This document shows, piece after piece, positions 1 to 42,537 of a stretch of 42,537 nucleotides of DNA. Each line of letters opens with the position of its first letter. Within the stretch, counting starts at the first letter, position 1. A model generated the notes under the pieces. The model was not told where the DNA came from, did not search any database, and saw only the letters and a list, made by a program, of their open reading frames with translations. Both the position numbers and the translations under genes were made by a program. Where the stretch lies: the UHGV virus genome UHGV-0420230. The stretch is one strand, 5' to 3'. Source of the DNA: a virus.

Positions 1-54
1 ATGTTTCTGATGCGATGAAAGTGGTGGATTCTGCCGTATCGGATGCCGCCAGGC
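1..54. repeat. 54-bp exact copy of 13173-13226 (internal to the DNA circulation gene)
   Basis: Base-by-base comparison: window 1-54 equals 13173-13226, diverging at 55 versus 13227. Confidence 0.9.
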
Positions 55-139
55 ACCATACGCCAGCAAAAGCACCCCCAGCCCGCCCCATCGTTTTTTT
101 ATACCCGCGAAAAATGAAATTTAACCAGGAGTGCCGCAT

Positions 140-634
140 ATGGCTGGAACGGCGGGGCGTTCCGGGCGTCGCCCCAAGCCAACGGCGCGCAAGGCGCTGG
201 CCGGAAACCCCGGCAAGCGAGCCCTGAATAAAGATGAACCTGTTTTTACGCCCATCAAAGGTGTTGAGCCACCGGAGTGGTTCGCTGAAGAAGATCTCCC
301 TCTCGCCACGATCATGTGGCAACTGACAACTAAAGAACTTTGCGGTCAGGGCCTGCTGTGCGTGACTGACCTCGCGGTGCTTGAGCGGTGGTGTGTGGCC
401 TATGAGTTCTGGCGACGTGCCGTGAAAAATATTGCCAGACAGGGCAACACCATCACCGGTGCAATGGGCGGTATGGTCAAAAATCCTGAGCTGACCGCCA
501 AAAAAGAACAGGAGTCCGAGATGAGCAGCACGGGGGCAATGCTCGGACTCGACCCCAGCAGCCGCCAGCGTCTGATTGGCCTGGCGGGGCAGAAGAAAGC
601 TACTAACCCGTTTCTGAAAATCATCGAATCATGA
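140..634 (+). CDS. terminase small subunit (P27-family-like)
   Basis: N-terminus [34 protein letters not shown] matches the P27-type small terminase signature; AGGAG at 127-131 precedes ATG at 140; stop overlaps the large subunit start (ATGA). The track start at 131 is a GTG overlapping the RBS. Confidence 0.8.
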
Positions 635-2364
635 GCCGGAAATCTTACCCCAACGTAAATGCTGCCAATCAGTATGCCCGGGATGTCGTTCGCGGAAAGA
701 TTGTGGCCTGCCAGTTTGTGATTCAGGCCTGCCAGCGCCATCTTGATGACCTGATGGCGGAAAAAAGTAAGTCGTTTCGTTACCGCTTCGACAAGGACCT
801 GGCTGAACGGGCCGCCAAATTTATTCAGCTGTTGCCGCACACCAAGGGTGAGTGGGCATTCAAGAGGATGCCCATCACGCTGGAGCCGTGGCAGCTCTTT
901 GTGATCTGCTGTGCGTTTGGCTGGGTCAATAAAGGCTCCCGGCTGCGCCGCTTCCGGGAGGTGTATACCGAAATCCCCCGTAAGAACGGCAAATCGGCAA
1001 TCTCTGCCGGTGTCGCCCTGTATTGTTTTGCCTGTGATAACGAGTTCGGCGCGGAAGTGTATTCCGGTGCCACGACGGAGAAACAGGCATGGGAAGTCTT
1101 TCGTCCGGCACGACTGATGTGTAAACGCACACCCATGCTGACGGAAGCGTTCGGGATTGAGGTTAACGCCTCAAACATGAACCGTCCGGAGGATGGTGCG
1201 CGTTTTGAACCGCTGATCGGTAACCCTGGTGATGGTTCATCACCCCACTGTGCGGTGGTGGATGAATATCACGAGCACGCCACCGATGCGCTTTATACCA
1301 CGATGCTTACCGGGATGGGGGCGCGACGTCAGCCACTGATGTGGGCCATCACCACCGCCGGGTACAACATTGAGGGGCCGTGCTACGACAAGCGGCGGGA
1401 AGTTATCGAGATGCTCAACGGTTCGGTACCCAACGATGAACTGTTCGGGATCATCTATACCGTTGATGAAGGTGACGACTGGACCGACCCGCAGGTGCTG
1501 GAAAAAGCCAATCCAAATATTGGCGTGTCGGTTTATCGCGAATTTTTGTTAAGTCAGCAGCAGCGTGCGAAAAATAACGCCCGTCTGGCAAACGTCTTTA
1601 AAACAAAACACCTCAATATCTGGGTGTCGGCACGTTCGGCGTATTTCAACCTGGTGAGCTGGCAGAGCTGCGAGGATAAATCACTGACCCTTGAGCAGTT
1701 CGAGGGGCAGCCGTGCATTCTGGCCTTTGACCTGGCGCGTAAGCTGGATATGAACAGCATGGCGCGACTTTATACCCGCGAGATTGACGGTAAAACGCAT
1801 TACTACAGTGTAGCCCCGCGTTTCTGGGTACCGTATGACACGGTGTACAGCGTCGAGAAAAATGAAGATCGCCGGACAGCCGAACGCTTTCAGAAATGGG
1901 TGGAAATGGGCGTCCTGACCGTTACCGATGGTGCAGAGGTGGATTATCGCTACATCCTCGAAGAGGCCAAAGCAGCGAACAAAATCAGCCCGGTCAGCGA
2001 GTCACCCATCGACCCCTTCGGGGCGACCGGGCTGTCACATGACCTTGCTGATGAAGACCTGAATCCCATCACCATCATTCAGAACTACACCAACATGTCC
2101 GACCCGATGAAAGAGCTGGAAGCGGCAATTGAATCGGGGCGCTTTCATCATGACGGCAATCCCATCATGACCTGGTGTATCGGCAACGTGGTCGGCAAAA
2201 CCATTCCGGGTAACGATGATGTGGTGAAGCCCGTCAAAGAGCAGGCGGAAAACAAAATCGATGGTGCAGTTGCGCTGATTATGGCGGTTGGCAGAGCCAT
2301 GCTGTATGAGAAAGAAGACACGCTGTCCGACCACATTGAGTCCTACGGGATCCGCTCGCTTTAA
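631..2364 (+). CDS. terminase large subunit
   Basis: 577 aa, immediately follows the small subunit, precedes portal; ATPase-like and nuclease-like regions consistent with a large terminase. Confidence 0.85.
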
Positions 2365-2375
2365 CTGAGGTAATT

Positions 2376-2558
2376 ATGATCATGCTGATTCTCGCGCCTC
2401 TGGTGGGCGTGCTGGGGGTGCTTTTGCTGGCGTATGGTGCCTGGCTGATTTATCCCCCGGCGGGGTTTGTTGTTGCCGGGGCGTTGTGCCTGTTCTGGTC
2501 GTGGCTGGTGGCGCGATATCTCGACCGTACACAGATGTCTGTTGGTGGAGGTAAATAG
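2376..2558 (+). CDS. small hydrophobic protein (hypothetical)
   Basis: 60-aa ORF, largely hydrophobic ([23 protein letters not shown]), packed between terminase and portal. Confidence 0.4.
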
Positions 2559-3799
2559 TGTTCTTTTCGGGATTATTTCAACGAAAAAGTGACGCACCGG
2601 TGACCACGCCAGCAGAGCTGGTGGATGCTATCGGGCTGTCATACGACACCTATACCGGAAAGCAGATCAGCAGCCAGAGGGCCATGCGACTGACGGCGGT
2701 TTTTTCCTGCGTCAGGGTGCTGGCGGAGTCGGTCGGGATGTTGCCCTGCAACCTGTATCACCTGAACGGCAGCCTGAAGCAGAGAGCCACTGGCGAACGT
2801 CTGCATAAGCTGATCTCCACGCATCCCAATGGCTATATGACGCCGCAGGAGTTCTGGGAGCTGGTGGTCACCTGTCTGTGCCTGCGGGGAAACTTTTACG
2901 CCTACAAAGTGAAAGCATTTGGCGAAGTGGCTGAACTGCTGCCCGTCGATCCCGGCTGTGTGGTACCGAAGCTTAACAGTAGCTGGGAGCCGGTCTATCA
3001 GGTCACATTCCCGGATGGCTCCACGGATGTACTGAGCCAGGAGGATATCTGGCATGTGCGCACGCTGACGCTGGACGGACTGGTGGGGCTGAATCCCGTC
3101 GCCTATGCCCGCGAGGCAATATCGCTGGCGGCAGCGACCGAAGAGCACGGGGCCAGACTGTTCAGCAATGGCGCGGTGACGTCGGGTGTGTTGCGTACAG
3201 AGCAGACGCTGTCAGATCAGGCTTATGAGCGCCTGAAGAAAGATTTTGAGGAGCGTCACACCGGGCTTGGCAATGCTCACCGCCCGATGATCCTTGAGAT
3301 GGGGCTGGACTGGAAGTCGATGGCGCTGAACGCCGAGGACAGCCAGTTCCTGGAAACCCGCAAGTTTCAGCTTGAAGAAATCTGTCGTCTGTTCCGTGTG
3401 CCATTGCACATGGTGCAGAACACCGATCGCGCCACCTTCAACAATATCGAAGAGCTGGGGCTGGGATTTATCAACTATTCACTGGTGCCGTATCTGACCC
3501 GCATTGAGCAGCGGATCAACACCGGACTGGTACGAAAAAGTAAGCAGGGCGTTTATTACGCCAAATTTAACGCCGGGGCGTTACTGCGCGGGGATATGAA
3601 GTCCCGTTTTGAAGCCTACGCCACCGGGATTAACTGGGGAATTTACTCTCCCAATGACTGCCGCGACCTGGAAGATATGAATCCGCGTCCCGGTGGGGAT
3701 GTCTATCTCACACCGATGAACATGACCACGAAACCCTCCGATGGCAGTAAAGCCGGTAAGCAGAAGGATAACGCCAATGCAGACGAAACAACGTCTTGA
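2558..3799 (+). CDS. portal protein (HK97 family)
   Basis: 413 aa in the canonical position after the large terminase; GTG start with GGAGG upstream; portal-like sequence. Confidence 0.8.
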   Translation: MFFSGLFQRKSDAPVTTPAELVDAIGLSYDTYTGKQISSQRAMRLTAVFSCVRVLAESVGMLPCNLYHLNGSLKQRATGERLHKLISTHPNGYMTPQEFWELVVTCLCLRGNFYAYKVKAFGEVAELLPVDPGCVVPKLNSSWEPVYQVTFPDGSTDVLSQEDIWHVRTLTLDGLVGLNPVAYAREAISLAAATEEHGARLFSNGAVTSGVLRTEQTLSDQAYERLKKDFEERHTGLGNAHRPMILEMGLDWKSMALNAEDSQFLETRKFQLEEICRLFRVPLHMVQNTDRATFNNIEELGLGFINYSLVPYLTRIEQRINTGLVRKSKQGVYYAKFNAGALLRGDMKSRFEAYATGINWGIYSPNDCRDLEDMNPRPGGDVYLTPMNMTTKPSDGSKAGKQKDNANADETTS

Positions 3800-4427
3800 T
3801 GTACCGCTGAGTCTGAAATCTGTCAGTGACTCCGGTGAGTTTGAAGGGTATGGCTCCGTCTTTGGTGTAAAGGACAGCCACGATGATGTGGTGATGTCCG
3901 GGGCATTTGCTGCTTCCCTGCGGGCGTGGAGTGACAGAAAAGCGTTACCTGCGCTGCTCTGGCAGCACCGCATGGATGAGCCCATCGGAGTTTACACCGA
4001 AATGAAGGAAGACGATGTCGGGCTTTACGTCAGGGGGCGGTTGCTCATTGATGATGATCCCCTGGCAAAACGCGCACATGCACACATGAAGGCCGGTTCG
4101 TTAACCGGCCTTTCTATTGGGTACGTCCTGAAAGACTGGGAATACGACCGGACGAAAGAAGCCTTTTTGCTGAAAGAAATCGACCTCTGGGAAGTCAGTC
4201 TGGTGACGTTTCCGTCTAACGACGAGGCGCGGATCAGCGACGTCAAGAACGCGCTGGCCCGCGGGGAAATCCCTGAACAGAAAAAAATCGAAAGAGTCCT
4301 GCGTGATGTCGGACTCTCCCGTACCCAGGCCAAAGCATTCATGGCCGGGGGCTATGGCGCACTGTCCCTGCGCGACGCTGAGGATGTGGGCTCTGCACTG
4401 AATGCACTGAAAAATCTGAACTTCTAA
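3777..4427 (+). CDS. prohead protease (HK97 family)
   Basis: Follows portal and precedes capsid; AAGGA RBS before ATG 3777 (the track start 3741 overlaps portal more deeply). Confidence 0.75.
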   Translation: MQTKQRLDVPLSLKSVSDSGEFEGYGSVFGVKDSHDDVVMSGAFAASLRAWSDRKALPALLWQHRMDEPIGVYTEMKEDDVGLYVRGRLLIDDDPLAKRAHAHMKAGSLTGLSIGYVLKDWEYDRTKEAFLLKEIDLWEVSLVTFPSNDEARISDVKNALARGEIPEQKKIERVLRDVGLSRTQAKAFMAGGYGALSLRDAEDVGSALNALKNLNF

Positions 4428-4441
4428 TCAGGAGAAATACG

Positions 4442-5647
4442 ATGGCGGTTGATATTAAAGATGTGGAACAGGTCGCGCAGGAGCTGCAGCAGAAGTTTGA
4501 CGACTTCAAGGCAAAGAACGACAAGCGCGTGGATGCGATTGAGCAGGAAAAAGGCAAACTTGCCGGGCAGGTGGAAACCCTGAACGGGAAACTCAGCGAG
4601 CTGGAAAATCTCAAAAGCGATCTTGAAAAAGAGCTGCTTGAGCTGAAACGTCCGGCAGGTGGTGTGCAAAATAAACTGGCCACCGAGCATAAAGAAGCGT
4701 TTGTGGGCTTTCTGCGTAAAGGCCGTGAAGACGGTCTGCGCGATCTGGAGCGCAAGGCATTACAGGTGGGCACCGATGAAGACGGTGGCTATGCCGTGCC
4801 GGAAGCACTGGATCGCAACATTCTCACCCTGCTGAAAGATGAAGTGGTGATGCGCCAGGAAGCTACGGTGATCACTGTTGGCGGTTCCGACTACAAAAAA
4901 CTGGTGAATCTGGGCGGTACGGCTTCCGGATGGGTGGGGGAAACGGATACGCGATCCCAGACTGCCACCTCCAGACTGGAGCTGATTGAACCTCTCATGG
5001 GGGAAATTTACGGCAACCCGCAGGCTACCCAGAAAATGCTGGACGATGCCTTCTTCAACGTGGAGGCCTGGATCAACAGCGAGCTGGCAACTGAATTTGC
5101 CGAACAGGAAGAAATTGCCTTTACCTCAGGCGATGGTACCAAGAAGCCGAAAGGGTTCCTGGCGTATGAATCCACCGATGAAACCGATAAGGTCCGGGCG
5201 TTCGGCAAACTTCAGCATATTGTATCCGGCGAAGCGACGGGGGTGACCGCAGACGCCATTATCAAACTGATTTACACGCTGCGTAAGGCACACCGCACTG
5301 GCGCGAAGTTCATGATGAACAACAACAGCCTGTTTGCCATCCGTCTGCTGAAAGACAGCGAGGGTAACTATCTGTGGCGTCCGGGGCTGGAGCTGGGGCA
5401 GCCGTCCTCTCTGGCGGGTTACGGTATCGCTGAAAACGAACAGATGCCGGATATCGCCGCTGATGCGAAAGCCATTGCATTTGGTAACTTCAAACGGGGT
5501 TACACCATCGTTGACCGTATCGGCACCCGCATTCTGCGTGACCCGTACACCAATAAACCGTTTGTCGGTTTTTATACCACCAAGCGCACCGGCGGGATGC
5601 TGGTCGATTCGCAGGCCATCAAACTGCTGAAGATTGCAGCGGCGTAA
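4442..5647 (+). CDS. major capsid protein (HK97 family)
   Basis: 401 aa with N-terminal coiled-coil delta-domain-like region (EKGKLAGQVETLNGKLSELENLKSDLEKELLELKRP); AGGAG RBS. Confidence 0.85.
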   Translation: MAVDIKDVEQVAQELQQKFDDFKAKNDKRVDAIEQEKGKLAGQVETLNGKLSELENLKSDLEKELLELKRPAGGVQNKLATEHKEAFVGFLRKGREDGLRDLERKALQVGTDEDGGYAVPEALDRNILTLLKDEVVMRQEATVITVGGSDYKKLVNLGGTASGWVGETDTRSQTATSRLELIEPLMGEIYGNPQATQKMLDDAFFNVEAWINSELATEFAEQEEIAFTSGDGTKKPKGFLAYESTDETDKVRAFGKLQHIVSGEATGVTADAIIKLIYTLRKAHRTGAKFMMNNNSLFAIRLLKDSEGNYLWRPGLELGQPSSLAGYGIAENEQMPDIAADAKAIAFGNFKRGYTIVDRIGTRILRDPYTNKPFVGFYTTKRTGGMLVDSQAIKLLKIAAA

Positions 5648-5654
5648 TCACTCA

Positions 5655-5675
5655 GGGGCGCGGAACCGCGCCCCC
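5655..5675 (+). other. GC-rich stem-loop after the capsid gene (possible attenuator or RNA stability element)
   Basis: Perfect inverted repeat GGGGCGCGG-AA-CCGCGCCCC at 5655-5675; no T-run follows. Confidence 0.4.
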
Positions 5676-5696
5676 TGTTCTGACGGGTGAAGAATC

Positions 5697-5897
5697 ATGA
5701 TCCTGAAACAAGATCTGAAATGGTCACCGGACGGTATGCGTGTTGAGGTCATTCGGGCCGGTGAGTATGACGACGGGGCACTTCCTGCCCGGGTGCAGGA
5801 GATTGCACTTCAGGCCGGGTTAGCAGAGCGCGGAATCAGTGCAAAAAGCAGTAAAGCGGCAAAAGAGAAAAAAGCCACGACCAGTAAAGAGGGCTGA
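5697..5897 (+). CDS. hypothetical protein
   Basis: 66-aa ORF filling the gap between capsid and connector genes. Confidence 0.4.
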   Translation: MILKQDLKWSPDGMRVEVIRAGEYDDGALPARVQEIALQAGLAERGISAKSSKAAKEKKATTSKEG

Positions 5898-5899
5898 GT

Positions 5900-6223
5900 A
5901 TGCTTCTGACAATGGAAGAGATTAAAGCCCAACTCCGGCTGGATGAGGATTTCGATGCTGATGACCGCCATCTGCAACTGCTGGCCTGTGCGGCACAAAA
6001 GCGGACGGAAACGTATCTGAACCGGAAGCTCTATGCACCGGATGAAACCATTCCGGACAGCGATCCGGACGGGCTGCACCTGCCGGATGATATTCGTCTG
6101 GGGATGCTGATGCTTATCAGCCATTTTTACGAAAACCGCTCGTCGGTTACGGAAGTGGAGAAACTCGACATGCCGCAGAGTTTTGGCTGGCTTGTCGGCC
6201 CGTACAGGTACTTTCCGCAATGA
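5900..6223 (+). CDS. head-tail connector (gp6-like)
   Basis: 107 aa, position and size typical of a head-tail connector after the capsid. Confidence 0.65.
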   Translation: MLLTMEEIKAQLRLDEDFDADDRHLQLLACAAQKRTETYLNRKLYAPDETIPDSDPDGLHLPDDIRLGMLMLISHFYENRSSVTEVEKLDMPQSFGWLVGPYRYFPQ

Positions 6224-6630
6224 AAATTCGTCAGGCGCAGACCAGCGCAACCTACATTCTGCCGGACCCCGGTGAACTGAATAAACGCGTCCTGATCCGC
6301 CAGCGGGTGGATATGCCCGCGGATAACTTTGGCGTGGATCCTCAATACCCGGTTGCGTTCCGGACATGGGCGAAGGTTGTCCAGACCAGTGCCACCACCT
6401 GGCAGGAAACCGCGCAGACCGGGGACGCCATCACCCATTACATCACCATTCGTTACCGCCGGGGGATCACCGCTGATTATGAGGTGGTCTGCGGTGACAG
6501 TGTGTACCGGGTGAAACGTCAGCGCGATCTGAACGGGGCGCGGCGCTTTCTGCTGCTGGAGTGTACGGAACTGGGCGAATTTACGCAGAGTCACGGAGGC
6601 AGCAATGGCGACTCCCTTTTTTCACGTTGA
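6220..6630 (+). CDS. head closure / head-tail adaptor protein
   Basis: 136 aa, overlapping start; position within the head-tail joining module. Confidence 0.65.
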   Translation: MKIRQAQTSATYILPDPGELNKRVLIRQRVDMPADNFGVDPQYPVAFRTWAKVVQTSATTWQETAQTGDAITHYITIRYRRGITADYEVVCGDSVYRVKRQRDLNGARRFLLLECTELGEFTQSHGGSNGDSLFSR

Positions 6631-7111
6631 TGTTCAGCAGCCCGCGGAGATGCGCTTTAACCGTGCCCGTGTCCGGCGGGCGTTTGTCACGATTGGGCAG
6701 CGTCATATGCGTGATGCCCGTCGGCTGGTGATGCGCCGTGCGCGGTCGGCACCGGGTGAAAACCCCGGTTATCAGACCGGACGCCTGGCTCGTTCGATTG
6801 GTTACATGGTGCCGAGAGCCAGTAAAAAGCGAGCCGGTTTTATGACACGCATTGCCCCTAACCAGCGCAACGGGAAGGGGAACCGGATGATCTCTGGTGA
6901 CTTCTATCCGGCGTTTCTGTTTTTTGGTGTCCGGGGAGGAGCAAAGCGTCGTCGCAGCCATCATCGTGGTGCATCCGGTGGCAGCGGCTGGCGACTGGCT
7001 CCACGTAATAACTTTATGGTGGAAACGCTTGAAAAGAACCGCAGCTGGACACGCTATTTTCTGGCGCGGGAATTACGTAAATCACTGAAGCCGGAGCGAC
7101 GACACAGATGA
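6605..7111 (+). CDS. HK97 gp10-like tail component
   Basis: 168 aa basic protein in the head-tail joining module. Confidence 0.55.
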   Translation: MATPFFHVDVQQPAEMRFNRARVRRAFVTIGQRHMRDARRLVMRRARSAPGENPGYQTGRLARSIGYMVPRASKKRAGFMTRIAPNQRNGKGNRMISGDFYPAFLFFGVRGGAKRRRSHHRGASGGSGWRLAPRNNFMVETLEKNRSWTRYFLARELRKSLKPERRHR

Positions 7112-7668
7112 AACTGACGCCTGTTATTGCTGCGCTGCGTGCCCGCTGCCCGTATTTTGAAAACCGGGTGGCAGGCGCGGCACAGTTCAAAAATCTGCCG
7201 GAGGTCGGAAAGTTGAGACTCCCGGCGGCGTATGTGGTACCGGGTGATGACTCTCCGGGAGAAAACAAAAGCCAGACCGACTACTGGCAGGAGCTGAAAG
7301 AGGGCTTCTCCGTGGTTGTCATACTGAGTAACGGGCGTGATGAGCGCGGTCAGTTTGCCTCGTATGATGTGGTGGACGATGTCCGGCAGATGCTCTTTAA
7401 GGCCCTGCTGGGCTGGAACCCGGAAGCGTGCGGTAACCCGATTACCTATGACGGCGGCACGCTGCTGGATCTGAATCGTCATGAGCTGATTTATCAGTTC
7501 GATTTTTCGGTCATCAGCGAGCTGACCGAAGACGATACCCGCCAGCAGGATGAGCTGAACAGTCTGGATGAACTGCGAACGCTGGCGATTGATGTTGATT
7601 ATCTCGATCCCGGTAACGGGCCTGACGGCGATATCGAACATCACACCGAAATAACCCTTCCTTCCTGA
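7108..7668 (+). CDS. tail terminator-like protein (Mu gp37-like)
   Basis: 186 aa immediately upstream of the sheath gene; overlapping start. Confidence 0.5.
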   Translation: MKLTPVIAALRARCPYFENRVAGAAQFKNLPEVGKLRLPAAYVVPGDDSPGENKSQTDYWQELKEGFSVVVILSNGRDERGQFASYDVVDDVRQMLFKALLGWNPEACGNPITYDGGTLLDLNRHELIYQFDFSVISELTEDDTRQQDELNSLDELRTLAIDVDYLDPGNGPDGDIEHHTEITLPS

Positions 7669-7676
7669 GAATCTTC

Positions 7677-7847
7677 ATGTTTGTGAAACCTGTTAAAGGG
7701 CGGTCAGTGCCTGACCCTGCCCGCGGTGACCTTTTGCCCGCCGAAGGGCGAAATGTTGACGAGAACAACTACTGGCTGCGCCGTGAAGCAGCGGGTGATA
7801 TCCGGCGCGTGAATAAAAAGGTGAACACCGATGACGATAATCTTTAA
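7677..7847 (+). CDS. small protein, DUF2635-like (Mu-type tail region)
   Basis: 56-aa ORF not in the supplied track (MFVKPVKGRSVPDPARGDLLPAEGRNVDENNYWLRREAAGDIRRV), overlaps the sheath start by 17 nt; resembles small proteins found before sheath genes in Mu-like phages (from memory). Confidence 0.4.
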   Translation: MFVKPVKGRSVPDPARGDLLPAEGRNVDENNYWLRREAAGDIRRVNKKVNTDDDNL

Positions 7848-9327
7848 CACCATTCCGTCGAATACGCTGGTTCCGCTGTTTTATGCGGAAATGGATAACT
7901 CGGCGGCGAATACTGCACAGGACAGCGGGGCATCGTTGCTGATTGGTCACGCCAATAACGGTGCAGAGATTGTTGCCAACAGTCTGGTGCTGATGCCGTC
8001 GGCAGACTATGCACGCCAGATTTGTGGTGCGGGAAGTCAGCTGGCGCGTATGGTCGAGGCTTATCGCCAGACCGACCCGTTTGGCGAGCTGTATGTGATT
8101 GCCGTTCCGGAAGCCACAGGCGCGGCGGCAACGGTTACGCTGACGGTGACCGGAGCAGCAACCGAAACCGGCACGGTGAATGTGTATGTGGGACGTACCC
8201 GCGTGCAGGCACCGGTGACCAACGGCGATAACGTCACGACGATTGCCAGCAGTATCAAAGATGCCATCAATGCCGTTCCGGCCCTGCCGTTTACGGCCTC
8301 ATCTTCGGCAGGCGTGGTCACACTGACCGCGCGTCATAAGGGGCTTTGCGGGAATGAAATTCCTGTCAGCCTCAATTACTACGGCTTTGGTGGGGGCGAA
8401 GTGCTGCCAGCGGGTGTACAGATTGCCGTGGCGACGGGGACCGCCGGAACGGGCGCTCCGGTTCTCACCGGTGCGGTGGCTGCAATGGCGGATGAGCCGT
8501 TTGATTATATCGGTCTGCCGTTCAACGACACGGCCTCCGTTAACACGCTGGTGACCGAGATGAACGATACCAGCGGTCGCTGGAGCTATGCGCGTCAGCT
8601 GTATGGTCATGTGTATACGGCAAAGATCGGCACGCTGTCAGAACTGGTGACCGCAGGTGACCAGTTTAACCAGCAGCACATCACCCTGGCGGGGTACGAA
8701 AAAGAGACCCAGACGCCTGCCGACGAGCTGGCGGCAAGCCGTACCGCCCGCGCAGCGGTGTTTATCCGCAACGATCCGGCACGTCCCACGCAGACCGGTG
8801 AGCTGGTGGGTATGCTGCCTGCGCCGAAGGGGAAACGGTTCACGATGACCGAGCAGCAGACCCTGCTGTCTCATGGCGTGGCAACGGCGTATGTCGAAAG
8901 CGGGGTGCTGCGCATTCAACGTGATGTCACCACGTACAGGAAAAATGCTTACGGGGTTGCGGATAACAGCTACCTCGACAGCGAGACGCTGCATACCAGT
9001 GCGTATGTACTGCGCAAACTGAAATCCGTCATTACCAGTAAGTACGGGCGTCACAAGCTTGCCTGTGACGGTACCCGCTTTGGTCCCGGTCAGGCGATTG
9101 TCACCCCGGCGGTGATCAAAGGGGAACTGCTGGCAACCTACCGTCAGCTCGAGCGTGCGGGGATCGTGGAAAACTACGAACTGTTCAAGCAGTACCTGGT
9201 TGTGGAGCGTGATGCCAGCGATCCGAACCGCCTGAACACGCTGTTCCCGCCTGACTATGTTAACCAGTTGCGTGTCTTTGCCGTGGTTAACCAGTTCCGT
9301 CTTCAGTATTCAGAGGAGTCTGCATAA
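7831..9327 (+). CDS. contractile tail sheath protein
   Basis: 498 aa, sheath-like, followed directly by a tube protein. Confidence 0.85.
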   Translation: MTIIFNTIPSNTLVPLFYAEMDNSAANTAQDSGASLLIGHANNGAEIVANSLVLMPSADYARQICGAGSQLARMVEAYRQTDPFGELYVIAVPEATGAAATVTLTVTGAATETGTVNVYVGRTRVQAPVTNGDNVTTIASSIKDAINAVPALPFTASSSAGVVTLTARHKGLCGNEIPVSLNYYGFGGGEVLPAGVQIAVATGTAGTGAPVLTGAVAAMADEPFDYIGLPFNDTASVNTLVTEMNDTSGRWSYARQLYGHVYTAKIGTLSELVTAGDQFNQQHITLAGYEKETQTPADELAASRTARAAVFIRNDPARPTQTGELVGMLPAPKGKRFTMTEQQTLLSHGVATAYVESGVLRIQRDVTTYRKNAYGVADNSYLDSETLHTSAYVLRKLKSVITSKYGRHKLACDGTRFGPGQAIVTPAVIKGELLATYRQLERAGIVENYELFKQYLVVERDASDPNRLNTLFPPDYVNQLRVFAVVNQFRLQYSEESA

Positions 9328-9683
9328 TGGCCCGTATCGGGGGAACCTGTTATTTCAAAATTGACGGTCAGCAGCTATCGCTGACCGGCGGCATTGAGGT
9401 GCCCATGAACAGGACGGTCAATGATGACATCATCGGCCTGGACGGTTCAGTGGACCGCAAGGAAACTCACCGTGCGCCTTATGTCAAAGGGACCTTCAAG
9501 GTGCCGAAGAATTTTCCGGTGAGCAAAATCACCTCGTCTGATGAGATGACCATCACTGCCGAGCTGGCGAACGGTCAGGTCTATGTACTGTCGTCTGCCT
9601 GGCTGCACGGCGAAGCGAACCATAATGCCGAAGAAGGCACGGTTGATCTTGAGTTCCACGGTGAAGAAGGGGATTACCAGTGA
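9327..9683 (+). CDS. tail tube protein
   Basis: 118 aa immediately after the sheath; ATG overlaps the sheath stop. Confidence 0.8.
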   Translation: MARIGGTCYFKIDGQQLSLTGGIEVPMNRTVNDDIIGLDGSVDRKETHRAPYVKGTFKVPKNFPVSKITSSDEMTITAELANGQVYVLSSAWLHGEANHNAEEGTVDLEFHGEEGDYQ

Positions 9684-10003
9684 TTGAGCTTGTACTTAAA
9701 AAACCGATCATCGCCCACAAAGAAACACTGCATGTGCTGGAAATACGTGAGCCTACGTATGACGAGATTGAGGCGCTGGGGTTCCCTTTCTCTGTTTCGC
9801 CTGATGGTGGTATGAAAATGGACAGTCAGGTAGCGCTGAAATATATCCCGCTTCTGGCCGGGATCCCGCGCTCGTCTGCAGCGCAGATGACGAAGCTGGA
9901 TATTTTCAAGGCAGGCATGATTGTAATGCGTTTTTTTACCGGCTTGGAGACGGAAGAGACCTCCGGAAGCGATTCTACAATGTCGCGTGGTTCTGGAAAT
10001 TAA
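9680..10003 (+). CDS. tail assembly chaperone
   Basis: 107 aa between tube and tape measure; GTG start. Confidence 0.65.
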   Translation: MIELVLKKPIIAHKETLHVLEIREPTYDEIEALGFPFSVSPDGGMKMDSQVALKYIPLLAGIPRSSAAQMTKLDIFKAGMIVMRFFTGLETEETSGSDSTMSRGSGN

Positions 10004-10095
10004 ACCCCCTTGAACTTCGCCGGACGGCTATTTCCCACTTTGCTGATCTGGAGGCAGAGGCCGTCCGTATAAATGAGGAGATGAAGCATGGCTGA
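9680..10095 (+). CDS. predicted -1 frameshift-extended chaperone (G-T-like fusion product)
   Basis: T7 run 9931-9937 forms a T_TTT_TTT heptamer in the chaperone zero frame; the -1 frame is open from 9805 to TGA 10093-10095, overlapping the tape measure start. Confidence 0.45.
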
Positions 10096-11989
10096 TAATT
10101 TTCAGCTGAAAGCCATCATCACCGCCGTTGACAGGCTATCCGGCCCGCTTAAAGGTATGCAGCGTCAGCTTAAGGGGTTTCAGAAAGAAGTCTCCAGCCT
10201 TGCTCTGGGCGCTGCCGGGGCGGGTACTGCAATAATGGGGGCACTGGCACTCCCTGTAAAATCAGCCATCACCCTTGAATCGAAGATGGCTGATGTCCGC
10301 AAAGTGGTGGACGGTCTGGATACGCCGGATGCGTTTAAGGCCATGACGGAGCAGGTACGCGCTTTGTCTACTGAGCTTCCCATGTCTGCAGACGGGATCG
10401 CGGAAATTGTGGCGGCTGGCGGTCAGGCCGGGATTGCACGTGATGAACTGATGCAGTTTGCCACTGATGCGGTGAAGATGGGCGTGGCCTTTGATACCAC
10501 GGCTGAAGAGTCCGGGCAGATGATGGCCCAGTGGCGTACTGCGTTTAATATGACGCAGGATGAAGTGGCCGGGCTGGCTGACAAAATCAACTACCTTGGT
10601 AATACCGGCCCGGCGAATGCGAAGAAAATCTCCGATATTGTTACGCGTATTGGTCCTTTAGGTGGTGTTGCAGGTGTGGCTTCCGGCGAAATCGCGGCAA
10701 TGGGGGCAACCATTGCCGGGATGGGCGTGGAGTCAGAAATTGCCGCCACAGGGATCAAGAACTTCATGCTTTCCCTGACCGCGGGAAATTCCGCGACAAA
10801 ATCGCAGAAACAGGCATTACGTTTTCTGCGGATCAATCCGAAGAAATTAGCTGCTGATATGCAGAAAGATGCCCGGGGAACCATGCTGTCTGTACTGGAT
10901 GCGATGGCTAAAGTGCCTAAAGAAAAACAGGCAGCTGTGCTGAATGCCCTGTTCGGGAAAGAGTCTCTGGGCGCGATAGCTCCTCTGCTGACTAACCTTG
11001 ATTTGTTGCGTACCAACTTCAGGCGGGTTGCGGATTCCCAGCAGTATGGCAGTTCGATGCAGAAGGAATATGCTTCGAGGGCAGCGACGACGGAAAACCA
11101 GCTTTTACTTCTGCAAAATCAACTTGATGCCATTTCTTCCACTCTGGGGGAAACGTTTCTTCCTGAGGTTAATGATGGTCTTGAAGCGGTAAAACCGCTC
11201 CTTGAGGAAGTGAGAACGTTTGTCCGTGAAAACCCGGAGCTCGTTAAGACCATTGCTAAAATCGGTCTGGCTTTACTGACAGTGGGGGCCGCTGCAGGCT
11301 CTTTGTCCAGAATCATGAAAGTTCTCGGCGGTGTGATGAATATGACGCCTGCTAAGGGGCTGATTGCTCTTCTGGTTGGTGGCGCTTACCTCATTATTGA
11401 TAATTGGGAAACCGTAGGTCCTGTCATAAAAAAAGTCTGGCACGTGGTGGATGAAACGGCGCAGATGATGGGGGGATGGGAAACTGTTCTGAAAGCGATT
11501 GCCCTGTTTATGGCAACCAAATGGGTTGCTGACGTTACCAAATCCATTACCGCAGTGACCAGAGAGATGCGTACGCTGGGGAAGGTATCGGCAGAAACGG
11601 GATTGATGGGGAAAGGCCGCGGCTTTATCGGGAAGGCCGGGGTATATGGTTTTCTGGGAACCCTGATGTATGAGCCGGTTAAAGATACTCTGGAAAGTGT
11701 TGTTCCTGAAGATACGGTTAACTGGCTGGATAATAAAGGGCTGTTTCTGGCTTCAGACTGGACGCCTTTTTTTGATCGTAAAGAGTACGAGCAGTATCAG
11801 GCCAGCCTGAGTCAGTACAAACCCAATGTTCCGCTGTTGAATCCATCTTCTTCCATGACACAGCACAGCGAGCTGAAAGTCACGTTCGAGAATGCTCCGC
11901 CAGGTATGAAGATAATTGATGTACCGGGCAAAGCCGATCCCCTGATGAAAATCACGCACGATGTGGGGTATTCTCCATTCAGACGATAA
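10088..11989 (+). CDS. tail tape measure protein
   Basis: 633 aa, alpha-helical Ala/Gly-rich protein after the chaperone; GAGGAG RBS. Confidence 0.85.
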   Translation: MADNFQLKAIITAVDRLSGPLKGMQRQLKGFQKEVSSLALGAAGAGTAIMGALALPVKSAITLESKMADVRKVVDGLDTPDAFKAMTEQVRALSTELPMSADGIAEIVAAGGQAGIARDELMQFATDAVKMGVAFDTTAEESGQMMAQWRTAFNMTQDEVAGLADKINYLGNTGPANAKKISDIVTRIGPLGGVAGVASGEIAAMGATIAGMGVESEIAATGIKNFMLSLTAGNSATKSQKQALRFLRINPKKLAADMQKDARGTMLSVLDAMAKVPKEKQAAVLNALFGKESLGAIAPLLTNLDLLRTNFRRVADSQQYGSSMQKEYASRAATTENQLLLLQNQLDAISSTLGETFLPEVNDGLEAVKPLLEEVRTFVRENPELVKTIAKIGLALLTVGAAAGSLSRIMKVLGGVMNMTPAKGLIALLVGGAYLIIDNWETVGPVIKKVWHVVDETAQMMGGWETVLKAIALFMATKWVADVTKSITAVTREMRTLGKVSAETGLMGKGRGFIGKAGVYGFLGTLMYEPVKDTLESVVPEDTVNWLDNKGLFLASDWTPFFDRKEYEQYQASLSQYKPNVPLLNPSSSMTQHSELKVTFENAPPGMKIIDVPGKADPLMKITHDVGYSPFRR

Positions 11990-12053
11990 TATAACTACTT
12001 TAATCAAGTAGGGTTATTGAGTGGTAAAGTTTGTGCTGAATGTAGGAGAGAAT

Positions 12054-12542
12054 ATGAAGAAAATGTTTATATTGTTGTTGGCTGTAGGACTGCCATTAAA
12101 CTCCTTTGCGAAGCCAGTAACGGAAAAGCAGCTTGCTACATACTTTATAGATAACGTTAAAACTTCAGCGGATAAGAATATAGATCTAGATGTAGAGGGA
12201 ATAAATAGACTGTCTGTAATATGCCCAGCAAAGTCGGCAAGTGGAACTCTTTTAATAAAAAAAGCATCCTACGAGTTTAATAAAAGCATTGGTGCTTTTG
12301 ATTTTGAAAATAACTCACAATCTGCACCATTGACTTTTATTGTACCAATTAGTGAGGATGAAAATAACTTTGACTCGGAAATTATTGGTTTCTCTTTTGC
12401 ATTTAAAATGCCAAGAGGGCAATTCTTTGTTGATGTTACGAAAACAGGGAAGGTAAAGGCTGGCGTAAATATTAGTGGTGAAAGCGGAATTACTTATTCA
12501 TCATGTAGAATAGATACTCATAATGTTGATTATGATCGTTAA
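12054..12542 (+). CDS. secreted hypothetical protein (moron with Sec-type signal peptide)
   Basis: AGGAG 12044-12048 then ATG 12054; N-terminus MKKMFILLLAVGLPLNSFA-KP is a typical signal peptide; strongly AT-rich versus flanking tail genes; own terminator. Confidence 0.7.
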   Translation: MKKMFILLLAVGLPLNSFAKPVTEKQLATYFIDNVKTSADKNIDLDVEGINRLSVICPAKSASGTLLIKKASYEFNKSIGAFDFENNSQSAPLTFIVPISEDENNFDSEIIGFSFAFKMPRGQFFVDVTKTGKVKAGVNISGESGITYSSCRIDTHNVDYDR

Positions 12543-12556
12543 TTTTATTACCTAAT

Positions 12557-12586
12557 AAAAAACCGCGTTTACACGCGGTTTTTATT
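12557..12586 (+). terminator. rho-independent terminator
   Basis: Hairpin AACCGCG-TTTACA-CGCGGTT at 12561-12580 followed by a T-run. Confidence 0.7.
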
Positions 12587-12598
12587 TGAGGTGACGCC

Positions 12599-13972
12599 AT
12601 GGATTTTTCTCATATTTCTTCGTACCTATCCTCTGATTCTCGAAGTGGCTGGCGTGAAAAGCTACTTGAAGCATCATTTCGAGGTGTGCCGTTTAAGGTT
12701 GAAGAAGAAAGTGCGGGAACCGGTCGCCGTGTGGAAACACATGAATACCCGAACCGCGACAAGCCCTATACCGAAGATCTGGGAAAAGTCACTTTCCGCC
12801 CGTCCATCACAGCTTATGTGGTGGGAGATGACTGCTTTGACCAGCGCGATCGCCTGATTGAAGCGCTGAATAAACCCGGTCCCGGCACGCTTGTCCACCC
12901 GACATATGGTGAGCTGAAAGTCTGTGTTGACGGGGAAGTTCGGGTCAGCACATCGAAAAGTGAAGGGCGTATTGTCCGCTTTGACCTGAAGTTTGTCGAA
13001 GCAGGAGAACTCTCTTACCCCACATCAGGTGCGGCGACGGCGCAGACGCTGATGTCATCCTGTTCTGCACTGGATGACTGCATCAGTGACAGCTTCAGCG
13101 GTTTCAGTATCGATGGTGTGGCGGATTTCGTGCAGAACGACGTTATCGGTAATGCCAGCATAATGCTGGGGTATGTTTCTGATGCGATGAAAGTGGTGGA
13201 TTCTGCCGTATCGGATGCCGCCAGGCTGTTGCAGGGGGATATCTCGGTACTTCTGCAGCCGCCATCGTCAGGCAAAAATTTCGTTGAGCAGGTGCAGAAA
13301 ATGTGGCGTACCGGGAAACGCCTTTATGGTAACGCCAGCGACCTGGTCACCATGATCAAAACGCTTTCCGGTGTCAGCCTCGGCAGCGATCTGCAACCGC
13401 GCGGCGTCTGGAAAACGGACAGTAAAACCACCGCCACGGCGACGCAGCAGCGTAACGTGGTTGCCAGCACCCTTCGTACGACCGCAATCAGCGAAGCGGC
13501 GTATGCCGTCACCCGATTGCCTGCGCCAACAACTTCCGCGGTGATGCAGAATTCCGCAGTGGGGCAGGCAACAACACCTGCGCAGAGCACTGGCTGGCCT
13601 TCCGTCACGCATCCGGCACTGAACAATGCACCGGCGGTGAAAAACACGGTTGACCTGCCGACGTGGGAAGAACTGACTGACATTCGCGACACACTGAATA
13701 CGGCAATTGATAAGGAGTTGTCCCGTACAACCAGTGATGCGCTGTTTCTGGCGCTGCGCCGGGTGAAAGCAGATCTGAATGCGGATATCAACACGCGCCT
13801 TGAACAGTCTGCACGGATCATTCAGCGCACGCCGGATGAGGTTTTACCCGCGCTGGTGCTGGCGGCGACCTGGTTTGATAACGCGGCGCGTGACGCGGAC
13901 ATTATCCGGCGTAATGCCATTACGCATCCCGGCTTTGTGCCGGTGATCCCTCTGAAGGTGCCAGTGCAATGA
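12599..13972 (+). CDS. DNA circulation protein (Mu gp43-like)
   Basis: 457 aa in the conserved position after the tape measure in Mu-type tails. Confidence 0.75.
   Translation: MDFSHISSYLSSDSRSGWREKLLEASFRGVPFKVEEESAGTGRRVETHEYPNRDKPYTEDLGKVTFRPSITAYVVGDDCFDQRDRLIEALNKPGPGTLVHPTYGELKVCVDGEVRVSTSKSEGRIVRFDLKFVEAGELSYPTSGAATAQTLMSSCSALDDCISDSFSGFSIDGVADFVQNDVIGNASIMLGYVSDAMKVVDSAVSDAARLLQGDISVLLQPPSSGKNFVEQVQKMWRTGKRLYGNASDLVTMIKTLSGVSLGSDLQPRGVWKTDSKTTATATQQRNVVASTLRTTAISEAAYAVTRLPAPTTSAVMQNSAVGQATTPAQSTGWPSVTHPALNNAPAVKNTVDLPTWEELTDIRDTLNTAIDKELSRTTSDALFLALRRVKADLNADINTRLEQSARIIQRTPDEVLPALVLAATWFDNAARDADIIRRNAITHPGFVPVIPLKVPVQ
13173..13226. repeat. internal copy of the 54-bp sequence also found at 1-54
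   Basis: Exact identity to window 1-54. Confidence 0.9.
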
Positions 13973-15048
13973 ACGATAACGTCACGCTACGGGTAAATGG
14001 CCGGGAGTGGAATGGCTGGACATCGGTGCGCATCGGTGCCGGTGTTGAACGACTGGCGCGGGATTTCAGTGTGGAGATCACCCGCCAGTGGCCGGGAGAT
14101 GAGGGTATCACCACGCTTCAGCCGCGCATTAAAAACGGTTCAAAAGTGGAAGTGCTGATTGGTGATGAGCTGGTGATCACCGGCTGGGTGGAGGCGACGC
14201 CCGTTCGTTACGATGCCCGTTCGGTCAGCACCGGTATTGCCGGACGCAGTCTGACCGCTGATCTGATTGACTGTGCAGCCGAACCGACACAGTTTAACGG
14301 ACGATCGCTGGTACAGATTGCGCAGGCGCTTGCTGCGCCCTTCGGCATTGAGGTGGTGAACAACGGTGCGCCGTCGGGTGTTATTCCTGACGTCCAGCCT
14401 GATCACGGTGAAACGGTGATTGAGGTAATCAACAAAATACTCGGTCAGCAGCAGGCACTGGCTTACGACGACCCGCACGGCAGGCTGGTGATTGGCGGTA
14501 TTGGCTCAACGCGGGCACATACCGCGCTGGTACTTGGGGAAAACATCCTTTCCTGTGATACGGAGAAGAGTATCCGGGAGCGGTTTTCAGTTTACCAGGT
14601 GGCGGGGCAGCGTGCCGGAAACGACGATGATTTCGGTGAGGCCACCACCACCGCGCTGCGGGCCCGCACAGAGGACGCATTTATTGCCCGTTACCGTCCG
14701 ATGTATATCAGGCAGACAGGGCAGGCCACGGGGGCAGGCTGTATTGCGCGTGCTGACTTTGAAGCCCGACAACGGGCGGCGCGGACGGATGAAACCACCT
14801 ATGTGGTGCAGGGCTGGCGACAGGGTAACGGTACGCTGTGGCAGCCCAACCAGCGGGTGATTGTCTTTGATCCGGTCTGTGGTTTCGACAATACCGAACT
14901 GCTTGTTTCGGAAGTCACGTTTACTCAGGACCAGAACGGCACCCTGACGGAAATCCGTGTCGGCCCGCCTGATGCTTATCTGCCTGAACCCGAAGATCCA
15001 GGCGCGCGGAAAAAGAAAAAAGCCAGAGTACAGGAGGACCCGTTCTGA
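13969..15048 (+). CDS. baseplate hub protein (gpD / Mu gp44-like)
   Basis: 359 aa; position after the DNA circulation gene; overlapping start. Confidence 0.7.
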   Translation: MNDNVTLRVNGREWNGWTSVRIGAGVERLARDFSVEITRQWPGDEGITTLQPRIKNGSKVEVLIGDELVITGWVEATPVRYDARSVSTGIAGRSLTADLIDCAAEPTQFNGRSLVQIAQALAAPFGIEVVNNGAPSGVIPDVQPDHGETVIEVINKILGQQQALAYDDPHGRLVIGGIGSTRAHTALVLGENILSCDTEKSIRERFSVYQVAGQRAGNDDDFGEATTTALRARTEDAFIARYRPMYIRQTGQATGAGCIARADFEARQRAARTDETTYVVQGWRQGNGTLWQPNQRVIVFDPVCGFDNTELLVSEVTFTQDQNGTLTEIRVGPPDAYLPEPEDPGARKKKKARVQEDPF

Positions 15049-15596
15049 TGAGGGCGATTGAAACCATACAGCGACAACTCCTCGGGCTGATTGGGCGGGC
15101 CGTGGTGAAAAGCATCAGTGCCGCAACGAAATGTCAGACCGTGGATGTGTCCCTGATTGCCGGTGAACCCAAAGCCGGGGTTGAACATCTTGAACCTTAC
15201 GGTTTTACCGCAAGGGCAAACAGCGGTGCGGAAGCGGTGGTGTTGTTTCCGGATGGCGACCGTTCTCATGCGGTGGTTGTTACGGTGTCGGATCGGCGTT
15301 ACCGCCTGAAAGGGCTGCAGACGGGTGAGGTGGCTGTCTATGACGATCAGGGGCAGTCCGTGACGCTGACCCGGGAGGGGATCGTGGTGGACGGTGCAGG
15401 TAAAACGATCACGTTTCGCAATTCACCTAAAGCACGTTTTGAAATGGACCTGGAAGTGACAGGACAGGTGAAAGACCTGTGCGACTCCAGCGGCACCACC
15501 ATGTCAGCGATGCGGCTTGCCTATAACGGGCATCGTCACAGAGAGAACGGTCAGGGCAGTAACACCGACAAACCTGATAAAGCGATGGAGGCATGA
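15048..15596 (+). CDS. baseplate assembly/spike protein (gpV / Mu gp45-like)
   Basis: 182 aa; AGGAGG RBS; baseplate module order. Confidence 0.65.
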   Translation: MRAIETIQRQLLGLIGRAVVKSISAATKCQTVDVSLIAGEPKAGVEHLEPYGFTARANSGAEAVVLFPDGDRSHAVVVTVSDRRYRLKGLQTGEVAVYDDQGQSVTLTREGIVVDGAGKTITFRNSPKARFEMDLEVTGQVKDLCDSSGTTMSAMRLAYNGHRHRENGQGSNTDKPDKAMEA

Positions 15597-16021
15597 TGGA
15601 ACTGTGGCTGACGGTGAACGGTAAACGCACCTGCGCCAGCGCACCGCTGGATCCGCTGACCCGCGCCGTGGTGATTTCCCTGTTTACCTGGCGGCGGGCG
15701 GAGCCTGATGACAACGCCGACGTCCCGATGGGATGGTGGGGGGATACCTGGCCTGCGGTACAGAATGACCGTTACGGCTCCCGACTGTGGCTGCTTCAGC
15801 GCAGCAAACTGACCAATCAGCTGGTGCAGACGGTAAGGGGGTATATCCGCGAATGCCTGCAATGGATGATTGATGATGGCGTGGTGTCCCGTATTGATCT
15901 GGATATCCGCCGCACCGGGATTAATGAACTGGGTAACAGTATCACTCTCTGGCGTCGTGACGGACCGGTAATGATTTCTTTTGATGATCTGTGGAGTGCG
16001 ATAACGCATGGCGGACAGTGA
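15593..16021 (+). CDS. baseplate protein, GP46 family (gpW/gp25-like)
   Basis: 142 aa; overlapping start; order within the baseplate module. Confidence 0.65.
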   Translation: MMELWLTVNGKRTCASAPLDPLTRAVVISLFTWRRAEPDDNADVPMGWWGDTWPAVQNDRYGSRLWLLQRSKLTNQLVQTVRGYIRECLQWMIDDGVVSRIDLDIRRTGINELGNSITLWRRDGPVMISFDDLWSAITHGGQ

Positions 16022-17066
16022 ATTTCAGCGCCCGACGCTGGCAGAAAATATCAGTATGCTCCGTAACGATTTATTCGCCAGGCTGGACGTCAGCGACACG
16101 CTCCGGCGCATGGATGAAGACGTGCGGGCAAAGGTGTATGCGGCGGCGCTGCATACGGTTTACGGTTACATCGATTATCTGGCAATGAACATGCTGCCTG
16201 ATCTGTGCGATGAGTCCTGGCTGGCGCGACATGCTGAGATGAAACGGTGTCCGCGCAAGGGGGCCACGGCTGCCAGCGGGTATATGCGCTGGGAAGGTGT
16301 CAGCGATGGCCTGAAGGTGACCGCCGGGAGTGTTATTCAGCGCGATGACCTGGTTCAGTACACGGCAACTGCCGATGCAACCAGCACTGGTGGTGTCCTG
16401 CGTGTGCCGATCACTTGCTCAACTACAGGCGCGGTCGGTAACGCTGACGACGGTACGGCATTAATCCTGGTCACGCCGGTGAATGGTCTGCCGTCTTCCG
16501 GTGTGGCTGACACCCTGACAGGCGGATTTGATACTGAAGAGCTGGAAACGTGGCGCGCCCGCGTCATTGAGCGGTATTACTGGACGCCTCAGGGCGGGGC
16601 TGACGTGGACTATGTCGTCTGGGCTAAAGAAGTGCCCGGCATTACCCGCGCATGGACATACCGACACTGGATGGGAACGGGGACTGTCGGTGTGATGATT
16701 GCCAGCAGTGACCTGATTAATCCCATTCCGGAAGAGTCAACGGAAACGGCGGCAAGACAACATATCGGGCCACTGGCCCCGGTGGCAGGCTCTGATTTGT
16801 ATGTATTCAGGCCGGTGGCGCATAAAGTGGATTTTCATATCCGCGTGACGCCGGACACACCGGAAATACGGGCTGCCATCACCGCCGAGTTGCGTTCGTT
16901 CCTGCTGCGTGATGGTTATCCGCAGGGAGAACTGAAGGTGTCACGTATCAGTGAAGCGATTTCCGGTGCGAACGGGGAATACAGCCATCAGTTGCTTGCC
17001 CCGGCGGACAATATCTCCATTGCAAAAAATGAGCTGGCGGTTCTGGGGACGATTTCATGGACGTGA
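16008..17066 (+). CDS. baseplate J-like protein (Mu gp47-like)
   Basis: 352 aa; conserved order. Confidence 0.75.
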
Positions 17067-17641
17067 CAAACGATGATTATATCCGTCTGTTGTCGGCACT
17101 GTTGCCGCCCGGTCCGGCGTGGTCAGTCAGCGATCCGGCGATTGCCGGTGCGGCACCGTCATTAACCCGCGTTCATCAGCGTGCGGATGCCCTGATGCGG
17201 GAGCTGGATCCGCGCACCACCACTGAACTGATAAATCGCTGGGAGCGTCTGTGCGGTCTGCCGGATGAATGTATTCCCGCAGGGACACAGACCCTTCGCC
17301 AGCGTCAGCAACGGCTGGATGCGAAGGTTAATCTGGCGGGCGGCATCAATGAGGATTTTTACCTTGCACAGCTTGCAGCCCTGGGCAGACCAGACGCCAC
17401 TATCACGCGATACGATAAAAGCACGTTCACCTGCTCATCGGCCTGTACTGACGCAGTGAATGCGCCGGAATGGCGGTATTACTGGCAGGTCAACATGCCA
17501 GCCGCCACCAACACCACCTGGATGACATGTGGCGATCCCTGTGATTCCGCACTGCGTATCTGGGGCGACACCGTTGTCGAGTGCGTGCTTAACAAACTCT
17601 GCCCTTCGCATACCTACGTAATTTTTAAATATCCGGAGTAA
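17057..17641 (+). CDS. tail protein, YmfQ/DUF2313-like (Mu gp48-like)
   Basis: 194 aa, same size and position as e14 YmfQ, immediately before the tail fibre gene. Confidence 0.65.
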
Positions 17642-17644
17642 TCC

Positions 17645-18382
17645 ATGCATCGTATAGACACGAAAACCGCGCAGAAGGATAAGTTCGGCGCGGGTAAGAA
17701 CGGTTTTACCCGTGGTAACCCCCAGACCGGCACGCCTGCCACCGATCTGGATGATGACTACTTTGACATGTTGCAGGAGGAGCTTTGCAGCGTTGTGGAG
17801 GCGTCCGGTGCCAGCCTGGATAAGGGGCGGCACGACCAGCTACTTACCGCGCTTCGCGCGCTGCTGTTAAGCCGCAAGAATCCGTTTGGCGATATCAAAT
17901 CGGATGGCACGGTGAAAACGGCTCTCGAAAACCTTGGATTAACCAACGCGATAATTGGTGATACCTGTAAAGAAGCAGGGTTCTACTTAGGAAGTGAACT
18001 TGCCCCTTATCTTATGCATGAGGACACTCACACAGCCATCCGCCTGGTAACGTTGGATAGCGTCCGTCGAGTAACAACCACTACTTACACTATTAATTAT
18101 TACGCGAATGGCTTAATTCAGATTTTAGGTATGACCCCAACAGTAAGCTCTTTTACTCCCCAGACCATGACATTCCCAGTGGCGTTCCCAAATGCTTGTG
18201 TTCGGTTTGCATTGCACAACCAAGAAAGTGGCGTCCCATCCTACAACATGGCGATGTATTCTAATTTAAGCAGAACGGGCGTGAAGATATGGGGAGTGGC
18301 GAACATTCTTGGCAACGGTGGAAGCCCGTCGCTGGGCGCGCTACCGAACGCTGAAATCTCTTATGAAGCATGGGGTTACTGA
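17645..18382 (+). CDS. tail fibre protein (constant N-terminus fused to variable C-terminus, current orientation)
   Basis: 245 aa; a recombination crossover site lies inside the gene at codon ~97. Confidence 0.8.
   Translation: MHRIDTKTAQKDKFGAGKNGFTRGNPQTGTPATDLDDDYFDMLQEELCSVVEASGASLDKGRHDQLLTALRALLLSRKNPFGDIKSDGTVKTALENLGLTNAIIGDTCKEAGFYLGSELAPYLMHEDTHTAIRLVTLDSVRRVTTTTYTINYYANGLIQILGMTPTVSSFTPQTMTFPVAFPNACVRFALHNQESGVPSYNMAMYSNLSRTGVKIWGVANILGNGGSPSLGALPNAEISYEAWGY
17922..17947. other. invertase crossover site (gix/pix-like), left
   Basis: CTCTCGAAAACC-TT-GGATTAACCAAC; left half matches the gix-type half-site (memory) at 8/12 and matches the right-hand site in inverted orientation. Confidence 0.6.
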
Positions 18383-18383
18383 T

Positions 18384-18821
18384 ATGACATTTTTCTACAG
18401 TGCAGCACATAATATTTTTGTTTCAGATATTAACAAAGAGAGCTATGAGGATGCTGGATCGTGGCCAGCAGATGCAAAAGAAGTTTCAGATGAATTATTT
18501 TATCAATATTCGCAAAATCCACCGAAAGGCAAAATTCGCTCCCATGCAGATGGCCTGCCCATCTGGGAAGATGCCCCGCCTATGACTGAAGAAGAACTTA
18601 TTCTGAAAAATAAGAATGAAAAACAAATTCGTATCGATGAAGCCAATAATTATATGCACGGTAAGCAATGGCCAGGTAAAGCGGCTATTGGTCGTCTGAA
18701 AGGTGAGGAACTGGCGCAATATAATTTGTGGCTGGATTATCTGGACGCACTGGAGCTGGTCGATACTTCCGGTGCGCCAGATATTGAATGGCCTACGCCT
18801 CCGGCAGTTCAGGCCAGATGA
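18384..18821 (+). CDS. tail fibre assembly protein (orientation A)
   Basis: Starts 1 nt after the tail fibre stop; C-terminus ...DTSGAPDIEWPTPPA matches the conserved C-terminal motif shared with the convergent partner. Confidence 0.7.
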   Translation: MTFFYSAAHNIFVSDINKESYEDAGSWPADAKEVSDELFYQYSQNPPKGKIRSHADGLPIWEDAPPMTEEELILKNKNEKQIRIDEANNYMHGKQWPGKAAIGRLKGEELAQYNLWLDYLDALELVDTSGAPDIEWPTPPAVQAR

Positions 18822-19386
18822 CATCCGGCGCGGTGCTGGTATCTGTTACCGTCACCGCGTCAATGTAATCCAGCACGGCGTTAAGTCGGGTTGTTTCTGC
18901 CTGAGTCAGCTTCCGTCCGGCCTGTAATTTCAGTTGAATCAGACTGATGGAAGCCATTGCAGCATCAATCAGCGACTGGCGCTGTGCTTCTGCCGCGTCT
19001 AGTGCGGCACTATGCTGTGCCTCAGTATCTGTCACCCATTTCTCACCATCCCATTTATCGTATGGCGTTAACGGTGAAAGCGTGACATAACCGTCTTTGA
19101 TGGCACCGATATAATCCACTGTAACAGCTGCGCCATTTTCGATTGAGTAAACAGTCTCATTGCGGTGGTCTTCTTCATGGCTCCATCCCTTACCCGTAAA
19201 TACTGCCACTTTCCCCGGAATGTATTCGCCCGGGTCAATACCAGTGGAACAGGCGGGCATACTTACGCCAGTATTAATATATTCATCAGACCAGCCCGTA
19301 TATTCAGACGTTACTGCATCATAATAAAAACAACGCATATCACCCGGCACTGTAGCCAGCCCATTTTCATCAAAAACAGGTTTCAT
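18793..19386 (-). CDS. tail fibre assembly protein (orientation B)
   Basis: 197 aa; C-terminus ...DTSTAPDVIWPELPEA; convergent with and overlapping the orientation-A gene. Confidence 0.7.
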   Translation of the reverse strand: MKPVFDENGLATVPGDMRCFYYDAVTSEYTGWSDEYINTGVSMPACSTGIDPGEYIPGKVAVFTGKGWSHEEDHRNETVYSIENGAAVTVDYIGAIKDGYVTLSPLTPYDKWDGEKWVTDTEAQHSAALDAAEAQRQSLIDAAMASISLIQLKLQAGRKLTQAETTRLNAVLDYIDAVTVTDTSTAPDVIWPELPEA

Positions 19387-19853
19387 TATGCAGCCCTCAC
19401 AATATAATTAAAGGCGATGTTACGTGGACGGTTTTCATTAGCTGTTGGCACGACACGAGAGGCGTCGAATCCAAGGTCATCGGTTTTGTCTATAGTAGTT
19501 GTGCTATTCGGCATTCTCGCTGATCGTGTTCCTGCATCGTAAAAAGCCCCTCTGATTGCATCAAAAGACATACCGATCCCGCCATCTGCGAATCCCTCAA
19601 TATTTCTTATTGCATCCCCCTGTGAAGATAATAATTGTCGCCCGGCATCCACTCCACGTCCGTCATCCCAGCCACGAATAAATTCACCGCGTAAATCAGG
19701 CAATTTATTTGTCGGATAAACCTTTGCCAGTTCCGGGTATTCTTCAGCAGAAAAAGCCGCACCATTGCATTTTAGCCAGCCTGTTGGCGGAGTGGCGGAA
19801 GGCCACGGGACAGGCACACCAACGGGTAATGCCGAACCTTCTCCCAAACCAAC
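19386..19853 (-). CDS. alternative tail fibre C-terminal segment (expressed only after inversion)
   Basis: Tail-collar-like sequence (LKCNGAAFSAEEYPELAKVYPTNKLPDLRGEFIRGWDDGRGVDAGRQ); reading frame runs into the right crossover site; NVGL aligns to NLGL at the left site. Confidence 0.6.
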   Translation of the reverse strand, partial: VGLGEGSALPVGVPVPWPSATPPTGWLKCNGAAFSAEEYPELAKVYPTNKLPDLRGEFIRGWDDGRGVDAGRQLLSSQGDAIRNIEGFADGGIGMSFDAIRGAFYDAGTRSARMPNSTTTIDKTDDLGFDASRVVPTANENRPRNIAFNYIVRAA

Positions 19854-19864
19854 GTTTAAGAAAA
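19839..19864. other. invertase crossover site (gix/pix-like), right
   Basis: TTCTCCCAAACC-AA-CGTTTAAGAAAA, an imperfect palindrome with 8/12 matches to a gix-type half on each side; central dinucleotide AA versus TT at the left site, i.e. inverted. Confidence 0.6.
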
Positions 19865-19919
19865 TGCAGAGATTATGGCTAACTGGCATCATCCCCGGTT
19901 TTTACTCATGGGAATGCTC

Positions 19920-20477
19920 ATGCTTATTGGCTATGTCCGCGTATCAACAAATGACCAGAATACGGAATTGCAGCGTAATGCGCTGGAGTGTGCAGGATGT
20001 GAGCTGATTTTTGAAGATAAGATCAGCGGCACTAAGTCCGACCGACCGGGACCGAAAAAACTGCTCAGAACATTATCAGCAGGTGACACTCTGGTAGTCT
20101 GGAAACTGGACCGACTGGGGCGCAGTATGCGGCATCTTGTCGTGCTGGTGGAGGAGTTGCGCGAACGTGGCGTTAATTTTCGCAGCCTGACGGATGCTAT
20201 TGATACCAGCACACCAATGGGGCGCTTTTTCTTTCATGTGATGGGTGCCCTGGCTGAAATGGAGCGAGAGCTTATTGTCGAACGTACTAGGGCGGGCTTT
20301 GCCGCAGCACGACAAGAAGGGAGGAATGGTGGGCGAAAGCCAAAGCTGACAGTAGAACAATGGGAGCAGGCTGGCAGGTTGATTGAATCGGGAATATATC
20401 AGCAGCAAGTCGCACTGATTTATGATCTGGGTATTTCAACGGTGTATAAAAAATTCCCTGTAGCAAGTAAACCATAA
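19920..20477 (+). CDS. serine DNA invertase (Gin/Pin/Hin family)
   Basis: MLIGYVRVSTNDQNTELQRNAL... and C-terminal HTH closely resemble Gin/Pin; start taken at the MLIGY methionine rather than the track start 19875. Confidence 0.85.
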   Translation: MLIGYVRVSTNDQNTELQRNALECAGCELIFEDKISGTKSDRPGPKKLLRTLSAGDTLVVWKLDRLGRSMRHLVVLVEELRERGVNFRSLTDAIDTSTPMGRFFFHVMGALAEMERELIVERTRAGFAAARQEGRNGGRKPKLTVEQWEQAGRLIESGIYQQQVALIYDLGISTVYKKFPVASKP

Positions 20478-20503
20478 CCTTACGCCACATTGATGATCGC
20501 GGA

Positions 20504-21199
20504 TTATGCACTATTTTTAGGTCTTGTAACCCGAGGTGGGAGTTGTTTGGTTATATGTTCAAGTGATTTTTTGCCCAAGATAGTTCTTTGGACAAAACTT
20601 TCTATAGCTTCTAGCATTTGTTCGAACTCACTTTTATTCGGGCTCCAACTGCGATGTGCGGCGGCGTTTCCTGCATCAATTACAGAAGATATAACGCATG
20701 CCTCAGTGTCGCCTATGACTCCATCTTGTTTTAATTTTTCAACTTTTTCACCAAGCGGCAAACCGGGGTGAATTTGTAACAGTTCAGCAGTTCGATCAAA
20801 AATCGTCCGTAAACCGATGGACGAAAGAATGAAATGGTCAGAAGTATATGAAGAATACATTTCATTAAATATTTGAAAGAGCTGACGATCAACTGATTCA
20901 AGCTTGGATAACCATATCGGAGCTTGAAATGTTTCAGCGGCAGGATAGGTAGTGATCATATCTATAGGCGTTTCTACAAATTCACCATCACGATATTCGT
21001 GGGTAGTATGCTCACTGAAGTGTTCGTTGTGGTGATAGAAGACAGTATCACAGCCATTGCATTGGAGTAGGTGATGGTAATGGTACCCATAAACTGGATA
21101 TTGGGAATCCTCCCAGCTAGTGGTTAGCTTCCCATGCACAGTGCAGTTACGTAACCCACCGCATGTAGGGCAAAGAGCCTTGAGTATTTCCTTTTTCAT
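20504..21199 (-). CDS. zinc-ribbon protein with C-terminal DUF4145-like helical domain (candidate defence/accessory gene)
   Basis: 231 aa; N-terminal CPTCGG...C-x16-CNGC; C-terminal ...GNAAAH...EFEQMLEAIESFV resembles the DUF4145 signature (memory); AT-rich; sits where e14 carries mcrA. Confidence 0.65.
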   Translation of the reverse strand: MKKEILKALCPTCGGLRNCTVHGKLTTSWEDSQYPVYGYHYHHLLQCNGCDTVFYHHNEHFSEHTTHEYRDGEFVETPIDMITTYPAAETFQAPIWLSKLESVDRQLFQIFNEMYSSYTSDHFILSSIGLRTIFDRTAELLQIHPGLPLGEKVEKLKQDGVIGDTEACVISSVIDAGNAAAHRSWSPNKSEFEQMLEAIESFVQRTILGKKSLEHITKQLPPRVTRPKNSA

Positions 21200-21547
21200 A
21201 AAGTCTCTGATTCTATATGTAGGTTAAGACCACTATTAGCTATACGGACCTAATAATCAATCGTGTGCAGATACAAAAAAGCCCGTATAGCGGGATTTCA
21301 TGTCACTAAGGGCCGCGGCTACTTTGCGTATCTTTTTTGTCTTCTCACCGTCTGGCCGGTATTTTGCTGAGACTGCTTATTTCCAGTTTTTACTAGTGCT
21401 GTACTGGTACTGCCCAATCATGATTGGTGGGGGACGGAGTTGAAACCGCAGCCACGTCGTATGCAAGAACGCGCTGCGGTTGGCTGGTGAACTTTCGATA
21501 GTGCGAGTATTGAATGATTTCCAGCCGTTACAGATTTTACGTGTTTA

Positions 21548-21796
21548 TTAGTGAACAAACCACTCGTCAGCAGATTCCCAGGTATCTTTCAGAGTCTCCT
21601 GAACAAAAGTTTTTGCAGAATCCTTATCTGCGGTGCGTGTAACAGAAAGGCCATCATTGCTGGTGGCTTTTACTAACACCTCAACATCGTCATAACGCTT
21701 ACTGATGCGTCGGGTTAATTCTTCCTTTAACGCATCCACAGCACCGGTTGGCATTTTAGTCATTTTTTCTTTGGCTATGCAGATTTCAATACGCAT
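21548..21796 (-). CDS. dinI: DinI-like protein
   Basis: 82 aa, [11 protein letters not shown]...[11 protein letters not shown] strongly resembles E. coli DinI; GGAGG RBS. Confidence 0.85.
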
Positions 21797-21811
21797 AAAA
21801 GTCCCTCCATG

Positions 21812-21855
21812 CTGTGTTTGTATACAGTATTATTTTTAACTGTATGGATAAACAG
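21812..21855 (-). promoter_or_regulatory. two LexA (SOS) boxes overlapping the DinI-like promoter
   Basis: CTGT-N8-ACAG at 21812-21827 and 21840-21855; minus-strand TTGACA (plus 21857-21862), 17-bp spacer containing box 2, TAAAAA -10, box 1 over the start region. Confidence 0.7.
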
Positions 21856-21857
21856 TG

Positions 21858-22955
21858 TCAAGAGGTCTTATTTCTGCTCCTTTGGAGCTCTTCAAAACGA
21901 TTATGTAAAGATTTCGGATACAGTTCGGTATATACCTGCCATAGCACGTTTAATGAACGATGCCCTGTAACCTGGGCGACTTCCTCAATACTAAAACCAG
22001 CCTCAAATAAGCGACTTGCCCCTTCTCTACGCAAATCATGGTATCGCAGATCCTTAATACCTAATTTGCTTCTTACTCTCTGAAATCCCGCAGTAACAGA
22101 AGTGCTGTTATATGGAAAAATGAATTCCGATTTTTGGGGCTGTCGTTGGACGATATCCCAGGCTTCCCCAAGCAAGGCTACTTTCATGTGGTTGCCTTCC
22201 TTTTTGCGTGGATCTTTCCTGTCTCTTACGAGTATAGATTTTTGTTCCTGGTCGAGATCTTCCCATCGTAACCGGCATACTTCTCCGATTCGCATACAGG
22301 ACCATACAGAAAATTTGAGGATATCAACGAACGGAATTTTTGAGCATTTATGAGTAGATCGTTGTTGAAGGCCTGCAATGAGCATGTCCAGTTCATCAGA
22401 TGCTGGTCTACGATTACGACGGTTTGATTTACCAATCAAACCAAGTTTAAGTAGATATGGGCGAGCGCTTTTCGCCGGGTTTGATGTGTAATTAATTCCG
22501 TATACAGGTTTGGCCGCATCCAGAACACTGCCAAGATAACTAACATCGTGGCTGACTGTTGCTGGACCTGCACCAGCGTTGTTTCTTAGCCTGCAATGTT
22601 CAATTACGTCATTTTCTGTCAGTTCAGATAGTTTGATCGCGGAGATGTCACTATCCATAAGCAGTTCCAGCACATATCTTTTAGTACGGCCTGCTTTACC
22701 TCCGGCATTTGGGTCATTTAAATATTTGTGTAGTAAGTCACGGACTGTAAGTCCGTCAACTGCATTTGATGATGGAATGCCATATAGATCTAATTCCATC
22801 ACTTTCTGTGTGCCCCATGTTTTGGCATGAGCATGTTTAGGGAATGTTTTGCTTTCCCTGTAAGTGATAACACCTTTTTCTTTGATAATCACATTACAGC
22901 GATAGCGTGGTGTGCCATCGGATTTTAGTCGTTTCTCTATGTTATAGTACGCCAT
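21858..22955 (-). CDS. int: tyrosine integrase
   Basis: 365 aa; C-terminal catalytic region with R, H and Y (...YHDLRREGASRL...GHRSLNVLWQVYTEL); GAGGT RBS. Confidence 0.85.
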   Translation of the reverse strand: MAYYNIEKRLKSDGTPRYRCNVIIKEKGVITYRESKTFPKHAHAKTWGTQKVMELDLYGIPSSNAVDGLTVRDLLHKYLNDPNAGGKAGRTKRYVLELLMDSDISAIKLSELTENDVIEHCRLRNNAGAGPATVSHDVSYLGSVLDAAKPVYGINYTSNPAKSARPYLLKLGLIGKSNRRNRRPASDELDMLIAGLQQRSTHKCSKIPFVDILKFSVWSCMRIGEVCRLRWEDLDQEQKSILVRDRKDPRKKEGNHMKVALLGEAWDIVQRQPQKSEFIFPYNSTSVTAGFQRVRSKLGIKDLRYHDLRREGASRLFEAGFSIEEVAQVTGHRSLNVLWQVYTELYPKSLHNRFEELQRSRNKTS

Positions 22956-22959
22956 TACA

Positions 22960-23216
22960 CGACCTCGTTATTTCGGGTTCCCATAAAACGTGGGAACCTG
23001 AGCGGGAACCTAACGCGAGAAAAATAGCCTGAAATGTTCAAAAATGCACGATAATCATGAAACACAAAAAATTAATCAAACCAGCGTGATGCCTGAAAAA
23101 ACTGGTGTTTACTGGAATTCTCGGTTTAGCATTGCTCCTATGCTCGATAGGATGTACCGTTTTTGAAAAACAACTAGTTATACACTTTGTGGGAGCCTAT
23201 TGGGAACCTGTTATTC
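22960..23216. other. integrase-proximal non-coding region with GGGAACCT repeats (candidate arm-type sites / attP region)
   Basis: GGGTTCCC at 22968, GGGAACCT at 22987 and 22998, GGGAGCCT/GGGAACCT at 23190-23212; about 445 bp without a convincing ORF. Confidence 0.3.
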
Positions 23217-23401
23217 TTAGAAAGCATCATTTGCTCATCACTTCAATTGACCATGGTTAAAGCCAGCTATAAACTTGACAAACGAGGTAACTGGTTGCTT
23301 AGGCCCAAGTGGGCACACCATAAGAAGCTCGTGTTGGTGATGAAGCAACCCATGAAGTATCGAGAATAATTATAAAGTTCACTATCTTTGAGGTTTCTTA
23401 T

Positions 23402-23974
23402 ATGTTTTGCGAAGAAAAAGTAGCTCAAATGGCTGCATACCTACTTCTTAAGCGAGGTGGGCGCATGGCATATCTGAAATTGATGAAGTTGCTCTATCTG
23501 TCTAACCGCCAGTCGATTTTGAAGCATGGCAGGATGATCGGCGAAGATAGCCTTTACTCTATGAAATTTGGACCAGTCATGTCGAATACGCTGAACTTGA
23601 TTCGCGGTAAGGCTGAAGGCATTGGTGACTACTGGTACAACTTGATAGAGACGAACGGGCATAATGTATCGTTGCGTTCAGATCCGAGGGAAATGGATGC
23701 AGACGAGGTCTTTGATGAATTGAGTCGTGCAGATATCCGGATTTTAGATGAAATCTATTCTCGGTATGGGCATATGAACCGATTTGATCTCGCAAATATG
23801 ACGCATTTAGAAAGCGTTTGTCCAGAGTGGCACGATCCTGGCAATTCTCGTAAGCCTATAGACCTGAAAGAAATGCTGATCAGTGAGGGTAAAAGCGAGG
23901 ATGAGGCTAATCGCATAATTGGCAAAATGGAAGAATCTCAGAAACTTAAGGAATTTTCTTTGCAATTATCATGA
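23402..23974 (+). CDS. Panacea (DUF4065)-like domain protein, candidate antitoxin
   Basis: 190 aa; ...YLKLMKLLYLSNRQSILKHGRMIGEDSLYSMKFGPVMSNTLNLI fits the Panacea pattern (LKLQKLLYY...GPV) from memory; GAGG RBS; AT-rich. Confidence 0.6.
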   Translation: MFCEEKVAQMAAYLLLKRGGRMAYLKLMKLLYLSNRQSILKHGRMIGEDSLYSMKFGPVMSNTLNLIRGKAEGIGDYWYNLIETNGHNVSLRSDPREMDADEVFDELSRADIRILDEIYSRYGHMNRFDLANMTHLESVCPEWHDPGNSRKPIDLKEMLISEGKSEDEANRIIGKMEESQKLKEFSLQLS

Positions 23975-24390
23975 CGGATTATCAGCCATACAGGAAAGGA
24001 ACTGTGCTTGCCCCAACTGGGCCATGCAATCATCTTCATGTGATTTGTAATGATCCTGTTTATTACCCCGTTAACGATTGTTATTGTGTTTTAGTTGTTA
24101 ATATTTCTAGTATCAAGGATGGTGTCCCCCACGATCCGTCTTGCGTCTTGAATTCTGGTGATCATCGCTTTATCAAGCATCCAAGTTATGTTGTTTACGC
24201 TGAAGCTATAATTTGGCGAGTGGATAACATGGTTAGAAAGCAGCGATCGGGTGAGATTTCTGTTCATGATGATATGCCAGAAGCTACATTCAATAGAATT
24301 CTGGACGGTTTTGATATCTCTGATGAAGTTACGCCAAAGAACCTTAAATTTAAAAATAAATATTGCGTATCATCTATTGATGATGAGTAA
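23971..24390 (+). CDS. hypothetical protein, candidate toxin/effector partner
   Basis: 139 aa; start overlaps the upstream stop (ATGA at 23971-23974), implying translational coupling; no recognised family. Confidence 0.55.
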   Translation: MTDYQPYRKGTVLAPTGPCNHLHVICNDPVYYPVNDCYCVLVVNISSIKDGVPHDPSCVLNSGDHRFIKHPSYVVYAEAIIWRVDNMVRKQRSGEISVHDDMPEATFNRILDGFDISDEVTPKNLKFKNKYCVSSIDDE

Positions 24391-24429
24391 ACAACAGGAA
24401 TTGTTTCGGTATAACTTCAGGAGTTTTCT

Positions 24430-24603
24430 ATGGAAGATCAAAAAGCAACCAAGCCACAGGTTAAGTTCGACACAATGAAAGCATTCGCAGGTATGGGTGC
24501 TGCTGTTGAAGTTCTGATGAAGGCTGCTCCTAATGCGTTCACTCACGCTACTGTCTCTGGTAAAGAGCAGCAGGGTAAGCTTCGTCGTCGCAAAGCAGCA
24601 TGA
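24430..24603 (+). CDS. small hypothetical protein (57 aa)
   Basis: Not in the supplied track (below 60 aa); AGGAG at 24419-24423, ATG 24430, basic C-terminus (GKLRRRKAA); terminator directly downstream. Confidence 0.45.
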   Translation: MEDQKATKPQVKFDTMKAFAGMGAAVEVLMKAAPNAFTHATVSGKEQQGKLRRRKAA

Positions 24604-24619
24604 TCATAGCTGGTGCTTT

Positions 24620-24650
24620 TTGAAAACCCGCCTTTAGGCGGGTTTTTTCT
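24620..24650. terminator. bidirectional rho-independent terminator
   Basis: Hairpin AAAACCCGCC-TTTA-GGCGGGTTTT flanked by an A-run and a T-run; terminates both the plus-strand cassette and the leftward early operon. Confidence 0.7.
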
Positions 24651-24932
24651 TTAGTGATGTTCTTTGCCCTTCTGTTTGCTTGTTCTGACCTGTTCCCACT
24701 CGATACGTCCTTCTTCTCGTCTTTTGTCTATGTATTCCGCAAGATCCTGAATATTGATGCAACGTTTTGCTTTTTGTGATGTGCCGATGCGATATGTTGG
24801 AACGGGCAACTTACAAGCGTTTGCTTTTGCTTCTGCCGTGGCTGGACTCATGCCAAAGTACTTTTGGCTAACTGCTGAGAGTTCAATGTTAGGGGTATTG
24901 AATTCAGCCATCAGTAAAAACAAGGTGTTCAT
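24651..24932 (-). CDS. PrtN-family / excisionase-like DNA-binding protein
   Basis: MNTLFLLMAEFNTPNIEL...INIQDLAEYIDKRREE resembles the PrtN/Xis-like family; last gene of the leftward operon. Confidence 0.65.
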   Translation of the reverse strand: MNTLFLLMAEFNTPNIELSAVSQKYFGMSPATAEAKANACKLPVPTYRIGTSQKAKRCINIQDLAEYIDKRREEGRIEWEQVRTSKQKGKEHH

Positions 24933-24968
24933 AATTTTCTCCATCAAAACCGGCTGCACCCGGGAAAA

Positions 24969-25544
24969 TCATAATTCTGTGCTGGTGGCAGGAATTAATT
25001 TCTGCCAGATAGCGGAAACATATTTTTCCTGATGACGAGCATCAGCCAGGGCGTTGTGCCGTTCGCCATCGAAAGGCATGTCCATTTTGGGGGCGAATCC
25101 GATGGAACGCCCAAGCGTAACGATCGTGCGTACATCGTGGTCATTCCAGTATGCCCACGGGCAGATTTGTCCTGCTCGCTCATAAGCTCCACGTAAAATT
25201 ACGTTGTCGAAGGTGGCCCCGTTACCCCAGACTTTTAAATATTTTGTATTGTCTGCATGCTGATTAATGAAATGGCTCAGTTCAGAGAGTGCATCGCTGA
25301 TCGACAAAGTATCATCAATACAGATTGCAGCTCGTGCTTCAGGGCTCTGTTTCAACCACCACAGGATGGTATCGCCGTCAGGTGTGGCCCCTTGCTCCAT
25401 AGCACTTTCCAGGCTGACAACCGTATAGAATTCTTGTCCGATGTCTCCGGTTTCTGGGGTGAAGAACACCGCGCCAATGGAAACGATTGGTGCATCCTTA
25501 TTTTTCCCCATCGTCTCAAGGTCGATCATTAAGTTGTTCATCAC
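24969..25544 (-). CDS. 3'-5' exonuclease (DnaQ-like fold)
   Basis: N-terminal MIDLETMG acidic motif and later H...D residues typical of DEDD exonucleases. Confidence 0.7.
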   Translation of the reverse strand: MMNNLMIDLETMGKNKDAPIVSIGAVFFTPETGDIGQEFYTVVSLESAMEQGATPDGDTILWWLKQSPEARAAICIDDTLSISDALSELSHFINQHADNTKYLKVWGNGATFDNVILRGAYERAGQICPWAYWNDHDVRTIVTLGRSIGFAPKMDMPFDGERHNALADARHQEKYVSAIWQKLIPATSTEL

Positions 25545-26023
25545 TTCACCTCCTGCTGTGGTGCTGCTGCAATCATCGCGCGGTATGCAGCCTGCATGTC
25601 GTTGTCATCATCGTCTGTGTACGGAGCCGAATCCCATGCTGCACGCATATCCGGAGTAAGCTCAACCGGCACCATCACCCAACCATCCGGAATCACCGGA
25701 CAGTTGCCGCTCACAGCCTCCTGAAAGCGTCCAAGCTCCACGTACTCCTGACATGACCACCCGCCATCAATAAAATCGCGAGCTTCAACAGCGTCGAAAG
25801 TGAACGATGTTACACCTCCAGTTGGTGAGGTTAAGCCGTACAGGTCTGCTACCAGCTTAAACTGTGTGGCTGTTATGGTGCCCTCATTGGCGAGGGTACC
25901 ATCCGCTTCGAGTGATGCCAGCGCGATACGCGCCAGTGCAGAAGCCTCACCACATTGAACGTGGTCAGTTTCGATAATTTGCTGTAACTGCTCTTTGGTG
26001 AATTCTTTGGTGATAGTGCTCAT
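25541..26023 (-). CDS. hypothetical protein
   Basis: 160-aa ORF translationally coupled within the leftward early operon. Confidence 0.55.
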   Translation of the reverse strand: MSTITKEFTKEQLQQIIETDHVQCGEASALARIALASLEADGTLANEGTITATQFKLVADLYGLTSPTGGVTSFTFDAVEARDFIDGGWSCQEYVELGRFQEAVSGNCPVIPDGWVMVPVELTPDMRAAWDSAPYTDDDDNDMQAAYRAMIAAAPQQEVK

Positions 26024-26024
26024 A

Positions 26025-26570
26025 TCACTCCCCCTTCACGCCAATGCCAGCGGCGCGGTCAATACGTTCAATTTCTGCCAGAATAAGAGCGCCAGCTTTT
26101 ACTAAGTCGCGGCGTGCTCCTGATTGCTTCCACCAGTCAGGAGACCACGGCCAATGTGCTGGAGTGGAGAAACCTTGGTTGTGCGCATGAATTGCGTAAC
26201 AAGCCGCTGCATCTGCTAATTCGCTATTTTGATATGCGTTGTCATGTTCAGGAGTCCATCCTTCAACCGACTGTTGCCGCTGGCGTTCTGCTACCACATC
26301 AAGAATTGCGGGATTGAATGCGTCCCCCTCCAGTTCTGCTATGCGCTTCTCTGCGGTTTCCAACTCATCCAGCAGCGCCAGCACGGTGGCGGGGTTGGCT
26401 GCGGCGATAAATGCAGCATCACGCGCTTCGTTTTCACTGAATACCATGGCTATTTGCTCATGGTTCACGCCGTCAGTGGAGTAAATCTCATCGTCGAACT
26501 CAACAGCCCACCGGCCTTTCGTCGCCTTCTCCGCCGCTTCACGCAGAGCCTGGTAATTAATCTCGCTCAC
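26025..26570 (-). CDS. Ead/Ea22-like protein
   Basis: EAAEKATKGRWAVEF...TVLALLDELETAEKRIAELE resembles lambdoid Ea22-like proteins. Confidence 0.6.
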   Translation of the reverse strand: MSEINYQALREAAEKATKGRWAVEFDDEIYSTDGVNHEQIAMVFSENEARDAAFIAAANPATVLALLDELETAEKRIAELEGDAFNPAILDVVAERQRQQSVEGWTPEHDNAYQNSELADAAACYAIHAHNQGFSTPAHWPWSPDWWKQSGARRDLVKAGALILAEIERIDRAAGIGVKGE

Positions 26571-27166
26571 TGGTTGCCTCCTTTGCGAAGCTGGGCGGCG
26601 ATATCTTCGAGAACGCCATCAGAGAATGAGCGGTCAAAATCGCCTTCCGGCGCATTAGCCATAAACTCAGTAGAGGTAAGAATCATCCTGGCAATATCCG
26701 CGGCGTTCTTTGCAGTATCATCAATAAAACCAGCTTCCCAGGCTGCCAACATTCTGTTCGCCACAAAATAAGCGCCTTCCTTGCGTGCTTCAGTCTTCCC
26801 TTCAGCCAGAAAAGCATCGGTGGCTGGGGTTTTGATTTCGTTAAGCGCATCACTGAATCCACCACGCTCCATACCTAGCTCTGCTTCGTAATCGGCATCG
26901 AATGCAGCGTCTTTGCAGAACTTCTTCAGCTTTGCATTCTCCGCAGCCAGCGCTGAAAACTTCTCGTGTGCCAACTTAACAGCTGCATCAGCCTGCTTAA
27001 TTGACTCAATCGCTTTCTGGTGGTCTTCGTACAGAGCCGAAATCTTGGCCTCCGCTTCAGCAAATTTACGCACCAGATATTCAGCGTTTGTTTCGTTCAC
27101 TTTCAGATCTCGCGGTACACATTTCCCGCGAAGAAACCCTTCCATTTCGAAAACATTCATGCGCAT
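26567..27166 (-). CDS. hypothetical protein
   Basis: 199-aa ORF in the early operon, overlapping start and stop. Confidence 0.55.
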   Translation of the reverse strand: MRMNVFEMEGFLRGKCVPRDLKVNETNAEYLVRKFAEAEAKISALYEDHQKAIESIKQADAAVKLAHEKFSALAAENAKLKKFCKDAAFDADYEAELGMERGGFSDALNEIKTPATDAFLAEGKTEARKEGAYFVANRMLAAWEAGFIDDTAKNAADIARMILTSTEFMANAPEGDFDRSFSDGVLEDIAAQLRKGGNQ

Positions 27167-27693
27167 TTGCGTAACTCCGATAACTCGTTAAAACGTTCCA
27201 TAAACATCCCATAGGCATGGCCTGGCGACAGTGGAATAACTTTGAACATCTCTGTTGCCGGGATACCTTCCAGTACAGGCCAGAAAGAGCCATCATCAAG
27301 CCCGAGATCGCGGCGTTCGGTTGCCAGCATGATGAGATCGGCATATTTCACGGGCGTACTCATAACCGGGGGTAACCCGTATTTCTCACGGATTACGGCG
27401 TCTATTTTTTCTTCCATCCGTTTATAGTCAGGAAGAAGGCGTTTCAGTGGTGCGGGAATGTCCTGGCAATACGCTTCTGTTGCATCATGCATTAACGCTT
27501 CAAAAGCAAATTCCTGCGGCACCAGCTGGCTGCAAAGAACCGCATGTTGGGCGACGCTGTAGAAGTGCGAAAGATGACCGGCAAAGCGACAGATATTTGA
27601 AAGGGAAACCGCGATATCGTTAATATCGATGTCGTCTTTATTTATCCTGTCATAATAAAAATGCTTCCCGGAAAAAGTTTTAATAAATGACAT
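27157..27693 (-). CDS. HD-domain protein, YfdR-like
   Basis: 178 aa from MSFIKTF; H..H..D-type motifs; same size as E. coli prophage YfdR. Confidence 0.65.
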   Translation of the reverse strand: MSFIKTFSGKHFYYDRINKDDIDINDIAVSLSNICRFAGHLSHFYSVAQHAVLCSQLVPQEFAFEALMHDATEAYCQDIPAPLKRLLPDYKRMEEKIDAVIREKYGLPPVMSTPVKYADLIMLATERRDLGLDDGSFWPVLEGIPATEMFKVIPLSPGHAYGMFMERFNELSELRKCA

Positions 27694-27788
27694 TTTGTTC
27701 TCCACGTATATGCGCTGCACCGCGCTGAATTCTGCTAAAAAGAATCCCTCACCATCCGGTGATTATTGAGTTAATTACGTTTCCATAA

Positions 27789-27812
27789 ATGCCCCCGCAG
27801 GGGCATTTGCAG
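27789..27812 (-). other. perfect stem-loop between early-operon genes
   Basis: AAATGCCCC-CGCA-GGGGCATTT inverted repeat; no T-run. Confidence 0.4.
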
Positions 27813-27820
27813 TAATGAAA

Positions 27821-28645
27821 TCAGGCGGTGAAAGTACCAATAAAGGTTTCTACTTTGCTGTCTTTGAATTTCTCAACAAGCAGATCACGAAATTCGTTAG
27901 CCATTTCTTCCTGCACCGCTTCCAGCTGAATAATGCGCAGAACCAGTACAGGACGATCGCCAGTGATAATGCTGAGGCGTAATTTAAACGGACGTTCTTT
28001 CAGACCTTCAAACGGAACGCATTTAAATTCAAATGCCACTGGCATAATGTCTTTGGTCTTCGCTTCGACAGACTCCATCAGGGAGCGTTTGCCGCTGAAG
28101 TCATTGTCTTCAAAATCAGCGGTCTGGTTCGCTTCAATTGTGATTTTACGGATCGCCGCAGCCGCTTTGGTTGCCTGAATGGCGTCACCATTAGCATCAA
28201 AGCCCACAAGGTAGTCGGCCCAGTCTTCAATCCATTCTGCCAGTGACTTCTGGGAGTTACGCTCGCCATTAACAGACAACAGAGCAGAGAACGGTGCTGT
28301 CTTTTTCAGTTTGAGAGTGGCGGTGTTATCTGCGTGACCTGGTTCATCAATAGTACCCAGGTTAAGCACACTGACGGCTCGCATATTATCGGCATCGATA
28401 AAGCAGCGGGTGCCTTCATCTGCAAGATCTTTAGAATAACGGGTAAAGTCATCGATGCTGGCAGTGGAAAGTGAACCACGGAAACGGAAACGATTTAAAT
28501 TAAATTTTTCCAGATCATGAATGCGGAAATTATCAGGCAATGCCACAGCATCGGCACCAATCTTACTGATAATTTCATTAACACCCTGAGCAGAAATAAG
28601 GGCATGGATTTGATTAATTGCGGTTGCGTCTAAGTACTGAGACAT
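27821..28645 (-). CDS. DUF2303 protein, YfdQ-like
   Basis: 274 aa, same size as E. coli prophage YfdQ; GAGGA RBS. Confidence 0.65.
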
Positions 28646-28710
28646 AATAAGTCCTCACTATATTAAGATATTCAGTGATGAGATAAATAATCAGTTAATT
28701 AAGAACGATA

Positions 28711-29073
28711 TTAATGACCTGCTGCGCGGAGTTTTCCGTCAGGTTCACCGGCAAGAGTCAGTAATTGTCCCTGGTCTTCCTGCAGAATAGTCAGGCGACC
28801 ACCGCGATTGACATACATCGGCGTTTCGGTGGTGTCTTCTTCGGAAATTTTCCCGCGGTTAGTCGGGCGAACATATGAGAGTTTGTGTTTGATTTTCACA
28901 CGGTTCTCATCAAATGGTTCGATTTCCAGGTTGAGTGAGACCTTCCCTTTGGTTTTCGTGTTCATCACACCGGAAGCGACTTCACTGAGAACTGCGCCGA
29001 TTTTGGTTTCAAATACGCCGCCGTCCAGCTCCCCGATAAATGCCTGCACATCAGTACTGCGTTCGCTAGCCAT
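28711..29073 (-). CDS. hypothetical protein, YfdP-like
   Basis: GAGGAG sits 7 nt before the internal ATG (MASERS...), giving a 120-aa product; the track start at 29091 would place the RBS inside the coding sequence. Confidence 0.55.
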   Translation of the reverse strand: MASERSTDVQAFIGELDGGVFETKIGAVLSEVASGVMNTKTKGKVSLNLEIEPFDENRVKIKHKLSYVRPTNRGKISEEDTTETPMYVNRGGRLTILQEDQGQLLTLAGEPDGKLRAAGH

Positions 29074-29091
29074 TTTGCTGCTCCTCATCAT

Positions 29092-29510
29092 ATCGACCCT
29101 GCAAGGTCGGTTGGTTTATCCACAAAACAGAGAAGAACACCTGCGGTGGCTGCCGCCCGGATGGATTGGGTTATGAGCCCGTCGTCCGGTGATGCTCTTC
29201 TCTGTTTTGTAAAAAGGACGGTACCAGCCGGAAGCAATGGTACAAGCTGGTACCGCCAGGACTACACACAGCATAAAGTTGTGGTGCCGGGTGCCTCCCG
29301 GTGCCTGGCGAAGGTTGCACACCAGGCGGGTGGGTATCCACAGAAGGTCGACTGTCAGCCTCAACCTTAACCCGCGTGCGCTGAGCCGCATTCACCACAA
29401 CGCTAAGGATTCTCTCTGGTTGAAAATACTTAGCTGTTATGTGCCTGTCTTTTCACCACTTCAGGCTCGGTGGTATCCTTTTAAGTCCGTATACATAAAA
29501 GGAAAATCAA
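29092..29510. other. GC-rich structured non-coding region
   Basis: About 420 bp without an RBS-led ORF, short ORFs overlapping in several frames; 14-bp perfect inverted repeat 29122-29135 / 29187-29200 and 9-bp perfect inverted repeat 29220-29228 / 29246-29254. Confidence 0.4.
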
Positions 29511-29756
29511 ATGACTTTTGATGAAAAAGAACTTGATAATGCAATTAATAAAATCATCGTAACGTCGCTCTTTTCCTGTCTCAGCGACACTCAGCAGAAA
29601 CAGTTCTACGAATCGGCTTTCAACATGATCGAGCGTTGTTGTTTCTGCGATGCCGACGAGCTACCTGAAAAAATCAGGAAACAGTTGGCTGATGCTCTTC
29701 GAGTGCGACTTTCTGACCAATTTTCTGAAATGTACTCTCCGAATTTGGACAAATAG
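29511..29756 (+). CDS. hypothetical protein (plus-strand gene embedded in the leftward operon)
   Basis: 81 aa; AAGGA RBS 8 nt upstream; hairpin just after the stop. Confidence 0.45.
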   Translation: MTFDEKELDNAINKIIVTSLFSCLSDTQQKQFYESAFNMIERCCFCDADELPEKIRKQLADALRVRLSDQFSEMYSPNLDK

Positions 29757-29949
29757 AAAAAGGCCATTTCCATTCAGGGTCTGATGGAAATACTTCAGCC
29801 TGTTCCAAAGCACGGCGTAAAGAGAATACAACTCCAGCCATAATCTGATGTTTCCCATTGGTCCAGCTATCGCCGCTCTGATCTACAGGAGCGGCTATGT
29901 CGTATGACCAAACGACTTCACCACTATTGTTTAAAATCTGGACTTTCAT
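29674..29949 (-). pseudogene. duplicated 5' copy (first 59 codons) of the downstream zinc-finger gene with a different, possibly non-functional C-terminus
   Basis: Start, RBS and 59 codons lie within the 198-bp perfect repeat; the divergent C-terminal 32 codons overlap the convergent plus-strand ORF. Confidence 0.35.
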
Positions 29950-29970
29950 TTTGTTCTTTAACCTCCAGAT
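29773..29970. repeat. 198-bp perfect direct repeat, copy 1
   Basis: Identical to 30162-30359 (offset 389 bp), verified base by base. Confidence 0.9.
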
Positions 29971-30338
29971 TTCCGCGCATCTAAAGGCGCATTCTCATTT
30001 GGTGTGAACTGAATAGTTGTGCTGATATTGATTAATGCCTCGACACTCAAGACTACGCACTCAGAGCAGATAGCAACTTCATCTTTTCCGCCTTTGGCGA
30101 TGATTTTTTTTGCCTGCAGCTCGTTTGCGCCACAAAACGAGCATGTGAAATAACGGTTCATTTCAGGGTCTGATGGAAATACTTCAGCCTGTTCCAAAGC
30201 ACGGCGTAAAGAGAATACAACTCCAGCCATAATCTGATGTTTCCCATTGGTCCAGCTATCGCCGCTCTGATCTACAGGAGCGGCTATGTCGTATGACCAA
30301 ACGACTTCACCACTATTGTTTAAAATCTGGACTTTCAT
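29958..30338 (-). CDS. protein with C-terminal ClpX-type C4 zinc finger
   Basis: FTCSFCGANELQAKKIIAKGGKDEVAICSECV resembles the ClpX N-terminal zinc-binding domain; GGAGG RBS; first gene after pL. Confidence 0.65.
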   Translation of the reverse strand: MKVQILNNSGEVVWSYDIAAPVDQSGDSWTNGKHQIMAGVVFSLRRALEQAEVFPSDPEMNRYFTCSFCGANELQAKKIIAKGGKDEVAICSECVVLSVEALINISTTIQFTPNENAPLDARKSGG

Positions 30339-30359
30339 TTTGTTCTTTAACCTCCAGAT
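30162..30359. repeat. 198-bp perfect direct repeat, copy 2
   Basis: Identical to 29773-29970. Confidence 0.9.
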
Positions 30360-30456
30360 ACGGGCGTTTAATGGCCCCGCCGAACAGCTCTTTTCCGCAA
30401 TAGCTGCAATGTCTTTCGCGCATCAGCCTGCGCATTCACCACAACTCTAAAAACAA

Positions 30457-30509
30457 ATGTAGGATATCCAACATGTGAGTGTCAAGAGTTTATGTTGGTT
30501 ATCATACAT
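30457..30509 (-). promoter_or_regulatory. OL-type operator sites and leftward early promoter (pL-like)
   Basis: 18-bp palindromes ATGTAGGATATCCAACAT (30457-30474) and ATGTTGGTTATCATACAT (30492-30509); minus-strand TTGACA (plus 30480-30485) with 17-bp spacer. Confidence 0.55.
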
Positions 30510-30523
30510 AAAAAGATAGGCTC

Positions 30524-30551
30524 ATAAAAAAACCGGGGATACCCCGGTTTT
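30524..30551 (-). terminator. rho-independent terminator downstream of the repressor gene
   Basis: Hairpin AACCGGGG-ATA-CCCCGGTT with a 7-T run on the minus strand. Confidence 0.7.
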
Positions 30552-30571
30552 GCGATAGTGAGGAAGATGTG

Positions 30572-31225
30572 TCAAAAATCCATTATTACTTGTTTGACAA
30601 GACCAACTATTCTGCAGTTCTCACCGCATTCAATAGTTTTATAGTTAGGATTTAGTGGGACGAGATACCTGTTCGGCCAGTCCTCAACAAATTTTTTGAG
30701 TGTCGCTTCTTGCCCACCATTGATATGGGCAACAACGATTTTTCCGTTAATACACTCTGTATCAATAATATCTGGCTCTACGATAACGATAGAACCTTCT
30801 GGTATCGATGGTGAGCCGAGGGGATTGGTCATTGAATCACCACGGACCCGTAGTGCAAATGCCATTTCTGATACAAGGGCGGTAGTATAAACCCACTCTT
30901 CAGCATCTTCTTTCCTGACACCAGGCTCCGTCATTGTCCATGAACCCGCCTGAACCCACGAGATGAGGGGGACTTTTTTAACTGCGAATATTTCAGGTTT
31001 TAGATTTATCTTTGGTTCAGGCGAGCCTTTTCCGCTAACAAGCCACAGAGGATCGCATTTAAGTGCGTTGGCTAGGGCTTGAAGGTTGGCTCCATTTGGT
31101 TGGTAGTCGTCCTTTTCCCATCCAGTAACCGTGACACGGTTCACACCAGTCAAATCAGCCAGTGCTTGTTGTGTCAGGTTCAGTTCTTTTCGCCTTTGGC
31201 GAATACGATCACTCATGTTCATCAT
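30572..31225 (-). CDS. CI-like repressor (HTH plus S24 LexA-like peptidase domain)
   Basis: N-terminal HTH (LTQQALADLTGVNRVTVTGWE); C-terminal RGDSM...K motif of self-cleaving repressors; divergent from the Cro-like gene. Confidence 0.85.
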   Translation of the reverse strand: MMNMSDRIRQRRKELNLTQQALADLTGVNRVTVTGWEKDDYQPNGANLQALANALKCDPLWLVSGKGSPEPKINLKPEIFAVKKVPLISWVQAGSWTMTEPGVRKEDAEEWVYTTALVSEMAFALRVRGDSMTNPLGSPSIPEGSIVIVEPDIIDTECINGKIVVAHINGGQEATLKKFVEDWPNRYLVPLNPNYKTIECGENCRIVGLVKQVIMDF

Positions 31226-31288
31226 GTAGGCAATCCTACCACATGCCCATGTAGGATTCTTGACATTGGTATGTTGGATATCCTACAT
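31224..31288 (+). promoter_or_regulatory. OR-type tripartite operator with rightward early promoter (pR-like)
   Basis: Three related palindromes at 31224-31241, 31248-31265 and 31271-31288 (the last exactly the reverse complement of OL1), spaced 23-24 bp; TTGACA 31260-31265. Confidence 0.6.
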
Positions 31289-31320
31289 TTCTGCTTAACG
31301 TAATTTAACGGGAGACAGAA

Positions 31321-31518
31321 ATGCGGAAATCCGACGTGATTAATTATTTCGGCGGAGTTTGTAAAACCGCCGAAGCCCTAGGTATTAAGCATCCGTCTGT
31401 TTCAGAGTGGCCTGAGATTATTCCTGAAGGCCGAGCGTACCAGTTAGAAAAAATTACTAACGGGAAACTGAAAGTTGACGTGTCTTTATATCAAAAGACT
31501 AACAGTGCTGCGGCATAA
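31321..31518 (+). CDS. Cro-like regulator
   Basis: 65 aa small HTH protein divergent from the repressor; GGGAGA RBS. Confidence 0.7.
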   Translation: MRKSDVINYFGGVCKTAEALGIKHPSVSEWPEIIPEGRAYQLEKITNGKLKVDVSLYQKTNSAAA

Positions 31519-31545
31519 AAACACCACAGAAATGAGGAATTAACC

Positions 31546-32130
31546 GTGGGTAAAGAACCTGAATGGAAAGTTGATAAACAACCAGCATGGCTGGTGGCAG
31601 CAATACGAAGAACGATTGCTGATTTACCTCATGGCTATGAGGAAGCAGCAGAAATTCTTGGTTTGTATAAATCTGATGATATCACCCCAGCAAAAGATCA
31701 ATTGCATAACAGACTGCGTAGCGGTGGGGATCAAATTTTTCCACTTGAGTGGGCCATGGTTTTACAGGATGCCAGTGGTACCAGGCATGTAACAGATGCA
31801 ATAGCCCGTCGTAGTAATGGGGTGTTTGTGCCGCTGGTGGTCATTGATGACATTGACAATGGTGACATTAATCAGCGGCTGATGGAGTCAATAGAATGGA
31901 TTGGCAAGCATTCCCGGTACTTACGCAAGGCAACTGCTGATGGAGTTATTGACCAAGCTGAGCGTGAGCAAATCGAAGAGAACAGCTACCAAGTAATGGC
32001 GAAGTGGCAGGAGCATTTAACACTGTTATTTCGTGTTTTTTGTGCGCCGGAAAAGAGTAACGCCCGCGAGTGTGCAGCTCCGGGCGTCGTGGCGTCGATT
32101 GCTTCTGGTTGTGGAGAAACTAACGCATGA
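31546..32130 (+). CDS. YmfL/CII-like early regulatory protein (hypothetical)
   Basis: 194 aa following Cro; GTG start with GAGGAA RBS; assignment by position and size only. Confidence 0.5.
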
Positions 32131-32465
32131 ACAGTTTAACAACACACTACCGTCGCTCGCAACTGATTGCGCTTCCTGTACCGGGTGGAAAAGCGAAGGT
32201 GGAGTATTGCTATGCAGTGAATGTACCAGGTGACAGGGAAATTGTAACCCACAGCTTTGCAGAGTGGGCTGTGGGTGATTTCAACCGGCAGAAGGAGACA
32301 GTCCTTTGCAACAAGTTAACCGCTGGTTCAAAGATCACTACGGAGTGCCCGTCAGAGTCATTCGTTGGGAGCCGGAAACACAACGGGTTATCTACCTCCG
32401 TGAAGGCTATGAACATGAATGCTTCAGTCCGCTCGAACAGTTTCGTCGTAAATTCAGGGAAATAG
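32127..32465 (+). CDS. hypothetical protein (YmfM-like by size and position)
   Basis: 112 aa; ATGA overlap with upstream gene; 3' half overlaps an alternative frame. Confidence 0.4.
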
Positions 32466-32497
32466 AGGTCGGTCATGAGCAAACCAGTAATGATTGA
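32306..32497 (+). CDS. hypothetical protein, TTG start (alternative overlapping frame)
   Basis: AGGAG at 32293-32297 precedes TTG 32306; product more protein-like than the overlapping frame; stop overlaps the Rha start. Confidence 0.4.
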
Positions 32498-33317
32498 TTC
32501 TGATAATTCTGAGCGTTATATTGTTCTGGCAGCGGCAAAATCCGTTGCCGGGATTGGCGTCCCGGAATTTTCCACAGCGCACAACCGCGCTAAAGCGGTT
32601 TTTTTGTGTGCAATGCACGGCTACATCCAGATTATGGTGGGCCGGGCAGGGGCATCGAAAGATGCGCCGGTATCTGTGGAAGCCGGTTACGCCAACCCTG
32701 TTCGGTTCACCACCAGTCAGATTGGCGTCTGTGGTGGTGATTGTCCAAATCATTCCACAGGGGCTGTCGTGATGACTACTATCCCAACCCTCGCACAACC
32801 TGAAATTACGGTTATCAACGGCCTGGCCGTTACTTCTTCCCTAGCTATTGCCGACTACTTCGCCAAGCGTCATGACGATGTACTGAAAAAGATCCGCACG
32901 CTTGAATGCTCAGCATCATTCACTGCCCGCAATTTTTCGGTGAGTGATTACACTGATTGCACAGGTCGCAAACTTCCTTGCTACCAAATCACACGCGACG
33001 GTTTTGCGTTTCTTGCTATGGGTTTCACGGGTAAACGTGCTGCCCAGTTCAAAGAGGCATACATCAATGCCTTTAACCAGATGGAGAAACAGCTTTCAAA
33101 GCCCTCTGTACCGAGCGACGTTGCACATAACGCCAGCGTTCTCTGTTCCTACATTTCATCAATTCATCAGGTCTGGTTGCAGCAGCTTTATCCCATGCTG
33201 GAAAAAGCTGAATCACCGCTGGCTGTAAGTCTGTATGACCGAATTAACGATGCGGCATTTCTTGCCCGTCTTATTCATTCGTCGCTGAACTCTTCAGAGG
33301 TAAGGGGGCGCAAATGA
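32475..33317 (+). CDS. Rha-family phage regulatory protein
   Basis: ITVINGLAVTSSLAIADYFAKRHDDVLKKIRTL...ITRDGFAFLAMGFTGKRAAQFKEAYINAFNQME resembles the Rha domain. Confidence 0.7.
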   Translation: MSKPVMIDSDNSERYIVLAAAKSVAGIGVPEFSTAHNRAKAVFLCAMHGYIQIMVGRAGASKDAPVSVEAGYANPVRFTTSQIGVCGGDCPNHSTGAVVMTTIPTLAQPEITVINGLAVTSSLAIADYFAKRHDDVLKKIRTLECSASFTARNFSVSDYTDCTGRKLPCYQITRDGFAFLAMGFTGKRAAQFKEAYINAFNQMEKQLSKPSVPSDVAHNASVLCSYISSIHQVWLQQLYPMLEKAESPLAVSLYDRINDAAFLARLIHSSLNSSEVRGRK

Positions 33318-33538
33318 TCCGGAATATTTTCAAACGATTTACCAATCAGACTTTCCGTTGTCCTCGCCCCGGTCAGTGGTACACCACGCCTGCAGGGCAT
33401 GTTCTACGTGTTAGCCTGGTTGACCGTGAATGCCAGAAGGTGATTTGTGAACCGCTGGGCCGTAATTACCGCGTCAGTATGCCGCTTATAGCCTTTCGCT
33501 CCGGAAAAAACATGAAGCATCTCGGAGGTGCGGCATGA
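33314..33538 (+). CDS. hypothetical protein
   Basis: 74-aa ORF with overlapping start and stop codons in the early-right operon. Confidence 0.45.
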   Translation: MIRNIFKRFTNQTFRCPRPGQWYTTPAGHVLRVSLVDRECQKVICEPLGRNYRVSMPLIAFRSGKNMKHLGGAA

Positions 33539-34527
33539 GCCTGTTAATGACATCCCAGCCCATTGTGATAAATCGTGATCTTGCATGCCGTATTGGTCTG
33601 AATGAGGCAATTGTGTTGCAGCAGCTTCATTACTGGCTGAATGAAACGAATTCAGGCACTGAGCATGGCGGAATTCGCTGGGTTTATAACACGACAGAAC
33701 AGTGGCTGGAGCAGTTTCCGTTCTGGTCAGAGTCCACTCTGAAACGCACATTTGCAAGCCTGAAATCACTTGGGGTTTTGCGTCGCGAGAAACTCAATAA
33801 ATCGAAGCGTGACATGACCAACTTCTACACGATCAACTATGAAAGTGAGCTTTTAGAAGAGGTCAAAGTGAACGAATCCATCAGGTCAAAATGCACCTCT
33901 CCATCGGGTCAAAGTGACCTGATGGATGAGCGCAAAATGACACGATCCATTGGTTCAAAACGACACGCTGTCATCGGGTCAAAATGGCCCAATGATCTTA
34001 CAGAGAATACAACAGAGATTACTACAGAGAATAAAACCTCTTCTCGTCCGGACGCTTCGCAACCGGACACGCAGATGGCTGAACAGGATTTTTTAACTCG
34101 CCATCCTGATGCGGTTGTATTCAGCCCTAAAAAGCGCCAGTGGGGAACGCAGGATGATTTGACCTGCGCACAGTGGCTCTGGAAAAAAATCATCGCTCTG
34201 TACGAGCAGGCCGCCGAATGTGACGGCGAAGTGGTACGTCCTAAAGAACCGAACTGGACAGCCTGGGCAAACGAAATTCGCCTGATGTGTGTACAGGATG
34301 GGCGTACTCACAAACAAATCTGCGAGATGTACAGCCGCGTCAGCCGCGATCCGTTCTGGTGCCGTAACGTGCTCAGCCCGTCGAAGCTGCGGGAAAAATG
34401 GGATGAGCTTTCCCTGCGCTTATCGCCGTCCGTCAGCACGTACACAGAAAAACGCGAAGACCCGTACTTCAAAGCCAGTTACGACAATGTGGACTACAGC
34501 CAGATCCCGGCAGGATTCAGGGGGTGA
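33535..34527 (+). CDS. replication initiation protein (O-like, with DnaT-like C-terminal domain)
   Basis: 330 aa; N-terminal winged-helix-like region, C-terminal ...NWTAWANEIRLMCVQDGRTHKQICEMYSRVSRDPFW...; iterons embedded in the gene. Confidence 0.7.
   Translation: MSLLMTSQPIVINRDLACRIGLNEAIVLQQLHYWLNETNSGTEHGGIRWVYNTTEQWLEQFPFWSESTLKRTFASLKSLGVLRREKLNKSKRDMTNFYTINYESELLEEVKVNESIRSKCTSPSGQSDLMDERKMTRSIGSKRHAVIGSKWPNDLTENTTEITTENKTSSRPDASQPDTQMAEQDFLTRHPDAVVFSPKKRQWGTQDDLTCAQWLWKKIIALYEQAAECDGEVVRPKEPNWTAWANEIRLMCVQDGRTHKQICEMYSRVSRDPFWCRNVLSPSKLREKWDELSLRLSPSVSTYTEKREDPYFKASYDNVDYSQIPAGFRG
33855..33990. repeat. origin iterons inside the replication initiator gene
   Basis: Five copies of GGTCAAA(A/G)TG-like core (33861, 33884, 33907, 33952, 33977) spaced about 23 bp, several preceded by TCCATC. 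Confidence 0.6.
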
Positions 34528-34529
34528 TC

Positions 34530-35018
34530 ATGAGTCTTTTGAATGACGTTCAGAAATTCATTGAAGCCCATCCGGGCTGTACTTCCGGAGACATTGCGGA
34601 TGCTTTTGCAGGTTACTCACGGCAGCGCGTTCTGCAGTCAGCAAGCAAGTTACGTCAGAGTGGGCGTGTGGCTCACCGTTGTGAAGGAGATACACACAGA
34701 CATTTCCAGCGCCTGACTGAGAGAGCGCAGGATCCGGAACCACAACCAGTTCGTGAAACCAGACCTGTGCGCAATTTCTATGTCGGCACTAACGACCCGC
34801 GGGTGATTTTGTGCCTGACCCGCCAGGCGGAAGAACTGGAGTCCAGGGGCTTATACCGTCGTGCTGCAACGGTGTGGATGGCGGCATTCCGTGAAAGCCA
34901 CTCCCAGCCAGAACGAAACAATTTTCTGGCGCGTCGTGAGCGGTGCTTACGGAAAAGCAGCAAGCGCGCTGCATCGGGTGAAGAGTGGTATCTGTCAGGG
35001 AATTACGTGGGGGCTTAA
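34530..35018 (+). CDS. PerC-family-like transcriptional regulator
   Basis: ...AEELESRGLYRRAATVWMAAF...RRERC resembles PerC-type regulators; ATG 34530 follows GGGGGTGA. Confidence 0.55.
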   Translation: MSLLNDVQKFIEAHPGCTSGDIADAFAGYSRQRVLQSASKLRQSGRVAHRCEGDTHRHFQRLTERAQDPEPQPVRETRPVRNFYVGTNDPRVILCLTRQAEELESRGLYRRAATVWMAAFRESHSQPERNNFLARRERCLRKSSKRAASGEEWYLSGNYVGA

Positions 35019-35671
35019 TGAGTAATAAATATTGCCAGGCGCTGGTGGAACTGCGGAACAAACCAGCCCATGAACTGAAGGACGTGGGCGATCAGTGGCG
35101 CACGCCGGACAACATTTTCTGGGGAATTAACACCCTGTTTGGCCCGTTTGTTCTGGATCTGTTCACTGACGGTGATAACGCCAAATGTGCTGCGTATTAC
35201 ACGGCGGAAGACAACGCGCTGGCGCATGACTGGTCAGAACGTCTTGCGGAGCTTAAAGGTGCTGCCTTTGGTAATCCCCCATACAGCCGCGCCAGTCAGC
35301 ATGAGGGGCAATACATCACCGGCATGCGTTACATCATGAAGCATGCCAGTGCCATGCGTGATAAGGGCGGGCGCTATGTTTTCCTGATCAAAGCTGCCAC
35401 CAGCGAAGTGTGGTGGCCGGAAGATGCAGATCATATTGCTTTTATTCGCGGGCGTATTGGTTTTGAACTGCCTGTCTGGTTTATCCCGAAAGACGAGAAG
35501 CAGGTACCGACAGGCGCTTTCTTCGCTGGTGCTATTGCTGTTTTCGACAAGACCTGGAAGGGACCGGCAATCAGCTACATCGGGCGCGATGAACTTGAGG
35601 CATGTGGTGAGGCCTTTCTGGCGCAGGTTCGCCAGCAGGCGGAAAAACTGGTCAGGGAGATGGCGGCATGA
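35018..35671 (+). CDS. DNA N6-adenine methyltransferase (phage Dam-like)
   Basis: ...GAAFGNPPYSRA... motif; start overlaps the upstream stop (TAATG). Confidence 0.8.
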   Translation: MSNKYCQALVELRNKPAHELKDVGDQWRTPDNIFWGINTLFGPFVLDLFTDGDNAKCAAYYTAEDNALAHDWSERLAELKGAAFGNPPYSRASQHEGQYITGMRYIMKHASAMRDKGGRYVFLIKAATSEVWWPEDADHIAFIRGRIGFELPVWFIPKDEKQVPTGAFFAGAIAVFDKTWKGPAISYIGRDELEACGEAFLAQVRQQAEKLVREMAA

Positions 35672-35994
35672 CGACGTTAACTCAATGCCAGCAGCAGGTG
35701 CTGGATATGCTGATTTCTTACCAGAAAGAACGTGGCTTCCCGCCAACCAATCAGGAGGTGGCAACCATGCTGGGATACCGTTCGGTGAATGCAGCGGTGG
35801 AGCATCTTCGCGCACTGGAGAAAAAAGGCGTCATCACGATAAAGCGTGGCGTGGCCCGGGGGATAACGCTTCATACCGCGATGAAGGACGACGACAGCGA
35901 GGCGGTCGGGATTATCCGCTCACTGCTTGCCGGTGAGGAAAACGCCAGGCTGCGTGCAGCCCACTGGTTACATGAGAGGGGCCTGAAAGTATGA
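35668..35994 (+). CDS. LexA-like DNA-binding domain protein (no peptidase domain)
   Basis: LTQCQQQVLDMLISYQKERGFPPTNQEVATMLGYRSVNAAVEHLRALEKKGVITIKRGVARGITL aligns closely with the E. coli LexA N-terminal domain; ends at 108 aa. Confidence 0.75.
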   Translation: MTTLTQCQQQVLDMLISYQKERGFPPTNQEVATMLGYRSVNAAVEHLRALEKKGVITIKRGVARGITLHTAMKDDDSEAVGIIRSLLAGEENARLRAAHWLHERGLKV

Positions 35995-36380
35995 AGCTGA
36001 TCCTGCCTTTTCCGCCCAGCGTGAACACGTACTGGCGACACCCCAACAAAGGGGCGTTTGCTGGTAAGAGCCTGATAAGCGCGGCGGGGCGAAAATTCCA
36101 GAGCGCGGCGTGCGCTGCAATAGTTGAGCAGTTACGTCGTCTGCCGAAACCAACGTCGGCACCTGCTTCAGTGGAGATCGTGTTGTTTCCTCCGGATAAC
36201 CGGATCCGCGATCTGGACAACTATAACAAGGCGCTGTTTGACGCCCTGACCCACGCGGGGGTGTGGGAAGACGACAGTCAGGTGAAAAGAATGCTGGTGG
36301 AGTGGGGACCGGTTATCCCGGAAGGGAAGGTCGAGATCACTATCAGTAAGTACGAGAAAACGGCGGGTGCAGCTGCCTGA
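35991..36380 (+). CDS. rusA: RusA-family Holliday junction resolvase
   Basis: 129 aa, ...DLDNYNKALFDALTHAGVWEDDSQV... typical RusA motif. Confidence 0.85.
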   Translation: MKLILPFPPSVNTYWRHPNKGAFAGKSLISAAGRKFQSAACAAIVEQLRRLPKPTSAPASVEIVLFPPDNRIRDLDNYNKALFDALTHAGVWEDDSQVKRMLVEWGPVIPEGKVEITISKYEKTAGAAA

Positions 36381-36399
36381 TTAAGAGGAGAAACGAAGT

Positions 36400-37209
36400 A
36401 TGAATAATCTGATGGTCATTGATGGTATTGAAGTTCGTCGTGATGCTTATGGGCGTTACAGCCTGAACGATCTGCATCGCGCAGCAGTAGCATCTGGTGC
36501 AAATGCCAGAACCAAGGAGCCAGGAAAGTTTCTTTCCAGCCAACAAACTGTTGAGCTTGTTCATGAATTAACCAACACCCAGAATTTGGGTGTTGACCCG
36601 GTGAGTGTGATTCATGGGGGAAATGAACGGGGAACGTATGTCTGTAAGGAACTGGTGTATGCCTATGCAATGTGGATCAGCCCGTCATTCCATCTGAAGG
36701 TGATCCGTACTTTCGATATGGTAACCAGCGCGCCGGAAAAGTTATCCGGACAGGCTGCTGACAAGATGCAGGCTGGCGTGATTCTGCTGGACTTTATGCG
36801 CCGGGAGTTAAATCTGTCTAACTCATCTGTGCTTGGGGCCTGTCAGAAACTCCAGGAGGCTGTTGGCTTACCGAATCTGGCACCGCGCTATGCCATTGAT
36901 GCTCCTGCTGACGCGCCTGATGGCTCAAGTCGCCCGACACTGTCGCTGAGTGCACTGCTGAAACAGTATGGTATCCGCCTTACGGCTAATCAGGCATATC
37001 ACCAGATGGTGAAGCTGGGGATCGTCGAGCAGCGCGAACGATACAGCCGTACCGCGATTAACAACATCAAAAAATTCTGGTCGCTGACAGCGAAAGGCTG
37101 CATGTTCGGCAAGAACATCACCAGTCCCGCAAATCCGCGCGAGATGCAGCCGCATTTCTTCGAATCCCGATTCCCTGAGCTGTTAAAGCTGCTCGATACC
37201 GTTCATTGA
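36400..37209 (+). CDS. KilA-N domain protein (antirepressor-like)
   Basis: N-terminal KilA-N-like region (VIDGIEVRRDAYGRYSLNDLHRA...YAYAMWISPSFHLKVIRTF); AGAGGAG RBS. Confidence 0.7.
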   Translation: MNNLMVIDGIEVRRDAYGRYSLNDLHRAAVASGANARTKEPGKFLSSQQTVELVHELTNTQNLGVDPVSVIHGGNERGTYVCKELVYAYAMWISPSFHLKVIRTFDMVTSAPEKLSGQAADKMQAGVILLDFMRRELNLSNSSVLGACQKLQEAVGLPNLAPRYAIDAPADAPDGSSRPTLSLSALLKQYGIRLTANQAYHQMVKLGIVEQRERYSRTAINNIKKFWSLTAKGCMFGKNITSPANPREMQPHFFESRFPELLKLLDTVH

Positions 37210-37210
37210 G

Positions 37211-38206
37211 GTGACCGTGAGAGCACTACTGACCCCTGAAATAGCCCCGCGTATGGGGATTGTATTGTTCAGACCAGGTTCAGAGCTGATGCCCCTGTTT
37301 ATGCAGGGGCGTGTCCTGCTGGAGCCTGAGCCGGAACGTTATTCATCTTTCGCCAGTGGTGCCGTTCCGGCGGCATCACAACCGCTGGCGGATGATCCTG
37401 CCGTTAGGGCCGTGTTCCGCAATGAGGCAGTGATCCGTCGTGCTGGTGGCGTGGAATGTCTTGAAAGCTGGTTACTTCGTGAAAAAGGCTGCCAGTGGCC
37501 TCATTCCGACTGGCACAGCGAGAACATGACCACAATGCGACACGCGCCGGGCGCGATCCGTCTGTGCTGGCACTGCGATAACCAGCTGCGCGATCAGTTC
37601 ACGGAACGGCTGGAATCAATGGCAACGGATAACTGTGCCCGCTGGGTGTTGTCTGTAGTCCGTCTGGATCTCGGTTTTGATGATAACCATGCCGTGACAA
37701 TGCCGGAACTGTGCTGGTGGCTGATTCGTAATGACCTGGCGGATGCCTTACCGGAAAGTGCAGCCCGTAAGGCACTGAGATTACCGAAGCCTGTTGTGCC
37801 GTCTGTCACCCGGGAAAGTGACCTTGTGCCTTCGGTTCCTGCCACCAGCATCATCCAGGATAAGGCGAAAAAGGTGCTGGCGCTGAAAGTGGATCCGGAG
37901 TCGCCGGAGTCTTTTATGTTACGCCCAAAACGCCGCCGCTGGGTTAATGAAAAGTACACGCGCTGGGTTAAGACACAGCCGTGTGCATGTTGTGGAAAGC
38001 CTGCTGATGATCCCCACCACCTGATAGGCCACGGTCAGGGTGGAATGGGTACAAAAGCGCATGACCTCTTTGTGTTGCCTTTGTGCAGAAAGCATCACGA
38101 CGAGCTGCATGCGGATACCGTGGCATTTGAAGAGAAGTATGGCTCTCAGCTGGAGCTGATATTTCGTTTTATCGATCGTGCGCTGGCAATTGGCGTATTG
38201 GCGTAA
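37211..38206 (+). CDS. DUF968-domain protein (HNH-like C-terminus)
   Basis: C-terminal ...QPCACCGKPADDPHHLIGHGQGGMGTKAHDLFVLPLCRKHHDELH; GTG start. Confidence 0.6.
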   Translation: MTVRALLTPEIAPRMGIVLFRPGSELMPLFMQGRVLLEPEPERYSSFASGAVPAASQPLADDPAVRAVFRNEAVIRRAGGVECLESWLLREKGCQWPHSDWHSENMTTMRHAPGAIRLCWHCDNQLRDQFTERLESMATDNCARWVLSVVRLDLGFDDNHAVTMPELCWWLIRNDLADALPESAARKALRLPKPVVPSVTRESDLVPSVPATSIIQDKAKKVLALKVDPESPESFMLRPKRRRWVNEKYTRWVKTQPCACCGKPADDPHHLIGHGQGGMGTKAHDLFVLPLCRKHHDELHADTVAFEEKYGSQLELIFRFIDRALAIGVLA

Positions 38207-38219
38207 GTGGAGAACGAGC

Positions 38220-38972
38220 ATGAACCTTGAAGCCTTACCAAAATATTACTCCCCAAAATCTCCAAAATTGAGCGATGACGCACCGGCGACAGGCTCAGGT
38301 GGTTTAACGATTACGGATGTGATGGCTGCGCAGGGGATGGTGCAGTCGAAAGCACCGCTTGGGTTTGCCTTATTCCTGGCAAAAGTTGGTGTTCAGGATC
38401 CTCAATTTGCGATTGAAGGTCTGCTCAATTACGCGATGGCACTGGATAACCCGACATTGAACAAATTGAGTGAAGAAACCCGGTTACAGATCATCCCTTA
38501 CCTTGTGAATTTTGCCTTTGCTGATTATTCCAGGTCTGCGGCAAGTAAGGCTCGCTGTGAGCATTGTGCTGGTACTGGATTTCATAATGTATTGCGCGAA
38601 GTGGTGAAACACTCCAGAAGCGGGGAATCTGTTATCAAGGAAGAGTGGGTGAAGGAACTATGTCAGCATTGTCATGGTAAGGGAGAAGTCAGCACAGCGT
38701 GCAGAGGGTGTAAGGGTAAAGGTATTGTCCTGGATGAAAAAAGGACCCGGCTTCATGGCACGCCTGTTTATAAGATTTGTGGGCGTTGCAATGGAAACCG
38801 GTTTAGCCGTTTACCAACCACACTGGCGCGGCATCATGTCCAGAAGCTGGTACCAGACCTGACGGATTATCAGTGGTACAAAGGATATGCAGATGTCATT
38901 GATAAACTGGTTACAAAGTGCTGGCAGGAAGAAGCATATGCAGAGATACAATTGAGAAAGGTGACAAGATAA
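38220..38972 (+). CDS. Q-like late antiterminator
   Basis: Zinc-binding CEHCAGTG...CQHCHGKGE...CRGCKGKG; immediately upstream of a late promoter plus terminator; ATG 38220 preferred over the GTG at 38178. Confidence 0.7.
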   Translation: MNLEALPKYYSPKSPKLSDDAPATGSGGLTITDVMAAQGMVQSKAPLGFALFLAKVGVQDPQFAIEGLLNYAMALDNPTLNKLSEETRLQIIPYLVNFAFADYSRSAASKARCEHCAGTGFHNVLREVVKHSRSGESVIKEEWVKELCQHCHGKGEVSTACRGCKGKGIVLDEKRTRLHGTPVYKICGRCNGNRFSRLPTTLARHHVQKLVPDLTDYQWYKGYADVIDKLVTKCWQEEAYAEIQLRKVTR

Positions 38973-39003
38973 ATGGTTTTCGCCGAAGATGACGACATGA
39001 TGC

Positions 39004-39032
39004 TTGCATTTTTCAAAAAATATGGATAAGAT
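39004..39032 (+). promoter_or_regulatory. late promoter (pR'-like)
   Basis: TTGCAT 39004-39009, 17-bp spacer, TAAGAT 39027-39032, directly after the Q-like gene. Confidence 0.5.
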
Positions 39033-39078
39033 TTTCCCAACGATGGGCTTTGTATGTCTACCGTTGATAAGATTTAGG

Positions 39079-39102
39079 AACCCGCCACTGAGCGGGTTTT
39101 TT
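39079..39102 (+). terminator. tR'-like terminator (Q-dependent read-through expected)
   Basis: Hairpin CCCGC-CACTGA-GCGGG followed by a T-run, about 50 nt after the promoter -10. Confidence 0.7.
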
Positions 39103-39200
39103 GTACCTGTAAACTTGGTGCAGTACAGTAAACACGCTGGTGGTCGTGAATACTGACTTTTTATCTTGCTGGATTTTTAGACAAGAGTTATTGGTATGTC

Positions 39201-39428
39201 ATGTTAACCAGAAGGGAAAAAGACATGCTAAAACAGCAAGATATGACAGAAACCGCCGCCGCAGTCCTTCATTTCTTACCTGCTGACAAGTGGGTAACGC
39301 CACGCATGATGACGAGAACTACCGGAGTAAGCGAAGCCCGGTGCCAGTTAATACTGACTCAGTTAGTTCTGGCGGGTCTGGCGAAGGATAACGGCGGGTA
39401 CGGGAATAAATTCAGACGCTGCCAGTAA
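39201..39428 (+). CDS. small winged-helix-like protein (hypothetical)
   Basis: 75-aa ORF downstream of the late terminator. Confidence 0.4.
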   Translation: MLTRREKDMLKQQDMTETAAAVLHFLPADKWVTPRMMTRTTGVSEARCQLILTQLVLAGLAKDNGGYGNKFRRCQ

Positions 39429-39578
39429 TGGCGGTTTCCTGCTGTGAAAATGGGCGGCTGGTGGGTGTTGGTAGCACCTGCCAGCCATTCGCTCATGCTT
39501 ACTGGTCACAAGCGAACCACGGCCCACTGCTTTAGCGCAAAAGCAGAGTGAGCCTACCAGAGTTACGCTTACTGATCC

Positions 39579-40631
39579 ATGAAAAATACTGTAAAAATAA
39601 ACAGTGTTGATTTAATCAACGCTGATTGCCTGCATTTTATTCAGTCCCTGCCTGATGATTCCATTGACCTGATTGTTACCGATCCGCCTTACTTCAAGGT
39701 GAAACCTAACGGTTGGGACAATCAGTGGAAAGGGGATGAAGATTACCTTAAGTGGCTGGACCACTGTCTGGCCCAGTTCTGGCGGGTGTTGAAACCTGCC
39801 GGAAGCCTTTACCTGTTCTGTGGGCATCGCCTAGCATCTGATATTGAGATCATGATGCGTGAACGTTTCAACGTGCTTAACCATATCATCTGGGCGAAGC
39901 CGTCCGGACGTTGGAATGGGTGTAATAAAGAAAGTCTGCGCGCATATTTTCCTGCCACAGAGCGCGTTCTGTTTGCTGAACATTACCAGGGGCCATATCG
40001 CGGCAAAAGTGACGGCTATGCGGCAAAAGAAAGGGAACTCAAACAGCACATAATGGCACCGCTGATATCGTATTTCAGGGATGCTCGTGCCGAACTGGGT
40101 ATAACGGCAAAACAAATTGCCGAAGCCACAGGTAAGAAAAATATGGTTTCCCACTGGTTTGGTGCCAGTCAGTGGCAGTTGCCGAATGAGGCTGACTATC
40201 GGAAGTTACAGGCACTGTTTTCCCGTATAGCGGCAGAGAAGTTTCAGGAACAACAACTGGAACAACCACACCACCAGCTGGTGGCATCTTATGATTCACT
40301 GAATCGTAAATATTCTGAATTGCTGGATGAGTTTAAATCTCTCCGGCGCTATTTCTCCGTATCAGTCTCCGTGCCTTATACCGATGTCTGGATGCATAAA
40401 CCCGTTCAGTTCTACCCGGGGAAACATCCGTGTGAGAAACCGGCGGATATGCTCAGGCAAATAATCAATGCCAGTAGTCGACCAGGTGATCTGGTTGCTG
40501 ATTTTTTTATGGGATCCGGTTCCACAATAAAAGCAGCAATGGCGCTGGGGCGTCGGGCCTTAGGTGTTGAGCTTGAGTCAGAGCGGTTTAATCAGACAGT
40601 GAAAGAGATAAACGAGCTGGTGGGGAAATAA
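39579..40631 (+). CDS. DNA methyltransferase (N6/N4 type, DPPY motif), late-expressed orphan
   Basis: IVTDPPYF motif near the N-terminus and C-terminal AdoMet-binding region (DFFMGSGST); no adjacent restriction gene. Confidence 0.8.
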   Translation: MKNTVKINSVDLINADCLHFIQSLPDDSIDLIVTDPPYFKVKPNGWDNQWKGDEDYLKWLDHCLAQFWRVLKPAGSLYLFCGHRLASDIEIMMRERFNVLNHIIWAKPSGRWNGCNKESLRAYFPATERVLFAEHYQGPYRGKSDGYAAKERELKQHIMAPLISYFRDARAELGITAKQIAEATGKKNMVSHWFGASQWQLPNEADYRKLQALFSRIAAEKFQEQQLEQPHHQLVASYDSLNRKYSELLDEFKSLRRYFSVSVSVPYTDVWMHKPVQFYPGKHPCEKPADMLRQIINASSRPGDLVADFFMGSGSTIKAAMALGRRALGVELESERFNQTVKEINELVGK

Positions 40632-40635
40632 TCTG

Positions 40636-40662
40636 GTGGCCACGTTGCGTGGCCTTTTTATT
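40636..40662 (+). terminator. rho-independent terminator
   Basis: Hairpin GGCCACG-TTG-CGTGGCC followed by a T-run. Confidence 0.65.
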
Positions 40663-40691
40663 TCCAACACAGCACCCGCAAATATCGCGAG

Positions 40692-41033
40692 GTGAGAGAT
40701 GACGAAATGCCTCATAACCCAAATACCTGGCTGGACTTGGTCCAGAGCTGGTGGCGTGGAGACACACCGCTGGGTGCAGTGATTATGTCGATCGTTATGG
40801 CTGGTTTGCGCATCGCCTATTTTGGCGGTGGTGGTGGCTGGAAGCGAAAAACGCTCGAGATTTTGCTATGTGGCGCTCTGACGCTGACCTTTGCATCCGC
40901 TCTTGAATATGTCGGATGGCCTAAATCGCTTTCTGTTGCCATTGGTGGTGGCGTGGGGCTGATCGGTGTCGATGCTATTCGTGGGGCTGCAATGCGAGTA
41001 ATCGGTAACAAATTTGGTAGCTCGAAGGAGTAA
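40692..41033 (+). CDS. holin (lambda S-like family)
   Basis: Pattern LRIAYFGGGG...LLCGALTLTFASALEYVG and basic C-terminus resemble lambda S; GTG at 40692 and ATG at 40707 give possible dual starts. Confidence 0.7.
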   Translation: MRDDEMPHNPNTWLDLVQSWWRGDTPLGAVIMSIVMAGLRIAYFGGGGGWKRKTLEILLCGALTLTFASALEYVGWPKSLSVAIGGGVGLIGVDAIRGAAMRVIGNKFGSSKE

Positions 41034-41036
41034 TTT

Positions 41037-41513
41037 ATGCAGGCACTAAATTCCCAGCGTAAAGCTTTCCTGGATATGGTGGCATGGTCAGAAGGAACGG
41101 ATAACGGGCGACAACCGACACGTAACCACGGTTATGATGTTATTGTTGGTGGCGAACTGTTCACTGATTACTCCGATCACCCTCGCAAACTTGTCACGCT
41201 AAACCCCAAACTCAAATCAACAGCCGCCGGACGTTACCAGCTTCTTTCACGCTGGTGGGATGCTTACCGTAAACAGCTTGGCCTGAAAGATTTTTCTCCA
41301 GAAAGCCAGGACGCTGTAGCTCTGCAGCAGATTAAAGAGCGTGGTGCTTTACCGATGATTGATCGCGGTGATATCCGTCAGGCTATCGATCGTTGCAGCA
41401 ATCTCTGGGCTTCACTGCCGGGCGCAGGTTACGGTCAGTATGAACATAAAATCGGTGACCTGATTGCCCGATTTAAAGAGGCTGGTGGGGTGGTAAATGA
41501 AGTTGAGTTATAA
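41037..41513 (+). CDS. R: endolysin, lambda R-like lytic transglycosylase
   Basis: 158 aa, near-identical over most of its length to lambda R as recalled (QRKAFLDMVAWSEGTDNGRQ...); AAGGAG RBS. Confidence 0.9.
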   Translation: MQALNSQRKAFLDMVAWSEGTDNGRQPTRNHGYDVIVGGELFTDYSDHPRKLVTLNPKLKSTAAGRYQLLSRWWDAYRKQLGLKDFSPESQDAVALQQIKERGALPMIDRGDIRQAIDRCSNLWASLPGAGYGQYEHKIGDLIARFKEAGGVVNEVEL

Positions 41514-41889
41514 GCTGATTATCGCTGCTTTTTTCGTTACTGCCATTGGTTCTTTCATCTGGTCAGCCAACTACTACTACAGCAAATATCAGTACGAAAA
41601 GAAACGTGCTGATGAGGCTGTACAAAATGCTGAATCAGCAACTGCCATTACCCGTAATGTTCTGCAATCACTGCAAATCATCAATACAGTTATAGAGGCT
41701 AACCAGCATGCAAAACAGCAGATCGCACTGGAGTCACAGAGAACCGAGGAAGATATCAAAGTGGCTGTTGCGGATGATGATTGTGCTTCACGTCATGTGC
41801 CTGCTGCCGCTGCTGACCGGTTGCGGAAGTACGCGAACAGTTTACGTACCGATTCCGGCGGTACCGTTGCCAGCAAGCCTGACTACTGA
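41497..41889 (+). CDS. i-spanin (Rz-like)
   Basis: N-terminal transmembrane helix (LIIAAFFVTAIGSFIWS), coiled-coil body; overlaps the endolysin stop. Confidence 0.7.
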   Translation: MKLSYKLIIAAFFVTAIGSFIWSANYYYSKYQYEKKRADEAVQNAESATAITRNVLQSLQIINTVIEANQHAKQQIALESQRTEEDIKVAVADDDCASRHVPAAAADRLRKYANSLRTDSGGTVASKPDY

Positions 41890-42046
41890 AACTCCCCAGC
41901 CAGTCATTCCCGAGCCGCTGACCTATGGGGCCAGTCTGGATCTGAATGTGAGCCTGCTTTCGGCGTTGGGACAATGCAATATTGACAAAGCGGGGATTCG
42001 AAGTATCGAGATGCGCCGTAACGCTTTGTTGGCAGCAGGCAAATAG
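41774..42046 (+). CDS. o-spanin (Rz1-like lipoprotein)
   Basis: +1 frame relative to Rz; lipobox LLTGC after a hydrophobic leader; proline-rich mature part; extends beyond the Rz stop. Confidence 0.55.
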   Translation: MMIVLHVMCLLPLLTGCGSTRTVYVPIPAVPLPASLTTETPQPVIPEPLTYGASLDLNVSLLSALGQCNIDKAGIRSIEMRRNALLAAGK

Positions 42047-42072
42047 TCCGGACAAAGAACAGGAATATATTT

Positions 42073-42423
42073 ATGCCCCCACGAACCCCAAAAGCCTGCC
42101 GCGTTCGCGGCTGCCGCCATACCACCACTGACTCGTCAGGCTATTGTGAAAGCCACAAAAGCGAAGGCTGGACGCAATATAAGCCAGGTCAGTCCCGTCA
42201 CCAGCGCGGTTATGGTTCGAAGTGGGACGTTATCCGCGCGCGTGTGCTGAAGCGTGACAAAGGCCTGTGCCAGTTGTGCCTGCGTGCCGGTGTGGTACGT
42301 GAGGCGAAAACCGTTGACCACATCATCCCTAAAGCGCATGGCGGCACAGATGCCGACAGCAATCTGCAGAGCCTGTGCTGGCCGTGCCATAAGGCGAAGA
42401 CGGCCCGTGAACGGCTAAAGTGA
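42073..42423 (+). CDS. HNH endonuclease
   Basis: CxxC ... DHIIPKAHGG ... CWPCHKAK HNH motifs; at the genome right end, where HNH genes partner with terminases in cos phages. Confidence 0.85.
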   Translation: MPPRTPKACRVRGCRHTTTDSSGYCESHKSEGWTQYKPGQSRHQRGYGSKWDVIRARVLKRDKGLCQLCLRAGVVREAKTVDHIIPKAHGGTDADSNLQSLCWPCHKAKTARERLK

Positions 42424-42537
42424 TAATAATTCTCAACTGTCTGAGGGGAGGGGCGGGTCAAATCCCTGTGACCTGACGTCTTCCGGAGAAATAGCGCCGG
42501 AGAGATTTAAACTCATCCAGCAATTCAGAATATTTAC

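Follow-up and report, generated by a model that had tools for sequence, protein, structure and literature searches.

How a temperate phage genome comes to carry the same 198 bp twice, on either side of one small zinc-finger gene, and which of the two open reading frames (ORFs) opened by that repeat is the natural gene, are the questions raised by a locus just downstream of the leftward early promoter PL of UHGV virus genome UHGV-0420230. The window, by which we mean the whole 42,537-nt stretch that was analysed, reads as a complete SfV/SfIV/vB_EcoM-720R4-like temperate phage genome extending from the terminase end to a cos-adjacent HNH gene. The two copies of the repeat are direct and exact, with starts 389 bp apart, and the identity ends at the repeat edges, neither flank extending the match. 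An exact 198-mer match is far above chance, and no other long repeat occurs within the 42.5-kb window except a 54-nt copy at the contig start. Read on the minus strand, each copy supplies GGAGG, 12 nt, an ATG and the same 59 codons, as the earlier note had correctly described, with the promoter-proximal copy (R2) opening a 126-aa ORF that runs in frame into a ClpX-type C4 zinc finger and the promoter-distal copy (R1) opening a 91-aa ORF. Throughout, R denotes the 198-bp segment, X the region of an 81-aa plus-strand gene, Z the segment between the repeats and Y the PL leader (Table 1).

Table 1. Position, strand and basis of the features at the repeat locus and in the adjoining early region of the window.
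Feature	Position	Strand	Basis or content
X, convergent 81-aa gene, phrog_3311	29511..29756	+	phrog_3311 match, E 3.1e-55
Intact 91-aa gene, SfV orf33 family, phrog_3195	29674..29949	-	RefSeq WP_001514782.1
R1, promoter-distal repeat copy	29773..29970	-	RBS and codons 1-59 of the intact 91-aa orf33-like gene
Chimeric 126-aa ORF	29958..30338	-	59 orf33-like codons and the complete 67-aa zinc-finger protein
Z, unique segment between the repeats	29971..30161	-	Body of the ClpX-type C4 zinc-finger gene
Z/R novel junction 30161|30162	30160..30163	.	TT at 30162-30163 common to both parental contexts
R2, promoter-proximal repeat copy	30162..30359	-	RBS and 59 codons as in R1, joined in frame to the Z ATG
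Y, PL leader module	30360..30450	-	Small ORF 30313-30435; terminal 20-mer 30431-30450
Predicted PL promoter, TTGACA-18-TACATT	30485..30456	-	Promoter scan
Palindromic operator-like sites	30457-30474, 30492-30509, 31271-31288	.	40-nt inverted repeat, operator family
CI-type repressor (HTH and S24 peptidase)	30572..31225	-	Pfam hits; 720R4 immunity type
Cro-like gene	31321-31518	+	Adjoining immunity region

The earlier note took the duplication to provide two alternative starts for a ClpX-zinc-finger gene family. This reading did not survive comparison with the families concerned: the window contains a single zinc-finger gene, and the repeat belongs to the 91-aa gene, which matches the SfV orf33 family (phrog_3195) over its full length (E 8e-64, residues 1-91). 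The family is small, with 18 representatives found by an exhaustive HMMER search, and homologues from Salmonella and elsewhere, at 41-67% identity, align across residues 1-84/86. Both W60 and P63 are invariant in the 12 aligned family sequences, and a W-x-W/Y-P-F motif lies immediately past the breakpoint. The 91-aa ORF therefore resembles its relatives from end to end, W60-x-W/Y-P63-F included, whereas the 126-aa ORF does so over residues 1-59 only, the motif being replaced by the zinc-finger protein. Since the C-terminus is conserved with invariant W60 and P63, the 32 codons past the repeat, previously described as unrelated, are the native C-terminus of the 91-aa protein, and the 59-residue part of the chimera is a truncated domain. 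R1 starts a full-length family member whose position agrees with that of the gene in SfV and 720R4 and in prophages of Salmonella and other enterobacteria: counted from the repressor along the leftward early strand, it comes first or second. In the Salmonella and other prophages, the genes that follow it include homologues of KilR, Gam and exonuclease VIII. The R2 copy differs from SfV orf33 in being a 59-residue fragment without the invariant W60 and P63. Structure prediction for the 91-aa protein from the 12-sequence alignment (mean pLDDT 57.9) was too poor for a fold search, and a literature search on SfV orf33 returned nothing useful.

The 91-aa gene and the 81-aa gene of X converge, their 3' ends sharing 83 bp, in agreement with the overlap that the earlier note had remarked between the 91-aa frame and a convergent plus-strand ORF. 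The same overlap occurs in a diverged Salmonella locus, in which the 81-aa gene is 61% and the 91-aa gene 64-67% identical, and RefSeq annotates just one of the pair in any given genome. Neither protein had a match in Pfam, NCBIfam or PADLOC.

The native zinc-finger ORF is 67 aa long (29958-30161, minus strand), with its stop codon inside R1. The relatives likewise contradict the idea of alternative starts, the zinc-finger gene being a standalone gene of 67-78 aa in every relative, with its own ATG at the equivalent of window position 30161. In UPEC 26-1, RefSeq annotates it as the standalone WP_001083098.1, a "ClpX C4-type zinc finger protein", and family members are 67-78 aa long in E. coli, while those of Salmonella and Citrobacter bear C-terminal extensions and measure 101-127 aa. 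The match to Pfam PF06689 spans residues 65-100 of the 126-aa ORF and scores 39.7 bits (gathering cut-off 27; E 4.6e-10), and Z matches phrog_5259 (E 4.3e-30). The family alignment shows no variation at the four cysteine ligands of Z (C7, C10, C32 and C35, equivalent to C66, C69, C91 and C94 of the chimera), which also align to 2ds7 and 1ovx, two structures of the ClpX zinc-binding domain. With the N-terminal zinc-binding domain of ClpX (PF06689; 1ovx, 2ds5-2ds8), Z shares the CxxC...CxxC spacing and flanking residues (CSFCG...ICSECV). Against the ClpX models NF003745 and TIGR00382 of NCBIfam, it scores 24.9 and 20.1 bits (cut-offs 359 and 371), only the first ~45 profile positions being matched, and its product, having no AAA+ module, is by its sequence not a ClpX unfoldase. 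Unlike ClpX, Z is natively a 67-aa phage early protein, which in the window has acquired 59 foreign N-terminal residues. PADLOC gave no match for the zinc-finger protein, and a literature search on standalone ClpX-type zinc fingers in phages yielded nothing useful.

The window's Z also has two private non-synonymous changes, C39S and G41E (window 30040 and 30047). Cys39, which 10 of 10 other family members in the alignment retain, is the counterpart of the Cys that follows the second CxxC of E. coli ClpX (CVDLC). Two private changes in 191 bp are no significant enrichment over the 15 found in the 3,064 bp of the whole arm.

Upstream of these genes, a rightward promoter at 31260..31289 (plus strand) has hexamers identical to those of the predicted PL. 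Both predicted promoters, PL and PR, lie inside a 40-nt inverted repeat bearing palindromic operator-like sites, and the predicted PL region (30456..30509) mirrors PR/OR at 31258-31297. The PL site and gene layout imply a transcript that runs through the leader ORF (30435-30313), the 126-aa ORF and the 91-aa ORF to yfdP/yfdQ/yfdR-like genes. Between the end of the repressor gene and PL lies a GC-rich hairpin (CCGGGG-ATA-CCCCGG, 30526-30547) followed by seven T on the minus strand; read directly from the sequence and absent from the consensus scan output, it is probably the repressor terminator. At the far side of the locus, the stretch equivalent to 29088-29398 (minus strand) is annotated by RefSeq as a "frameshifted hypothetical protein" pseudogene in all five prophages examined (those of 1332KP and UPEC 26-1, locus L005 and the two of E. 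coli SOI121 described below). It contains a 25-nt imperfect inverted repeat (arms 29122-29146 and 29186-29210), and a non-coding element may have been mistaken for the pseudogene that is called in every relative.

Comparison with related phages recovered two parental arrangements, X-R-Z-Y' and X-R-Y, and the Z|R junction in neither. The order X-R-Z-Y', here called A-type, was found in E. coli UPEC 26-1 and ~54 of 5,426 complete E. coli genomes, while X-R-Y, with a single R and no Z, here called B-type, was found in phages vB_EcoM-720R4 and SKA5. SfV has X and a single-copy R, then different upstream sequence, and in strain 1332KP and about ten others X-R-Y is followed by a second cassette and then by a 63-bp truncated R, Z and Y'. 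In nature the zinc-finger gene and the 91-aa gene are thus two separate adjacent genes just downstream of PL, and the standalone phrog_5259 gene is the first gene after PL in A-type phages. Among the arrangements compared, the window alone has R on both sides of Z. R1 stands in the native X-R context, as in all relatives, and is colinear with 720R4, 1332KP, UPEC 26-1 and a fourth locus (L002), and the right flank of R2 is colinear with 720R4 in the order R-Y.

The two flanks differ in their affinities. The left flank (27100-30163) has 15 mismatches to UPEC 26-1 in 3,064 positions (99.51% identity), compared with 62 in 2,908 (97.87%) between window 27063-29970 and 720R4. The right flank (30162-32481) matches 720R4 at 99.66% identity, whereas UPEC 26-1, with its different immunity region, offers no homology to it. 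We therefore read the window as a hybrid of an A-type left arm and a B-type right arm. Colinearity with UPEC 26-1 gives way to complete divergence beyond 30163 and R2 starts at 30162, leaving a 2-nt TT microhomology, and at the junction 30161|30162 the ATG of Z continues the reading frame directly from codon 59 of the 91-aa gene. The A-type Y'/immunity-A sequence GCGCTCTCTTACACATAGTATTTAACG follows that ATG in UPEC 26-1. A hairpin at the R breakpoint (29766-29791) was considered as the cause of the break and rejected, its fold being weak (-6.6 kcal/mol, z -1.66).

R itself is 100% identical in both copies of the window, in UPEC 26-1 and in 720R4. Because it is identical in both parent types, the perfect identity of the two copies is uninformative on age and needs no gene conversion; gene conversion and very recent duplication were accordingly set aside as unnecessary. 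Of the explanations that the earlier note had offered for the perfect identity, recombination stands as the best and an assembly artefact as a possible one, and it is recency and gene conversion that fall away.

We consider it probable that the repeat is the scar of one illegitimate unequal crossover between two related temperate E. coli/Shigella phages, a single event that would have produced the whole structure. The locus combines direct repeats, one novel junction, parental arrangements (720R4 and UPEC 26-1) without that junction and flanks of different ancestry, the features by which unequal or illegitimate crossover is recognized. An A-type parent, with the order X, R (91-aa gene), Z (67-aa ClpX-type zinc-finger gene), Y' and immunity A, would have given the left arm through Z, and a B-type parent, with X, R, Y, PL and immunity B, the right arm. 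The join would have been made out of register at the 2-nt TT, linking the A-type start codon of Z to the codon 59/60 boundary of the B-type 91-aa gene, either between molecules or by deletion within tandem or co-resident prophages. Its product, X-R-Z|R-Y, would keep the 91-aa gene intact, add a second copy of its RBS and first 59 codons and place Z under the immunity-B PL as an in-frame 126-aa chimera. E. coli SOI121 (NZ_AP035757.1) offers the occasion for an exchange of this kind, in that both prophage types are found in one chromosome (at ~4.375 Mb and ~3.70 Mb), one with X-R-Z-Y' and ymfK-type immunity and the other with X-R-Y and the window's repressor/cro/ymfL-type immunity region. The CT02 record likewise lists two places.

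The same sequence would also arise in two steps, by a 389-bp head-to-tail duplication of R-Z in an A-type phage (giving X-R-Z-R-Z-Y') and a later homologous exchange with a B-type phage in the second R, swapping Z-Y'-immunity A for Y-immunity B. Tandem duplication of R-Z yields exactly the same Z|R junction and, R being identical in both types, an exchange inside it would be traceless; yet this scheme calls for a second event although one is enough, neither R-Z-R-Z nor the Z|R junction turned up in any genome of the collections searched, and we regard it as improbable. Those searches used a 160-bp probe, with which the junction was absent from 50,697 phage records and 72,556 plasmids and, as a contiguous match, from 5,426 complete E. 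coli genomes; in the latter, each of the 40 records listed from 55 with full coverage showed the two probe halves 391 bp apart and in the native order, the reverse of that in the probe. A 56-bp junction-centred probe gave no match at all in the 5,426 E. coli genomes, and a 24-mer across the junction was absent from IMG/VR viral contigs, from 185,579 species genomes and from JGI metagenome contigs. When the 126-aa ORF was compared with 5.8 billion proteins, both families were matched, no match extended over more than 71% of the query and no fusion architecture was found.

A junction found nowhere else is as private as an artefact would be, and this one is known from assembled sequence alone. 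The contig ends bear on the matter. Window positions 1-54 are an exact direct copy of 13173-13226, a site inside the tail/DNA-circulation gene that is normal in relatives; positions 48-82 match 2411-2445 as reverse complement; and 42484-42537, which make up the final 54 nt, match 40306-40359 exactly in the same inverted sense. SfIV homology does not go past the cos ends of that phage, beyond which lie window positions 1-80 and 42488-42537. That two terminal copies each measure exactly 54 nt suggests a de Bruijn graph built at k ~55, with chimeric links retained where the genome physically ends, and in such a graph the 198-bp R, being longer than k, is a collapsed node and R-Z-R a loop. On an artefactual origin, the phage itself would have the order X-R-Y, having arisen by homologous recombination or being simply B-type with a left arm that resembles A-type. 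The sample would also have contained a second, A-type phage or prophage as the source of Z, and the Z-to-R link, supplied by a chimeric read or by template switching, would have been resolved by a short-read de Bruijn assembler as an R-Z-R loop. The chimeric links evidently kept at both contig ends, the 35-nt inverted piece among them, lend this some weight, as does the existence of polylysogens with both prophage types. However, the native upstream flank of Z shares no 54-mer with R, only a few bases, which makes a misjoin induced by the repeat alone impossible, so that an artefact needs real junction-spanning reads. Chimeric links normally persist only at low-coverage physical ends and not inside a well-covered genome, the Y'/immunity-A sequence is absent from the window, and two coincidences (contaminant and chimera) are needed where the hybrid model needs one event. 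We judge an artefact unlikely, and the record warrants checking against reads because its contig ends contain assembly chimeras.

Under the single crossover, the consequences for Z can be followed from the junction. The sequence CCATCAGACCCTGAA now precedes the Z ATG and has no Shine-Dalgarno match. As its own upstream region has been lost, Z is probably made mainly as a fusion, with the chimera translated from the R2 RBS. The 59-residue part would be a non-functional fragment, since it ends just before the invariant W-x-W-P-F motif, and the chimera, given this loss and the changes C39S and G41E, fits a neutral or decaying scar. A single-sequence AlphaFold model of the chimera (mean pLDDT 40.9) was too poor to use.

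The opposite reading is of a maintained design, in which the repeats would be held identical by gene conversion or selection and would either equip the zinc-finger protein and the 91-aa protein with a common N-terminal module or switch Z on and off by recombination. In its favour, the reading frame is preserved across the fusion, all four zinc ligands are kept and the repeat is perfect; but an in-frame join is a one-in-three chance and the perfect identity is already explained by the conservation of R across lineages. Furthermore, the architecture is unique among the 5.8 billion proteins and all DNA collections searched, the 91-aa family sequence is broken off immediately ahead of the invariant W60/P63 motif, and the window's Z has two private amino-acid changes, one of them at a Cys common to all of the 10 other aligned members. 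We hold such a design to be extremely improbable. Very improbable too is a more specific proposal, in which the chimera would be a selected, PL-driven immediate-early gene placing a ClpX-type domain on an orf33-like N-terminal hairpin-helix as a decoy for ClpX N-domain adaptors or substrates, the 198-bp repeats would act as a high-frequency off-switch through a 389-bp deletion to the 720R4-type order, and phrog_5259 might be an anti-ClpXP factor. A role for Z as a decoy or competitor against ClpX adaptors or substrates is speculation.

As the scar of a crossover, the structure would be unstable, recombination between R1 and R2 being expected to delete 389 bp and to restore X-R-Y as in 720R4 and SKA5. 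The region has been repeatedly rearranged in relatives, as in 1332KP, with its two cassettes and a truncated R adjoining Z. In the window, the 20-mer CGCATTCACCACAACKCTAA (29387-29406 and 30431-30450) flanks the ~1-kb X-R-Z-R-Y cassette, and on the minus strand it includes an RBS-like GGTGA and an ATG. In E. coli 1332KP (2943-3033 of its locus), the same 20-mer is the switch point between two tandem cassettes, and it suggests a recurrent cassette-exchange boundary downstream of PL.

The PL leader has a history of its own. An 86-bp module (30360-30445) codes a 25-aa ORF MRRLMRERHCSYCGKELFGGAIKRP that is 100% conserved in Stx2 phages and mEp460, where its stop falls exactly on the module boundary, and part of it recurs close to plp in P1-like phages. 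In the window this stop has been lost, and the small ORF of Y is 40 aa rather than the native 25 aa seen in mEp460, reading through into R2. Its CSYCG motif had raised the possibility of a second zinc-finger remnant, which was rejected because the mEp460 homologue is a complete 25-aa ORF ending at the module boundary.

Two known classes of rearrangement offer a comparison. Hendrix and colleagues, in comparisons of HK97 and HK022, reportedly found that mosaic joints in lambdoid phages are made by illegitimate recombination, and surviving joints of this kind usually lie at gene boundaries. The window's joint resembles them in its abrupt one-point switch of affinity, its 2-nt microhomology, its setting in temperate phages with different immunity regions and its place in the variable accessory region beside the repressor. 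It differs in lying at a start codon on one side and mid-gene on the other, and in being out of register, so that a 198-bp duplication and a chimeric ORF are left behind; it looks like a fresh joint that selection has yet to tidy. Classical genetics also established that tandem and segmental duplications in lambda and bacterial chromosomes form by unequal crossing-over. With these the locus shares same-orientation direct repeats around a unique segment, one novel junction and an expected loss by homologous recombination, whereas its two copies probably came from two parents rather than one molecule and its unit is very small, 198 bp at a 389-bp period.

Overall, the locus reads as an ordinary case of phage mosaicism, private to this genome. 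For annotation, it follows that the 126-aa "zinc-finger protein" is no natural member of its family and that the 91-aa ORF is the real orf33-like gene. If real, the structure would be a small, clean case of the mosaic origin of a temperate phage, in which both parental arrangements are identifiable and the breakpoint is resolved to 2 nt, and an instance of an out-of-register joint, with a chimeric ORF created alongside, that selection has still to purge.

What the first reader, a model, noticed from the sequence alone, without database searches (positions are those of the whole stretch)
29958..30338. First gene after pL encodes a protein with a ClpX-like zinc-binding domain
Seen: the C-terminal FTCSFCGANELQAKKIIAKGGKDEVAICSECV closely mimics the N-terminal zinc-binding domain of ClpX, fused to a 59-aa N-terminal domain of unknown function. 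Inference: it could compete with or mimic the ClpX substrate/adaptor-binding domain and so interfere with host ClpXP proteolysis, a pathway known to degrade some phage proteins.
Basis: partly seen in the sequence, partly recalled or inferred. Interest (0 to 1): 0.4.

Follow-up and report, generated by a model that had tools for sequence, protein, structure and literature searches.

The report
Rearranged prophage gene with ClpX-like zinc domain
The ClpX-like zinc-binding domain is real, but the 126-residue "fusion protein" is a rare recombination chimera: the first 59 codons of the next gene joined in frame to a complete 67-residue stand-alone gene that many enterobacterial prophages carry just after pL and whose function nobody has tested.

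Summary
The ORF at 29958..30338 (minus strand) does carry a ClpX-type C4 zinc-binding domain. It scores 39.7 bits against Pfam PF06689 (cut-off 27), and its closest solved relatives are E. coli ClpX ZBD structures.

The "59-aa N-terminal domain" is not a separate domain. It is an exact copy of codons 1-59 of the next gene downstream (SfV orf33 family, 29674..29949). The copy was made by a 389-bp duplication-like rearrangement flanked by 203-nt direct repeats. The closest phages (vB_EcoM-720R4, SKA5, SfV) lack this segment.

Residue M60 is the native start codon of a 67-aa stand-alone protein that NCBI annotates as "ClpX C4-type zinc finger protein" (WP_001083098.1). In E. coli, Salmonella and Citrobacter prophages, homologues always sit directly downstream of the cI-type repressor as the first gene after pL.

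The fusion junction is absent from 5,426 complete E. coli genomes, IMG/VR and the GTDB representatives. I found it in only one other assembly.

The copy in this window has Ser at a position that is Cys in all 18 other sequences compared, E. coli ClpX included.

Interference with ClpXP, as a decoy for the ClpX N-domain, is plausible but remains inference. The papers library held no functional study.

This is a known domain in an annotated but uncharacterised gene family, in a rare chimeric form.

The parts
30572..31225 (-). cI-type repressor (HTH_3 + Peptidase_S24), 217 aa
   Evidence: Pfam; PHROG transcriptional repressor
30526..30551 (-). GC-rich hairpin followed by a T-run directly after cI (AAACCGGGGTATCCCCGGTTTTTTT); likely the terminator of the repressor transcript
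   Evidence: read from the sequence; the same layout in the native locus L003
30456..30485 (-). pL: TTGACA-18 nt-TACATT; shares ATGTTGGATATCCTACATT with pR (31260-31289, + strand)
30360..30448 (-). 89-nt 5' fragment of a conserved non-coding pL-leader element related to sRNA STnc100. The 40-aa ORF at 30313..30435 lies in it and is probably not a gene
   Evidence: (same 89 nt in about 780 E. coli records, continuing into non-coding sequence)
30157..30359 (-). Direct repeat, upstream copy: last 13 nt of a ZBD gene, the orf33 ribosome-binding site (GGAGGT) and orf33 codons 1-59
29958..30338 (-). Chimeric ORF, 126 aa (the finding): orf33 residues 1-59 fused in frame to the complete 67-aa ZBD gene
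29958..30161 (-). Stand-alone ZBD gene proper (67 aa, starts MNRYFTCSFCG at residue 60 of the chimera); 97% identical to WP_001083098.1, with C39S and G41E
30027..30149 (-). ClpX-type zinc-binding domain (residues 64-104 of the chimera; Cys 66, 69, 91, 94, then a helix)
29768..29970 (-). Direct repeat, downstream copy: 3' end of the ZBD gene, the ribosome-binding site and orf33 codons 1-59
29674..29949 (-). Intact orf33-family gene (91 aa, phrog_3195; SfV orf33), the source of the duplicated 59 codons
29511..29756 (+). 81-aa ORF (phrog_3311) that overlaps the 3' end of orf33 on the opposite strand; annotated in place of orf33 in some genomes
29208..29431 (-). Complete STnc100-like element (Rfam RF02076, 42.4 bits, below the gathering score of 47, E = 3e-7), which bounds the inserted cassette on the downstream side

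Best explanation
Shown: The 126-aa ORF is a recent in-frame chimera of two independent early-left genes of an SfV-like temperate phage. In the native arrangement the order is repressor, terminator, pL, a 67-aa stand-alone ClpX-ZBD-like gene, and then the orf33-family gene. The stop codon of the ZBD gene lies inside the ribosome-binding site of orf33. In this window a 389-bp unit running from the ZBD ATG to orf33 codon 59 is effectively present one and a half times. As a result, orf33 codon 59 (GAA) abuts the ZBD start codon, with only 2 nt of microhomology. The chimera is therefore translated from the orf33 ribosome-binding site, and the ZBD start codon has lost its own leader. An intact orf33 follows.

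Inferred: The functional unit is the ZBD gene. Its family keeps the four zinc ligands, the helix that follows them, and the ClpX pocket residue F16. It sits behind a repressor-controlled pL, so it should be made early after infection or induction. Its most likely action is as a free, probably dimeric, copy of the ClpX N-domain. Such a copy could titrate substrates and adaptors that need that domain (lambda-O-like replication proteins, MuA-type substrates, FtsZ, SspB, RssB), or it could pair with ClpX N-domains. Either way it would shift what ClpXP degrades during early lytic growth. This would be analogous in logic to lambda CIII acting on FtsH.

In this phage the ZBD carries a 59-residue truncated extension and a C39S change, so it may be altered or weakened.

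My confidence in the anatomy and origin is about 0.9. My confidence in the ClpX-decoy function is about 0.35.
For: Chimera:
- A 203-nt direct repeat with 389-nt spacing, identical over 198 nt.
- The 389-bp segment is absent from 720R4, SKA5 and SfV, which are otherwise 98-99% identical.
- The N-terminal 59 aa equal those of the downstream 91-aa ORF, which matches phrog_3195 over its full length at 8e-64.
- Every database homologue of the ZBD part starts at MNxY(Y/F)TCSFCG, which is residue 60 here.
- The native locus L003 shows ZBD followed by orf33, with a different leader before the ATG.
- No homologue covers more than 71% of the chimera among 5.8 billion proteins, and the exact protein is not on record.
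- The junction is absent from 5,426 E. coli genomes, where the two halves always lie about 390 bp apart in native order, and from IMG/VR and GTDB representatives.
- The junction is present in one other assembly, L016, with one substitution.

Family and position:
- Pfam, PDB sequence and fold matches to ClpX.
- Homologues in Salmonella (over 13,000 index blocks), Citrobacter and metagenomes are all directly downstream of an HTH_3 + Peptidase_S24 repressor and co-oriented with it, while the downstream genes differ.
- C7, F9 (ClpX F16), C10, A22, I31, C32 and C35 are invariant.

Background:
- The ClpX ZBD dimer binds lambda O, SspB, RssB and trigger factor through a hydrophobic pocket that includes F16 and I46 (PMC7804408).
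- The N-domain is needed for FtsZ, MuA and adaptors, but not for the ssrA tag (PMC5415555).
Against: - No experiment or paper links this family to ClpXP.
- Pocket conservation is only partial. ClpX I46 corresponds to A, T, V, K or M in the family, ClpX Y34 corresponds to Ala, and there is a 3-residue insertion between the two CxxC motifs.
- Closely related viable phages (SfV, 720R4, SKA5) lack the gene, so it is dispensable. Only 4 of 50,697 phage records carry a homologue.
- Identity to E. coli ClpX ZBD is only about 31-36%.
- The AlphaFold models are of low confidence (pLDDT 50 and 45).
- A ZBD-like treble-clef dimer is also used by the anti-sigma factor CsfB, which has no link to ClpX (PMC5890618).
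Confidence: 0.6

Rival explanations
1. The ZBD-like protein has nothing to do with ClpXP. It is a small zinc-ribbon dimer that binds another partner, such as RNA polymerase, a sigma factor or nucleic acid. It would then be an early regulator, comparable to the CsfB anti-sigma factor or to small zinc-binding phage proteins that bind RNA polymerase.
For: CsfB has a treble-clef dimer like the ClpX N-domain but a different function (PMC5890618). The gene occupies the position that N holds in lambda, as the first gene after pL, in every context examined. Surface residues of the ClpX pocket are only partly conserved. Many non-ClpX proteins carry one to four ZBD copies.
Against: Sequence similarity is specifically to ClpX ZBD, above the Pfam gathering score and with ClpX as the only PDB and NCBIfam matches, whereas CsfB resembles ClpX only at the level of fold. 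F16, the key pocket residue, is invariant. The gene is absent from closely related viable phages, so it is not an essential regulator.
Confidence: 0.25
2. The chimera is non-functional debris. The rearrangement removed the ZBD gene's own leader, attached a truncated and probably unfolded 59-residue piece, and the copy is decaying. The only working gene here is the intact orf33 downstream.
For: Both differences from the common allele are non-synonymous. One of them (C39S) hits a position that is Cys in all 18 other sequences, including ClpX C43. The arrangement is found in only one other assembly. The 59-aa part lacks the conserved C-terminal third of its family, W-x-W-P-F-S-I...V-A-L-E-E. The 203-nt repeats make the segment prone to deletion, and the exact deletion product exists as 720R4 and SKA5.
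Against: The reading frame is open through both parts in two assemblies. All four zinc ligands and the other invariant residues are intact. A ClpX ZBD with Met in place of C43 was crystallised (2ds7 sequence), so this position tolerates change. Tandem-ZBD proteins show that the domain tolerates N-terminal extensions. Two substitutions are too few to show relaxed selection.
Confidence: 0.2
3. One reading: the 126-aa protein is a genuine two-domain protein in which the N-terminal 59 residues supply a function, such as target binding, coupled to the ZBD.
For: The fusion is in frame, uses a good ribosome-binding site (GGAGGT) and is kept in two assemblies. In native loci the ZBD and orf33 genes are adjacent, and their stop codon and ribosome-binding site overlap, which could reflect a functional link.
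Against: No homologue has this architecture among 5.8 billion clustered proteins. The junction is absent from all large collections searched. ZBD genes occur without orf33 in Salmonella and Citrobacter, and orf33 occurs without ZBD in SfV and 720R4. The N-terminal part is a truncated copy of a gene that is still present intact next door.
Confidence: 0.07
4. The tandem structure is an assembly artefact.
For: Repeats and co-resident related prophages do exist; for example strain CT02 carries both parental arrangements. Such situations can confuse assemblers.
Against: The junction between orf33 codon 59 and the ZBD ATG shares only 2 nt, so it is not a repeat-mediated join. A second assembly (GCA_012663145.1) has the same structure and differs from the window by one substitution and one indel over 6.2 kb.
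Confidence: 0.03

Closest known systems
N-terminal zinc-binding domain of ClpX (Pfam PF06689; PDB 1OVX, 2DS5-2DS8)
   Same: It has a C4 zinc site, a CSFCG motif and a helix after the second CxxC. F16, A29 and I35 equivalents are invariant. The Pfam score is above the cut-off. The only matches by sequence in the PDB, and the two best by fold, are ClpX.
   Different: There is no AAA+ module. There are three extra residues between the CxxC pairs. Identity to E. coli ClpX is about 31-36%. Pocket positions Y34 and I46 are not conserved. A short variable tail takes the place of the ClpX linker.
Stand-alone prophage 'ClpX C4-type zinc finger protein' (WP_001083098.1 and relatives; phrog_5259, phrog_20296)
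   Same: Residues 60-126 are 97% identical to it. The position directly after the repressor and pL is the same, and so is the downstream neighbour orf33.
   Different: Here the gene has lost its own leader, is read as part of a longer ORF with 59 extra N-terminal residues, and carries C39S and G41E.
SfV orf33 family (phrog_3195)
   Same: Residues 1-59 of the chimera are identical to the intact copy downstream and 97-98% identical to SfV orf33, and the ribosome-binding site is the same.
   Different: The chimera lacks the conserved C-terminal 32 residues of the family.
Phage-encoded modulators of host proteases: lambda CIII (FtsH), lambda RexB (reported to protect lambda O from ClpP-dependent degradation), T4 PinA (Lon). 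These are cited from my own knowledge and were not checked here
   Same: They are small accessory proteins encoded in or next to the immunity/early-left region that change which proteins a host ATP-dependent protease degrades. This is the logic proposed for the ZBD protein.
   Different: There is no sequence or fold relationship. None of them copies a domain of the protease itself. The function of the ZBD protein is untested.
Bacillus subtilis anti-sigma factor CsfB (Gin)
   Same: It is a small stand-alone protein with a dimeric treble-clef zinc domain that most resembles the ClpX N-domain (PMC5890618).
   Different: CsfB resembles ClpX only in fold (about 20% identity). The phage protein matches the ClpX family by sequence. 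The hosts and genomic contexts differ.

Membership tests
ClpX-type zinc-binding domain (Pfam PF06689 zf-C4_ClpX) | Profile score above the curated gathering threshold | tested here: met
   39.7 bits against a cut-off of 27, E = 4.6e-10, residues 65-100. Homologues score 26-63 bits.
ClpX-type zinc-binding domain (Pfam PF06689 zf-C4_ClpX) | Four Cys zinc ligands in two CxxC pairs | tested here: met
   C66, C69, C91 and C94 are present and invariant in the family. The spacing is x21, against x18 in E. coli ClpX.
ClpX-type zinc-binding domain (Pfam PF06689 zf-C4_ClpX) | Treble-clef fold with a C-terminal helix | tested here: inconclusive
   The model shows strands followed by helix 92-108 and superposes on 2ds5_A at 1.7 A over 41 columns. 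However, the model's mean pLDDT is only 50 and the Foldseek E-values are 0.014-0.11.
ClpX-type zinc-binding domain (Pfam PF06689 zf-C4_ClpX) | Zinc binding and homodimerisation | not testable with these tools
   This needs metal analysis and SEC or NMR. No multimer prediction was available.
ClpX-type zinc-binding domain (Pfam PF06689 zf-C4_ClpX) | Hydrophobic pocket that binds adaptors and substrates (ClpX F16, I46; PMC7804408) | tested here: inconclusive
   The F16 equivalent is invariant. The I46 equivalent is Ala here and varies in the family (A/T/V/K/M/I/L). The Y34 equivalent is Ala.
ClpX unfoldase itself | AAA+ ATPase module following the ZBD | tested here: not met
   The protein ends 22 residues after the ZBD helix. 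NCBIfam ClpX models match only positions 5-43 and score 22.8 bits against a cut-off of 359.
Stand-alone prophage ZBD protein (WP_001083098.1 cluster) | Full-length identity of the 67-aa unit | tested here: met
   65 of 67 residues are identical, and it falls in the same 90% cluster of 126 member sequences.
Stand-alone prophage ZBD protein (WP_001083098.1 cluster) | First gene after pL, directly downstream of a cI-type repressor and co-oriented with it | tested here: met
   Seen in the window and in homologues in E. coli, Salmonella, Citrobacter and metagenomes.
Stand-alone prophage ZBD protein (WP_001083098.1 cluster) | Own start codon at MNxY(Y/F)TCSFCG with its own leader | tested here: not met
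   The ATG is retained, but it is internal to the 126-aa ORF and is preceded by orf33 coding sequence with no Shine-Dalgarno-like motif.
Stand-alone prophage ZBD protein (WP_001083098.1 cluster) | Cys four residues after the last zinc ligand (ClpX C43) | tested here: not met
   It is Ser here and Cys in all 18 other sequences, including ClpX.
SfV orf33 family (phrog_3195) | Conserved C-terminal block W60-x-W-P-F-S-I ... V-A-L-E-E | tested here: not met
   The block is absent from the chimera and present in the intact copy at 29674..29949.
Phage-encoded inhibitors or modulators of host AAA+ proteases | Demonstrated change in substrate degradation by the target protease | not testable with these tools
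   The papers library held no study of this family.

The most novel reading that the evidence does not exclude
The 67-aa family is a class of prophage early proteins that copy the substrate- and adaptor-docking domain of ClpX. They would act as decoys or as poison subunits for ClpX N-domain dimers. This would selectively protect phage proteins or host regulators (a lambda-O-type initiator, RpoS via RssB, FtsZ, antitoxins) from ClpXP in the first minutes after induction. It would be a protease-domain mimic not described for any phage. The chimera in this window would then be a natural variant expressed from a stronger ribosome-binding site.
Probability: 0.3. Interest if true: 0.6.

Novelty: new member of a known kind. 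Interest (0 to 1): 0.35.

Why it matters
ClpXP controls the stability of phage replication and transposition proteins, RpoS, FtsZ and several antitoxins. A phage-made copy of the ClpX docking domain would be a simple way to retune all of these at once.

The family is very common in Salmonella Typhimurium and is present in a few percent of E. coli genomes, yet nobody has tested what it does.

For this particular window the practical message is narrower. The apparent two-domain protein should not be read as a designed fusion. Any experiment should use the 67-aa unit, with the common allele as reference.

The locus is also a clear example of how mosaic junctions and short duplications in the pL leader create new open reading frames.

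Tried and rejected
1. I first took the 40-aa ORF between pL and the chimera (MRRLMRERHCSYCGKE...) for the remnant of a second ZBD gene, because of its CSYCGK motif. I rejected this. The same 89 nt occur in about 780 E. coli records and continue there into non-coding, STnc100-related sequence, including on a P1-like plasmid next to tRNA genes.

2. The structure predictions of the chimera and of orf33 gave low confidence (pLDDT 50 and 45). They cannot show whether the 59-aa piece folds on its own. Only the ZBD part gave a usable PDB match.

3. PADLOC (defence systems) gave no hit for ZBD, orf33, the 81-aa ORF or the longer homologues. Pfam found no second domain in the longer homologues.

4. Four literature searches for a characterised phage ZBD protein or a phage ClpX inhibitor found nothing specific. 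Thibault et al. 2006 (PMC1693814) is not held in the library.

5. A functional pairing of ZBD with orf33 was considered, because the stop codon and ribosome-binding site overlap. It is not supported, because each gene occurs without the other.

6. An assembly artefact was considered and rejected.

7. I could not decide between two origins for the chimera. One is a tandem duplication of the 389-bp unit followed by homologous exchange with a 720R4-type phage. The other is a single illegitimate recombination between two prophages. It is equally open whether 720R4 and SKA5 are deletion products of this arrangement.

Full report
**1. What is at the coordinates**

The minus-strand ORF at 29958..30338 encodes 126 aa. 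Residues 65-100 match Pfam zf-C4_ClpX (PF06689) at E = 4.6e-10 and 39.7 bits, above the curated cut-off of 27.

The last 67 residues match the E. coli ClpX zinc-binding-domain structures 2ds5, 2ds7 and 1ovx by sequence. The E-value is about 0.003 and the alignment covers ClpX residues 11-43. NCBIfam ClpX models match only at their N-terminus.

The four zinc ligands are present (C66, C69, C91, C94). There are three more residues between the CxxC pairs than in E. coli ClpX.

An AlphaFold model of the whole ORF is poor (mean pLDDT 50). Even so, its two best PDB matches are ClpX, and the ZBD part superposes on 2ds5_A at 1.7 A over 41 columns.

**2. The setting**

The window is an SfV-like temperate phage. 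The nearest records are Escherichia phages vB_EcoM-720R4 and SKA5 (99%) and Shigella phage SfV (98%).

Upstream lies a cI-type repressor at 30572..31225 (HTH_3 + Peptidase_S24). After it come a hairpin with a T-run and a promoter, TTGACA-18-TACATT, at 30485..30456. The promoter shares the 19-mer ATGTTGGATATCCTACATT with the divergent pR at 31260..31289. It is therefore an operator-controlled pL. Downstream are yfdP, yfdQ (DUF2303) and yfdR homologues.

**3. The "59-aa N-terminal domain" is a duplicate of the next gene**

The ORF list shows a second ORF at 29674..29949 (91 aa) whose first 59 residues are identical to those of the 126-aa ORF.

The cause is a 203-nt direct repeat at 29768-29970 and 30157-30359, with start-to-start spacing of 389 nt. 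The two copies are identical over 198 nt.

The 91-aa ORF matches phrog_3195 end to end (8e-64) and corresponds to SfV orf33. The 126-aa ORF matches phrog_3195 with its N-terminal part and the 70-aa phrog_5259 with residues 57-126.

An alignment with 720R4 and SfV shows that exactly 389 bp are missing from those phages: one repeat copy plus 186 unique nt that encode the ZBD.

**4. Residue 60 is the native start of a stand-alone gene**

Among 5.8 billion clustered proteins, no homologue covers more than 71% of the chimera. Hits are either orf33-family proteins or small PF06689 proteins. Every one of the latter begins at MNxY(Y/F)TCSFCG, which is residue 60 here.

In E. coli UPEC 26-1 the order is LexA-family repressor, terminator, pL, a 67-aa "ClpX C4-type zinc finger protein" (WP_001083098.1), and then orf33. 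The ZBD stop codon lies inside the GGAGGT ribosome-binding site of orf33.

In the window, orf33 codon 59 (GAA) is followed directly by this ATG. The native leader (...gtgtaagagagcgcaaATG) has been replaced, and only the dinucleotide AA is shared at the join.

In native loci the two halves of the junction lie about 390 bp apart, which is the repeat period. This is what a tandem duplication of the unit from the ZBD ATG to orf33 codon 59 would produce. The upstream boundary of the first repeat copy is the one seen in 720R4 and SKA5.

The history therefore also involved exchange with a phage of that type, or else 720R4 and SKA5 are deletion products. Strain CT02 carries both parental arrangements as separate prophages. 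I could not decide between these routes.

**5. How rare the chimera is**

- The exact 126-aa protein is not on record.
- The 32-nt junction is absent from IMG/VR viral contigs and from GTDB species representatives.
- No complete E. coli genome among 5,426 has it contiguously.
- The window's 67-aa allele occurs on a single public contig (GCA_012663145.1). That contig is 99.97% identical to the window over 6.2 kb and has the same chimera with one substitution (T30A) in the upstream copy. The gene caller there started the gene at M60.

Two assemblies with a non-homologous junction argue against an assembly artefact.

**6. The ZBD family**

Homologues in Salmonella (112 aa, listed in more than 13,000 index blocks), in Citrobacter (120 aa) and in metagenomes (121 aa) all lie directly downstream of an HTH_3 + Peptidase_S24 repressor and are co-oriented with it. 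The immunity types and the downstream genes differ (YfdP/DUF2303 or RdgC).

These loci lack orf33, and SfV and 720R4 have orf33 without the ZBD gene. The two genes are therefore independent.

An exhaustive HMMER search gave 83 hits at E below 0.001. About a dozen of the 50%-identity clusters are small proteins with an N-terminal ZBD, and there are also unrelated proteins with two to four tandem ZBDs.

Only 4 of 50,697 phage records carry a homologue.

In an alignment of 18 stand-alone proteins plus E. coli ClpX, the invariant residues are C7, F9 (ClpX F16), C10, A22 (A29), I31 (I35), C32 and C35. C39 (ClpX C43) is Cys in every sequence except the window's own, where it is Ser.

The window's gene differs from the common allele at two nucleotides. 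Both changes are non-synonymous (C39S, G41E).

No additional domain or defence-system match was found.

**7. How it most likely works**

Shown:
- the domain identity;
- the position behind a repressor-controlled promoter;
- the chimeric origin;
- loss of the native leader.

Established background:
- The ClpX ZBD is an independent dimer.
- Its hydrophobic pocket (F16, I46) binds lambda O, SspB, RssB and trigger factor (PMC7804408).
- The N-domain is needed for FtsZ, MuA and adaptors, but not for ssrA-tagged substrates (PMC5415555).

Inference: a free ZBD made early after induction would compete for these partners, or pair with ClpX N-domains, and so change what ClpXP degrades. The logic is that of lambda CIII acting on FtsH (my own knowledge). 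I put this at about 0.35.

The main rival is a partner unrelated to ClpX, as with the CsfB anti-sigma factor, whose fold most resembles the ClpX N-domain (PMC5890618).

In this window the protein would be translated from the orf33 ribosome-binding site with a 59-residue extension. That extension lacks the conserved C-terminal block of its family. Together with C39S, this leaves open whether this copy is fully functional.

**8. Comparison and verdict**

The domain is a member of PF06689. The 67-aa unit belongs to an annotated but uncharacterised prophage protein family. The protein is not a ClpX, because it has no AAA+ module.

No paper on the family's function was found.

The assumed architecture is a by-product of rearrangement, and the proposed function remains an untested but reasonable hypothesis.

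Interest is moderate. The novelty class is a new member of a known kind.

Noticed in passing
window 30360-30448 (-) and 29208-29431 (-): The 89 nt just after the pL start are the 5' part of a conserved non-coding element found in about 780 E. coli records, including P1-like plasmids next to tRNA genes. A complete, divergent copy lies 1 kb downstream. It matches Rfam STnc100 (RF02076) at 42.4 bits, below the gathering score of 47, with E = 3e-7. The two copies share a 20-nt 5' end (TTAGMGTTGTGGTGAATGCG at 30450-30431 and 29406-29387). The ZBD/orf33/81-aa-ORF cassette therefore sits between a fragment and a full copy of a pL-leader RNA element. A 2026 preprint relates STnc100 to the prophage sRNA PasD.
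   Followed up: partly
window 29511-29756 (+) versus 29674-29949 (-): An 81-aa ORF (phrog_3311, 3e-55) overlaps the last 83 nt of orf33 on the opposite strand. RefSeq annotates one or the other in different genomes (L003 against L004). The C-terminus of orf33 is conserved in 66-68% identical homologues, so orf33 looks like real coding sequence. Whether the 81-aa ORF is also a gene was not tested.
   Followed up: no
L004 (E. coli 1332KP) 3157-3378 (-): In this prophage and about nine similar records, the ZBD gene is followed by a divergent orf33-like paralogue (32% identity over 74 aa) before the ordinary orf33. The annotation instead calls a + strand ORF there.
   Followed up: no
Database proteins P0004, P0007, P0008, P0016: Several database proteins are other chimeras from this locus. 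One is orf33 residues 1-66 fused to the C-terminus of YfdQ. Others are the ZBD fused to an out-of-frame stretch of yfdQ or reading into the orf33 ribosome-binding-site region. The pL-proximal region appears to be a hotspot for deletions and fusions.
   Followed up: no
E. coli CT02, NZ_CP081698.1, at about 3.72 Mb and 4.38 Mb: One strain carries both parental arrangements as two prophages: the native ZBD-orf33 order, and the 720R4-type junction of the leader fragment to orf33. This is the kind of co-residence that would allow the recombination seen in the window.
   Followed up: no
Proteins P0033, P0042, P0044 and P0031: Many uncharacterised proteins consist of two to four tandem ClpX-type ZBDs (100-250 aa), and one 2,505-aa protein has 13 matching stretches. 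None has an AAA+ module. Their function is unknown.
   Followed up: no

Follow-up and report, generated by a model that had tools for sequence, protein, structure and literature searches.

The closest described systems to the switch treated here are immC of phage P22 (c2, cro, OL and OR) and the near-identical immunity region of phage 21. The P22 operator consensus, ATTTAAGATATCTTAAAT, has been described as drawn from six natural operators (PMC5175364). Val33 of the P22 repressor C2 packs against the methyl groups of TTAA, and the central four base pairs are left uncontacted (PMC5175364, PMC4267663). A change at position 3, which is contacted, abolishes specific binding in P22 (PMC4267663). 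A P22-like phage and phage 21 (imm21) both encode the recognition helix GVSNVAISQWE and have operators close to ATTTAAGATATCTTAAAT, with spacings of 23, 25 and 35 bp. The -10 hexamer of P22, TAAATT, is made up of the outer bases of O1. In phage lambda, cI and cro likewise diverge around a three-part OR, with OL beyond cI, and the C-terminal domain of lambda CI is an S24 domain with a VQAG Ala-Gly site and a Ser/Lys dyad, all of which is shared by the locus described below.

This locus lies in a window of 42,537 nucleotides (the whole stretch of DNA that was analyzed), which represents an SfV/SfIV-like myovirus whose early region is of lambdoid type, and which is nearly identical to Escherichia phage vB_EcoM-720R4. 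We put the probability at roughly 90% that 30457-31288 holds a classic CI/Cro switch, serving a temperate SfV/SfIV-like E. coli myovirus as its central immunity region (immC). The initial annotation had proposed a CI/Cro immunity region, and all computable predictions of this reading held, further weight being lent by an operator footprint in five relatives and by co-variation of recognition helix and operator in the aligned sequences. That the switch is of the P22/21 type had gone unnoticed.

Organization of the immunity region

In the manner of a lambdoid immC, the region combines a repressor made up of a helix-turn-helix (HTH) and an S24 domain with Ala-Gly, Ser and Lys residues in place, a divergent cro gene, and dyad-symmetric operators that are repeated at OR and OL and overlap pR and pL (Table 1). 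The cI product matched the Pfam families HTH_3 (1e-15) and Peptidase_S24 (4e-25). When compared with the PDB, its C-terminal part matched lambda CI (7e-25) and its N-terminal part the DNA-binding domain of P22 C2 (1ADR, 4.5e-14). The residues connected to self-cleavage, i.e. Ala-Gly (in VQAG), Ser (in GDSM) and Lys (in LKK), were invariant in an alignment of the relatives, P22 C2 and lambda CI, and the Ala-Gly pair corresponds to the lambda Ala111-Gly112 site. The cI and cro genes are situated on opposite strands, 95 bp apart, and the divergence of a CI-like HTH and S24 repressor from Cro, as originally described, is borne out, with Pfam matches to HTH_3, Peptidase_S24 and P22_Cro.

Table 1. 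Positions of operators, promoters, genes and a hairpin in and next to the immunity region. Positions refer to the window; for operators, the strand is that of the sequence given.
Feature	Position	Strand	Sequence or composition	Remarks
pL	30456..30485	-	TTGACA 30485..30480, 18-nt spacer, TACATT 30461..30456	10/12 matches in promoter scan
OL1	30457-30474	+	ATGTAGGATATCCAACAT	1 mismatch to a perfect palindrome; overlaps pL -10; kept in 6/6 lineages
OL2	30492-30509	+	ATGTTGGTTATCATACAT	3 mismatches; upstream of pL -35; 35 bp from OL1
Hairpin	30529..30551	-	AAAACCGGGG-ATA-CCCCGGTTTT and T-run	perfect 10-bp inverted repeat, between cI end and OL
cI repressor	30572-31225	-	217 aa	N-terminal HTH (recognition helix NRVTVTGW), C-terminal S24 autopeptidase
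OR3	31224-31241	+	ATGTAGGCAATCCTACCA	4 mismatches; overlaps cI ATG and putative pRM -10
Putative pRM extended -10	31233..31241	-	TGgTAGGAT	read from sequence; its end precedes the A (31225) of the cI ATG by 7 nt
OR2	31249-31266	+	ATGTAGGATTCTTGACAT	5 mismatches; one half-site good, the other half holds pR -35
pR	31260-31289	+	TTGACA 31260-31265, 18-nt spacer, TACATT	10/12 matches in promoter scan
OR1	31271-31288	+	ATGTTGGATATCCTACAT	1 mismatch; overlaps pR -10
cro	31321-31518	+	65 aa	Pfam P22_Cro 7.6e-22; 47% identical to Cro of P22-like phage
CII-like YmfL-type regulator	31546-32130	+		next pR-operon gene; Pfam Phage_CP76 9e-07; PHROG 101 (CII-like activator) 5e-62

The 18-bp palindrome that had been reported at OL, with its exact reverse complement at OR, was found at both places, as OL1 and OR1. 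By allowing up to three mismatches to the ideal palindrome, ATGTAGGATATCCTACAT, we obtained three matches in the 42.5-kb window, all of them inside the immunity region, while 100 dinucleotide-preserving shuffles gave no match, i.e. none are expected by chance. At up to five mismatches the number of matches rose to seven, five of which were located within the 832-bp region. Altogether, three operators were detectable at OR and two at OL, the latter to be compared with the six natural operators behind the P22 consensus (PMC5175364). A third OL site was sought between OL2 and the hairpin (30510-30531), but this stretch holds only the weak half-site-like AGATAGGCT, which is not conserved in the relatives, and no such site is claimed here. 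OR2 is a poor palindrome.

Measured from start to start, OR1 and OR2 are 22 bp apart and OR2 and OR3 25 bp, with 35 bp between the two OL sites; the spacing of 23-24 bp given earlier for the degenerate copies thus had to be replaced. Furthermore, each site had been described as overlapping a TTGACA-N17 promoter. The TTGACA hexamers are indeed present at pL and pR, but a 17-nt spacer would yield the poor -10 hexamer CTACAT, whereas 18 nt yields TACATT. Moreover, only OL1, OR1 and OR2 overlap either of these promoters, while OR3 overlaps the initiation codon of cI, and OL2 is placed on the upstream side of the pL -35. The two ends of the region, OL1 with pL on one side and OR1 with pR on the other, belong to an inverted repeat of 40 nt that is 83% complementary.

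The putative pRM was not called by the consensus promoter scan. In its region, all of the six lineages that were compared (see below) have retained CCTACATG and TAGGAT, and five of them the TG. Probably, the hairpin downstream of cI is a terminator that ends the cI transcript before OL is reached. Its stem differs in sequence between the lineages (L002 and L005-L008), but pairing is maintained in every case, with a run of T residues after it, and this compensatory change is consistent with a functional intrinsic terminator, even though the scan tool did not call one at 30529-30551. A scan against Rfam gave no RNA element within the immunity region itself.

Downstream of cro, the pR operon continues (31546-32465) with homologs of two genes of the cryptic prophage e14, ymfL (CII-like, CP76 family) and ymfM. 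The latter is annotated as a cell division inhibitor in K-12, and phage induction may therefore cause filamentation. The order of an S24 repressor gene, a small Cro-like gene, ymfL and ymfM is shared with e14 of E. coli K-12 (ymfK-ymfT-ymfL-ymfM). YmfK was nevertheless rejected as the nearest relative of the repressor, as its C-terminal domain alone could be aligned (35% identity), the N-terminal domain and the intergenic repeats being unrelated.

Further along, at 32475-33317, follows what looks like an RNA-controlled antirepressor module of the P1 immI or Gifsy-1 IsrK type, inserted between ymfM and the replication gene in the pR operon. Here, a 280-aa ORF has a 5' 'Ash' part that contains isrK (32529-32605) and C4 (32630-32717) in tandem, and a C-terminal part that is a Rha/anti-repressor domain. 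A promoter-like site (32494-32522) immediately precedes isrK, which holds a terminator-like hairpin (32583-32600) in its 3' part. Possibly, the long 'Ash' frame is not a genuine one.

Conservation and predicted recognition specificity of the operators

Six lineages were compared, namely this window, phage mEp390 and prophages of Trabulsiella guamensis, Enterobacter soli, Pantoea brenneri and Erwinia tracheiphila, with repressors that are 60-90% identical. The loci of the relatives, i.e. the phage and the four prophages, were each taken with 2.5-kb flanks, and in every one of them the motif was found solely next to cI, with cro co-inherited at each locus. In the alignment of OR from the six lineages, column identity amounted to 94% for OR1, 88% for OR2 and 94% for OR3, as compared to 58% and 48% for the two spacers and 53% for the cro leader. 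Set against the spacers, the operator columns are a clear phylogenetic footprint of functional sites, with the reservation that OR2 contains the pR -35, which accounts for some of its conservation. Each of the six lineages has the sites spaced by 22, 25-26 and 35 bp, and the order at OL, i.e. hairpin with T-run, OL2, TTGACAC (the -35) and OL1, is also kept, with the TTGACAC of pL unchanged throughout. OL2 is a weak site and is barely recognizable in Trabulsiella. The half-site consensus is ATGT(A/T)GGAT, in which G3, T4 and G7 were invariant in all 48 half-sites outside OR2.

In mEp390 (NC_019721), the gene order (cro, OR, cI, terminator, OL), the recognition helix (GVNRVTVTGWE), the operator family and the spacing are the same as in the window, and OR3 is identical (TGGTAGGATTGCCTACAT). 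The differences concern the proteins, with 60.5% identity for the repressor and 58% for Cro, and several half-sites, which read GTAAGAT instead of GTAGGAT. A literature search on mEp390 returned nothing about its immunity. The Erwinia tracheiphila homolog of cI (L008, 2501-3147) has three stop codons in the matched frame and is probably a pseudogene; the OR and OL operators and cro of this locus are still intact.

Judged by its sequence, the immunity region is a P22/21-type switch, as opposed to one of lambda-type layout, with an operator specificity of its own. [quoted passage not shown] OR3 lies directly against the ATG of the repressor gene, and the -10 hexamer (here TACATT) is supplied by the end of O1; the 18-bp operators of the P22-like phage UAB_Phi20 and lambda imm21 are placed likewise. 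The N-terminal domain of the repressor is homologous to that of P22 C2, and Cro belongs to P22_Cro. Lambda, by contrast, has 17-bp operators of another sequence, a CI whose N-terminal domain is poorly alignable with the one found here, a Cro of another fold family, and rexAB between cI and OL, where the present locus has the terminator alone. Certain features also set the locus apart from P22/21: no antiterminator gene of the N/gene-24 type was seen next to pL, and the CII-like protein belongs to the YmfL/CP76 type.

The main departure from P22/21 lies in the recognition elements. While P22 and phage 21 have the half-site ATTTAAG and the helix SNVAISQW, the present group combines ATGT(A/T)GG with NRVTVTGW, and the helix GVNRVTVTGWE is found in all five of its intact members. 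The consensus ATGTAGGATATCCTACAT departs from that of P22 at two symmetric pairs of positions only, 3/16 and 6/13, where P22 has T and A, respectively, and the operators described here have G at both. The P22/21 repressor is 44-45% identical overall to this cI product. From P22 to the latter, Asn32 is changed to Arg, Gln37 to Gly and Glu44 to Gln, whereas Val33 and Asn46 are kept. The new arginine in the helix may read one of the new operator guanines. Considering the effect of position 3 in P22 (PMC4267663), the G found at this position predicts heteroimmunity to P22, i.e. P22 C2 should not recognize the sites.

A third case is the repressor of phage vB_EcoM-689R6 (L012), which is 41% identical and has the helix GVSDVAVGYWE. 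Its operators read AACTAAG-N4-CTTAG in the same 18-bp frame, and are repeated at approximately 600-690 and 1320-1400 of L012. By the same kind of comparison, this phage represents a further specificity class of the P22-like family. A comparison of half-sites with other immunity groups, as recommended in the initial annotation, separates the present operators both from P22/21 (at positions 3 and 6) and from 689R6. In these alignments, operator sequence co-varies with the recognition helix over three groups of P22-related repressors that share one architecture. The SEN22 and Oslo repressors (36-38% identical) were also tried for co-variation but turned out to be uninformative, having an HTH and operators of another type.

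We incline, with some caution, to the view that the cassette constitutes a third DNA-recognition specificity in the P22/21 family, forming a natural series with P22/21 and 689R6 in which the frame and the valine are kept while positions 3 and 6 and the helix are re-paired, and that it controls Stx1 and Stx2c prophages in non-O157 STEC. If so, the pairing of operator and repressor would set which Stx phages are co-repressed or cross-immune.

Proposed operation of the switch and alternative readings

Following the paradigm of P22 and lambda, a CI dimer would bind the 18-bp two-fold symmetric operators via its helix-turn-helix. CI at OR1 and OR2 would then block pR, and CI at OL1 and OL2 would block pL, while the overlap of OR3 with the cI start codon and the weak pRM would allow negative autoregulation. 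With pRM placed as in Table 1, cI would be expressed from a leaderless, lambda-like transcript. The P22-type Cro, expressed from pR, would bind the same sites with the opposite order of preference. Upon DNA damage, RecA filaments would stimulate self-cleavage of CI at Ala93-Gly94 by the Ser131/Lys dyad, parting the DNA-binding domain from the dimerization domain, whereby pR and pL would open. The Stx1 phage Lys8385Vzw, whose cassette is 99.7% identical, was obtained by mitomycin C induction (PMC7946995), which supports SOS induction indirectly without establishing CI cleavage as the trigger.

The step most open to another interpretation is the last one. The switch could be as described but with induction mainly via the antirepressor (the Rha/Ash-type gene at 32475-33317; compare Gifsy, P22 and P1 immI) instead of RecA-stimulated self-cleavage of CI. 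This route has in its favor that isrK (78.7 bits) and a C4 antisense RNA (77.8 bits) are found directly before or within the 5' part of the Ash and Rha ORF, that this ORF matches anti-repressor PHROGs, and that isrK is preceded by the promoter-like site and contains the terminator-like hairpin described above. Nevertheless, we consider it unlikely, for CI retains every self-cleavage residue, invariant in all relatives, and the near-identical phage 720R4 has the same immunity region without any Rha module, its replication gene O following directly after ymfM. In addition, as the module is situated within the pR operon, CI would keep it silent in a lysogen unless it has a promoter of its own.

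The identity of the palindromes as operators is much less exposed. It might be argued that the 18-mers are kept merely as duplicated pL and pR promoter modules (-10 and -35) and not as protein-binding operators, since the 40-nt inverted repeat of OL1/pL and OR1/pR includes the promoter hexamers and the pR -35 is located within OR2. This is very improbable in view of the geometry, which copies that of the experimentally defined P22 operators (PMC5175364). OR3 and OL2 are both situated outside pL and pR and yet share the conserved half-site, and the two-fold symmetry spans bases without any promoter role. Lastly, the idea that the palindromes are SOS boxes through which host LexA represses the phage directly, as might be suggested by the TGT...ACA ends of the sites and the RefSeq name 'LexA family' for the repressor, can be dismissed almost entirely, as the LexA box of E. 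coli has the form CTGT-N8-ACAG (16 bp) and the geometry of the sites found here, ATGT-N10-ACAT (18 bp), rules out such boxes, as the invariant internal G3, T4 and G7 are not required by LexA, and as the HTH repressor of the phage itself has a recognition helix that co-varies with the site.

Distribution of the cassette and sequences flanking pL

The CI/Cro immunity cassette is already present in many deposited genomes. At 99.5-99.9% identity it was found in 720R4, SKA5, the Stx1 phage Lys8385Vzw and three Stx2c phages, and at 99% identity or more in 140 out of 5426 complete E. coli genomes (approximately 2.6%). In the examined records the annotation goes no further than 'repressor protein cI' or 'LexA family protein', and no operator annotation was seen in them. 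A search of the full-text literature with the operator sequence returned only unrelated primers. What is new is the predicted operator specificity within a known type of switch, and no new mechanism is revealed. With the half-site ATGT(A/T)GGAT and the operator layout, an immunity group is defined that includes Stx1- and Stx2c-converting phages, and this definition predicts which prophages are homoimmune and how the induction of toxin phages is gated. It also adds a natural variant to the P22 repressor-operator system, which could be used for helix swaps and specificity experiments.

Two further observations concern the sequence just downstream of pL. A 203-nt direct repeat (29768-29970 and 30157-30359), with 99% identity between the copies and a period of 389 bp, has led to a second copy of the 59 codons at the 5' end of the first sizeable gene of the pL operon. 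Of the two repeat-bearing ORFs, the one at 29958-30338 (126 aa) has a ClpX-type C4 zinc finger at its end, while the one at 29674-29949 (91 aa) has a different C-terminus. Only a single copy of the repeat unit is found in 720R4. The second observation is an 86-bp stretch (30360-30445) that is approximately 98% identical in otherwise unrelated phages, i.e. P1-like phages (at the 3' end of plp, beside tRNA genes), mEp460, Stx2a phages and Klebsiella phages. A 40-codon ORF with the half zinc-finger motif CSYCGK overlaps this stretch, which may be either a mosaic joint or a small conserved element.

Follow-up and report, generated by a model that had tools for sequence, protein, structure and literature searches.

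The early rightward operon of virus UHGV-0420230 contains an ordinary-looking and previously undescribed overlapping gene pair, in which a gene for YmfM (ORF A) and a gene of the DUF4222 family (ORF B) are located on the same strand in different reading frames. Both frames are conserved among relatives, ORF B has a start of its own, frame A avoids stop codons over ORF B, and relatives display several architectural variants of the pair. The likely explanation, drawn from comparison of sequences, is that loss of a stop codon extended ORF A over ORF B, and that the extended frame serves as a relay by which the translation of successive genes of the operon is coupled.

Genomic context of the gene pair

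The window, by which is meant the whole stretch of viral DNA that was analysed, is 42,537 nt long, and its bases from 30.5 to 34.5 kb comprise an immunity and early-right region of lambdoid type. The minus strand encodes a repressor of cI/LexA-like kind (30572-31225), and a pR-like promoter (31260-31289; TTGACA and TACATT separated by 18 nt) has a P22-Cro-like gene on its 3′ side (31321-31518). On the plus strand, a gene of 194 codons (31546..32130) encodes a CII-like regulator of the YmfL family, with matches to PF06892 (29.3 bits), to the NCBIfam model phage_reg_YmfL (179.6 bits) and to the CII-like activators of phrog_101. ORF A (32127..32465, 112 aa, YmfM family, phrog_1170) and ORF B (32306..32497, 63 aa, DUF4222) are followed on the same strand by a gene for an Ash and Rha regulator of 280 aa (32475..33317; PF10554 and PF09669), the ATG of which is at 32475, the RefSeq start being at 32490. 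Between this gene and an O-like replication gene (33535-34527) is an ORF of 74 aa (33314-33535), for which the evidence of being a DUF4222 paralogue is weak (hhalign E value of 0.02; cross-hit of ORF B to phrog_1153 with an E value of 8e-7). The locus belongs to a lambdoid prophage of e14/SfIV-like type, whose early rightward operon has the order cro, the CII-like ymfL, A/B, Rha and the O-like replication gene.

The ATG of ORF A shares bases with the TGA stop codon of ymfL in the sequence ATGA (32127-32130), and a GGAGA Shine-Dalgarno-like motif (32113..32117, plus strand) is located 9 nt on its 5′ side. ORF B begins with the TTG at 32306, 8 nt downstream of a Shine-Dalgarno motif AAGGAG that was read from the sequence (32292..32297, plus strand); it is in the -1 frame of ORF A, given that (32306-32127) mod 3 = 2, and the two ORFs share 160 nt (32306-32465). 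The TAG stop codon of ORF A (32463..32465, plus strand) is made from an isoleucine codon ATA of ORF B and the G of the next codon, and the ATG of the Ash-Rha gene at 32475 is 9 nt on the 3′ side of this TAG, in the same frame as ORF A. These measurements agree with a preliminary description of this DNA, which had noted a 112-aa ORF coupled to the upstream gene, its overlap of about 160 nt with a -1-frame ORF, an end coordinate of 32497 (that of ORF B), and an AGGAG ribosome-binding site and TTG start for the latter. The same description had called the composition of the second ORF more protein-like, and ORF B indeed matches the Pfam profile of DUF4222 with a score of 67.5 bits, compared to a cut-off of 27.

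An antisense ORF of 90 aa (32210-32482) was rejected as a gene and is taken to be a by-product of the codon usage of ORF B. It occupies the codon-aligned antisense frame, which is open in 33 of 37 clusters, and closed in the remainder, because stop codons can be created there only by TTA, CTA or TCA codons in ORF B.

The DUF4222 protein

ORF B is a full-length member of its family, residues 2-53 being aligned with positions 3-52 of the 53 positions of PF13973, and it also belongs to phrog_1343; NCBIfam has no model for it. In the literature searched, papers that mention the family do so outside their titles and abstracts. A profile search of ORF B against the sequences of the PDB gave no match. 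The AlphaFold2 model (pLDDT of 80) has five strands in a barrel with a short helix, so ORF B is predicted to form a small SH3/KOW-like beta-barrel, and a Foldseek search of the PDB with this model returned generic SH3/KOW/Tudor barrels only, with a best E value of 0.01.

The start codon of ORF B falls in one alignment column in 60 unique sequences, where it is TTG in 29, ATG in 28 and GTG in three, and a purine run resembling GGAG or GAGG is found 5′ of the start in the other lineages as well. The TTG of the present lineage is a weak start codon. Over the region of overlap, dN/dS in the ORF B frame is 0.06-0.08 by the Nei-Gojobori method, and ORF B is under strong purifying selection at the amino acid level. 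No extra constraint on the synonymous sites of ORF B was found in general: the variability of third positions at its conserved residues is 1.02 bits, compared with 1.07 bits in the neighbouring O gene. The exceptions are N5, which is encoded by AAC in 37 of 38 sequences, and V28, which is encoded by GTT in 43 of 44.

The YmfM protein

ORF A is the e14 prophage protein YmfM (b1148), which has been reported as the SOS-inducible division inhibitor SfiC. It aligns with phrog_1170 over its full length (1-112 of 112, E value of 3.4e-69), has 99% identity to a cluster of 1,295 members (P0029), and finds matches in 331 clusters at 90% identity, those listed being mostly 108-116 aa in length. Both marks of the YmfM family, full-length similarity and an ATGA overlap with a gene of the YmfL family, are present. 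Pfam and NCBIfam contain no family or model for ORF A, and a profile search against the sequences of the PDB gave no match.

ORF A consists of a conserved N-domain of about 55 aa (codons 1 to approximately 58) and a tail of about 52 aa (codons 61-112) for which ORF B is read in its +1 frame. By the Nei-Gojobori method, dN/dS is 0.26 for the part of the N-domain that does not overlap ORF B (in the well-aligned type-2 group), whereas the overlap taken in frame A gives an apparent value of 2-2.9. The AlphaFold2 model has pLDDT values of 66-77 at residues 10-51 and of approximately 30 at residues 52-112, which include the overlap tail. The tail is biased in composition (rich in Ser, Thr, Ala and Gly) and is predicted to be disordered, and its sequence is not conserved; no purifying selection on its amino acids is detectable except at the two sites N5 (AAC) and V28 (GTT). 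Because of the contrast in dN/dS and the division in pLDDT, ORF A may be regarded as a small conserved domain attached to a tail that is open but free in sequence. At the junction, an invariant Leu-Cys of ORF A is the start codon of ORF B read in frame A.

Conservation of both reading frames

Relatives were sampled as 44 loci from a scan of one genome per species (with DUF4222 proteins of 62-92% amino acid identity), to which three phage loci and the window were added, and 47 loci were counted. About ten enterobacterial genera are represented, including Escherichia, Shigella, Citrobacter, Enterobacter, Kosakonia, Kluyvera, Leclercia, Atlantibacter, Pantoea and Phytobacter. In all 47 loci, frame A is open for at least 108 codons, the two frames are in the same register, and the stop codon of frame A is at one shared place, about 20 nt on the 5′ side of the end of ORF B. 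The third sense frame of the region has a mean of 3.7 stop codons (37 clusters). At closer range, approximately 2,000 of 5,426 complete Escherichia coli genomes contain this DNA at 95% identity or more.

The N-domain is homologous in all 47 loci, though divergent, with the pattern MNSL..PQLR..PVPG..NHS..VG. ORF A starts with ATG, or with GTG in two loci, mostly within an ATGA overlap, and GGAGA is found 5′ of the start in all 45 loci in which a start is recognisable, the whole arrangement being GGAGA(A/T)ACTAACGC-ATGA or a close variant thereof.

Three properties expected of a pair of overlapping genes were assessed. The inner gene has a conserved start codon and ribosome-binding site of its own in 60 of 60 unique sequences. 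The outer frame is open beyond what codon-preserving null models predict, as detailed below. Purifying selection on amino acids was not found in both frames: the values are 0.06-0.08 for ORF B and an apparent 2-2.9 for the overlapping part of ORF A.

Maintenance of the open frame over DUF4222

A stop codon can arise in frame A over ORF B only where an NTA or NTG codon of ORF B is followed by a purine; the third base of an NTN codon before a purine is termed a danger site here. When the synonymous codons of ORF B were randomised according to local codon usage, frame A stayed open in 1-11% of trials per sequence, whereas it is open in 18 of the 18 clusters delimited at 85% nucleotide identity or less. 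With a stricter null model, the permutation of codons within the gene, the probability of an open frame is 0.06-1.0 per cluster and typically about 0.3; the frame is open in 40 of the 40 clusters in which ORF A is joined to it.

The choice of codons in ORF B points in the same direction. Where an NTN codon precedes A or G, its third base is A or G in one case of 278, compared with 77 cases of 272 where the codon precedes C or T and the site is safe. Valine codon 16 of ORF B is always GTC before AGR, and GTG, GTA and GTT are encountered only before CGN. When third-position changes were reconstructed by parsimony on a neighbour-joining tree, none of 20 at uniformly dangerous sites was to a stop-creating A or G, compared with six of 14 at safe sites; by arithmetic on these parsimony counts, the probability of observing none in 20 is approximately 1e-5 to 3e-4, with the control rate taken either from safe sites (6/14) or from safe and mixed sites together (18/53). 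The terminal stop codon of frame A is likewise maintained: in every sequence listed it is formed by an ATA, TTA or GTA codon of ORF B followed by A or G, despite changes of the encoded residue among isoleucine, leucine and valine, and the expected frequency of ATA at this codon is about 0.06. As one element of the explanation favoured here, selection probably keeps the frame of the tail open and the stop codon of ORF A in place.

A single exception to the openness of frame A was encountered at one locus (L065), where a change of GTT to GTA that is silent in ORF B makes a TAA at codon 64 of ORF A. A form of 63 aa (phrog_20047) matches this type of truncated ORF A. Because such natural truncations exist, the tail is not indispensable.

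Among 19 lineages in which ORF A is not joined to the +1 frame of ORF B, this frame is nevertheless open in 12, where about 2.6 would be expected; it is closed in Elizabethkingia and some others. For this reason, the openness may derive in part from something other than the tail of ORF A, candidates being a separate coupled ORF in the +1 frame, as in the Providencia-type phages described below, or some bias of another origin; equally, the +1 frame may matter beyond its attachment to ORF A.

The arrangement of signals suggests how the locus would function. Both frames are presumably translated, and ORF A presumably has a role in coupling. ORF B would be initiated independently, by means of the Shine-Dalgarno motif and the start codon described above, the latter being TTG in the window and ATG in most relatives. 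ORF A, taken to be a small accessory protein, would start by ATGA coupling at the stop codon of ymfL, and its translation would run through some 52 codons of the +1 frame over ORF B, to stop 9 nt on the 5′ side of the ATG of the next gene. Ribosomes that translate ymfL and ORF A would in this manner be delivered to the beginning of the following cistron by coupling of termination to reinitiation, and the conserved stop codon of ORF A would prevent an in-frame fusion of ORF A with Rha or O.

Architectural variants and their probable origin

To reach more distant relatives, phage records were searched with tblastn and viral contigs were covered in a second scan. When 216 loci were classified with hidden Markov models, ORF A was joined and stopped before the end of ORF B in 159, frame A ran past the end of ORF B in 20, a short ORF A was separate from ORF B in 21, and no ORF A was detected in 16. 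Clustered at 50% identity, the family comprises, by approximate counts from the list, about 45 clusters of short proteins (43-78 aa, N-domain only) and about 31 clusters of long proteins (104-125 aa), and several clusters are fused proteins of 190-820 aa.

The separate forms differ in how the short gene is placed relative to DUF4222. Yersinia phage YeP2 has an unannotated ORF A homologue of 53 aa, with a TGA stop codon that overlaps the ATG of ORF B (GTATGAC) and aligns with the invariant Cys61 of the long form (..CRKWGRV* compared to ..YRKAKRLC), so that the codon at the junction is TGA in the short Yersinia ORF A and TGC in the long one. Providencia-type phages have an ORF A of 58-70 aa, with a stop codon that shares bases with, or directly adjoins, an ATG of the +1 frame over ORF B (ccaATGAag, TAATGA or TGATGA); this ATG opens an ORF of about 55 codons that is embedded in ORF B, and the ATG of ORF B itself is 7 nt on its 5′ side. 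In Hafnia phage yong2, a gene for an ORF A protein of 59 aa is separated from ORF B by an inserted gene of 275 codons. At the other extreme are SfV, ST64B and several Stx phages, in which frame A has no stop codon and enters Ash or Ash-Rha, the annotated coding sequences being 278 and 385 codons long; near the junction in the SfV type, the Ash-Rha frame was not seen to have an ATG on the 3′ side of frame A.

The stop codon of ORF A was probably lost by a change of TGA to TGC at the junction, whereby ORF A would have been extended in the +1 frame over ORF B. That a stop codon was lost rather than gained is deduced from the taxonomic spread of the short forms, as opposed to a rooted phylogeny. 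The family would then be an example of gene lengthening by way of the alternative frame of a neighbour, of which separated, coupled, joined and further-fused forms all survive.

Alternative interpretations

It is unlikely, though by no means absurd, that only ORF B and the N-domain of ORF A are functional and that the tail of 52 codons is a read-through with no role, open by ancestry and by the small number of positions at which a stop codon can arise. Such a tail could well have an apparent dN/dS above two, predicted disorder and natural truncations (L065 and phrog_20047), and could leave synonymous sites in ORF B with approximately the freedom that they have in the O gene; the short stand-alone homologues of ORF A are in addition the more diverse form, and a probability of about 0.3 per sequence under within-gene permutation is not small. 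A tail with no role would not be expected, however, to stay open in every one of the 40 joined clusters, to avoid stop-creating substitutions at danger sites when they are frequent at safe ones (0/20 compared with 6/14), to make the choice of codon 16 in ORF B covary with the first base of the next codon, or to have its stop codon rebuilt from rare NTA codons across isoleucine, leucine and valine. The SfV type, in which the Ash-Rha frame has no ATG of its own in evidence near the junction, also argues against it.

Compared with an overlapping pair, recoding by a programmed -1 frameshift or transcriptional slippage, which would yield a fusion of the N-domain of ORF A to DUF4222 of about 120 aa, is very unlikely. 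ORF B is in the -1 frame of ORF A in every joined lineage, as this mechanism would require, and the Shine-Dalgarno-like AAGGAG at the junction and a G5 run in SfIV-type sequences could be construed as its signals; one assembly in which the run is G6 encodes exactly such a fusion. However, a scan of 91 sequences for -1 slippery heptamers from which the shift lands in an open frame B found nothing conserved: the pattern X_XXY_YYZ is lacking in frame A of the window and of the representative loci listed, and the few instances found occur in one to three of the 91 sequences each, at differing positions. In the window, the -1 frame contains a TGA (32276-32278) and the run of G is interrupted (GGGTG). 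Frame B is closed zero to two codons on the 5′ side of its ATG in several lineages. The start codon of ORF B is conserved, always occupying one alignment column, and is preceded by purines that resemble a Shine-Dalgarno motif. A prfB-like +1 shift at CTT_T after the Shine-Dalgarno motif was considered separately and rejected: read by eye, a shift into +1 would allow only three codons before a stop (GCA ACA AGT TAA).

Natural fusions were sought by querying a large protein collection with an artificial protein in which residues 1-59 of ORF A were joined to ORF B. The apparent single A-B genes that were retrieved are proteins of Logan and ENA assemblies, with few members and with the change of frame at differing positions, and were rejected as products of indel errors. 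The best supported of them differs from SfIV by one extra G in the G5 run (G5 to G6, in a Logan assembly).

Annotation of the locus has followed two traditions with one frame each, because RefSeq calls only ORF B and phage records call only ORF A. In the RefSeq rows listed, the DUF4222 ORF is annotated from the same TTG and 175 nt of the N-terminal part of ORF A are left as intergenic; in the phage records inspected, ORF A is annotated as "YmfM" or as a hypothetical protein. Although each tradition could be taken at its word, with YmfM real and ORF B spurious, or with ORF B real and the ORF A region non-coding, it is highly improbable that only one frame is a gene. ORF B has a curated Pfam family, a dN/dS of 0.06-0.08 and a confidently predicted fold, and ORF A has an N-domain with a dN/dS of 0.26, a conserved Shine-Dalgarno motif and ATG(A), and homologues that stand alone as annotated genes of Hafnia and Providencia phages. 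Consequently, whichever tradition is followed, one conserved gene is unannotated, on the RefSeq side in thousands of genomes.

That a frameshift mutation or sequencing error split one ancestral gene is scarcely credible, given that the few database proteins that span both halves in one frame (P0001-P0005 and P0024) switch frames at differing, indel-like points, that about 2,000 complete E. coli genomes have the region at 95% identity or more, that the two-frame arrangement is present in all divergent loci inspected, and that A and B are separate genes in distant relatives.

The preliminary description had offered three explanations, namely that the two genes truly overlap, that a frameshift arose by mutation or in sequencing, and that recoding takes place, and had proposed that the conservation of both frames be analysed in related phages, where a single uninterrupted gene would imply a frameshift error. 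The result of that analysis, with both frames open in the same register in 47 of 47 divergent loci, favours the first explanation. The frameshift or error is rejected on the abundance of this DNA in complete E. coli genomes and the openness of both frames in relatives, and recoding is not supported, given the lack of a conserved heptamer and the independent start of ORF B. Single uninterrupted genes do exist among relatives as a few Logan/ENA assembly proteins, but the scattered, indel-like places of their frame switches deprive them of the meaning that had been envisaged.

The sfiC phenotype

For E. coli K-12, ymfM is cited as sfiC, a division inhibitor that had long been sought, and the attribution of that phenotype is at stake if the locus contains two genes. 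The K-12 ymfM ORF cloned in pBAD24 caused filamentation and loss of the Z-ring, and a ymfM deletion was also used; the locus was treated as one gene, and no second frame, stop-codon mutant or frameshift mutant was mentioned (Ansari et al., bioRxiv 10.1101/2020.11.19.390815). The larger fragments recovered in earlier screens have both frames inside. By reading of the coordinates, the K-12 ymfM clone would also hold the Shine-Dalgarno motif, the start codon and about 53 of the 59 codons of ORF B, and the ymfM deletion would remove both frames. Therefore, since the clone contains both frames, SfiC activity is not tied to either ORF A or ORF B.

A bolder proposal, which is possible but doubtful, has two parts. 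The SfiC or "YmfM" phenotype might be caused by the embedded DUF4222 protein or might need it; separately, the +1 frame might be a conserved relay that is selected for being translated rather than for its product, whether it is fused to ORF A (Escherichia type), is an ATGA-coupled cistron (Providencia type) or is fused to Ash-Rha (SfV type).

Comparison with other systems

No mention of the overlap between ORF A and ORF B was found in the literature on the locus, and no source examined notes the +1 frame over nearly all of DUF4222. The extension of proteins at the C-terminus by loss of a stop codon and overprinting is a general mechanism (PMC8227390), which the proposed origin of the long ORF A resembles in that the tail is an alternative-frame reading of a pre-existing gene, with a biased composition and predicted disorder. 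The signature is unusual in that the openness of a frame is maintained but the sequence within it may vary freely.

The closest counterpart is ymfM of the e14 prophage (b1148), which is the same gene as ORF A, with 112 aa and an ATGA overlap after ymfL. At two e14-type E. coli loci (L007 and L009, in a ymfK/ymfT/ymfL-type context, as at L006), the N-domain is identical to that of ORF A and all five differences are in the tail. The gene that follows is different, being Ash-Rha in the window and an oweE remnant in e14.

In the Rz/Rz1 spanins of phage lambda, the Rz1 gene is nested within Rz in the +1 frame, and the two genes can be embedded, overlapped or separated in related phages. The A/B pair resembles Rz/Rz1 as an out-of-frame pair on the same strand, with a separate start for the inner gene and alternative architectures among relatives. 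The two systems have no relation in sequence or function. They differ also in where the constraint falls: the strongly conserved gene of the A/B pair is the inner one, ORF B, and the part that is overprinted is not a second folded protein but the unconstrained tail of the outer gene.

Annotation of the overlapping gene pair

The two frames considered here are ORF A (32127-32465), a YmfM-family frame of 112 aa, and ORF B (32306-32497), a DUF4222 gene of 63 aa with a TTG start. At this locus, the DUF4222 gene is the only RefSeq call in the E. coli genomes (L005 and L006), and the conserved YmfM N-domain is encoded within what is left as a 175-nt 'intergenic' gap (1532-1706 in both, matching 32127-32305 of the window). 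The reverse holds for the inspected phage GenBank records, which call the 112-aa ORF alone. The YmfM N-domain is likewise unannotated in Yersinia phage YeP2 (L135, MK733260), where a 53-aa homologue (1010-1171) lies inside a 166-nt 'intergenic' gap, its TGA stop codon and the DUF4222 start codon overlapping as ATGA. In Providencia-type phages (L134, L137-L144), three reading frames converge within about 10 nt near the start of the DUF4222 gene: the ATG of B, the stop codon of A, and an ATG in the +1 frame of B that overlaps the stop codon of A. The +1 ORF is about 55 codons long, begins MKMLIISIAF with a hydrophobic N-terminus, and extends nearly to the end of B.

The codon-aligned antisense frame of B contains a 90-aa ORF on the minus strand (32210-32482 of the window; 1707-1994 in the compared locus L003), which is open in 33 of the 37 clusters of compared sequences because TTA, CTA and TCA are rare in B. 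The equivalent ORF was called as a CDS in a Klebsiella phage record (MK416017), probably a mis-call.

Truncated, frame-joined and fused variants

A natural GTT to GTA variant at about 1510-1515 of an IMG/VR contig (L065, 2563366891_000011) is silent in B and creates a TAA in frame A that cuts YmfM to 63 aa; this truncated form seems to be represented by phrog_20047, also of 63 aa. SfIV-type sequences (L002) have a run of five G at codons 49-50 of A, which is six G in one assembly (L217, Logan ERR8650983 contig 91, 1645-1655). The additional base joins the N-domain of A in frame to DUF4222, giving the 119-aa database protein P0002, and could be a sequencing error or, alternatively, a natural but rare frameshift mutation.

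In SfV (orf37, L131) and ST64B (sb41, L132), the YmfM frame has no stop codon and runs on into the Ash or Ash-Rha frame, giving reading frames of 278 and 385 aa. In neither was an ATG seen close to the point where the YmfM frame passes into the Ash frame, and the regulator may be made as a fusion of the A tail with Ash or from a non-ATG start.

Downstream genes and an apparent mosaic joint

Rha is followed by a 74-aa ORF of phrog_1153 (33314-33535) and then by the O-like replication gene; the 74-aa ORF overlaps each neighbour by 4 nt (ATGA on the Rha side). ORF B matches phrog_1153 (E 8e-7), and the 74-aa ORF itself weakly resembles DUF4222 (hhalign E 0.02); thus, by similarity, the window may contain two distant copies of a small DUF4222-like gene, each just 5′ of the start of another gene.

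Where the Ash-Rha gene starts is ambiguous: its longest ORF begins at ATG 32475 (MSKPVMIDS), whereas RefSeq uses the second ATG, at 32490 (MIDS), for the identical gene. Similarity of e14-, SfIV- and mEp460_4F5-like phages to the window stops at about 32481/32482 (position 482 of the query 32000-32600), a few bases past the ATG of the downstream gene, in what looks like a mosaic joint sited at the conserved GGTCATGAGC. Beyond it, the window continues with the Ash-Rha module, whereas most relatives proceed directly to the O-like gene.

Follow-up and report, generated by a model that had tools for sequence, protein, structure and literature searches.

We analysed a putative replication module in the virus genome UHGV-0420230, whose complete 42.5-kb sequence (42,537 nucleotides) is referred to here as the window. 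The central gene of the module (Table 1) matched PHROG 391, "replication initiation O-like" (E 1e-101), and a homologue with 98.5% identity is labelled "Primosomal protein I" by RAST and "hypothetical protein" by PGAP. Scans of the protein against Pfam and NCBIfam gave no match, so membership in the Phage_rep_O or DnaT families cannot be claimed from family models, and a PDB sequence search returned no match even at E = 10. The N-terminus had no Pfam match to Phage_rep_O (PF04492) at E <= 10, whereas lambda O scored 5.7e-36 in the same test. The predicted layout is an N-terminal winged-helix domain, a linker encoded by the iterons, a lambda-O-type C-domain, and a DnaT-type tail.

Table 1. Features of the putative origin-initiator module (window coordinates).
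Feature	Position	Strand	Remarks
Initiator gene	33535..34527	+	ORF, 330 aa; four parts
N-terminal DNA-binding (winged-helix) domain, presumed iteron reader	33535..33852	+	predicted
Iteron 1 core GGTCAAAGTGAAC	33861..33873	+	
Iteron 2 core GGTCAAAATGCAC	33884..33896	+	
Iteron 3 core GGTCAAAGTGACC	33907..33919	+	perfect dyad (inverted repeat); flanks included, CCATCGGGTCAAAGTGACCTGATGG
Iteron 4 core GCGCAAAATGACA	33930..33942	+	degenerate in the window; relatives have GGTCAAAATG
Iteron 5 core GTTCAAAACGACA	33953..33965	+	degenerate
Iteron 6 core GGTCAAAATGGCC	33977..33989	+	
A-rich low-stability tract, candidate DNA-unwinding element	33995..34040	.	12-bp repeat ACAGAGAATACA x3.2
Mosaic joint	34028..34047	.	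megablast and sliding identity
C-terminal globular domain	34081..34416	+	homologous to lambda O residues 171-270
Disordered C-terminal tail REDPYFKASYDNVDYSQIPAGFRG	34453..34524	+	BLASTP, hhalign; low-confidence in the model

The N-domain was modelled as a RepA_N/DnaD-type winged-helix fold in a single-sequence prediction of moderate confidence. The C-domain shares 39% identity over 112 aa (E 6e-23, tblastn) with residues 171-270 of lambda O, which lie within the P-binding C-terminal part of that protein. A reading of the sequence made before this analysis had described the C-terminal region as DnaT-like; this holds for the terminal 9-19 residues only, the globular C-domain being a homologue of the lambda O C-domain. 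The final nine residues (34498-34524) read SQIPAGFRG; BLASTP pairs them with SQIPPGFRG of DnaT, 8 of 9 being identical, and each peptide stands at the extreme C-terminus of its protein. Alignment of the initiator family with DnaT by hhalign covered DnaT residues 161-179 only (probability 92.6%, E 4.6e-7), a segment that holds the invariant DnaT residues R161, D162, S167, P169, D170, I173, P174, G176, F177, R178, and G179. The three-helix DNA-binding domain of DnaT (PF17948, residues 89-154) was not found in the window protein, and neither BLASTP nor hhalign detected similarity in the initiator to the DnaT N-terminal oligomerisation domain or its acidic PriB-binding linker. The window tail (…YDNVDYSQIPAGFRG) is a sub-variant without the RDVNxISxPD part, and its 24 terminal residues are identical in the initiator of mEp460 despite a different middle domain.

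An array of six cores in register (33861-33989; core GGTCAAARTGACC) occupies nt 327-455 of the initiator gene, separating the part that encodes the N-domain from the part that encodes the C-domain. The sequence-only reading had placed five GGTCAAARTG-like copies at 33855-33990 with a spacing of roughly 23 bp inside an O-like gene, the lambda ori arrangement. The location, the spacing, and the arrangement were borne out, and the cores are real, but there are six of them. Tandem Repeats Finder (TRF) reported a period of 23 bp and 5.4 copies over 33861-33986, and successive cores start 23, 23, 23, 23, and 24 bp apart. GGTCAAARTG is exact in four of the six, the degenerate pair being GCGCAAAATG and GTTCAAAACG. 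The full unit is a dyad of about 25 bp, CCATCG-GGTCA-AAR-TGACC-CGATGG, which is perfect in copy 3 and partial in the remaining copies. No exact core occurs in the rest of the window, where base composition would predict 0.19 by chance over the whole length on both strands (0.0003 per 126 bp), and among all 126-bp segments of the sequence the array has the strongest periodic autocorrelation at 12-39 bp.

An AT-rich unwinding element next to the iterons had been proposed as a check on the origin assignment, and an A-rich tract is indeed found there. It contains the 12-bp repeat (TRF, 34000-34037; 33% GC, A-skew +0.56), encodes TENTTEITTEN, and is kept in all relatives that share the N-domain, with varying copy number. 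No 40-bp duplex of the early-right operon (31300-38200) is less stable than 33995-34035, which ranks in the top 0.8% of the window. No DnaA box was found at the origin; the closest one lies 1.3 kb upstream, and such boxes are as many as chance predicts. Directly after the tract comes a mosaic joint. To its left, the N-domain and repeats are unlike those of SfII-type phages, and to its right the two agree at 97-100% identity. Where megablast aligns SfII, SfIV, Kati, SKA5, and others, the alignments begin at query position 726 (window 34025).

Comparison among relatives pointed to constraint on the DNA itself. The six iterons occupy identical gene positions in 10 of 10 enterobacterial homologues (72-77% aa identity), and mean pairwise identity at third codon positions rises from 0.548 in the N-domain to 0.804 in the iteron region, where the codon periodicity of divergence vanishes. 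Unchanged repeat positions together with this rise demonstrate constraint at the DNA level. The N-domain, iterons, and A-rich tract shift jointly onto at least two different C-domains, and SfII-type and mEp460-type initiators have other N-domains, each with its own different repeats in the same place. The repeats, the A-rich tract, and the winged-helix domain form one exchangeable module, as expected for an origin-initiator pair. Of complete E. coli genomes, 34% carry this origin module; as an origin it is unremarkable, a textbook arrangement in a lambdoid module that is very common.

Given this anatomy and the comparative data, we consider it very probable that N-domain dimers bind the iterons and that the A-rich tract opens. 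Dimers of the winged-helix domain would bind the six dyad-symmetric, 23-bp-spaced iterons, and the resulting nucleoprotein complex would strain and then melt the adjoining tract.

A helicase loader, by contrast with lambda, could not be located. The earlier remark that none is apparent nearby extends to the entire window, where tblastn with lambda P, E. coli DnaC, and DnaB gave a best E of 0.6. The 61-gene annotation of the complete phage mEp460_4F5 (98.5% identical) lists no helicase or loader gene, and none of the 80 related IMG/VR loci, all returned by a scan with the C-domain alignment and all at least 98% identical to the query, carries a loader gene. Judged by its gene content, the module fits the loader-less ("initiator-solo") type, a class reportedly described by Weigel and Seitz in 2006; our literature search for "initiator-solo" produced no match.

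The tail is the key feature here because it tracks DnaC-type loaders across phages. It is carried by 147 of 151 initiators that neighbour DnaC-type loaders (76/76 and 71/75 loci) and by none of the 93 that neighbour P-type loaders (0/15, 0/2, and 0/76), and since many of these loci are near-identical prophages, the counts represent about a dozen independent architectures, not about 150. The DnaC-neighbouring set covers at least 12 N-terminal types, which include initiators of the same type as the window's (L183, L276) as well as genuine Phage_rep_O and DnaT-domain proteins. In E. coli K-12, YdaU of the Rac prophage ends in …VSLPDSAIPPGFRG just before the DnaC-like YdaV. Where the partner is a P-type loader, the initiator has another ending, rich in W. 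In two minimal pairs the N-domain and the C-domain stay the same while tail and loader are both switched (L013 against L016, L009 against L019), L016 and L019 being the members with a P gene. A literature search by the tail motif (PGFRG, IPPGFRG) retrieved collagen papers only. As a separate observation on the loaders, DnaC A84, the site of the restart-blocking dnaC1331 mutation, is invariant in the phage DnaC-like proteins, but so are 29% of columns, which makes it no more than a lead.

From the way the tail tracks loader type, we infer that it recruits the host DnaB-DnaC complex. Since the window encodes neither P nor DnaC nor DnaB, and its initiator has a tail that otherwise accompanies DnaC-type loaders, the phage probably borrows the loader of its host. 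Each computational test run backs the central point of the sequence-only reading, origin iterons set in the initiator gene as in lambda and no phage loader, which would imply the direct use of host primosome components. Judging from the cross-phage association, we lean towards a helicase delivery unlike that of lambda, in which the tail would act as a flexible docking peptide that carries host DnaB-DnaC to the opened origin, the initiator serving as an origin-bound DnaT mimic. Taken whole, a lambda-like theta-replication origin within the initiator gene, coupled to a DnaT-type tail for helicase delivery, strikes us as likely.

A broader proposal, which in our estimate could fall either way, is that the C-terminal tails of initiators in enterobacterial phages form a portable "loader code". 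Tails of the form RDVNxISxPDxxIPxGFRG would specify DnaC-type loaders, whether encoded by the phage or by the host, and W-rich tails (…WNxxxxWExxL, or …DWIYGVDL in lambda) would specify P-type loaders. The invariant C-terminal tail of E. coli DnaT, to which no function has been assigned so far, would then be the missing link by which the PriA/PriB/DnaT preprimosome recruits DnaB-DnaC. The dnaT-dnaC operon would derive from an initiator-loader pair of a phage that became domesticated, and loader-less phages would replicate through a DnaT mimic at the origin. This rule linking tail to loader is the interesting and testable part of the finding.

Several observations weigh against the tail as recruiter. 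Ducos et al. (2026) favour DnaT's N-terminal domain, not the tail, as the recruiter of DnaB/DnaC, and contact between DnaT and DnaC has never been demonstrated (PMC11087952). DopC, a protein with a "DnaT_C" match that is not specified as the tail, pairs with a P-derived protein where DnaC is absent (PMC5509034). The window's own tail, moreover, is without one part of the full motif, RDVNxISxPD. Deletion of DnaT residues 154-179 modestly lowers affinity for ssDNA, doubling the Kd and reducing cooperativity (PMC4132743), so that the tail could be a DNA-binding element. The DnaT C-terminal domain also docks on PriA and forms filaments on ssDNA (PMC13377028). The last two findings and the lack of a demonstrated DnaT-DnaC contact feed an alternative in which the iterons are a real origin and the tail works through the PriA/PriB restart primosome or on ssDNA, not through DnaC/DnaB; it may take the form of docking on PriA or PriB, with PriA-dependent primosome assembly at the opened origin, or of binding and stabilisation of the unwound strand. 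We regard this alternative as unlikely. It leaves the distribution of the tail between P-type and DnaC-type neighbours without a reason, the tail lies outside the structured DNA-binding DnaT domain of Pfam, and a tail that took the place of DnaT on PriA would still leave DnaB/DnaC recruitment unexplained.

The tail-coding DNA adjoins the loader gene, with a gap of 0-30 nt to the loader start in all pairs, and the mosaic genomes of lambdoid phages are joined at domain borders. The association may therefore partly reflect physical linkage in mosaic exchange and not function. That it reflects linkage only, with the tail of loader-less phages a relic and the helicase arriving through the lambda-O-type C-domain or another route, is in our view quite improbable, since loader-less phages retain the motif intact: the SQIPAGFRG terminus is identical in 79 of 80 IMG/VR copies (the remaining one ends …IPAGFRGGL), and the motif is intact also in L009-L015, L017, and L018. 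Its positions are invariant in chromosomal DnaT too, and it outlasts loader divergence (48-54% identity) and unrelated upstream domains.

The YfdN/PerC-like gene at 34524-35018 takes the place that P has in lambda. It is translationally coupled to the initiator gene, whose stop codon it overlaps, and comes next after the initiator in 80 of 80 IMG/VR loci as well as in SfII, SfIV, mEp460, L013, L015, and L018. If it were an unrecognised helicase adaptor, the phage would not be loader-less, but this is very improbable: the gene matches the PerC transcriptional-activator family and a MarR-like wHTH, and resembles none of P, DnaC, and DnaB. It is also missing behind the tail-bearing initiators of L009-L012 (where DUF977 follows), L014, L017, and L112, for which reason we rate it unlikely as a hidden loader. 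Least credible is that the repeats, which do lie inside an ORF and encode loosely repeated peptides, are a by-product of a repetitive linker (…IRSK…SGQS…IGSK…) with no function at the DNA level, given third-codon identity that is 0.80 within the array and 0.55 in the domain beside it, with loss of divergence periodicity, dyad symmetry and exact 23-bp phasing in ten genera-spanning homologues, a repeat sequence that switches with each N-domain switch, and a duplex-stability minimum adjoining the array.

The proposed docking of the tail on DnaB-DnaC bears on a wider question. According to published work (PMC13377028, PMC11087952), it is not known in what way DnaB/DnaC is recruited by DnaT and the preprimosome, and structural and biochemical papers of 2024 and 2026 report no contact between DnaC and a restart protein. 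The phage comparison highlights a specific 19-residue peptide as candidate recruiter, would offer an explanation of replication in lambdoid phages without P, and suggests that dnaT-dnaC descended from a phage initiator-loader pair. There is annotation value as well, for a gene that PGAP leaves as hypothetical and a module carried by roughly one in three complete E. coli genomes.

The closest known system is lambda ori. In both, the initiator gene houses the origin, set between the stretches for its N- and C-domains, with dyad-symmetric iterons that have an A-tract centre and a spacing of about 23 bp (roughly two helical turns), followed by an A/T-rich tract, and in both a mosaic joint falls at the origin or linker. 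The lambda iterons occupy nt 349-433 of the O gene (spacing 20, 24, and 23 bp; core TCCCTCAAAACGAGGGA) and number four against the window's six, with a different sequence; the tract that follows has 22% GC in lambda and 33% in the window. The window N-domain, unlike that of lambda O, is not Pfam Phage_rep_O, its protein ends in the DnaT-type tail where lambda O ends in …TNTDWIYGVDL, and in place of P there is a PerC/YfdN-like gene and not a P-type loader. At the level of fold only, the modelled N-domain resembles RepA of pSK41 (PDB 4pta; 11% identity), a member of the RepA_N plasmid initiators, whose hosts and C-terminal domains are unlike those of the window initiator.

Origins of the Stx-phages 933W and P27 have six iterons in the O gene, which lengthen the linker, and use lambda-type O and P proteins tested in vitro (Kozlowska et al., 2020, PMC7466680). 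The window differs from them in N-domain, tail, and putative loader dependence. Modules of the SfII/SfIV/SfV/mEp460 type share with the window the gene order cI-cro-cII-…-initiator-yfdN-dam-lexA-like-rusA, a C-half or tail identical to that of the window, and the lack of a loader gene, but the window has an N-domain and iteron set different from those of SfII/SfIV and of mEp460. Our literature search found no paper characterising the origins of these modules.

With respect to the tail, YdaU of Rac in E. coli K-12 (ending …VNTVSLPDSAIPPGFRG, then DnaC-like YdaV) belongs to the same class as the window protein, and differs in its DUF1376 N-domain, another C-proximal domain, and a loader gene of its own, which the window does not have. 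DopC is an O-like protein with an N-terminal HTH and a DnaT C-terminal match, not specified as the tail (Brezellec et al., 2017, PMC5509034); unlike the window initiator it is chromosomal, has no iterons, and works with a P-derived partner (DopE) in bacteria without DnaC. E. coli DnaT itself shares with phage initiators the terminal RDVNxxSxPDxxIPxGFRG-COOH, which does not vary among DnaT orthologues, and dnaT and dnaC stand in the same order as phage initiators and their DnaC-like loaders. Some phage initiators carry the entire DnaT domain PF17948 together with the tail, while the window protein has neither this three-helix domain nor the DnaT N-domain. DnaT acts at abandoned forks through PriA/PriB, whereas the window initiator would act at a predicted, sequence-specific origin.

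The iteron array inside the initiator gene is very probably the replication origin of this phage, judging from its anatomy and from comparative constraint. The sequence-only reading had described five GGTCAAA(A/G)TG-like cores at roughly 23-bp spacing; the array and its period were borne out by TRF, with six cores in register instead of five. Four of the six match GGTCAAARTG exactly and two are degenerate, and a search of the whole window found exact matches confined to the array (expectation, 0.0003 per 126 bp), which also shows stronger 12-39-bp periodicity than anywhere else in the 42.5 kb. The iteron unit is a dyad of ~25 bp, CCATCG-GGTCA-AAR-TGACC-CGATGG. An AT-rich element beside the iterons, for which a check had been proposed, is present as a 12-bp A-rich repeat, and 33995-34035 is the lowest-stability 40-bp duplex within 31300-38200 (top 0.8% of the window). 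No DnaA box was found within or beside the array. Copy number of the A-rich repeat (peptide TENTTEITTEN) differs among relatives (L011, L019, P0041), as expected of a slippage-prone unwinding element in a tolerant linker.

Coordinates of the candidate origin, its neighbouring genes, and the Rac gene pair
Feature	Coordinates	Strand or setting	Description
cI	30572-31225	minus strand	
Initiator ORF	33535-34527	rightward early operon	330 aa
Iteron array	33861-33986	within initiator ORF	period 23 bp, 5.4 copies (TRF); cores start at 33861, 33884, 33907, 33930, 33953, 33977
A-rich repeat	34000-34037	9 bp beyond last iteron	12 bp x 3.2 (TRF)
Gene at 'P position'	34524-35018	start overlaps initiator stop codon	MarR-like wHTH + PerC-family domain (YfdN-like)
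Rac ydaU	L110:2120-2977	cryptic prophage of E. coli K-12	DnaT-type tail ...VNTVSLPDSAIPPGFRG
Rac ydaV	L110:2984-3730	immediately downstream of ydaU	DnaC-like

Read with the same tools, lambda has four iterons (O-gene nt 349-433), likewise dyads, with a TCAAAAC centre and spacings of 20, 24, and 23 bp, followed by a 22%-GC tract; the plan is the same. The six repeats occupy identical gene positions in 10 non-redundant homologues (72-77% amino acid identity) from Escherichia, Citrobacter, Enterobacter, Raoultella, and Izhakiella. Third codon positions average 0.804 pairwise identity in the repeat region versus 0.548 in the N-domain (nt 1-300), so that the repeat-region DNA itself is under constraint, beyond the peptide; first and second positions in the repeats stand at 0.82 and 0.88. 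The N-domain, repeats, and A-rich tract form one mobile block joined to differing C-terminal domains, either lambda-O-type (the window and loci L009-12 and L019) or Phg_2220_C (L013-18), and the mosaic joint with SfII-type phages falls at ~34028-34047, immediately beyond the A-rich tract. The SfII/SfIV and mEp460 initiators have other N-domains (both HTH_36) and their own distinct repeats at the same place. Such co-movement and N-domain-specific repeats would be expected of a cognate initiator-origin pair, and the lambda ori arrangement first read in this O-like gene is upheld by the shared plan, conserved positions, DNA-level constraint, and block inheritance.

The window represents a nearly complete lambdoid phage of E. 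coli, 98.5% identical around the array to Escherichia virus mEp460_4F5. The early region runs cI, cro-like, cII-like, Rha/Ash, DUF4222 protein (74 aa), initiator ORF, and PerC/YfdN-like gene, then dam, a LexA-DNA-binding-domain gene, rusA, KilA-N, and DUF968. PHROGs labels the initiator ORF 'replication initiation O-like' (E = 1e-101); Pfam and NCBIfam gave no match to it. Chromosomal prophages of E. coli and 43.7-kb circular records match the segment that bears the origin (33535-34040) with 100% identity. Because 1840 of 5426 complete E. coli genomes carry the N-domain and iteron module, this origin is ordinary and abundant, and it is apparently uncharacterised. In two complete E. coli assemblies the identical module (100%) sits on a separate ~43.7-kb replicon (NZ_CP081704.1, NZ_CP081794.1) accompanied by a chromosomal copy; these replicons are probably excised circular phage genomes assembled as 'plasmids'. 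The Escherichia-type prophage replication module also appears under Firmicutes MAGs (L011, titled Veillonella parvula; L012, Bacillota), most likely through binning error or contamination.

The earlier impression that no helicase-loader gene lies nearby stood: lambda P, E. coli DnaC, and DnaB had no tblastn match in the window, none is annotated in the complete genome of the near-identical phage mEp460_4F5, and a loader was absent within 3.5 kb at all 80 related IMG/VR loci. The gene at the 'P position' follows the initiator in 80/80 closely related loci and is missing after more distant tail-bearing relatives. The reported DnaT-like C-terminal region proved correct for the tail and incorrect for the globular domain, which is homologous to lambda O 171-270 (39% identity, E = 6e-23) and whose model (pLDDT 80) matches neither DnaT nor, at a significant level, any solved structure. 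Profile-profile alignment of the initiator family with DnaT covers DnaT 161-179 only (probability 92.6%, E = 4.6e-7), and the resemblance is limited to the extreme C-terminus, SQIPAGFRG versus SQIPPGFRG in DnaT; elsewhere in the family the C-terminus is RDVNAISEPDNTIPEGFRG or VNHISEPDTEIPPGFRG, and DnaT 161-179 reads RDVNTVSEPDSQIPPGFRG. DnaT orthologues are invariant at R161, D162, S167, P169, D170, I173, P174, G176, F177, R178, and G179, and the Pfam DnaT domain (residues 89-154) does not reach the tail. The mEp460 initiator has the window protein's last 24 residues though its middle domain differs, and the tail thus appears to be a module separate from the upstream domains.

The DnaT-type tail comes in two forms. 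RDVNxISxPDxxIPxGFRG is that of DnaT and most loader-adjacent initiators, and occurs in L009-L012 despite no adjacent loader. The aromatic-rich F[KR]xS[YF]xN[VT]DY[ST]x[IV]PxGFRG is carried without an adjacent loader by the window (34453-34524), SfII, mEp460, L013, L017, and L018; L004 belongs to this set of loci.

Tail type follows loader type. Among relatives with the window N-domain in the genome collection, only L016 and L019 have a non-DnaT tail, GGHWNSPEAWENTL, and a lambda-P homologue (PF06992, E = 1e-56) comes after these two alone; L013 versus L016 (Phg_2220_C) and L009 versus L019 (lambda-O-type) differ solely in tail and loader. A tail profile run against 1.84 billion representatives retrieved 47 proteins of several unrelated architectures, DnaT included, with the match C-terminal in nearly all; three (DUF1376-type and another type) lie directly 5' of an IstB_IS21/DnaA-type AAA+ protein, a DnaC-type loader. 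Rac YdaU, encoded 5' of YdaV, ends ...VSLPDSAIPPGFRG. The DnaT-type tail was present in 76/76 callable initiators upstream of YdaV-like loaders in IMG/VR (including L183, a window-type initiator with all six iterons), in 71/75 upstream of loaders sharing 48-54% identity with E. coli DnaC (the host dnaT-dnaC pair contributing 2/75), and in 0/15, 0/2, and 0/76 upstream of P-type loaders; many of these loci are near-identical, with about a dozen independent architectures. The 71 tail carriers span at least 12 N-terminal types and include genuine Phage_rep_O proteins as well as some that contain an authentic DnaT domain. Linkage adds to the association, because the tail codons adjoin the loader gene. 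We found no account of this rule in the literature searched.

Initiators upstream of P-type loaders all have W-rich tails, ...WNxxxxWExxL (lambda: ...TNTDWIYGVDL). This second conserved tail reads [HED]WN[ST]x[EQ][AG]WE[NDS][TV]L (L016:3013-3915, L019:412-1476, ORFs upstream in L193-L208), the lambda O end resembling a variant of it, and may be a P-docking peptide. A third, ...EQFI[SP]EDF-COOH, ends three initiators beside DnaC-type loaders (L219:1689-2504, L277, L286) and recalls the C-terminal ...DDDIPF of SSB.

The most economical reading, which we consider somewhat favoured, is that the tail is a loader-docking peptide that a loader-less phage would offer to host DnaB-DnaC, its initiator acting as an origin-bound DnaT mimic. 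Several reports counsel caution: no DnaT-DnaC contact is shown (PMC11087952), the DnaT N-domain is favoured as recruiter (Ducos et al., 2026; PMC13377028), ssDNA binding by DnaT is modestly aided by the tail (PMC4132743), and DopC has a 'DnaT_C' match, yet its partner is a P-derived protein (PMC5509034). The A84Y substitution in DnaC (dnaC1331) blocks PriA/PriB/DnaT-dependent loading (PMC11087952). A84 is invariant between E. coli DnaC and four tail-associated phage DnaC-like loaders, a weak lead because 29% of alignment columns are invariant.

Two phage initiators (L244:1536-2483, L253:583-1446) have the DnaT DNA-binding domain in full (PF17948, E = 4e-13 and 4e-14) as well as the tail, and a DnaC-type loader comes next in both; the host dnaT-dnaC operon therefore has the look of a phage initiator-loader pair that was domesticated. 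Outside enterobacteria, ~790-aa ORFs in Deferribacterales and Proteobacteria MAGs (L023, L024, L025) begin with two tandem window-type N-domains, continue with iteron-like peptide repeats (e.g., RPQPDQSRPQPDQSRPQLDQ...), and end in a long Cys-rich region; they are distant relatives of the window initiator domain.

By analogy, the window origin would work like ori-lambda. Its initiator is no member of the Phage_rep_O family by N-domain, though a lambda-O relative by C-domain, and stands outside the DnaT family yet bears DnaT's tail. The window belongs with the SfV, SfII, and mEp460-type genomes in the class of loader-less lambdoid modules.

Follow-up and report, generated by a model that had tools for sequence, protein, structure and literature searches.

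The closest described relative of the late gene considered here is M.EcoGII, a 349 aa methyltransferase reported in 2018 to modify adenine in any sequence context (PMC5778455). It is encoded by a prophage without a restriction partner, is not expressed in lysogens and does harm when it is (PMC5778455; review PMC12707154). All of the reconstructed ancestors of this family methylate both DNA and RNA; M.EcoGII, Anc291 and SUPREM (Anc284) were found to be largely non-specific by nanopore sequencing (PMC11551740). Protection of progeny DNA has been proposed as the role of such enzymes (PMC5778455, PMC12707154), whilst the precise biological function of the family is stated to be unknown (PMC11551740), and our literature search found no paper on the in vivo role of EcoGII-like enzymes in phage. 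Mu-like prophages encode other non-specific methyltransferases, Hia5 and Hin1523 (Drozdz et al. 2012, PMC3299994). A further parallel is the com-mom system of phage Mu, in which a toxic adenine-modifying function of broad spectrum is expressed late and kept silent in lysogens, the small gene com lying ahead of it. An mRNA structure in which the start codon is hidden controls the expression of mom.

The window, the whole 42,537 nt stretch of DNA analysed, holds the complete genome of a temperate SfV/SfIV-like myovirus of E. coli/Shigella whose regulatory region is lambdoid. Two methyltransferase genes are present (Table 1), the whole region around which is near-identical to phages SfV, mEp460 and vB_EcoM-720R4 and to Stx2c phages. 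Gene order is identical to that of SfV (GenBank U82619), with annotated terminators at the same places, the two phages differing in their tail-fibre, integration and immunity regions. From an O-like gene (33535) to the end of Q (38972), all genes lie on the + strand and abut or overlap, forming a rightward early operon; the neighbours of the two methyltransferase genes encode PerC-like, LexA-DBD, RusA, KilA-N, DUF968, Q, winged-helix and holin proteins. A preliminary description of this DNA had placed a Dam-like methyltransferase within this operon and a second enzyme of 350 aa between the late promoter and the lysis genes, and both placements hold, with exact gene boundaries and the second gene lying between those for Q and the holin. 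Both methyltransferases are already known genes, their GenBank records going back to the SfV genome, and the papers on phages SfI and SfIV add nothing further on function; all that is newly observed is a structured and conserved leader RNA 5' of the late gene.

Table 1. Positions in the window of the two methyltransferase genes and of the features surrounding the late gene
Feature	Coordinates	Strand	Details
Early orphan N6-adenine methyltransferase, phage 'Dam'	35018..35671	+	217 aa; PF05869/TIGR01712
Late-gene antiterminator Q	38220..38972	+	PF03589 (E 9.6e-54); DnaJ-type CXXCXGXG zinc finger
Candidate late promoter PR'	39004..39032	+	TTGCAT, 17-nt spacer, TAAGAT; read from sequence
tR'-like intrinsic terminator	39076..39104	+	GC-rich hairpin and U run; -13.5 kcal/mol, z -2.26
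67-aa winged-helix gene, phrog_331	39225..39428	+	AlphaFold/Foldseek
Conserved structured leader RNA	39445..39578	+	Ends at methyltransferase AUG; helices P0-P3 and P4
Late orphan beta-class N6-adenine methyltransferase, M.EcoGII family	39579..40631	+	350 aa
Intrinsic terminator, methyltransferase/holin gap	40638..40663	+	-12.5 kcal/mol, z -3.09; SfV annotation at same place
Holin, first lysis gene	40692..41033	+	Downstream boundary of slot

The late enzyme had been labelled 'N6/N4 DPPY-type', which is correct in that it has a DPPY motif (residues 35-38) and matches PF01555 (N6_N4_Mtase; E 2.2e-42, residues 29-341), but is generic and misses the link to M.EcoGII. When compared with reference sequences from an OCR'd supplement, such that each identity is uncertain by a few residues, the protein is 80.7% identical to M.EcoGII over its full length (281/349, 90% positives), falling to 76.7% in the more diverged recognition-domain region, and 89.6%, 87.5% and 71.1% identical to the ancestors Anc291, Anc289 and Anc284/SUPREM respectively, being nearer to Anc291 than M.EcoGII itself is. 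The late enzyme and M.EcoGII (350 and 349 aa) share the order DPPY, recognition domain and FxGxG, here in beta-class form with a charged linker in the central recognition domain and FMGSG at residues 310-314; their alignment has two gap positions in 349 columns, none of them in the charged-linker region, and the 19% sequence divergence is greatest in the recognition and C-terminal parts. PDB matches are to the beta-class enzymes RsrI, MboIIA and CcrM. Judged by sequence, the late enzyme belongs to the M.EcoGII clade, as a close relative, and is no generic N6/N4 enzyme. Its identity to the product of SfV orf48, left as 'unknown' in the original GenBank record, is 98.3%, and of 5426 complete E. 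coli genomes 1253 have a match to the gene.

From its place between the non-specific relatives M.EcoGII, Anc291 and Anc284, the late enzyme is predicted to methylate adenine without any sequence requirement, although 81% identity to M.EcoGII is not proof of this. [quoted passage not shown] However, M.PflMI lacks the charged-linker region that the late enzyme retains ungapped, and non-specific proteins bracket the late enzyme on both sides. Homologues with 92-93% amino-acid similarity to M.EcoGI/GII have also been classed as 'nonspecific', with no extra methylation motif detected in the genomes of those strains. A site-specific late enzyme is accordingly very unlikely.

The late gene occupies a slot in the order Q, candidate promoter, terminator hairpin, methyltransferase, second terminator and holin. 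Q is the last gene of the early-right operon; SfV has it annotated under that name, and the PGAP annotation of a near-identical prophage gives it as a 753-nt gene. The candidate PR' matches the consensus weakly, at 7 of 12 positions, and was not listed by a consensus scan; its placement rests on position, by analogy with lambdoid PR'-tR' units. SfV has a rho-independent terminator annotated at the place corresponding to the tR'-like hairpin. An internal sigma-70 promoter for the late gene was rejected, the five promoter-like matches comparing with a shuffled expectation of 5.4, and no tRNA genes, such as Stx phages have, were found between Q and the lysis genes. With Q, the candidate late promoter and the terminator hairpin all upstream of the gene and the holin gene downstream of it, Q-dependent late expression is plausible: the enzyme would be transcribed only once Q allows RNA polymerase past the terminator 3' of the late promoter, and Q-modified polymerase would be expected to read through the second terminator as well. 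In a lysogen, this position behind a terminator under the control of Q would keep a toxic enzyme silent. Such toxicity explains the late timing equally as well as the protection of progeny DNA does.

The order of Q, small ORF, methyltransferase and lysis genes recurs, with Q and holins of other families, in E. coli, Salmonella and Klebsiella, and P0017, a 93%-identical relative in the M.EcoGII comparison, has the same layout of Q, small ORF, leader and methyltransferase. The M.EcoGII arrangement differs from that of this SfV-like myovirus in that here the gene precedes lysis genes, not stx genes.

The early enzyme belongs to the phage Dam family, with HMM scores above cutoff for both Pfam PF05869 'Dam' (E 2e-45; 154.9 bits, cutoff 28.1) and NCBIfam TIGR01712 phage_N6A_met (255.5 bits, cutoff 97.05), the catalytic motif IV (D/N)PP(Y/F) present as NPPY at residues 86-89, and the small size and early position of that family; PADLOC reports it as MTase_II (520 bits). 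The only Pfam match at E<=0.01 was PF05869, with none to PF02086 (MethyltransfD12), the family of the E. coli and T4 Dam proteins, which is not homologous to it in sequence, and no PDB chain matched at E<=1, hence no solved Dam structure did so. Given these two results, the description 'Dam-like' stands for the predicted target and not for the sequence family. Hia5 and Hin1523 were considered as relatives and rejected, being Dam-related DPPY enzymes of a different family. The protein is 99.1% identical to that of SfV dam (orf41), annotated as a DNA adenine methylase in the SfV record, and it is from this identity that its GATC specificity is predicted. Allison et al. are said to have shown experimentally, in 2002, that SfV orf41 is a Dam methylase. 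By description only, with neither family membership nor similarity assumed, it may also be compared with the REBASE-named M.EcoVT2Dam, an orphan prophage enzyme with a reported GATC target.

The early gene overlaps its neighbours at both ends, its start sharing TAATG with the stop codon of the PerC-like gene and its stop sharing ATGA with the LexA-DBD start, an arrangement in which it would be translationally coupled to its neighbours. The enzyme likely keeps fast-replicating phage DNA fully methylated at GATC, as host Dam fails to do: virion DNA of phages lambda, P22 and L is under-methylated by the host enzyme (PMC3299994, PMC8022706).

Neither gene has a partner restriction gene, as had been claimed. 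No restriction endonuclease was found in the PGAP annotation of the near-identical prophage, in Pfam scans of the other ORFs or by PADLOC, and the arrangement of a Type II restriction-modification system, with a cognate REase gene beside the methyltransferase, is absent. One of the enzymes could nonetheless be the modification half of a system with its nuclease elsewhere in the phage, there being three genes with nuclease-like or restriction-associated domains: DUF968/HNHc_6 (37211-38206), HNH (42073-42423) and a DUF4145 protein (20504-21199). However, PADLOC gave just weak generic HNH matches (E about 1e-5) for the HNH gene, and nothing for the other two. In the EC09 prophage, a homologue of the HNH gene lies directly upstream of the small terminase subunit gene. 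The DUF968 (YdfU family) gene lies directly upstream of Q in most of the related prophage loci examined, with or without Dam. None of the three adjoins either methyltransferase or varies along with it, and Dam may be present or absent irrespective of them, such that this explanation is effectively refuted.

The two enzymes had been read as layered self-methylation. There are indeed two adenine methyltransferases without partners, one in the early and one in the late operon; however, of 65 related loci with the same late allele, 16 lack precisely the dam gene, and in Klebsiella relatives the early slot is occupied by unrelated methyltransferase families, which argues against a coordinated pair. 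The best explanation, which we hold to be likely, is of two independent orphan cassettes, an early GATC Dam and a late Q-dependent non-specific enzyme protecting progeny DNA. The specificities are predicted from 99% and 81% identity to tested enzymes, and the timing and the anti-restriction benefit are likewise inferred. Progeny DNA would be partly coated with m6A directly before packaging and lysis, and in the next host this coat would weaken restriction by those Type I, II and III systems that are adenine-sensitive. Plasmid modified by M.EcoGII transforms E. coli 4-5 orders of magnitude worse (PMC5778455), hence heavy methylation could harm the phage and the level in vivo may be low.

M.EcoGII harms cells and acts on ssDNA, RNA and DNA:RNA hybrids, which raises the alternative that the late enzyme mainly hits the host or RNA, whether by hypermethylating the chromosome or transcripts in order to take over or kill the cell, or by marking the DNA of competing phages. 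This is improbable: activity on RNA is around 100-fold below that on DNA (Table S3), lysis minutes later leaves little to be gained by takeover, and the functional slot occupied by the gene is that of Mu mom and Hia5, which both have anti-restriction functions.

Adenines in GATC would fall within reach of a non-specific late enzyme as well, which makes the early Dam largely redundant for late protection; it probably has another role, and in enteric hosts with their own Dam a GATC enzyme should add little protection from restriction. It is possible, at somewhat short of an even chance, that only the late enzyme is defensive and the early Dam serves phage DNA transactions or regulation, with GATC methylation needed for replication, packaging (as for P1 Dmt at pac), mismatch-repair avoidance or gene control (as for Mu mom). 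P1 packaging needs Dam methylation (review PMC12707154). Consistent with such a role, around half of the GATC sites of lambda are left unmethylated by host Dam, GATC depletion in the window is mild (167 sites, O/E 0.77), and Dam is dispensable, as its absence from the 16 loci indicates. A GATC is also invariant at the late methyltransferase start (39574 in the window), lying 4-7 nt before it in 55 of 55 leaders; however, helix P4 of the leader RNA also accounts for this, and no Dam-dependent site such as a pac or an OxyR-type operator was identified in the window. Phages of the SfV type reportedly (Allison et al., again in 2002) package from cos sites, which counts against such a role.

The methylome is predicted to consist of GATC, indistinguishable from the product of host Dam, and motif-less m6A. 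The absence of phage-specific methylation motifs, put forward as what would refute self-methylation, would mislead as counter-evidence, given these predicted specificities. For the same reason, with pipelines labelling as 'site-specific' what belongs to a non-specific clade, methylome studies that seek motifs will never detect the activity of the late enzyme. The pair of methyltransferases in itself adds little, the genes being known since the SfV genome and the family of the late enzyme being a commercial reagent.

The leader is a concrete handle on the control of a toxic, lysogen-silent enzyme, as is the winged-helix gene linked to it. Around 130 nt long, it is more conserved than the late coding sequence, and covariation supports its helices, which form a three-way junction (P0-P2), a hairpin (P3) and a long-range pseudoknot-like helix, P4, pairing with nt -3 to -12 before the AUG of the late methyltransferase. 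It contains no Shine-Dalgarno sequence. None of the families in Rfam 15, including all SAM/SAH riboswitch classes, matched it at gathering score, and a permissive scan returned no + strand match overlapping it at E<=10. A leader peptide starting from an invariant ATG (MGGWWVL...) was rejected, as in many relatives a stop follows after seven codons and the frame is not kept. The pairing with the translation start suggests that the late enzyme is also held back at a post-transcriptional level.

The small gene upstream of the leader encodes a protein with an AlphaFold model (pLDDT 86.7) of topology H1-S1-H2-H3-S2-S3, and its Foldseek matches are winged-helix domains with TM up to 0.83. A Z-DNA-binding (Z-alpha) domain was the top match, yet at E 3e-3 among generic winged-helix matches, and by inspection the Z-alpha contact residues Asn, Tyr and Trp are replaced with Gln, Thr and Phe; hence this identification was not adopted. 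SfV orf47 is a diverged allele, 49% identical. The gene is found upstream of the late methyltransferase in 78 of 80 IMG/VR loci and 55 of 79 species loci, and occurs with a short, divergent leader in 16 loci. The leader is found without the gene in 20 loci, which weakens the case for the protein as its obligatory partner.

Our tentative proposal, which we regard as rather doubtful as yet, is that an undescribed cis-regulatory RNA controls M.EcoGII-family genes across Enterobacterales, P4 sequestering a start that lacks a Shine-Dalgarno sequence, and that together with the usual 67-aa winged-helix protein it forms a safety switch for a toxic non-specific methyltransferase, by analogy with Mu com-mom. 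Candidate signals are the winged-helix protein, SAM, SAH or some other metabolite, and methylation by Dam of the GATC that never varies at the start site. The analogy does not extend to the proteins: Mom has an acyltransferase fold and Hia5, which we take to be alpha-class, is Dam-related, neither being related to the late methyltransferase, whilst Com is a zinc finger and the small protein here a winged helix. The leader, as noted, also differs from com-mom in occurring where there is no small gene. The question of control, and the RNA element proposed to exert it, would extend to Stx phages, in one of which the same cassette lies directly upstream of the toxin genes stxAB.

The stretch from 33.5 to 42.5 kb is laid out as a lambdoid early-right, late and lysis region, with every gene on the + strand. 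Positions 34500-41100 are 97-99% identical to vB_EcoM-720R4, SfV, mEp460 and a set of Stx2c phages, and the structural half of the window matches SfIV, SfII, SfI and SfV-type myoviruses; at the sequence level, these similarities indicate an SfV-like temperate phage of E. coli or Shigella. The presence of two methyltransferases, one early and one late, as put forward in the preliminary description, is confirmed by matches to PF05869/TIGR01712 and PF01555, respectively. Such a pair of orphan enzymes is known from earlier work and is ordinary among lambdoid prophages, and the parts that may be new are solely a conserved leader preceding the late gene and the winged-helix gene linked to it.

Features of the early-right, late and lysis region, and helices of the late-gene leader
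Feature	Position	Strand	Details
O-like replication gene	33535-34527	+	
PerC-like gene	34524-35018	+	
Early methyltransferase	35018-35671	+	
LexA-DBD protein	35668-35994	+	
RusA	35991-36380	+	
KilA-N protein	36400-37209	+	
DUF968/HNH (YdfU family)	37211-38206	+	
Q antiterminator	38220-38972	+	
Candidate promoter	39004-39009 (TTGCAT), 39027-39032 (TAAGAT)		17-nt spacer; after Q stop codon
GC-rich hairpin and U run	39076-39104		-13.5 kcal/mol; 3' of candidate promoter
Small ORF (67-aa winged helix)	39225-39428	+	
Candidate leader RNA	39445-39578	+	
Late methyltransferase	39579-40631	+	
Second terminator	40638-40663		-12.5 kcal/mol, z -3.1; between methyltransferase and holin
Holin, endolysin, Rz/Rz1, then HNH gene	downstream of late methyltransferase	+	HNH gene at 42073-42423
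Leader P0	55-sequence alignment		UGGGC/GCCCA
Leader P1	55-sequence alignment		12-bp hairpin
Leader P2	55-sequence alignment		UUCGCU/AGCGAA
Leader P3	55-sequence alignment		hairpin
Leader P4	55-sequence alignment		long-range helix, GGUCA.AAG with bases -3 to -12 before AUG

The early enzyme (217 aa) matches PF05869 with an E value of 2e-45, and its TIGR01712 score, 255 bits, exceeds the cutoff of 97. NPPY lies at residues 86-89, and the protein shares 99.1% identity with SfV dam. Its gene overlaps the upstream stop codon at its start (TAATG) and the downstream start codon at its stop (ATGA), and so is translationally coupled within the early operon. No match was found to E. coli-type Dam (PF02086) or to any solved structure, so the term 'Dam-like' describes the predicted target of this enzyme and not its ancestry. 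GATC is the reported target of M.EcoVT2Dam, an orphan prophage methyltransferase. In the 2002 abstract of Allison and colleagues, orf41 of SfV is said to have been experimentally confirmed as a Dam methylase. GATC occurs 167 times in the window (observed/expected 0.77), which speaks against strong avoidance of this motif.

The late enzyme (350 aa; PF01555, E 2.2e-42) has its DPPY (residues 35-38) and FMGSG (residues 310-314) motifs in the beta-class order, and is 98.3% identical to orf48 of SfV, annotated as 'unknown' in the SfV record. It shares 281 of 349 residues with M.EcoGII over the full length (80.7% identity, 90% positives), and is 89.6%, 87.5% and 71.1% identical to Anc291, Anc289 and Anc284/SUPREM, all reconstructed ancestors. 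These percentages may err by a few residues, the reference sequences having been taken from an OCR'd PDF; that of M.EcoGII is printed in Supplementary Table S1 of PMC11551740. Hence its sequence assigns the late enzyme to the M.EcoGII non-specific clade. The reconstructed ancestors all methylated both DNA and RNA, and M.EcoGII, Anc291 and SUPREM were largely non-specific by nanopore sequencing (PMC11551740). M.EcoGII methylates adenine whatever its context. The lysogen does not express it, its expression is harmful, and a role in protecting phage DNA has been proposed (PMC5778455); in a 2025 review it stands beside Mu Mom as 'silent in lysogens and toxic' (PMC12707154). Of 5426 complete E. coli genomes, 1253 have a DNA match to the late gene.

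The two genes had also been read as a layered system of self-methylation. This reading is partly supported; the pairing itself is not fixed. Among 80 IMG/VR loci with the same late allele, the early slot could be assessed in 65: the early Dam gene is present in 49, where 653 nt are inserted between the PerC-like gene and the LexA-DBD gene, and cleanly absent from 16, leaving a junction of 3 or 18 nt, with no other amino-methyltransferase motif within 10 kb in any of these 16. Klebsiella prophages (L002-L004) with the same layout of Q, small ORF, methyltransferase and holin have a nin-like early region encoding MT-A70 (PF05063) or D12 (PF02086), which are unrelated enzymes. When one genome per species is considered, an early family (MT-A70, D12 or Dam) lies no more than 6 kb upstream in 22 of 78 loci. 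The early methyltransferase and the late EcoGII-like enzyme are therefore a recurrent, optional combination of independent cassettes. A non-specific late enzyme would methylate GATC too, so the benefit of the early enzyme more likely lies in completing GATC methylation during replication, or in phage regulation; the former is plausible because host Dam leaves the DNA of lambda, P22 and L under-methylated (PMC3299994, PMC8022706).

The lack of phage-specific methylation motifs, which the preliminary description had named as evidence against self-methylation, is unsuitable for this purpose: the predicted outputs are GATC, identical to that of host Dam, and motif-less m6A, so this criterion would yield a false negative. 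In published STEC methylomes, 'nonspecific' is the entry given for homologues with 92-93% amino acid similarity to M.EcoGI/GII, and no additional methylation motif was seen in the lysogens.

The proposal that neither enzyme has a partner restriction gene held up in PGAP, Pfam and PADLOC. PGAP lists no restriction enzymes in a near-identical prophage; the ORFs from the tail fibre to the immunity region encode, according to Pfam, an invertase, an integrase, a DUF4145 protein, a SocA/Panacea antitoxin and others; and PADLOC returned solely methyltransferase models for both enzymes. Weak generic HNH matches in PADLOC fall to the distal HNH gene, a homologue of which lies directly upstream of the small terminase subunit gene in the EC09 comparison prophage. 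The DUF4145 protein (231 aa, 20504-21199, - strand) is a stand-alone form encoded in low-GC DNA, with the Hin-like invertase (19875-20477) on one side and the integrase (21858-22955) on the other; PADLOC gives no match for it, and it may be an accessory or defence gene.

The candidate late promoter is weak, having 7 of 12 consensus positions, and was placed from its position alone. Promoter-like matches are no commoner across the region than in shuffled sequence. The SfV record annotates a terminator at the site matching the hairpin that follows, and together the two appear to form the usual lambdoid PR'-tR' arrangement. The succession of Q, candidate promoter, hairpin and second terminator means that the predicted Q-dependent late expression is well supported by anatomy.

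Among related loci, the spacer ahead of the late gene reaches a median nucleotide identity to the window of 83.7%; the methyltransferase CDS has 73.2% and the small ORF 55.8%, and in 32 of 36 loci the spacer is better conserved than the CDS. In 59 of 79 loci, 20 of them without the small ORF, a profile search placed the spacer immediately before the methyltransferase. Both-side changes occur at 15 pairs of the alignment, compared with 6.7 in shuffles (0 of 500 reach 15), and the covariation score is 0.134, compared with 0.068 in shuffles and at most 0.096 in slid controls; as the shuffles ignore kinship among the sequences and the alignment columns average 81% identity, this amounts to support for the structure, not proof. 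P1 is well supported, and P2 and P4 reasonably so; the latter have two columns in common, so they may be alternative pairings. A single-sequence fold independently yields P0-P3 (-55.4 kcal/mol, z -3.3). The leader covariance model has one match in the window and matches relatives solely upstream of the methyltransferase, and no family in Rfam 15 matches the ~130-nt leader, which is thus a candidate for a new cis-regulatory RNA. A reading as a leader peptide was rejected, there being no conserved ORF. The late gene is not preceded by a Shine-Dalgarno sequence. The GATC at 39574-39577, 4-7 nt ahead of the start codon, is kept in all 55 leaders of the alignment, and in many relatives a further GATC lies on the partner strand of P4; the invariant site could be a by-product of the RNA helix, or be sensitive to Dam like the one at the Mu mom promoter.

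The small ORF matches phrog_331, some homologues being named 'TrmB family regulator', and its model is a minimal winged helix (pLDDT 86.7) with Foldseek TM scores of up to 0.83 against stand-alone winged-helix domains. Of 80 IMG/VR loci, 78 have it some 150 nt ahead of the methyltransferase, as do 55 of 79 species-level loci; the linkage spans Escherichia to Xenorhabdus and Providencia and is kept beside differing Q and holin families. The N terminus (MLKQQDMTETA) and helix 3 (RCQLILTQL) are nearly invariant, and the middle falls into two diverged allele types.

In an E. coli Stx prophage (L177), the small ORF, leader and methyltransferase (3653-6676) lie between Q and stxA/stxB, so the toxin genes would directly follow the cassette in the late transcript. 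The methyltransferase directly upstream of stxA and stxB is 93% identical to M.EcoGII. Other loci (L087-L094, L005/L123) have reverse-strand inserts between Q and the cassette, encoding an AAA_15/21/23 ATPase (483 aa), an AAA_13 protein (798 aa), an NA37-containing pair or a Pfam-less gene pair; these look like defence-type morons in an accessory-gene hotspot.

Elsewhere in the window, Rfam matches above the gathering score to isrK (78.7 bits, 32529-32605, + strand) and C4 antisense RNA (77.8 bits, 32630-32717, + strand) fall inside the 5' part of a Rha/Ant-like ORF (32475-33317), and this region appears to be a P1/P7-type c4-ant secondary immunity element. At 23402-24390 (+ strand), a SocA/Panacea-domain antitoxin gene (190 aa) overlaps the ORF after it, which encodes 139 aa and matches no family; the two are likely a toxin-antitoxin pair beside the integration module. 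At 18309-20477, the Hin-type invertase adjoins tail-fibre C-terminal (Collar domain) and assembly genes that lie in opposite orientations, which suggests an invertible host-range segment.

Follow-up and report, generated by a model that had tools for sequence, protein, structure and literature searches.

A lambdoid phage protein with a LexA-type DNA-binding domain and no autocleavage domain, a candidate binder of SOS operators

A 108-residue protein encoded in the window (the whole stretch of viral DNA analyzed, 42,537 nucleotides of UHGV virus genome UHGV-0420230) was identified, by sequence and predicted structure, as a LexA DNA-binding domain that lacks the autocleavage domain. The function that we favor, at a likelihood somewhat short of even, is that of an uncleavable SOS-operator binder that would re-impose repression. 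This reading, in which an uncleavable LexA mimic sits on SOS boxes, leads because the protein has the LexA DNA-binding domain alone, the residues that read CTGT are kept, the phage carries SOS boxes, and SOS-box-headed operons were found in all 31 loci of one group of relatives. It is chiefly the operon architecture of these relatives, termed type B, that argues for it.

Gene position and neighborhood

The LexA-like gene and the features around it, with coordinates in the window, were as follows.
35668..35994, + strand: LexA-like gene (PHROG 362; ORF listing, Pfam, NCBIfam, and PHROG matches, and pN/pS)
35668..35874, + strand: LexA-type winged helix-turn-helix, residues 1 to 69 (PF01726; AF2 model versus 3jso; pN/pS 0.008)
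35875..35991, + strand: residues 70 to 108, with a flexible linker (71 to 75) and then a predicted two-helix hairpin, H75-87 plus H93-102 (AF2, alignments, and pN/pS)
35654..35659, + strand: Shine-Dalgarno sequence AGGGAG of the LexA-like gene, 8 nt 5' of the ATG and within the 3' end of the Dam gene (sequence)
34985..35671, + strand: phage N6-adenine methyltransferase (Dam) gene, the 5' neighbor (Pfam PF05869, E = 2.4e-45; sequence)
35991..36380, + strand: RusA Holliday-junction resolvase gene, the 3' neighbor (Pfam PF05866; sequence)
31260..31289, + strand: PR-like sigma-70 promoter, TTGACA-18-TACATT (consensus scan only)
30572..31225, - strand: cI-like repressor gene of the same phage, with a Peptidase_S24 domain (Pfam)

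The LexA-like ORF begins with ATG and ends with a stop codon at 35992 to 35994. It is translationally coupled to the Dam and RusA genes in the rightward nin (delayed-early) operon: the Dam stop codon (35669 to 35671) and the LexA-like start codon share an ATGA overlap, and a second ATGA joins the LexA-like stop codon to the rusA start at 35991, so that the ORF ends 4 nt inside rusA. From the PR-like promoter through Q (38178..38972), every gene lies on the + strand in tight packing, and this promoter probably gives rise to the rightward early transcript extending into the nin region.

The winged-helix domain and its DNA-reading residues

The Pfam LexA_DNA_bind profile (PF01726) matched residues 1 to 65 with an E value of 2.9e-19 and 69 bits (cut-off, 23.7), and BLASTP aligned the protein with E. 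coli LexA at 39 identical residues out of 90 (43%; E = 1e-21). Foldseek gave 50 to 51% identity to LexA across 67 to 68 aligned winged-helix residues and superposed the AF2 model on the LexA-DNA complex 3jso with an rmsd of 1.3 Å over 68 residues; LexA was also found when PDB sequences were searched with the protein. The original prediction, which had estimated by eye that about half of some 65 residues were identical to the LexA N-terminal domain, was accurate. Its further statement that a Ser-Lys peptidase domain is absent also held: Peptidase_S24, which carries the Ser119/Lys156 dyad and the dimer interface in LexA, had no Pfam match in the 108 residues, and the ORF ends at residue 108, overlapping rusA. 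The TIGR00498 match covered profile positions 1 to 91 of 203, so that homology extends into the LexA hinge, with a score of 70.6 bits, below the equivalog cut-off of 110.95.

The recognition helix of the protein reads S39-V-N41-A42-A-V44-E45-H-L-R and the wing R64-G65-I66. Lists of the DNA-contact residues of LexA were taken from two papers: CTGT readout in the LexA-DNA structure is “primarily mediated by S39, N41, A42, and E45” (PMC11442139), and E44 is listed too among the contact residues in PMC13416735. An alignment to LexA had been proposed as a check on these contacts, and in the pairwise alignment all four of S39, N41, A42, and E45 were the same in the phage protein and in E. coli LexA (PDB 3JSO and 1LEA; TIGR00498), as was the RGI wing. 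LexA has E44, whereas the phage protein has V44, is phage-borne in a nin operon, and falls below the equivalog cut-off. In the wider family, S39 and the three wing residues were invariant and N41 was at least 90% conserved; position 44 was V, F, or A throughout, and A42 and E45 differed in some members (L111 has L at 45, and P0085 is changed at both positions). Because E44 is replaced family-wide and A42 or E45 is altered in some members, specificity may have drifted.

Such drift would suit a different function, which we consider unlikely but of appreciable probability, namely, that of a LexA-derived, phage-specific transcription factor with its own operator, activating or repressing phage promoters in the manner of GIL01 gp6. 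The product of an early gene of the Bacillus tectivirus GIL01, gp6 is a truncated LexA homolog; it recognizes GaCACAnnTGTGaC and activates transcription from the late promoter P3 (PMC6182141). Like the protein described here, it is encoded by a phage and has a LexA DNA-binding domain but no protease domain. Also in favor of this explanation are the hydrophobic or small residue at position 44 throughout the family, the variation at A42 and E45, and the existence of many phage proteins of 65 to 150 residues that are LexA DNA-binding domains only (PHROGs 24920, 3502, and 29443). However, gp6 is 66 residues long, lacks the C-terminal hairpin, and belongs to a separate lineage derived from Gram-positive LexA, and its remodeled recognition helix (SHKTAHRY, with K38) is unlike the LexA-like SxNAAxEH pattern of the phage protein (SVNAAVEH). 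Membership in the gp6 family was rejected because of this helix, because BLASTP gave no alignment between the two proteins at E values up to 100, and because no cognate palindrome was found in the window, where the gp6-type site GNCACANNTGTGNC was not matched even with one mismatch. Further points against a phage-specific factor are that no other CTGT/ACAG spacing or enriched arrangement turned up in the window or in 136 related loci, that the Q antiterminator already serves the late genes of this phage, and that relatives with an SOS box at the operon head suggest a part in the SOS circuit.

The C-terminal hairpin

The remainder of the protein had been described as a short unrelated tail, a description that must be revised. 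This segment of about 40 residues was conserved across the family down to 32 to 48% identity, is predicted to form a helical hairpin (pLDDT about 88; pTM of the monomer model, 0.51), and is under purifying selection: pN/pS was 0.19 in the tail, compared with 0.008 in the winged helix and 0.056 in the whole gene (48 alleles). That the gene is a decaying, functionless fragment of a captured lexA, as its shortness and its TIGR00498 score below the cut-off might suggest, is already contradicted by this selection analysis and is scarcely credible, given also a protein length that is constant across thousands of genomes, a tail kept to 32% identity, a proper ribosome-binding site, and coupled translation.

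Judging from a model of the monomer only, the hairpin is probably a dimerization module that replaces the LexA C-terminal domain. After LexA itself, the next Foldseek neighbors were winged-helix proteins with a C-terminal helical dimerizer (BlaI/MecI, MntR, and Rrf2). The BlaI/MecI, MntR/DtxR, and Rrf2-type repressors share with the phage protein an N-terminal winged helix and, C-terminal to it, a short helical module, but the likeness is one of architecture only, with no sequence relationship, Foldseek E values of 0.009 to 0.05, and high rmsd. Single-chain proteins with tandem LexA DNA-binding domains also exist, and together with the helical-dimerizer proteins they show that LexA domains devoid of the protease have arrived at other pairing modes.

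LexA dimerization runs through the C-terminal domain. In E. coli, that part of the protein is an S24 Ser/Lys autoprotease and dimerization domain (domain layout from PMC11442139), in place of which the phage protein has the two-helix hairpin; RecA* would thus be unable to inactivate it, and no pairing with LexA is expected. The proposal that the protein could heterodimerize poorly with LexA and so derepress is not supported, and a poison heterodimer was rejected, since the dimerizing domain is missing. A dominant-negative competitor that acts at SOS half-sites or against LexA and derepresses SOS genes would at least have the shared DNA-reading residues. Nevertheless, it is very unlikely: the protein has no C-terminal domain for a heterodimer with LexA, a protein on a promoter-overlapping operator represses rather than derepresses, and an isolated N-terminal domain binds 10- to 1000-fold more weakly than dimeric LexA (PMC11442139) and so would not displace it.

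In the BLASTP alignment, A88-G89 of the tail, within an AGE motif, was aligned with the LexA cleavage site, A84-G85. The tail might accordingly serve as a pseudo-substrate or inhibitor of RecA*-stimulated S24 proteases, that is, as a decoy for SOS proteolysis, and both the BLASTP and the TIGR00498 alignments do run to about residue 90, with the motif included. This is highly improbable, since the Ala-Gly pair varies within the family (it is replaced by AN or VG in close relatives and missing from type-B members), the segment is predicted by AF2 to be helical and not an extended loop, and the C-terminal domain, which RecA* engages in LexA-RecA* structures, is missing.

For the favored function, that of an uncleavable operator binder, the LexA cleavage fragment (residues 1 to 84) provides a parallel: it, too, is a LexA DNA-binding domain that lacks the C-terminal domain, and it continues to repress (PMC11442139). 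After cleavage, the affinity of the LexA N-terminal domain is 10- to 1000-fold lower but retained, and full SOS induction needs removal of the fragment by ClpXP (PMC11442139). Since the fragment is still active, a stable, dimerizing version should repress. The fragment is transient. Neher and colleagues reportedly found in 2003 that it exposes a ClpX-recognized C terminus ending in VAA; the phage protein ends in GLKV and carries the added conserved helical module.

SOS boxes and operon context

A search for the SOS box pattern CTGT-N8-ACAG found three canonical boxes in the window, compared with about 0.59 to 0.7 expected; two of them lie ahead of the DinI-like gene, as originally predicted.
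21812-21827 and 21840-21855, no strand assigned: two SOS boxes, CTGTGTTTGTATACAG and CTGTATGGATAAACAG, 16 to 59 bp upstream of the DinI-like gene (pattern search; candidate targets)
21548..21796, - strand: DinI-like gene, 82 aa, a LexA-box-controlled moron adjoining the integrase gene (Pfam PF06183, E = 1.1e-19; ORF)
39589..39604, no strand assigned: third SOS box, TACTGTAAAAATAAACAGTG, covering codons 4 to 9 of the DNA methyltransferase gene (candidate target)
39579..40631, + strand: N6/N4 DNA methyltransferase gene, a moron between Q and the holin gene with the SOS box at its 5' end (Pfam PF01555, E = 2.2e-42)

As a 20-bp sequence, the phage dinI SOS box is TGCTGTGTTTGTATACAGTA. The third SOS box and the methyltransferase gene were kept as a pair in mEp460 and at distant loci, and a terminator scan placed a terminator-like hairpin at 40638-40654, 3' of the methyltransferase gene. 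Among CTGT/ACAG spacings and orientations, only N8 exceeded expectation in the window; across 136 related loci, N8 was again the only spacing enriched, with 42 distinct sequences versus mostly 1 to 10 at other spacings and a minor bump at N13 (17 distinct sequences). Host LexA alone fully explains the SOS boxes in these phages; the boxes need no LexA-like protein. The LexA-like gene had no SOS box of its own in the window or in any of the type-A relatives.

In the type-B relatives, which are 40 to 47% identical to the protein, a perfect SOS box stood at the operon head in 31 of 31 loci (L099-L125 and L132 from IMG/VR and L133-L135 from Klebsiella and Enterobacter genomes). The order was SOS box, gene for DinI and/or a phage RecA, small ORF, and LexA-like gene. 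DinI, RecA, or both accompanied the LexA-like gene in most of these operons; where neither was present, the SOS box lay directly 5' of a PHROG 1813 ORF and the LexA-like gene. In the two type-B promoters inspected closely, the box overlapped the -10 element (L111) or started right after it (L099). The PHROG 1813 ORF, which is the small ORF preceding the LexA-like gene in every type-B operon, had no Pfam domain even at E values up to 10, and its candidacy as an S24 C-terminal remnant of LexA was rejected (BLASTP versus LexA, E = 0.12, in the wrong region). The strongest SOS association is thus borrowed from relatives that are 40 to 47% identical, not from the gene in the window.

These neighborhoods also bear on the possibility that the protein is an accessory DNA-binding factor for Dam or RusA, for example in recombination or replication, with no role in the transcription of SOS genes. 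Its close translational coupling would fit such a role, as would the type-A relatives (L084-L098 and L126-L131; 43 to 50% identical), in which RusA is encoded 3' of the LexA-like gene. However, RusA and Dam were absent from the type-B neighborhoods, which have the SOS box, DinI, and RecA; rusA is a pseudogene in SfIV, where the LexA-like gene is intact; and nin regions are mosaic, so that adjacency is a weak sign of shared function. We regard an accessory role as improbable.

Proposed mechanism

As an uncleavable binder of SOS operators, the protein would be made only after inactivation of the S24-type repressor that the prophage itself encodes, at the delayed-early stage and together with Q. 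Two subunits, paired through the hairpin, would bind CTGT-N8-ACAG operators via S39, N41, A42, E45, and the RGI wing, and the targets would comprise the phage boxes (two at dinI and one at the methyltransferase gene) together with host SOS operators. Because the protein has no cleavage domain, RecA* would be unable to inactivate it, and LexA-controlled promoters would be repressed again under SOS conditions, at the very time when host LexA is degraded. The developing phage could thereby shut off SOS functions that do it no good or harm it. In the Klebsiella and Enterobacter prophages, where the gene lies inside an SOS-box operon with DinI and/or RecA, expression would be SOS-induced and would form a self-limiting feedback loop. 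A more speculative proposal, about which we are doubtful, is that a portable “SOS reset” toolkit, made up of DinI, sometimes RecA, and an uncleavable LexA paralog, travels with enterobacterial prophages; it may be wired as a self-limiting SOS-box operon in Klebsiella and Enterobacter and into the lytic program in the type found in E. coli, Shigella, and Salmonella.

Distribution and significance

The gene itself is already known, being annotated in thousands of genomes as part of a recognized phage family. Of 5426 complete E. coli genomes, 2233 carried it at a nucleotide identity of at least 95%, with as many as 4 copies in a single genome, and so did 50 phage records, among them SfIV, mEp460, and Stx2c phages. 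The PHROG 362 profile matched with an E value of 1.4e-59, aligning residues 1 to 108 with profile positions 1 to 106 of 106, and type-A' and type-B relatives matched it as well. Members of PHROG 362 (SfIV gp43, mEp460 gp46, and those of SfV and the Stx2c phages) constitute the protein's own family; their copies are near-identical, and no difference was noted. With such numbers, and with routine annotation as “LexA family transcriptional regulator” by PGAP and “transcriptional repressor” in PHROG 362, the remark that the gene was not a standard lambdoid feature does not stand. A literature search found no study with binding, oligomerization, or expression data for PHROG 362 or the lambdoid LexA-like protein.

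The SOS response drives mutagenesis, antibiotic tolerance, the release of toxins and colicins, and the induction of other prophages, and the protein, if it is an uncleavable binder, would therefore be a widespread modifier of those traits. Prophages in a large fraction of E. coli, Shigella, Salmonella, Citrobacter, and Klebsiella strains would then be able to cut short or dampen the host SOS response according to their own timing. Binding to SOS boxes would also mean that roughly 40% of E. coli strains carry a LexA paralog able to override RecA-dependent derepression, which could affect SOS mutagenesis, persistence toxins (TisB), colicin release, and the cross-induction of neighboring prophages with LexA-controlled antirepressors.

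A query of genome contigs with the single protein picked out only three true relatives, all from Klebsiella or Enterobacter; the other matches were host lexA genes, mostly of Vibrionaceae.

Identity and DNA-reading residues of the LexA-like protein

The LexA-like gene carries a ribosome binding site, AGGGAG, 8 nt 5' of its ATG and shares an ATGA overlap at both ends, first with the stop codon of the upstream gene and then with the start codon of the downstream gene.

35668..35994, + strand, LexA-like ORF, ATG start, 108 aa (ORF listing)

Its similarity to LexA is well above chance. The Pfam family LexA_DNA_bind (PF01726) matched residues 1-65 over its whole 65-position model (E=2.9e-19), BLASTP against Escherichia coli LexA gave 39/90 identities (E=1e-21), the top PDB sequence matches were all LexA, and the AlphaFold2 (AF2) model (mean pLDDT 77.5) fitted the LexA-DNA complex 3JSO with an rmsd of 1.3 Å over 68 residues at 50% identity. 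No Peptidase_S24 match was found in the protein, which covered positions 1-91 of 203 of the NCBIfam lexA equivalog and scored 70.6 bits against a cut-off of 110.95. The original prediction of a LexA N-terminal winged-helix domain, about half identical and without the peptidase domain, was thus an accurate description, and the winged helix fell in the LexA family. Since the protease domain is missing and the score is below the cut-off, the protein is not a canonical LexA; the system that it would most resemble in working is the LexA N-terminal domain.

In LexA, recognition of CTGT is attributed mainly to S39, N41, A42, and E45 (PMC11442139); a second list of DNA-reading residues has S39, N41, A42, E44, and E45 (PMC13416735). 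The expected conservation of these contacts held for S39, N41, A42, E45, and the wing (R64-G65-I66, identical to LexA) but not for E44, which is V44 in the phage protein. Members of the wider family all have S39 and nearly all have N41; at position 44 they have V, F, or A and never Glu, and E45 is usually retained, with L in one subgroup. The wings of both LexA domains reportedly meet in one minor groove, which sets the spacing at 8 bp; in that case, a pair of phage subunits would favor it as well. A re-targeted phage transcription factor would be an unlikely alternative, albeit one with a precedent in GIL01 gp6, a truncated homologue of LexA whose binding site is another palindrome and which activates a late promoter (PMC6182141). 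Membership in the gp6 family was rejected, with similarity to gp6 undetectable, the gp6 recognition helix remodelled, and the gp6 site absent from the window.

A conserved C-terminal module

Homologues at 66-96% identity from Escherichia, Salmonella, Citrobacter, and Hafnia were all 106-108 aa long and kept the C-terminal 40 residues. Further relatives, found by a profile search of 1.84 billion representatives, were mostly 105-135 aa (maximum, 165 aa) and could be aligned to the profile as far as position ~100, with identities of 32-48%; in their tails A97 and L101 were invariant, and a pattern, EAVxxxRALLAxxxxARxRAxxxL, recurred. AF2 predicted a winged helix (helices 6-22, 28-35, and 40-52; strands 56-59 and 65-68), a low-confidence linker at 71-75, and a helical hairpin of helices 75-87 and 93-102 (pLDDT about 88), both helices of which bear broad hydrophobic stripes (A79, V80, I82, I83, L86, and L87; A93, L95, A97, A98, W100, and L101) when read from the sequence. 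Among 48 distinct alleles from 84 loci, pN/pS was 0.008 over residues 1-70 and 0.19 over residues 71-108, with a whole-gene value of 0.056. The gene is therefore functional and not a truncated pseudogene; a dead remnant, which this selection contradicts, is scarcely credible, and the tail, first described as unrelated, proved to be a conserved module.

After LexA, the next structural neighbors were Rv1846c (BlaI/MecI-like), MecI, MntR, and Rrf2-family proteins, winged-helix repressors with a C-terminal helical dimerizer. This architecture fits, but does not prove, a role of the hairpin as a dimerization module. Derepression of SOS by a dominant-negative protein that forms poor heterodimers, as originally suggested, is very improbable and has no support, as the protein is without the LexA dimer interface. 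A decoy for the LexA cleavage site is even less probable, since the Ala-Gly is not conserved in the family and the segment is predicted to be helical. Separately, five single-chain proteins of the representative library (P0128, P0136, P0137, P0155, and P0180; 147-222 aa) contained two tandem LexA DNA-binding domains and lacked a protease domain; such chains look like "covalent dimers," a further route round the LexA C-terminal domain.

Distribution

Of 5426 complete E. coli genomes, 2233 carried the 327-nt gene at ≥95% identity, with a maximum of four copies in one genome. Phage records with the gene numbered 50, among them Shigella phage SfIV, mEp460, Ayreon, 1720a-02, and numerous Stx2c-converting phages; the identical protein was recorded on 449 contigs. 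It belongs to PHROG 362, which it matched end to end (E=1.4e-59), and the LexA DNA-binding domain alone is also the whole content of other PHROGs and of many BFVD models. Depositors have named it "LexA DNA binding domain protein," "LexA-like protein," "transcriptional repressor," and, wrongly, "SOS-response repressor and protease LexA"; PGAP uses "LexA family transcriptional regulator." The impression that it is not a standard lambdoid feature was thus wrong, because the gene is common and already sensibly named, and phage-encoded protease-less LexA homologues are a known, well-populated kind. The present analysis adds the conserved tail module, the retained CTGT-reading residues, and, for Klebsiella and Enterobacter prophages, a location in SOS-box-controlled operons that also hold DinI and RecA.

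Genomic setting and SOS boxes in the window

The window is a complete temperate phage of the SfIV/mEp460 type, with terminase, tail genes, integrase, immunity, replication, nin region, Q, and lysis genes. The genes from PerC-like through Q are tightly packed on the + strand.

30572..31225, - strand, phage repressor (HTH_3 and Peptidase_S24)
31260-31289, PR-like promoter upstream of the PerC-like to Q genes (consensus scan only)
from 34524, + strand, PerC-like, first in the local order
from 34985, + strand, Dam, directly 5' of the LexA-like gene
from 35991, + strand, RusA, directly 3' of the LexA-like gene
from 36400, + strand, KilA-N protein, after RusA
from 37211, + strand, DUF968/HNH, after KilA-N
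from 38178, + strand, Q antiterminator, after DUF968/HNH

The consensus scan showed no better-matching promoter nearer the LexA-like gene. The S24 repressor suggests that induction depends on activated RecA (RecA*), as in lambda, so the LexA-like protein would be a delayed-early product, made once the prophage repressor is gone.

Three SOS boxes (CTGT-N8-ACAG) were seen in the window against 0.6-0.7 expected. The spacers of all three are AT rich, and each box departs from the 20-bp consensus at 4-5 positions; counted likewise, the recA box departs at 4. Two of them, as predicted, precede the DinI-like gene, by 16-59 bp, and this module (21548-21857) recurs in mEp460 and Stx phage 1720a-02.

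21548..21796, - strand, DinI-family gene, 82 aa, adjoining the integrase gene
39579..40631, N6/N4 DNA methyltransferase, a moron between Q and the holin gene
39587-39606, strong SOS box TACTGTAAAAATAAACAGTG over codons 4-9 of the methyltransferase gene
40638-40654, terminator-like hairpin 3' of the methyltransferase gene (terminator scan)

The methyltransferase looks like an SOS-regulated moron embedded in the late operon; gene and box were kept together in mEp460 and in 75-87%-identical methyltransferases of distant loci (e.g., L085, L101, and L127). No other CTGT/ACAG spacing or orientation was clearly enriched in the window; inverted ACAG-N8-CTGT and ACAG-N13-CTGT occurred four times each against about 0.5 expected. 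Over 136 related loci, N8 was represented by 42 distinct sequences, N13 by 17, and other spacings mostly by 1-10.

Operons headed by SOS boxes in relatives

Searching with P0135, a family member at 42% identity, retrieved 34 IMG/VR viral contigs (L099-L132), and a genome scan added chromosomes of Klebsiella pneumoniae, Klebsiella sp., and Enterobacter sp. (L133-L135). In 31 of these loci (type B; L099-L125 and L132-L135), a perfect CTGT-N8-ACAG headed the operon holding the LexA-like gene in every case, about 530-700 bp upstream of that gene in 29, and about 1500-1600 bp upstream in L123 and L124, both of which encode RecA; in L115, with RecA and DinI together, the nearest boxes were about 1800 bp upstream. 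L111 has, after a terminator, the promoter TTGACC-17-TATACT, with TACTGTTTATTTATACAGTA overlapping its -10 element, and then DinI, a 101-aa PHROG 1813 ORF, the LexA-like gene (4935..5327), a 67-aa PHROG 1212 ORF, and DUF968. In L124, the order is two overlapping SOS boxes, full phage RecA, PHROG 1813 ORF, and LexA-like gene. Loci with neither DinI nor RecA (L099-L103, L109, L110, L113, and L135) have the boxed promoter directly 5' of the PHROG 1813 ORF and LexA-like gene.

L124 3538-4683, phage RecA of full length, 361 aa (Pfam RecA, E=2.6e-130), in one operon with the LexA-like gene; likewise in L123 and L115
L111 4589-4894, L099 4713-4961, and L124 4725-4958, PHROG 1813 ORF

Because the type-B proteins form three sub-lineages 47-63% identical, with at least a dozen different box sequences, the SOS box has been retained through considerable divergence. 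The PHROG 1813 ORF (77-101 aa) lies directly 5' of the LexA-like gene in every type-B operon; it had no Pfam family and no homologue in the window, and its suspected likeness to the C-terminal domain of LexA was not borne out.

Type-A loci, which comprise the window type, L084-L098 (about 50% identity), and L126-L131 (43-46%), have the order Dam/PerC, LexA-like, RusA and no SOS box of the LexA-like gene's own. All of these proteins, from the window and both types, match PHROG 362, tail included. An accessory factor to Dam or RusA, its neighbors in the window, is improbable, being weakened by the contexts of type B and by SfIV, which keeps an intact LexA-like gene although its rusA is a pseudogene.

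Proposed mode of action

The cleaved LexA N-terminal domain has an affinity reduced 10-1000-fold, yet its degradation by ClpXP is needed for full SOS induction (PMC11442139); thus, even without the protease domain, a LexA DNA-binding domain works as a repressor in vivo, albeit a weak one. With a putative dimerizer of its own and without a cleavage site on which RecA* could act, the LexA-like protein may be a stable repressor of SOS operators, a reading that as a whole we hold tentatively, at slightly under an even chance. ClpX recognizes a VAA C-terminus, which the protein would lack. In the window phage, it would appear after induction and, during continued RecA* activity, re-close LexA-controlled promoters of the phage (dinI and methyltransferase) and the host; a type-B prophage would use it to shut the SOS-induced operon that encodes it, a negative feedback beside DinI. 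If so, it might silence SOS toxins such as TisB, itself reported to prevent prophage induction (PMC12626290), colicin lysis genes and error-prone polymerases, or competitor prophages reliant on LexA-controlled antirepressors (PMC3121763; PMC8044961).

Because ClpXP clears the LexA N-terminal fragment, we also note a 126-aa early-left-operon protein (29958-30338, - strand) with a ClpX-type C4 zinc finger (PF06689, E=4.6e-10).

Further SOS boxes in related phages

In SfIV (L001), the rusA pseudogene is followed by a 168-bp spacer (32588-32755), absent from the window, with a near-perfect SOS box, ATACTGTATTTATGAACAGTAT (32639-32660), ~100 bp 5' of the KilA-N-domain gene. The same box occurred in 12 of 80 IMG/VR loci and suggests that this gene, possibly antirepressor-like, is LexA controlled in the SfIV variant. 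A palindromic strong SOS box, AATACTGTATGTAAAAACAGTATT, absent from the window with its different immunity type, lies within the coding sequence of the cI-like HTH_3 and S24 repressor of mEp460 (L002; 31972-31987) and 1720a-02 (L003; 39533-39548). It was present in about 25 of 80 related loci and falls in the linker joining the two repressor domains, where it may act as a roadblock on cI transcription or mark an internal or antisense promoter.
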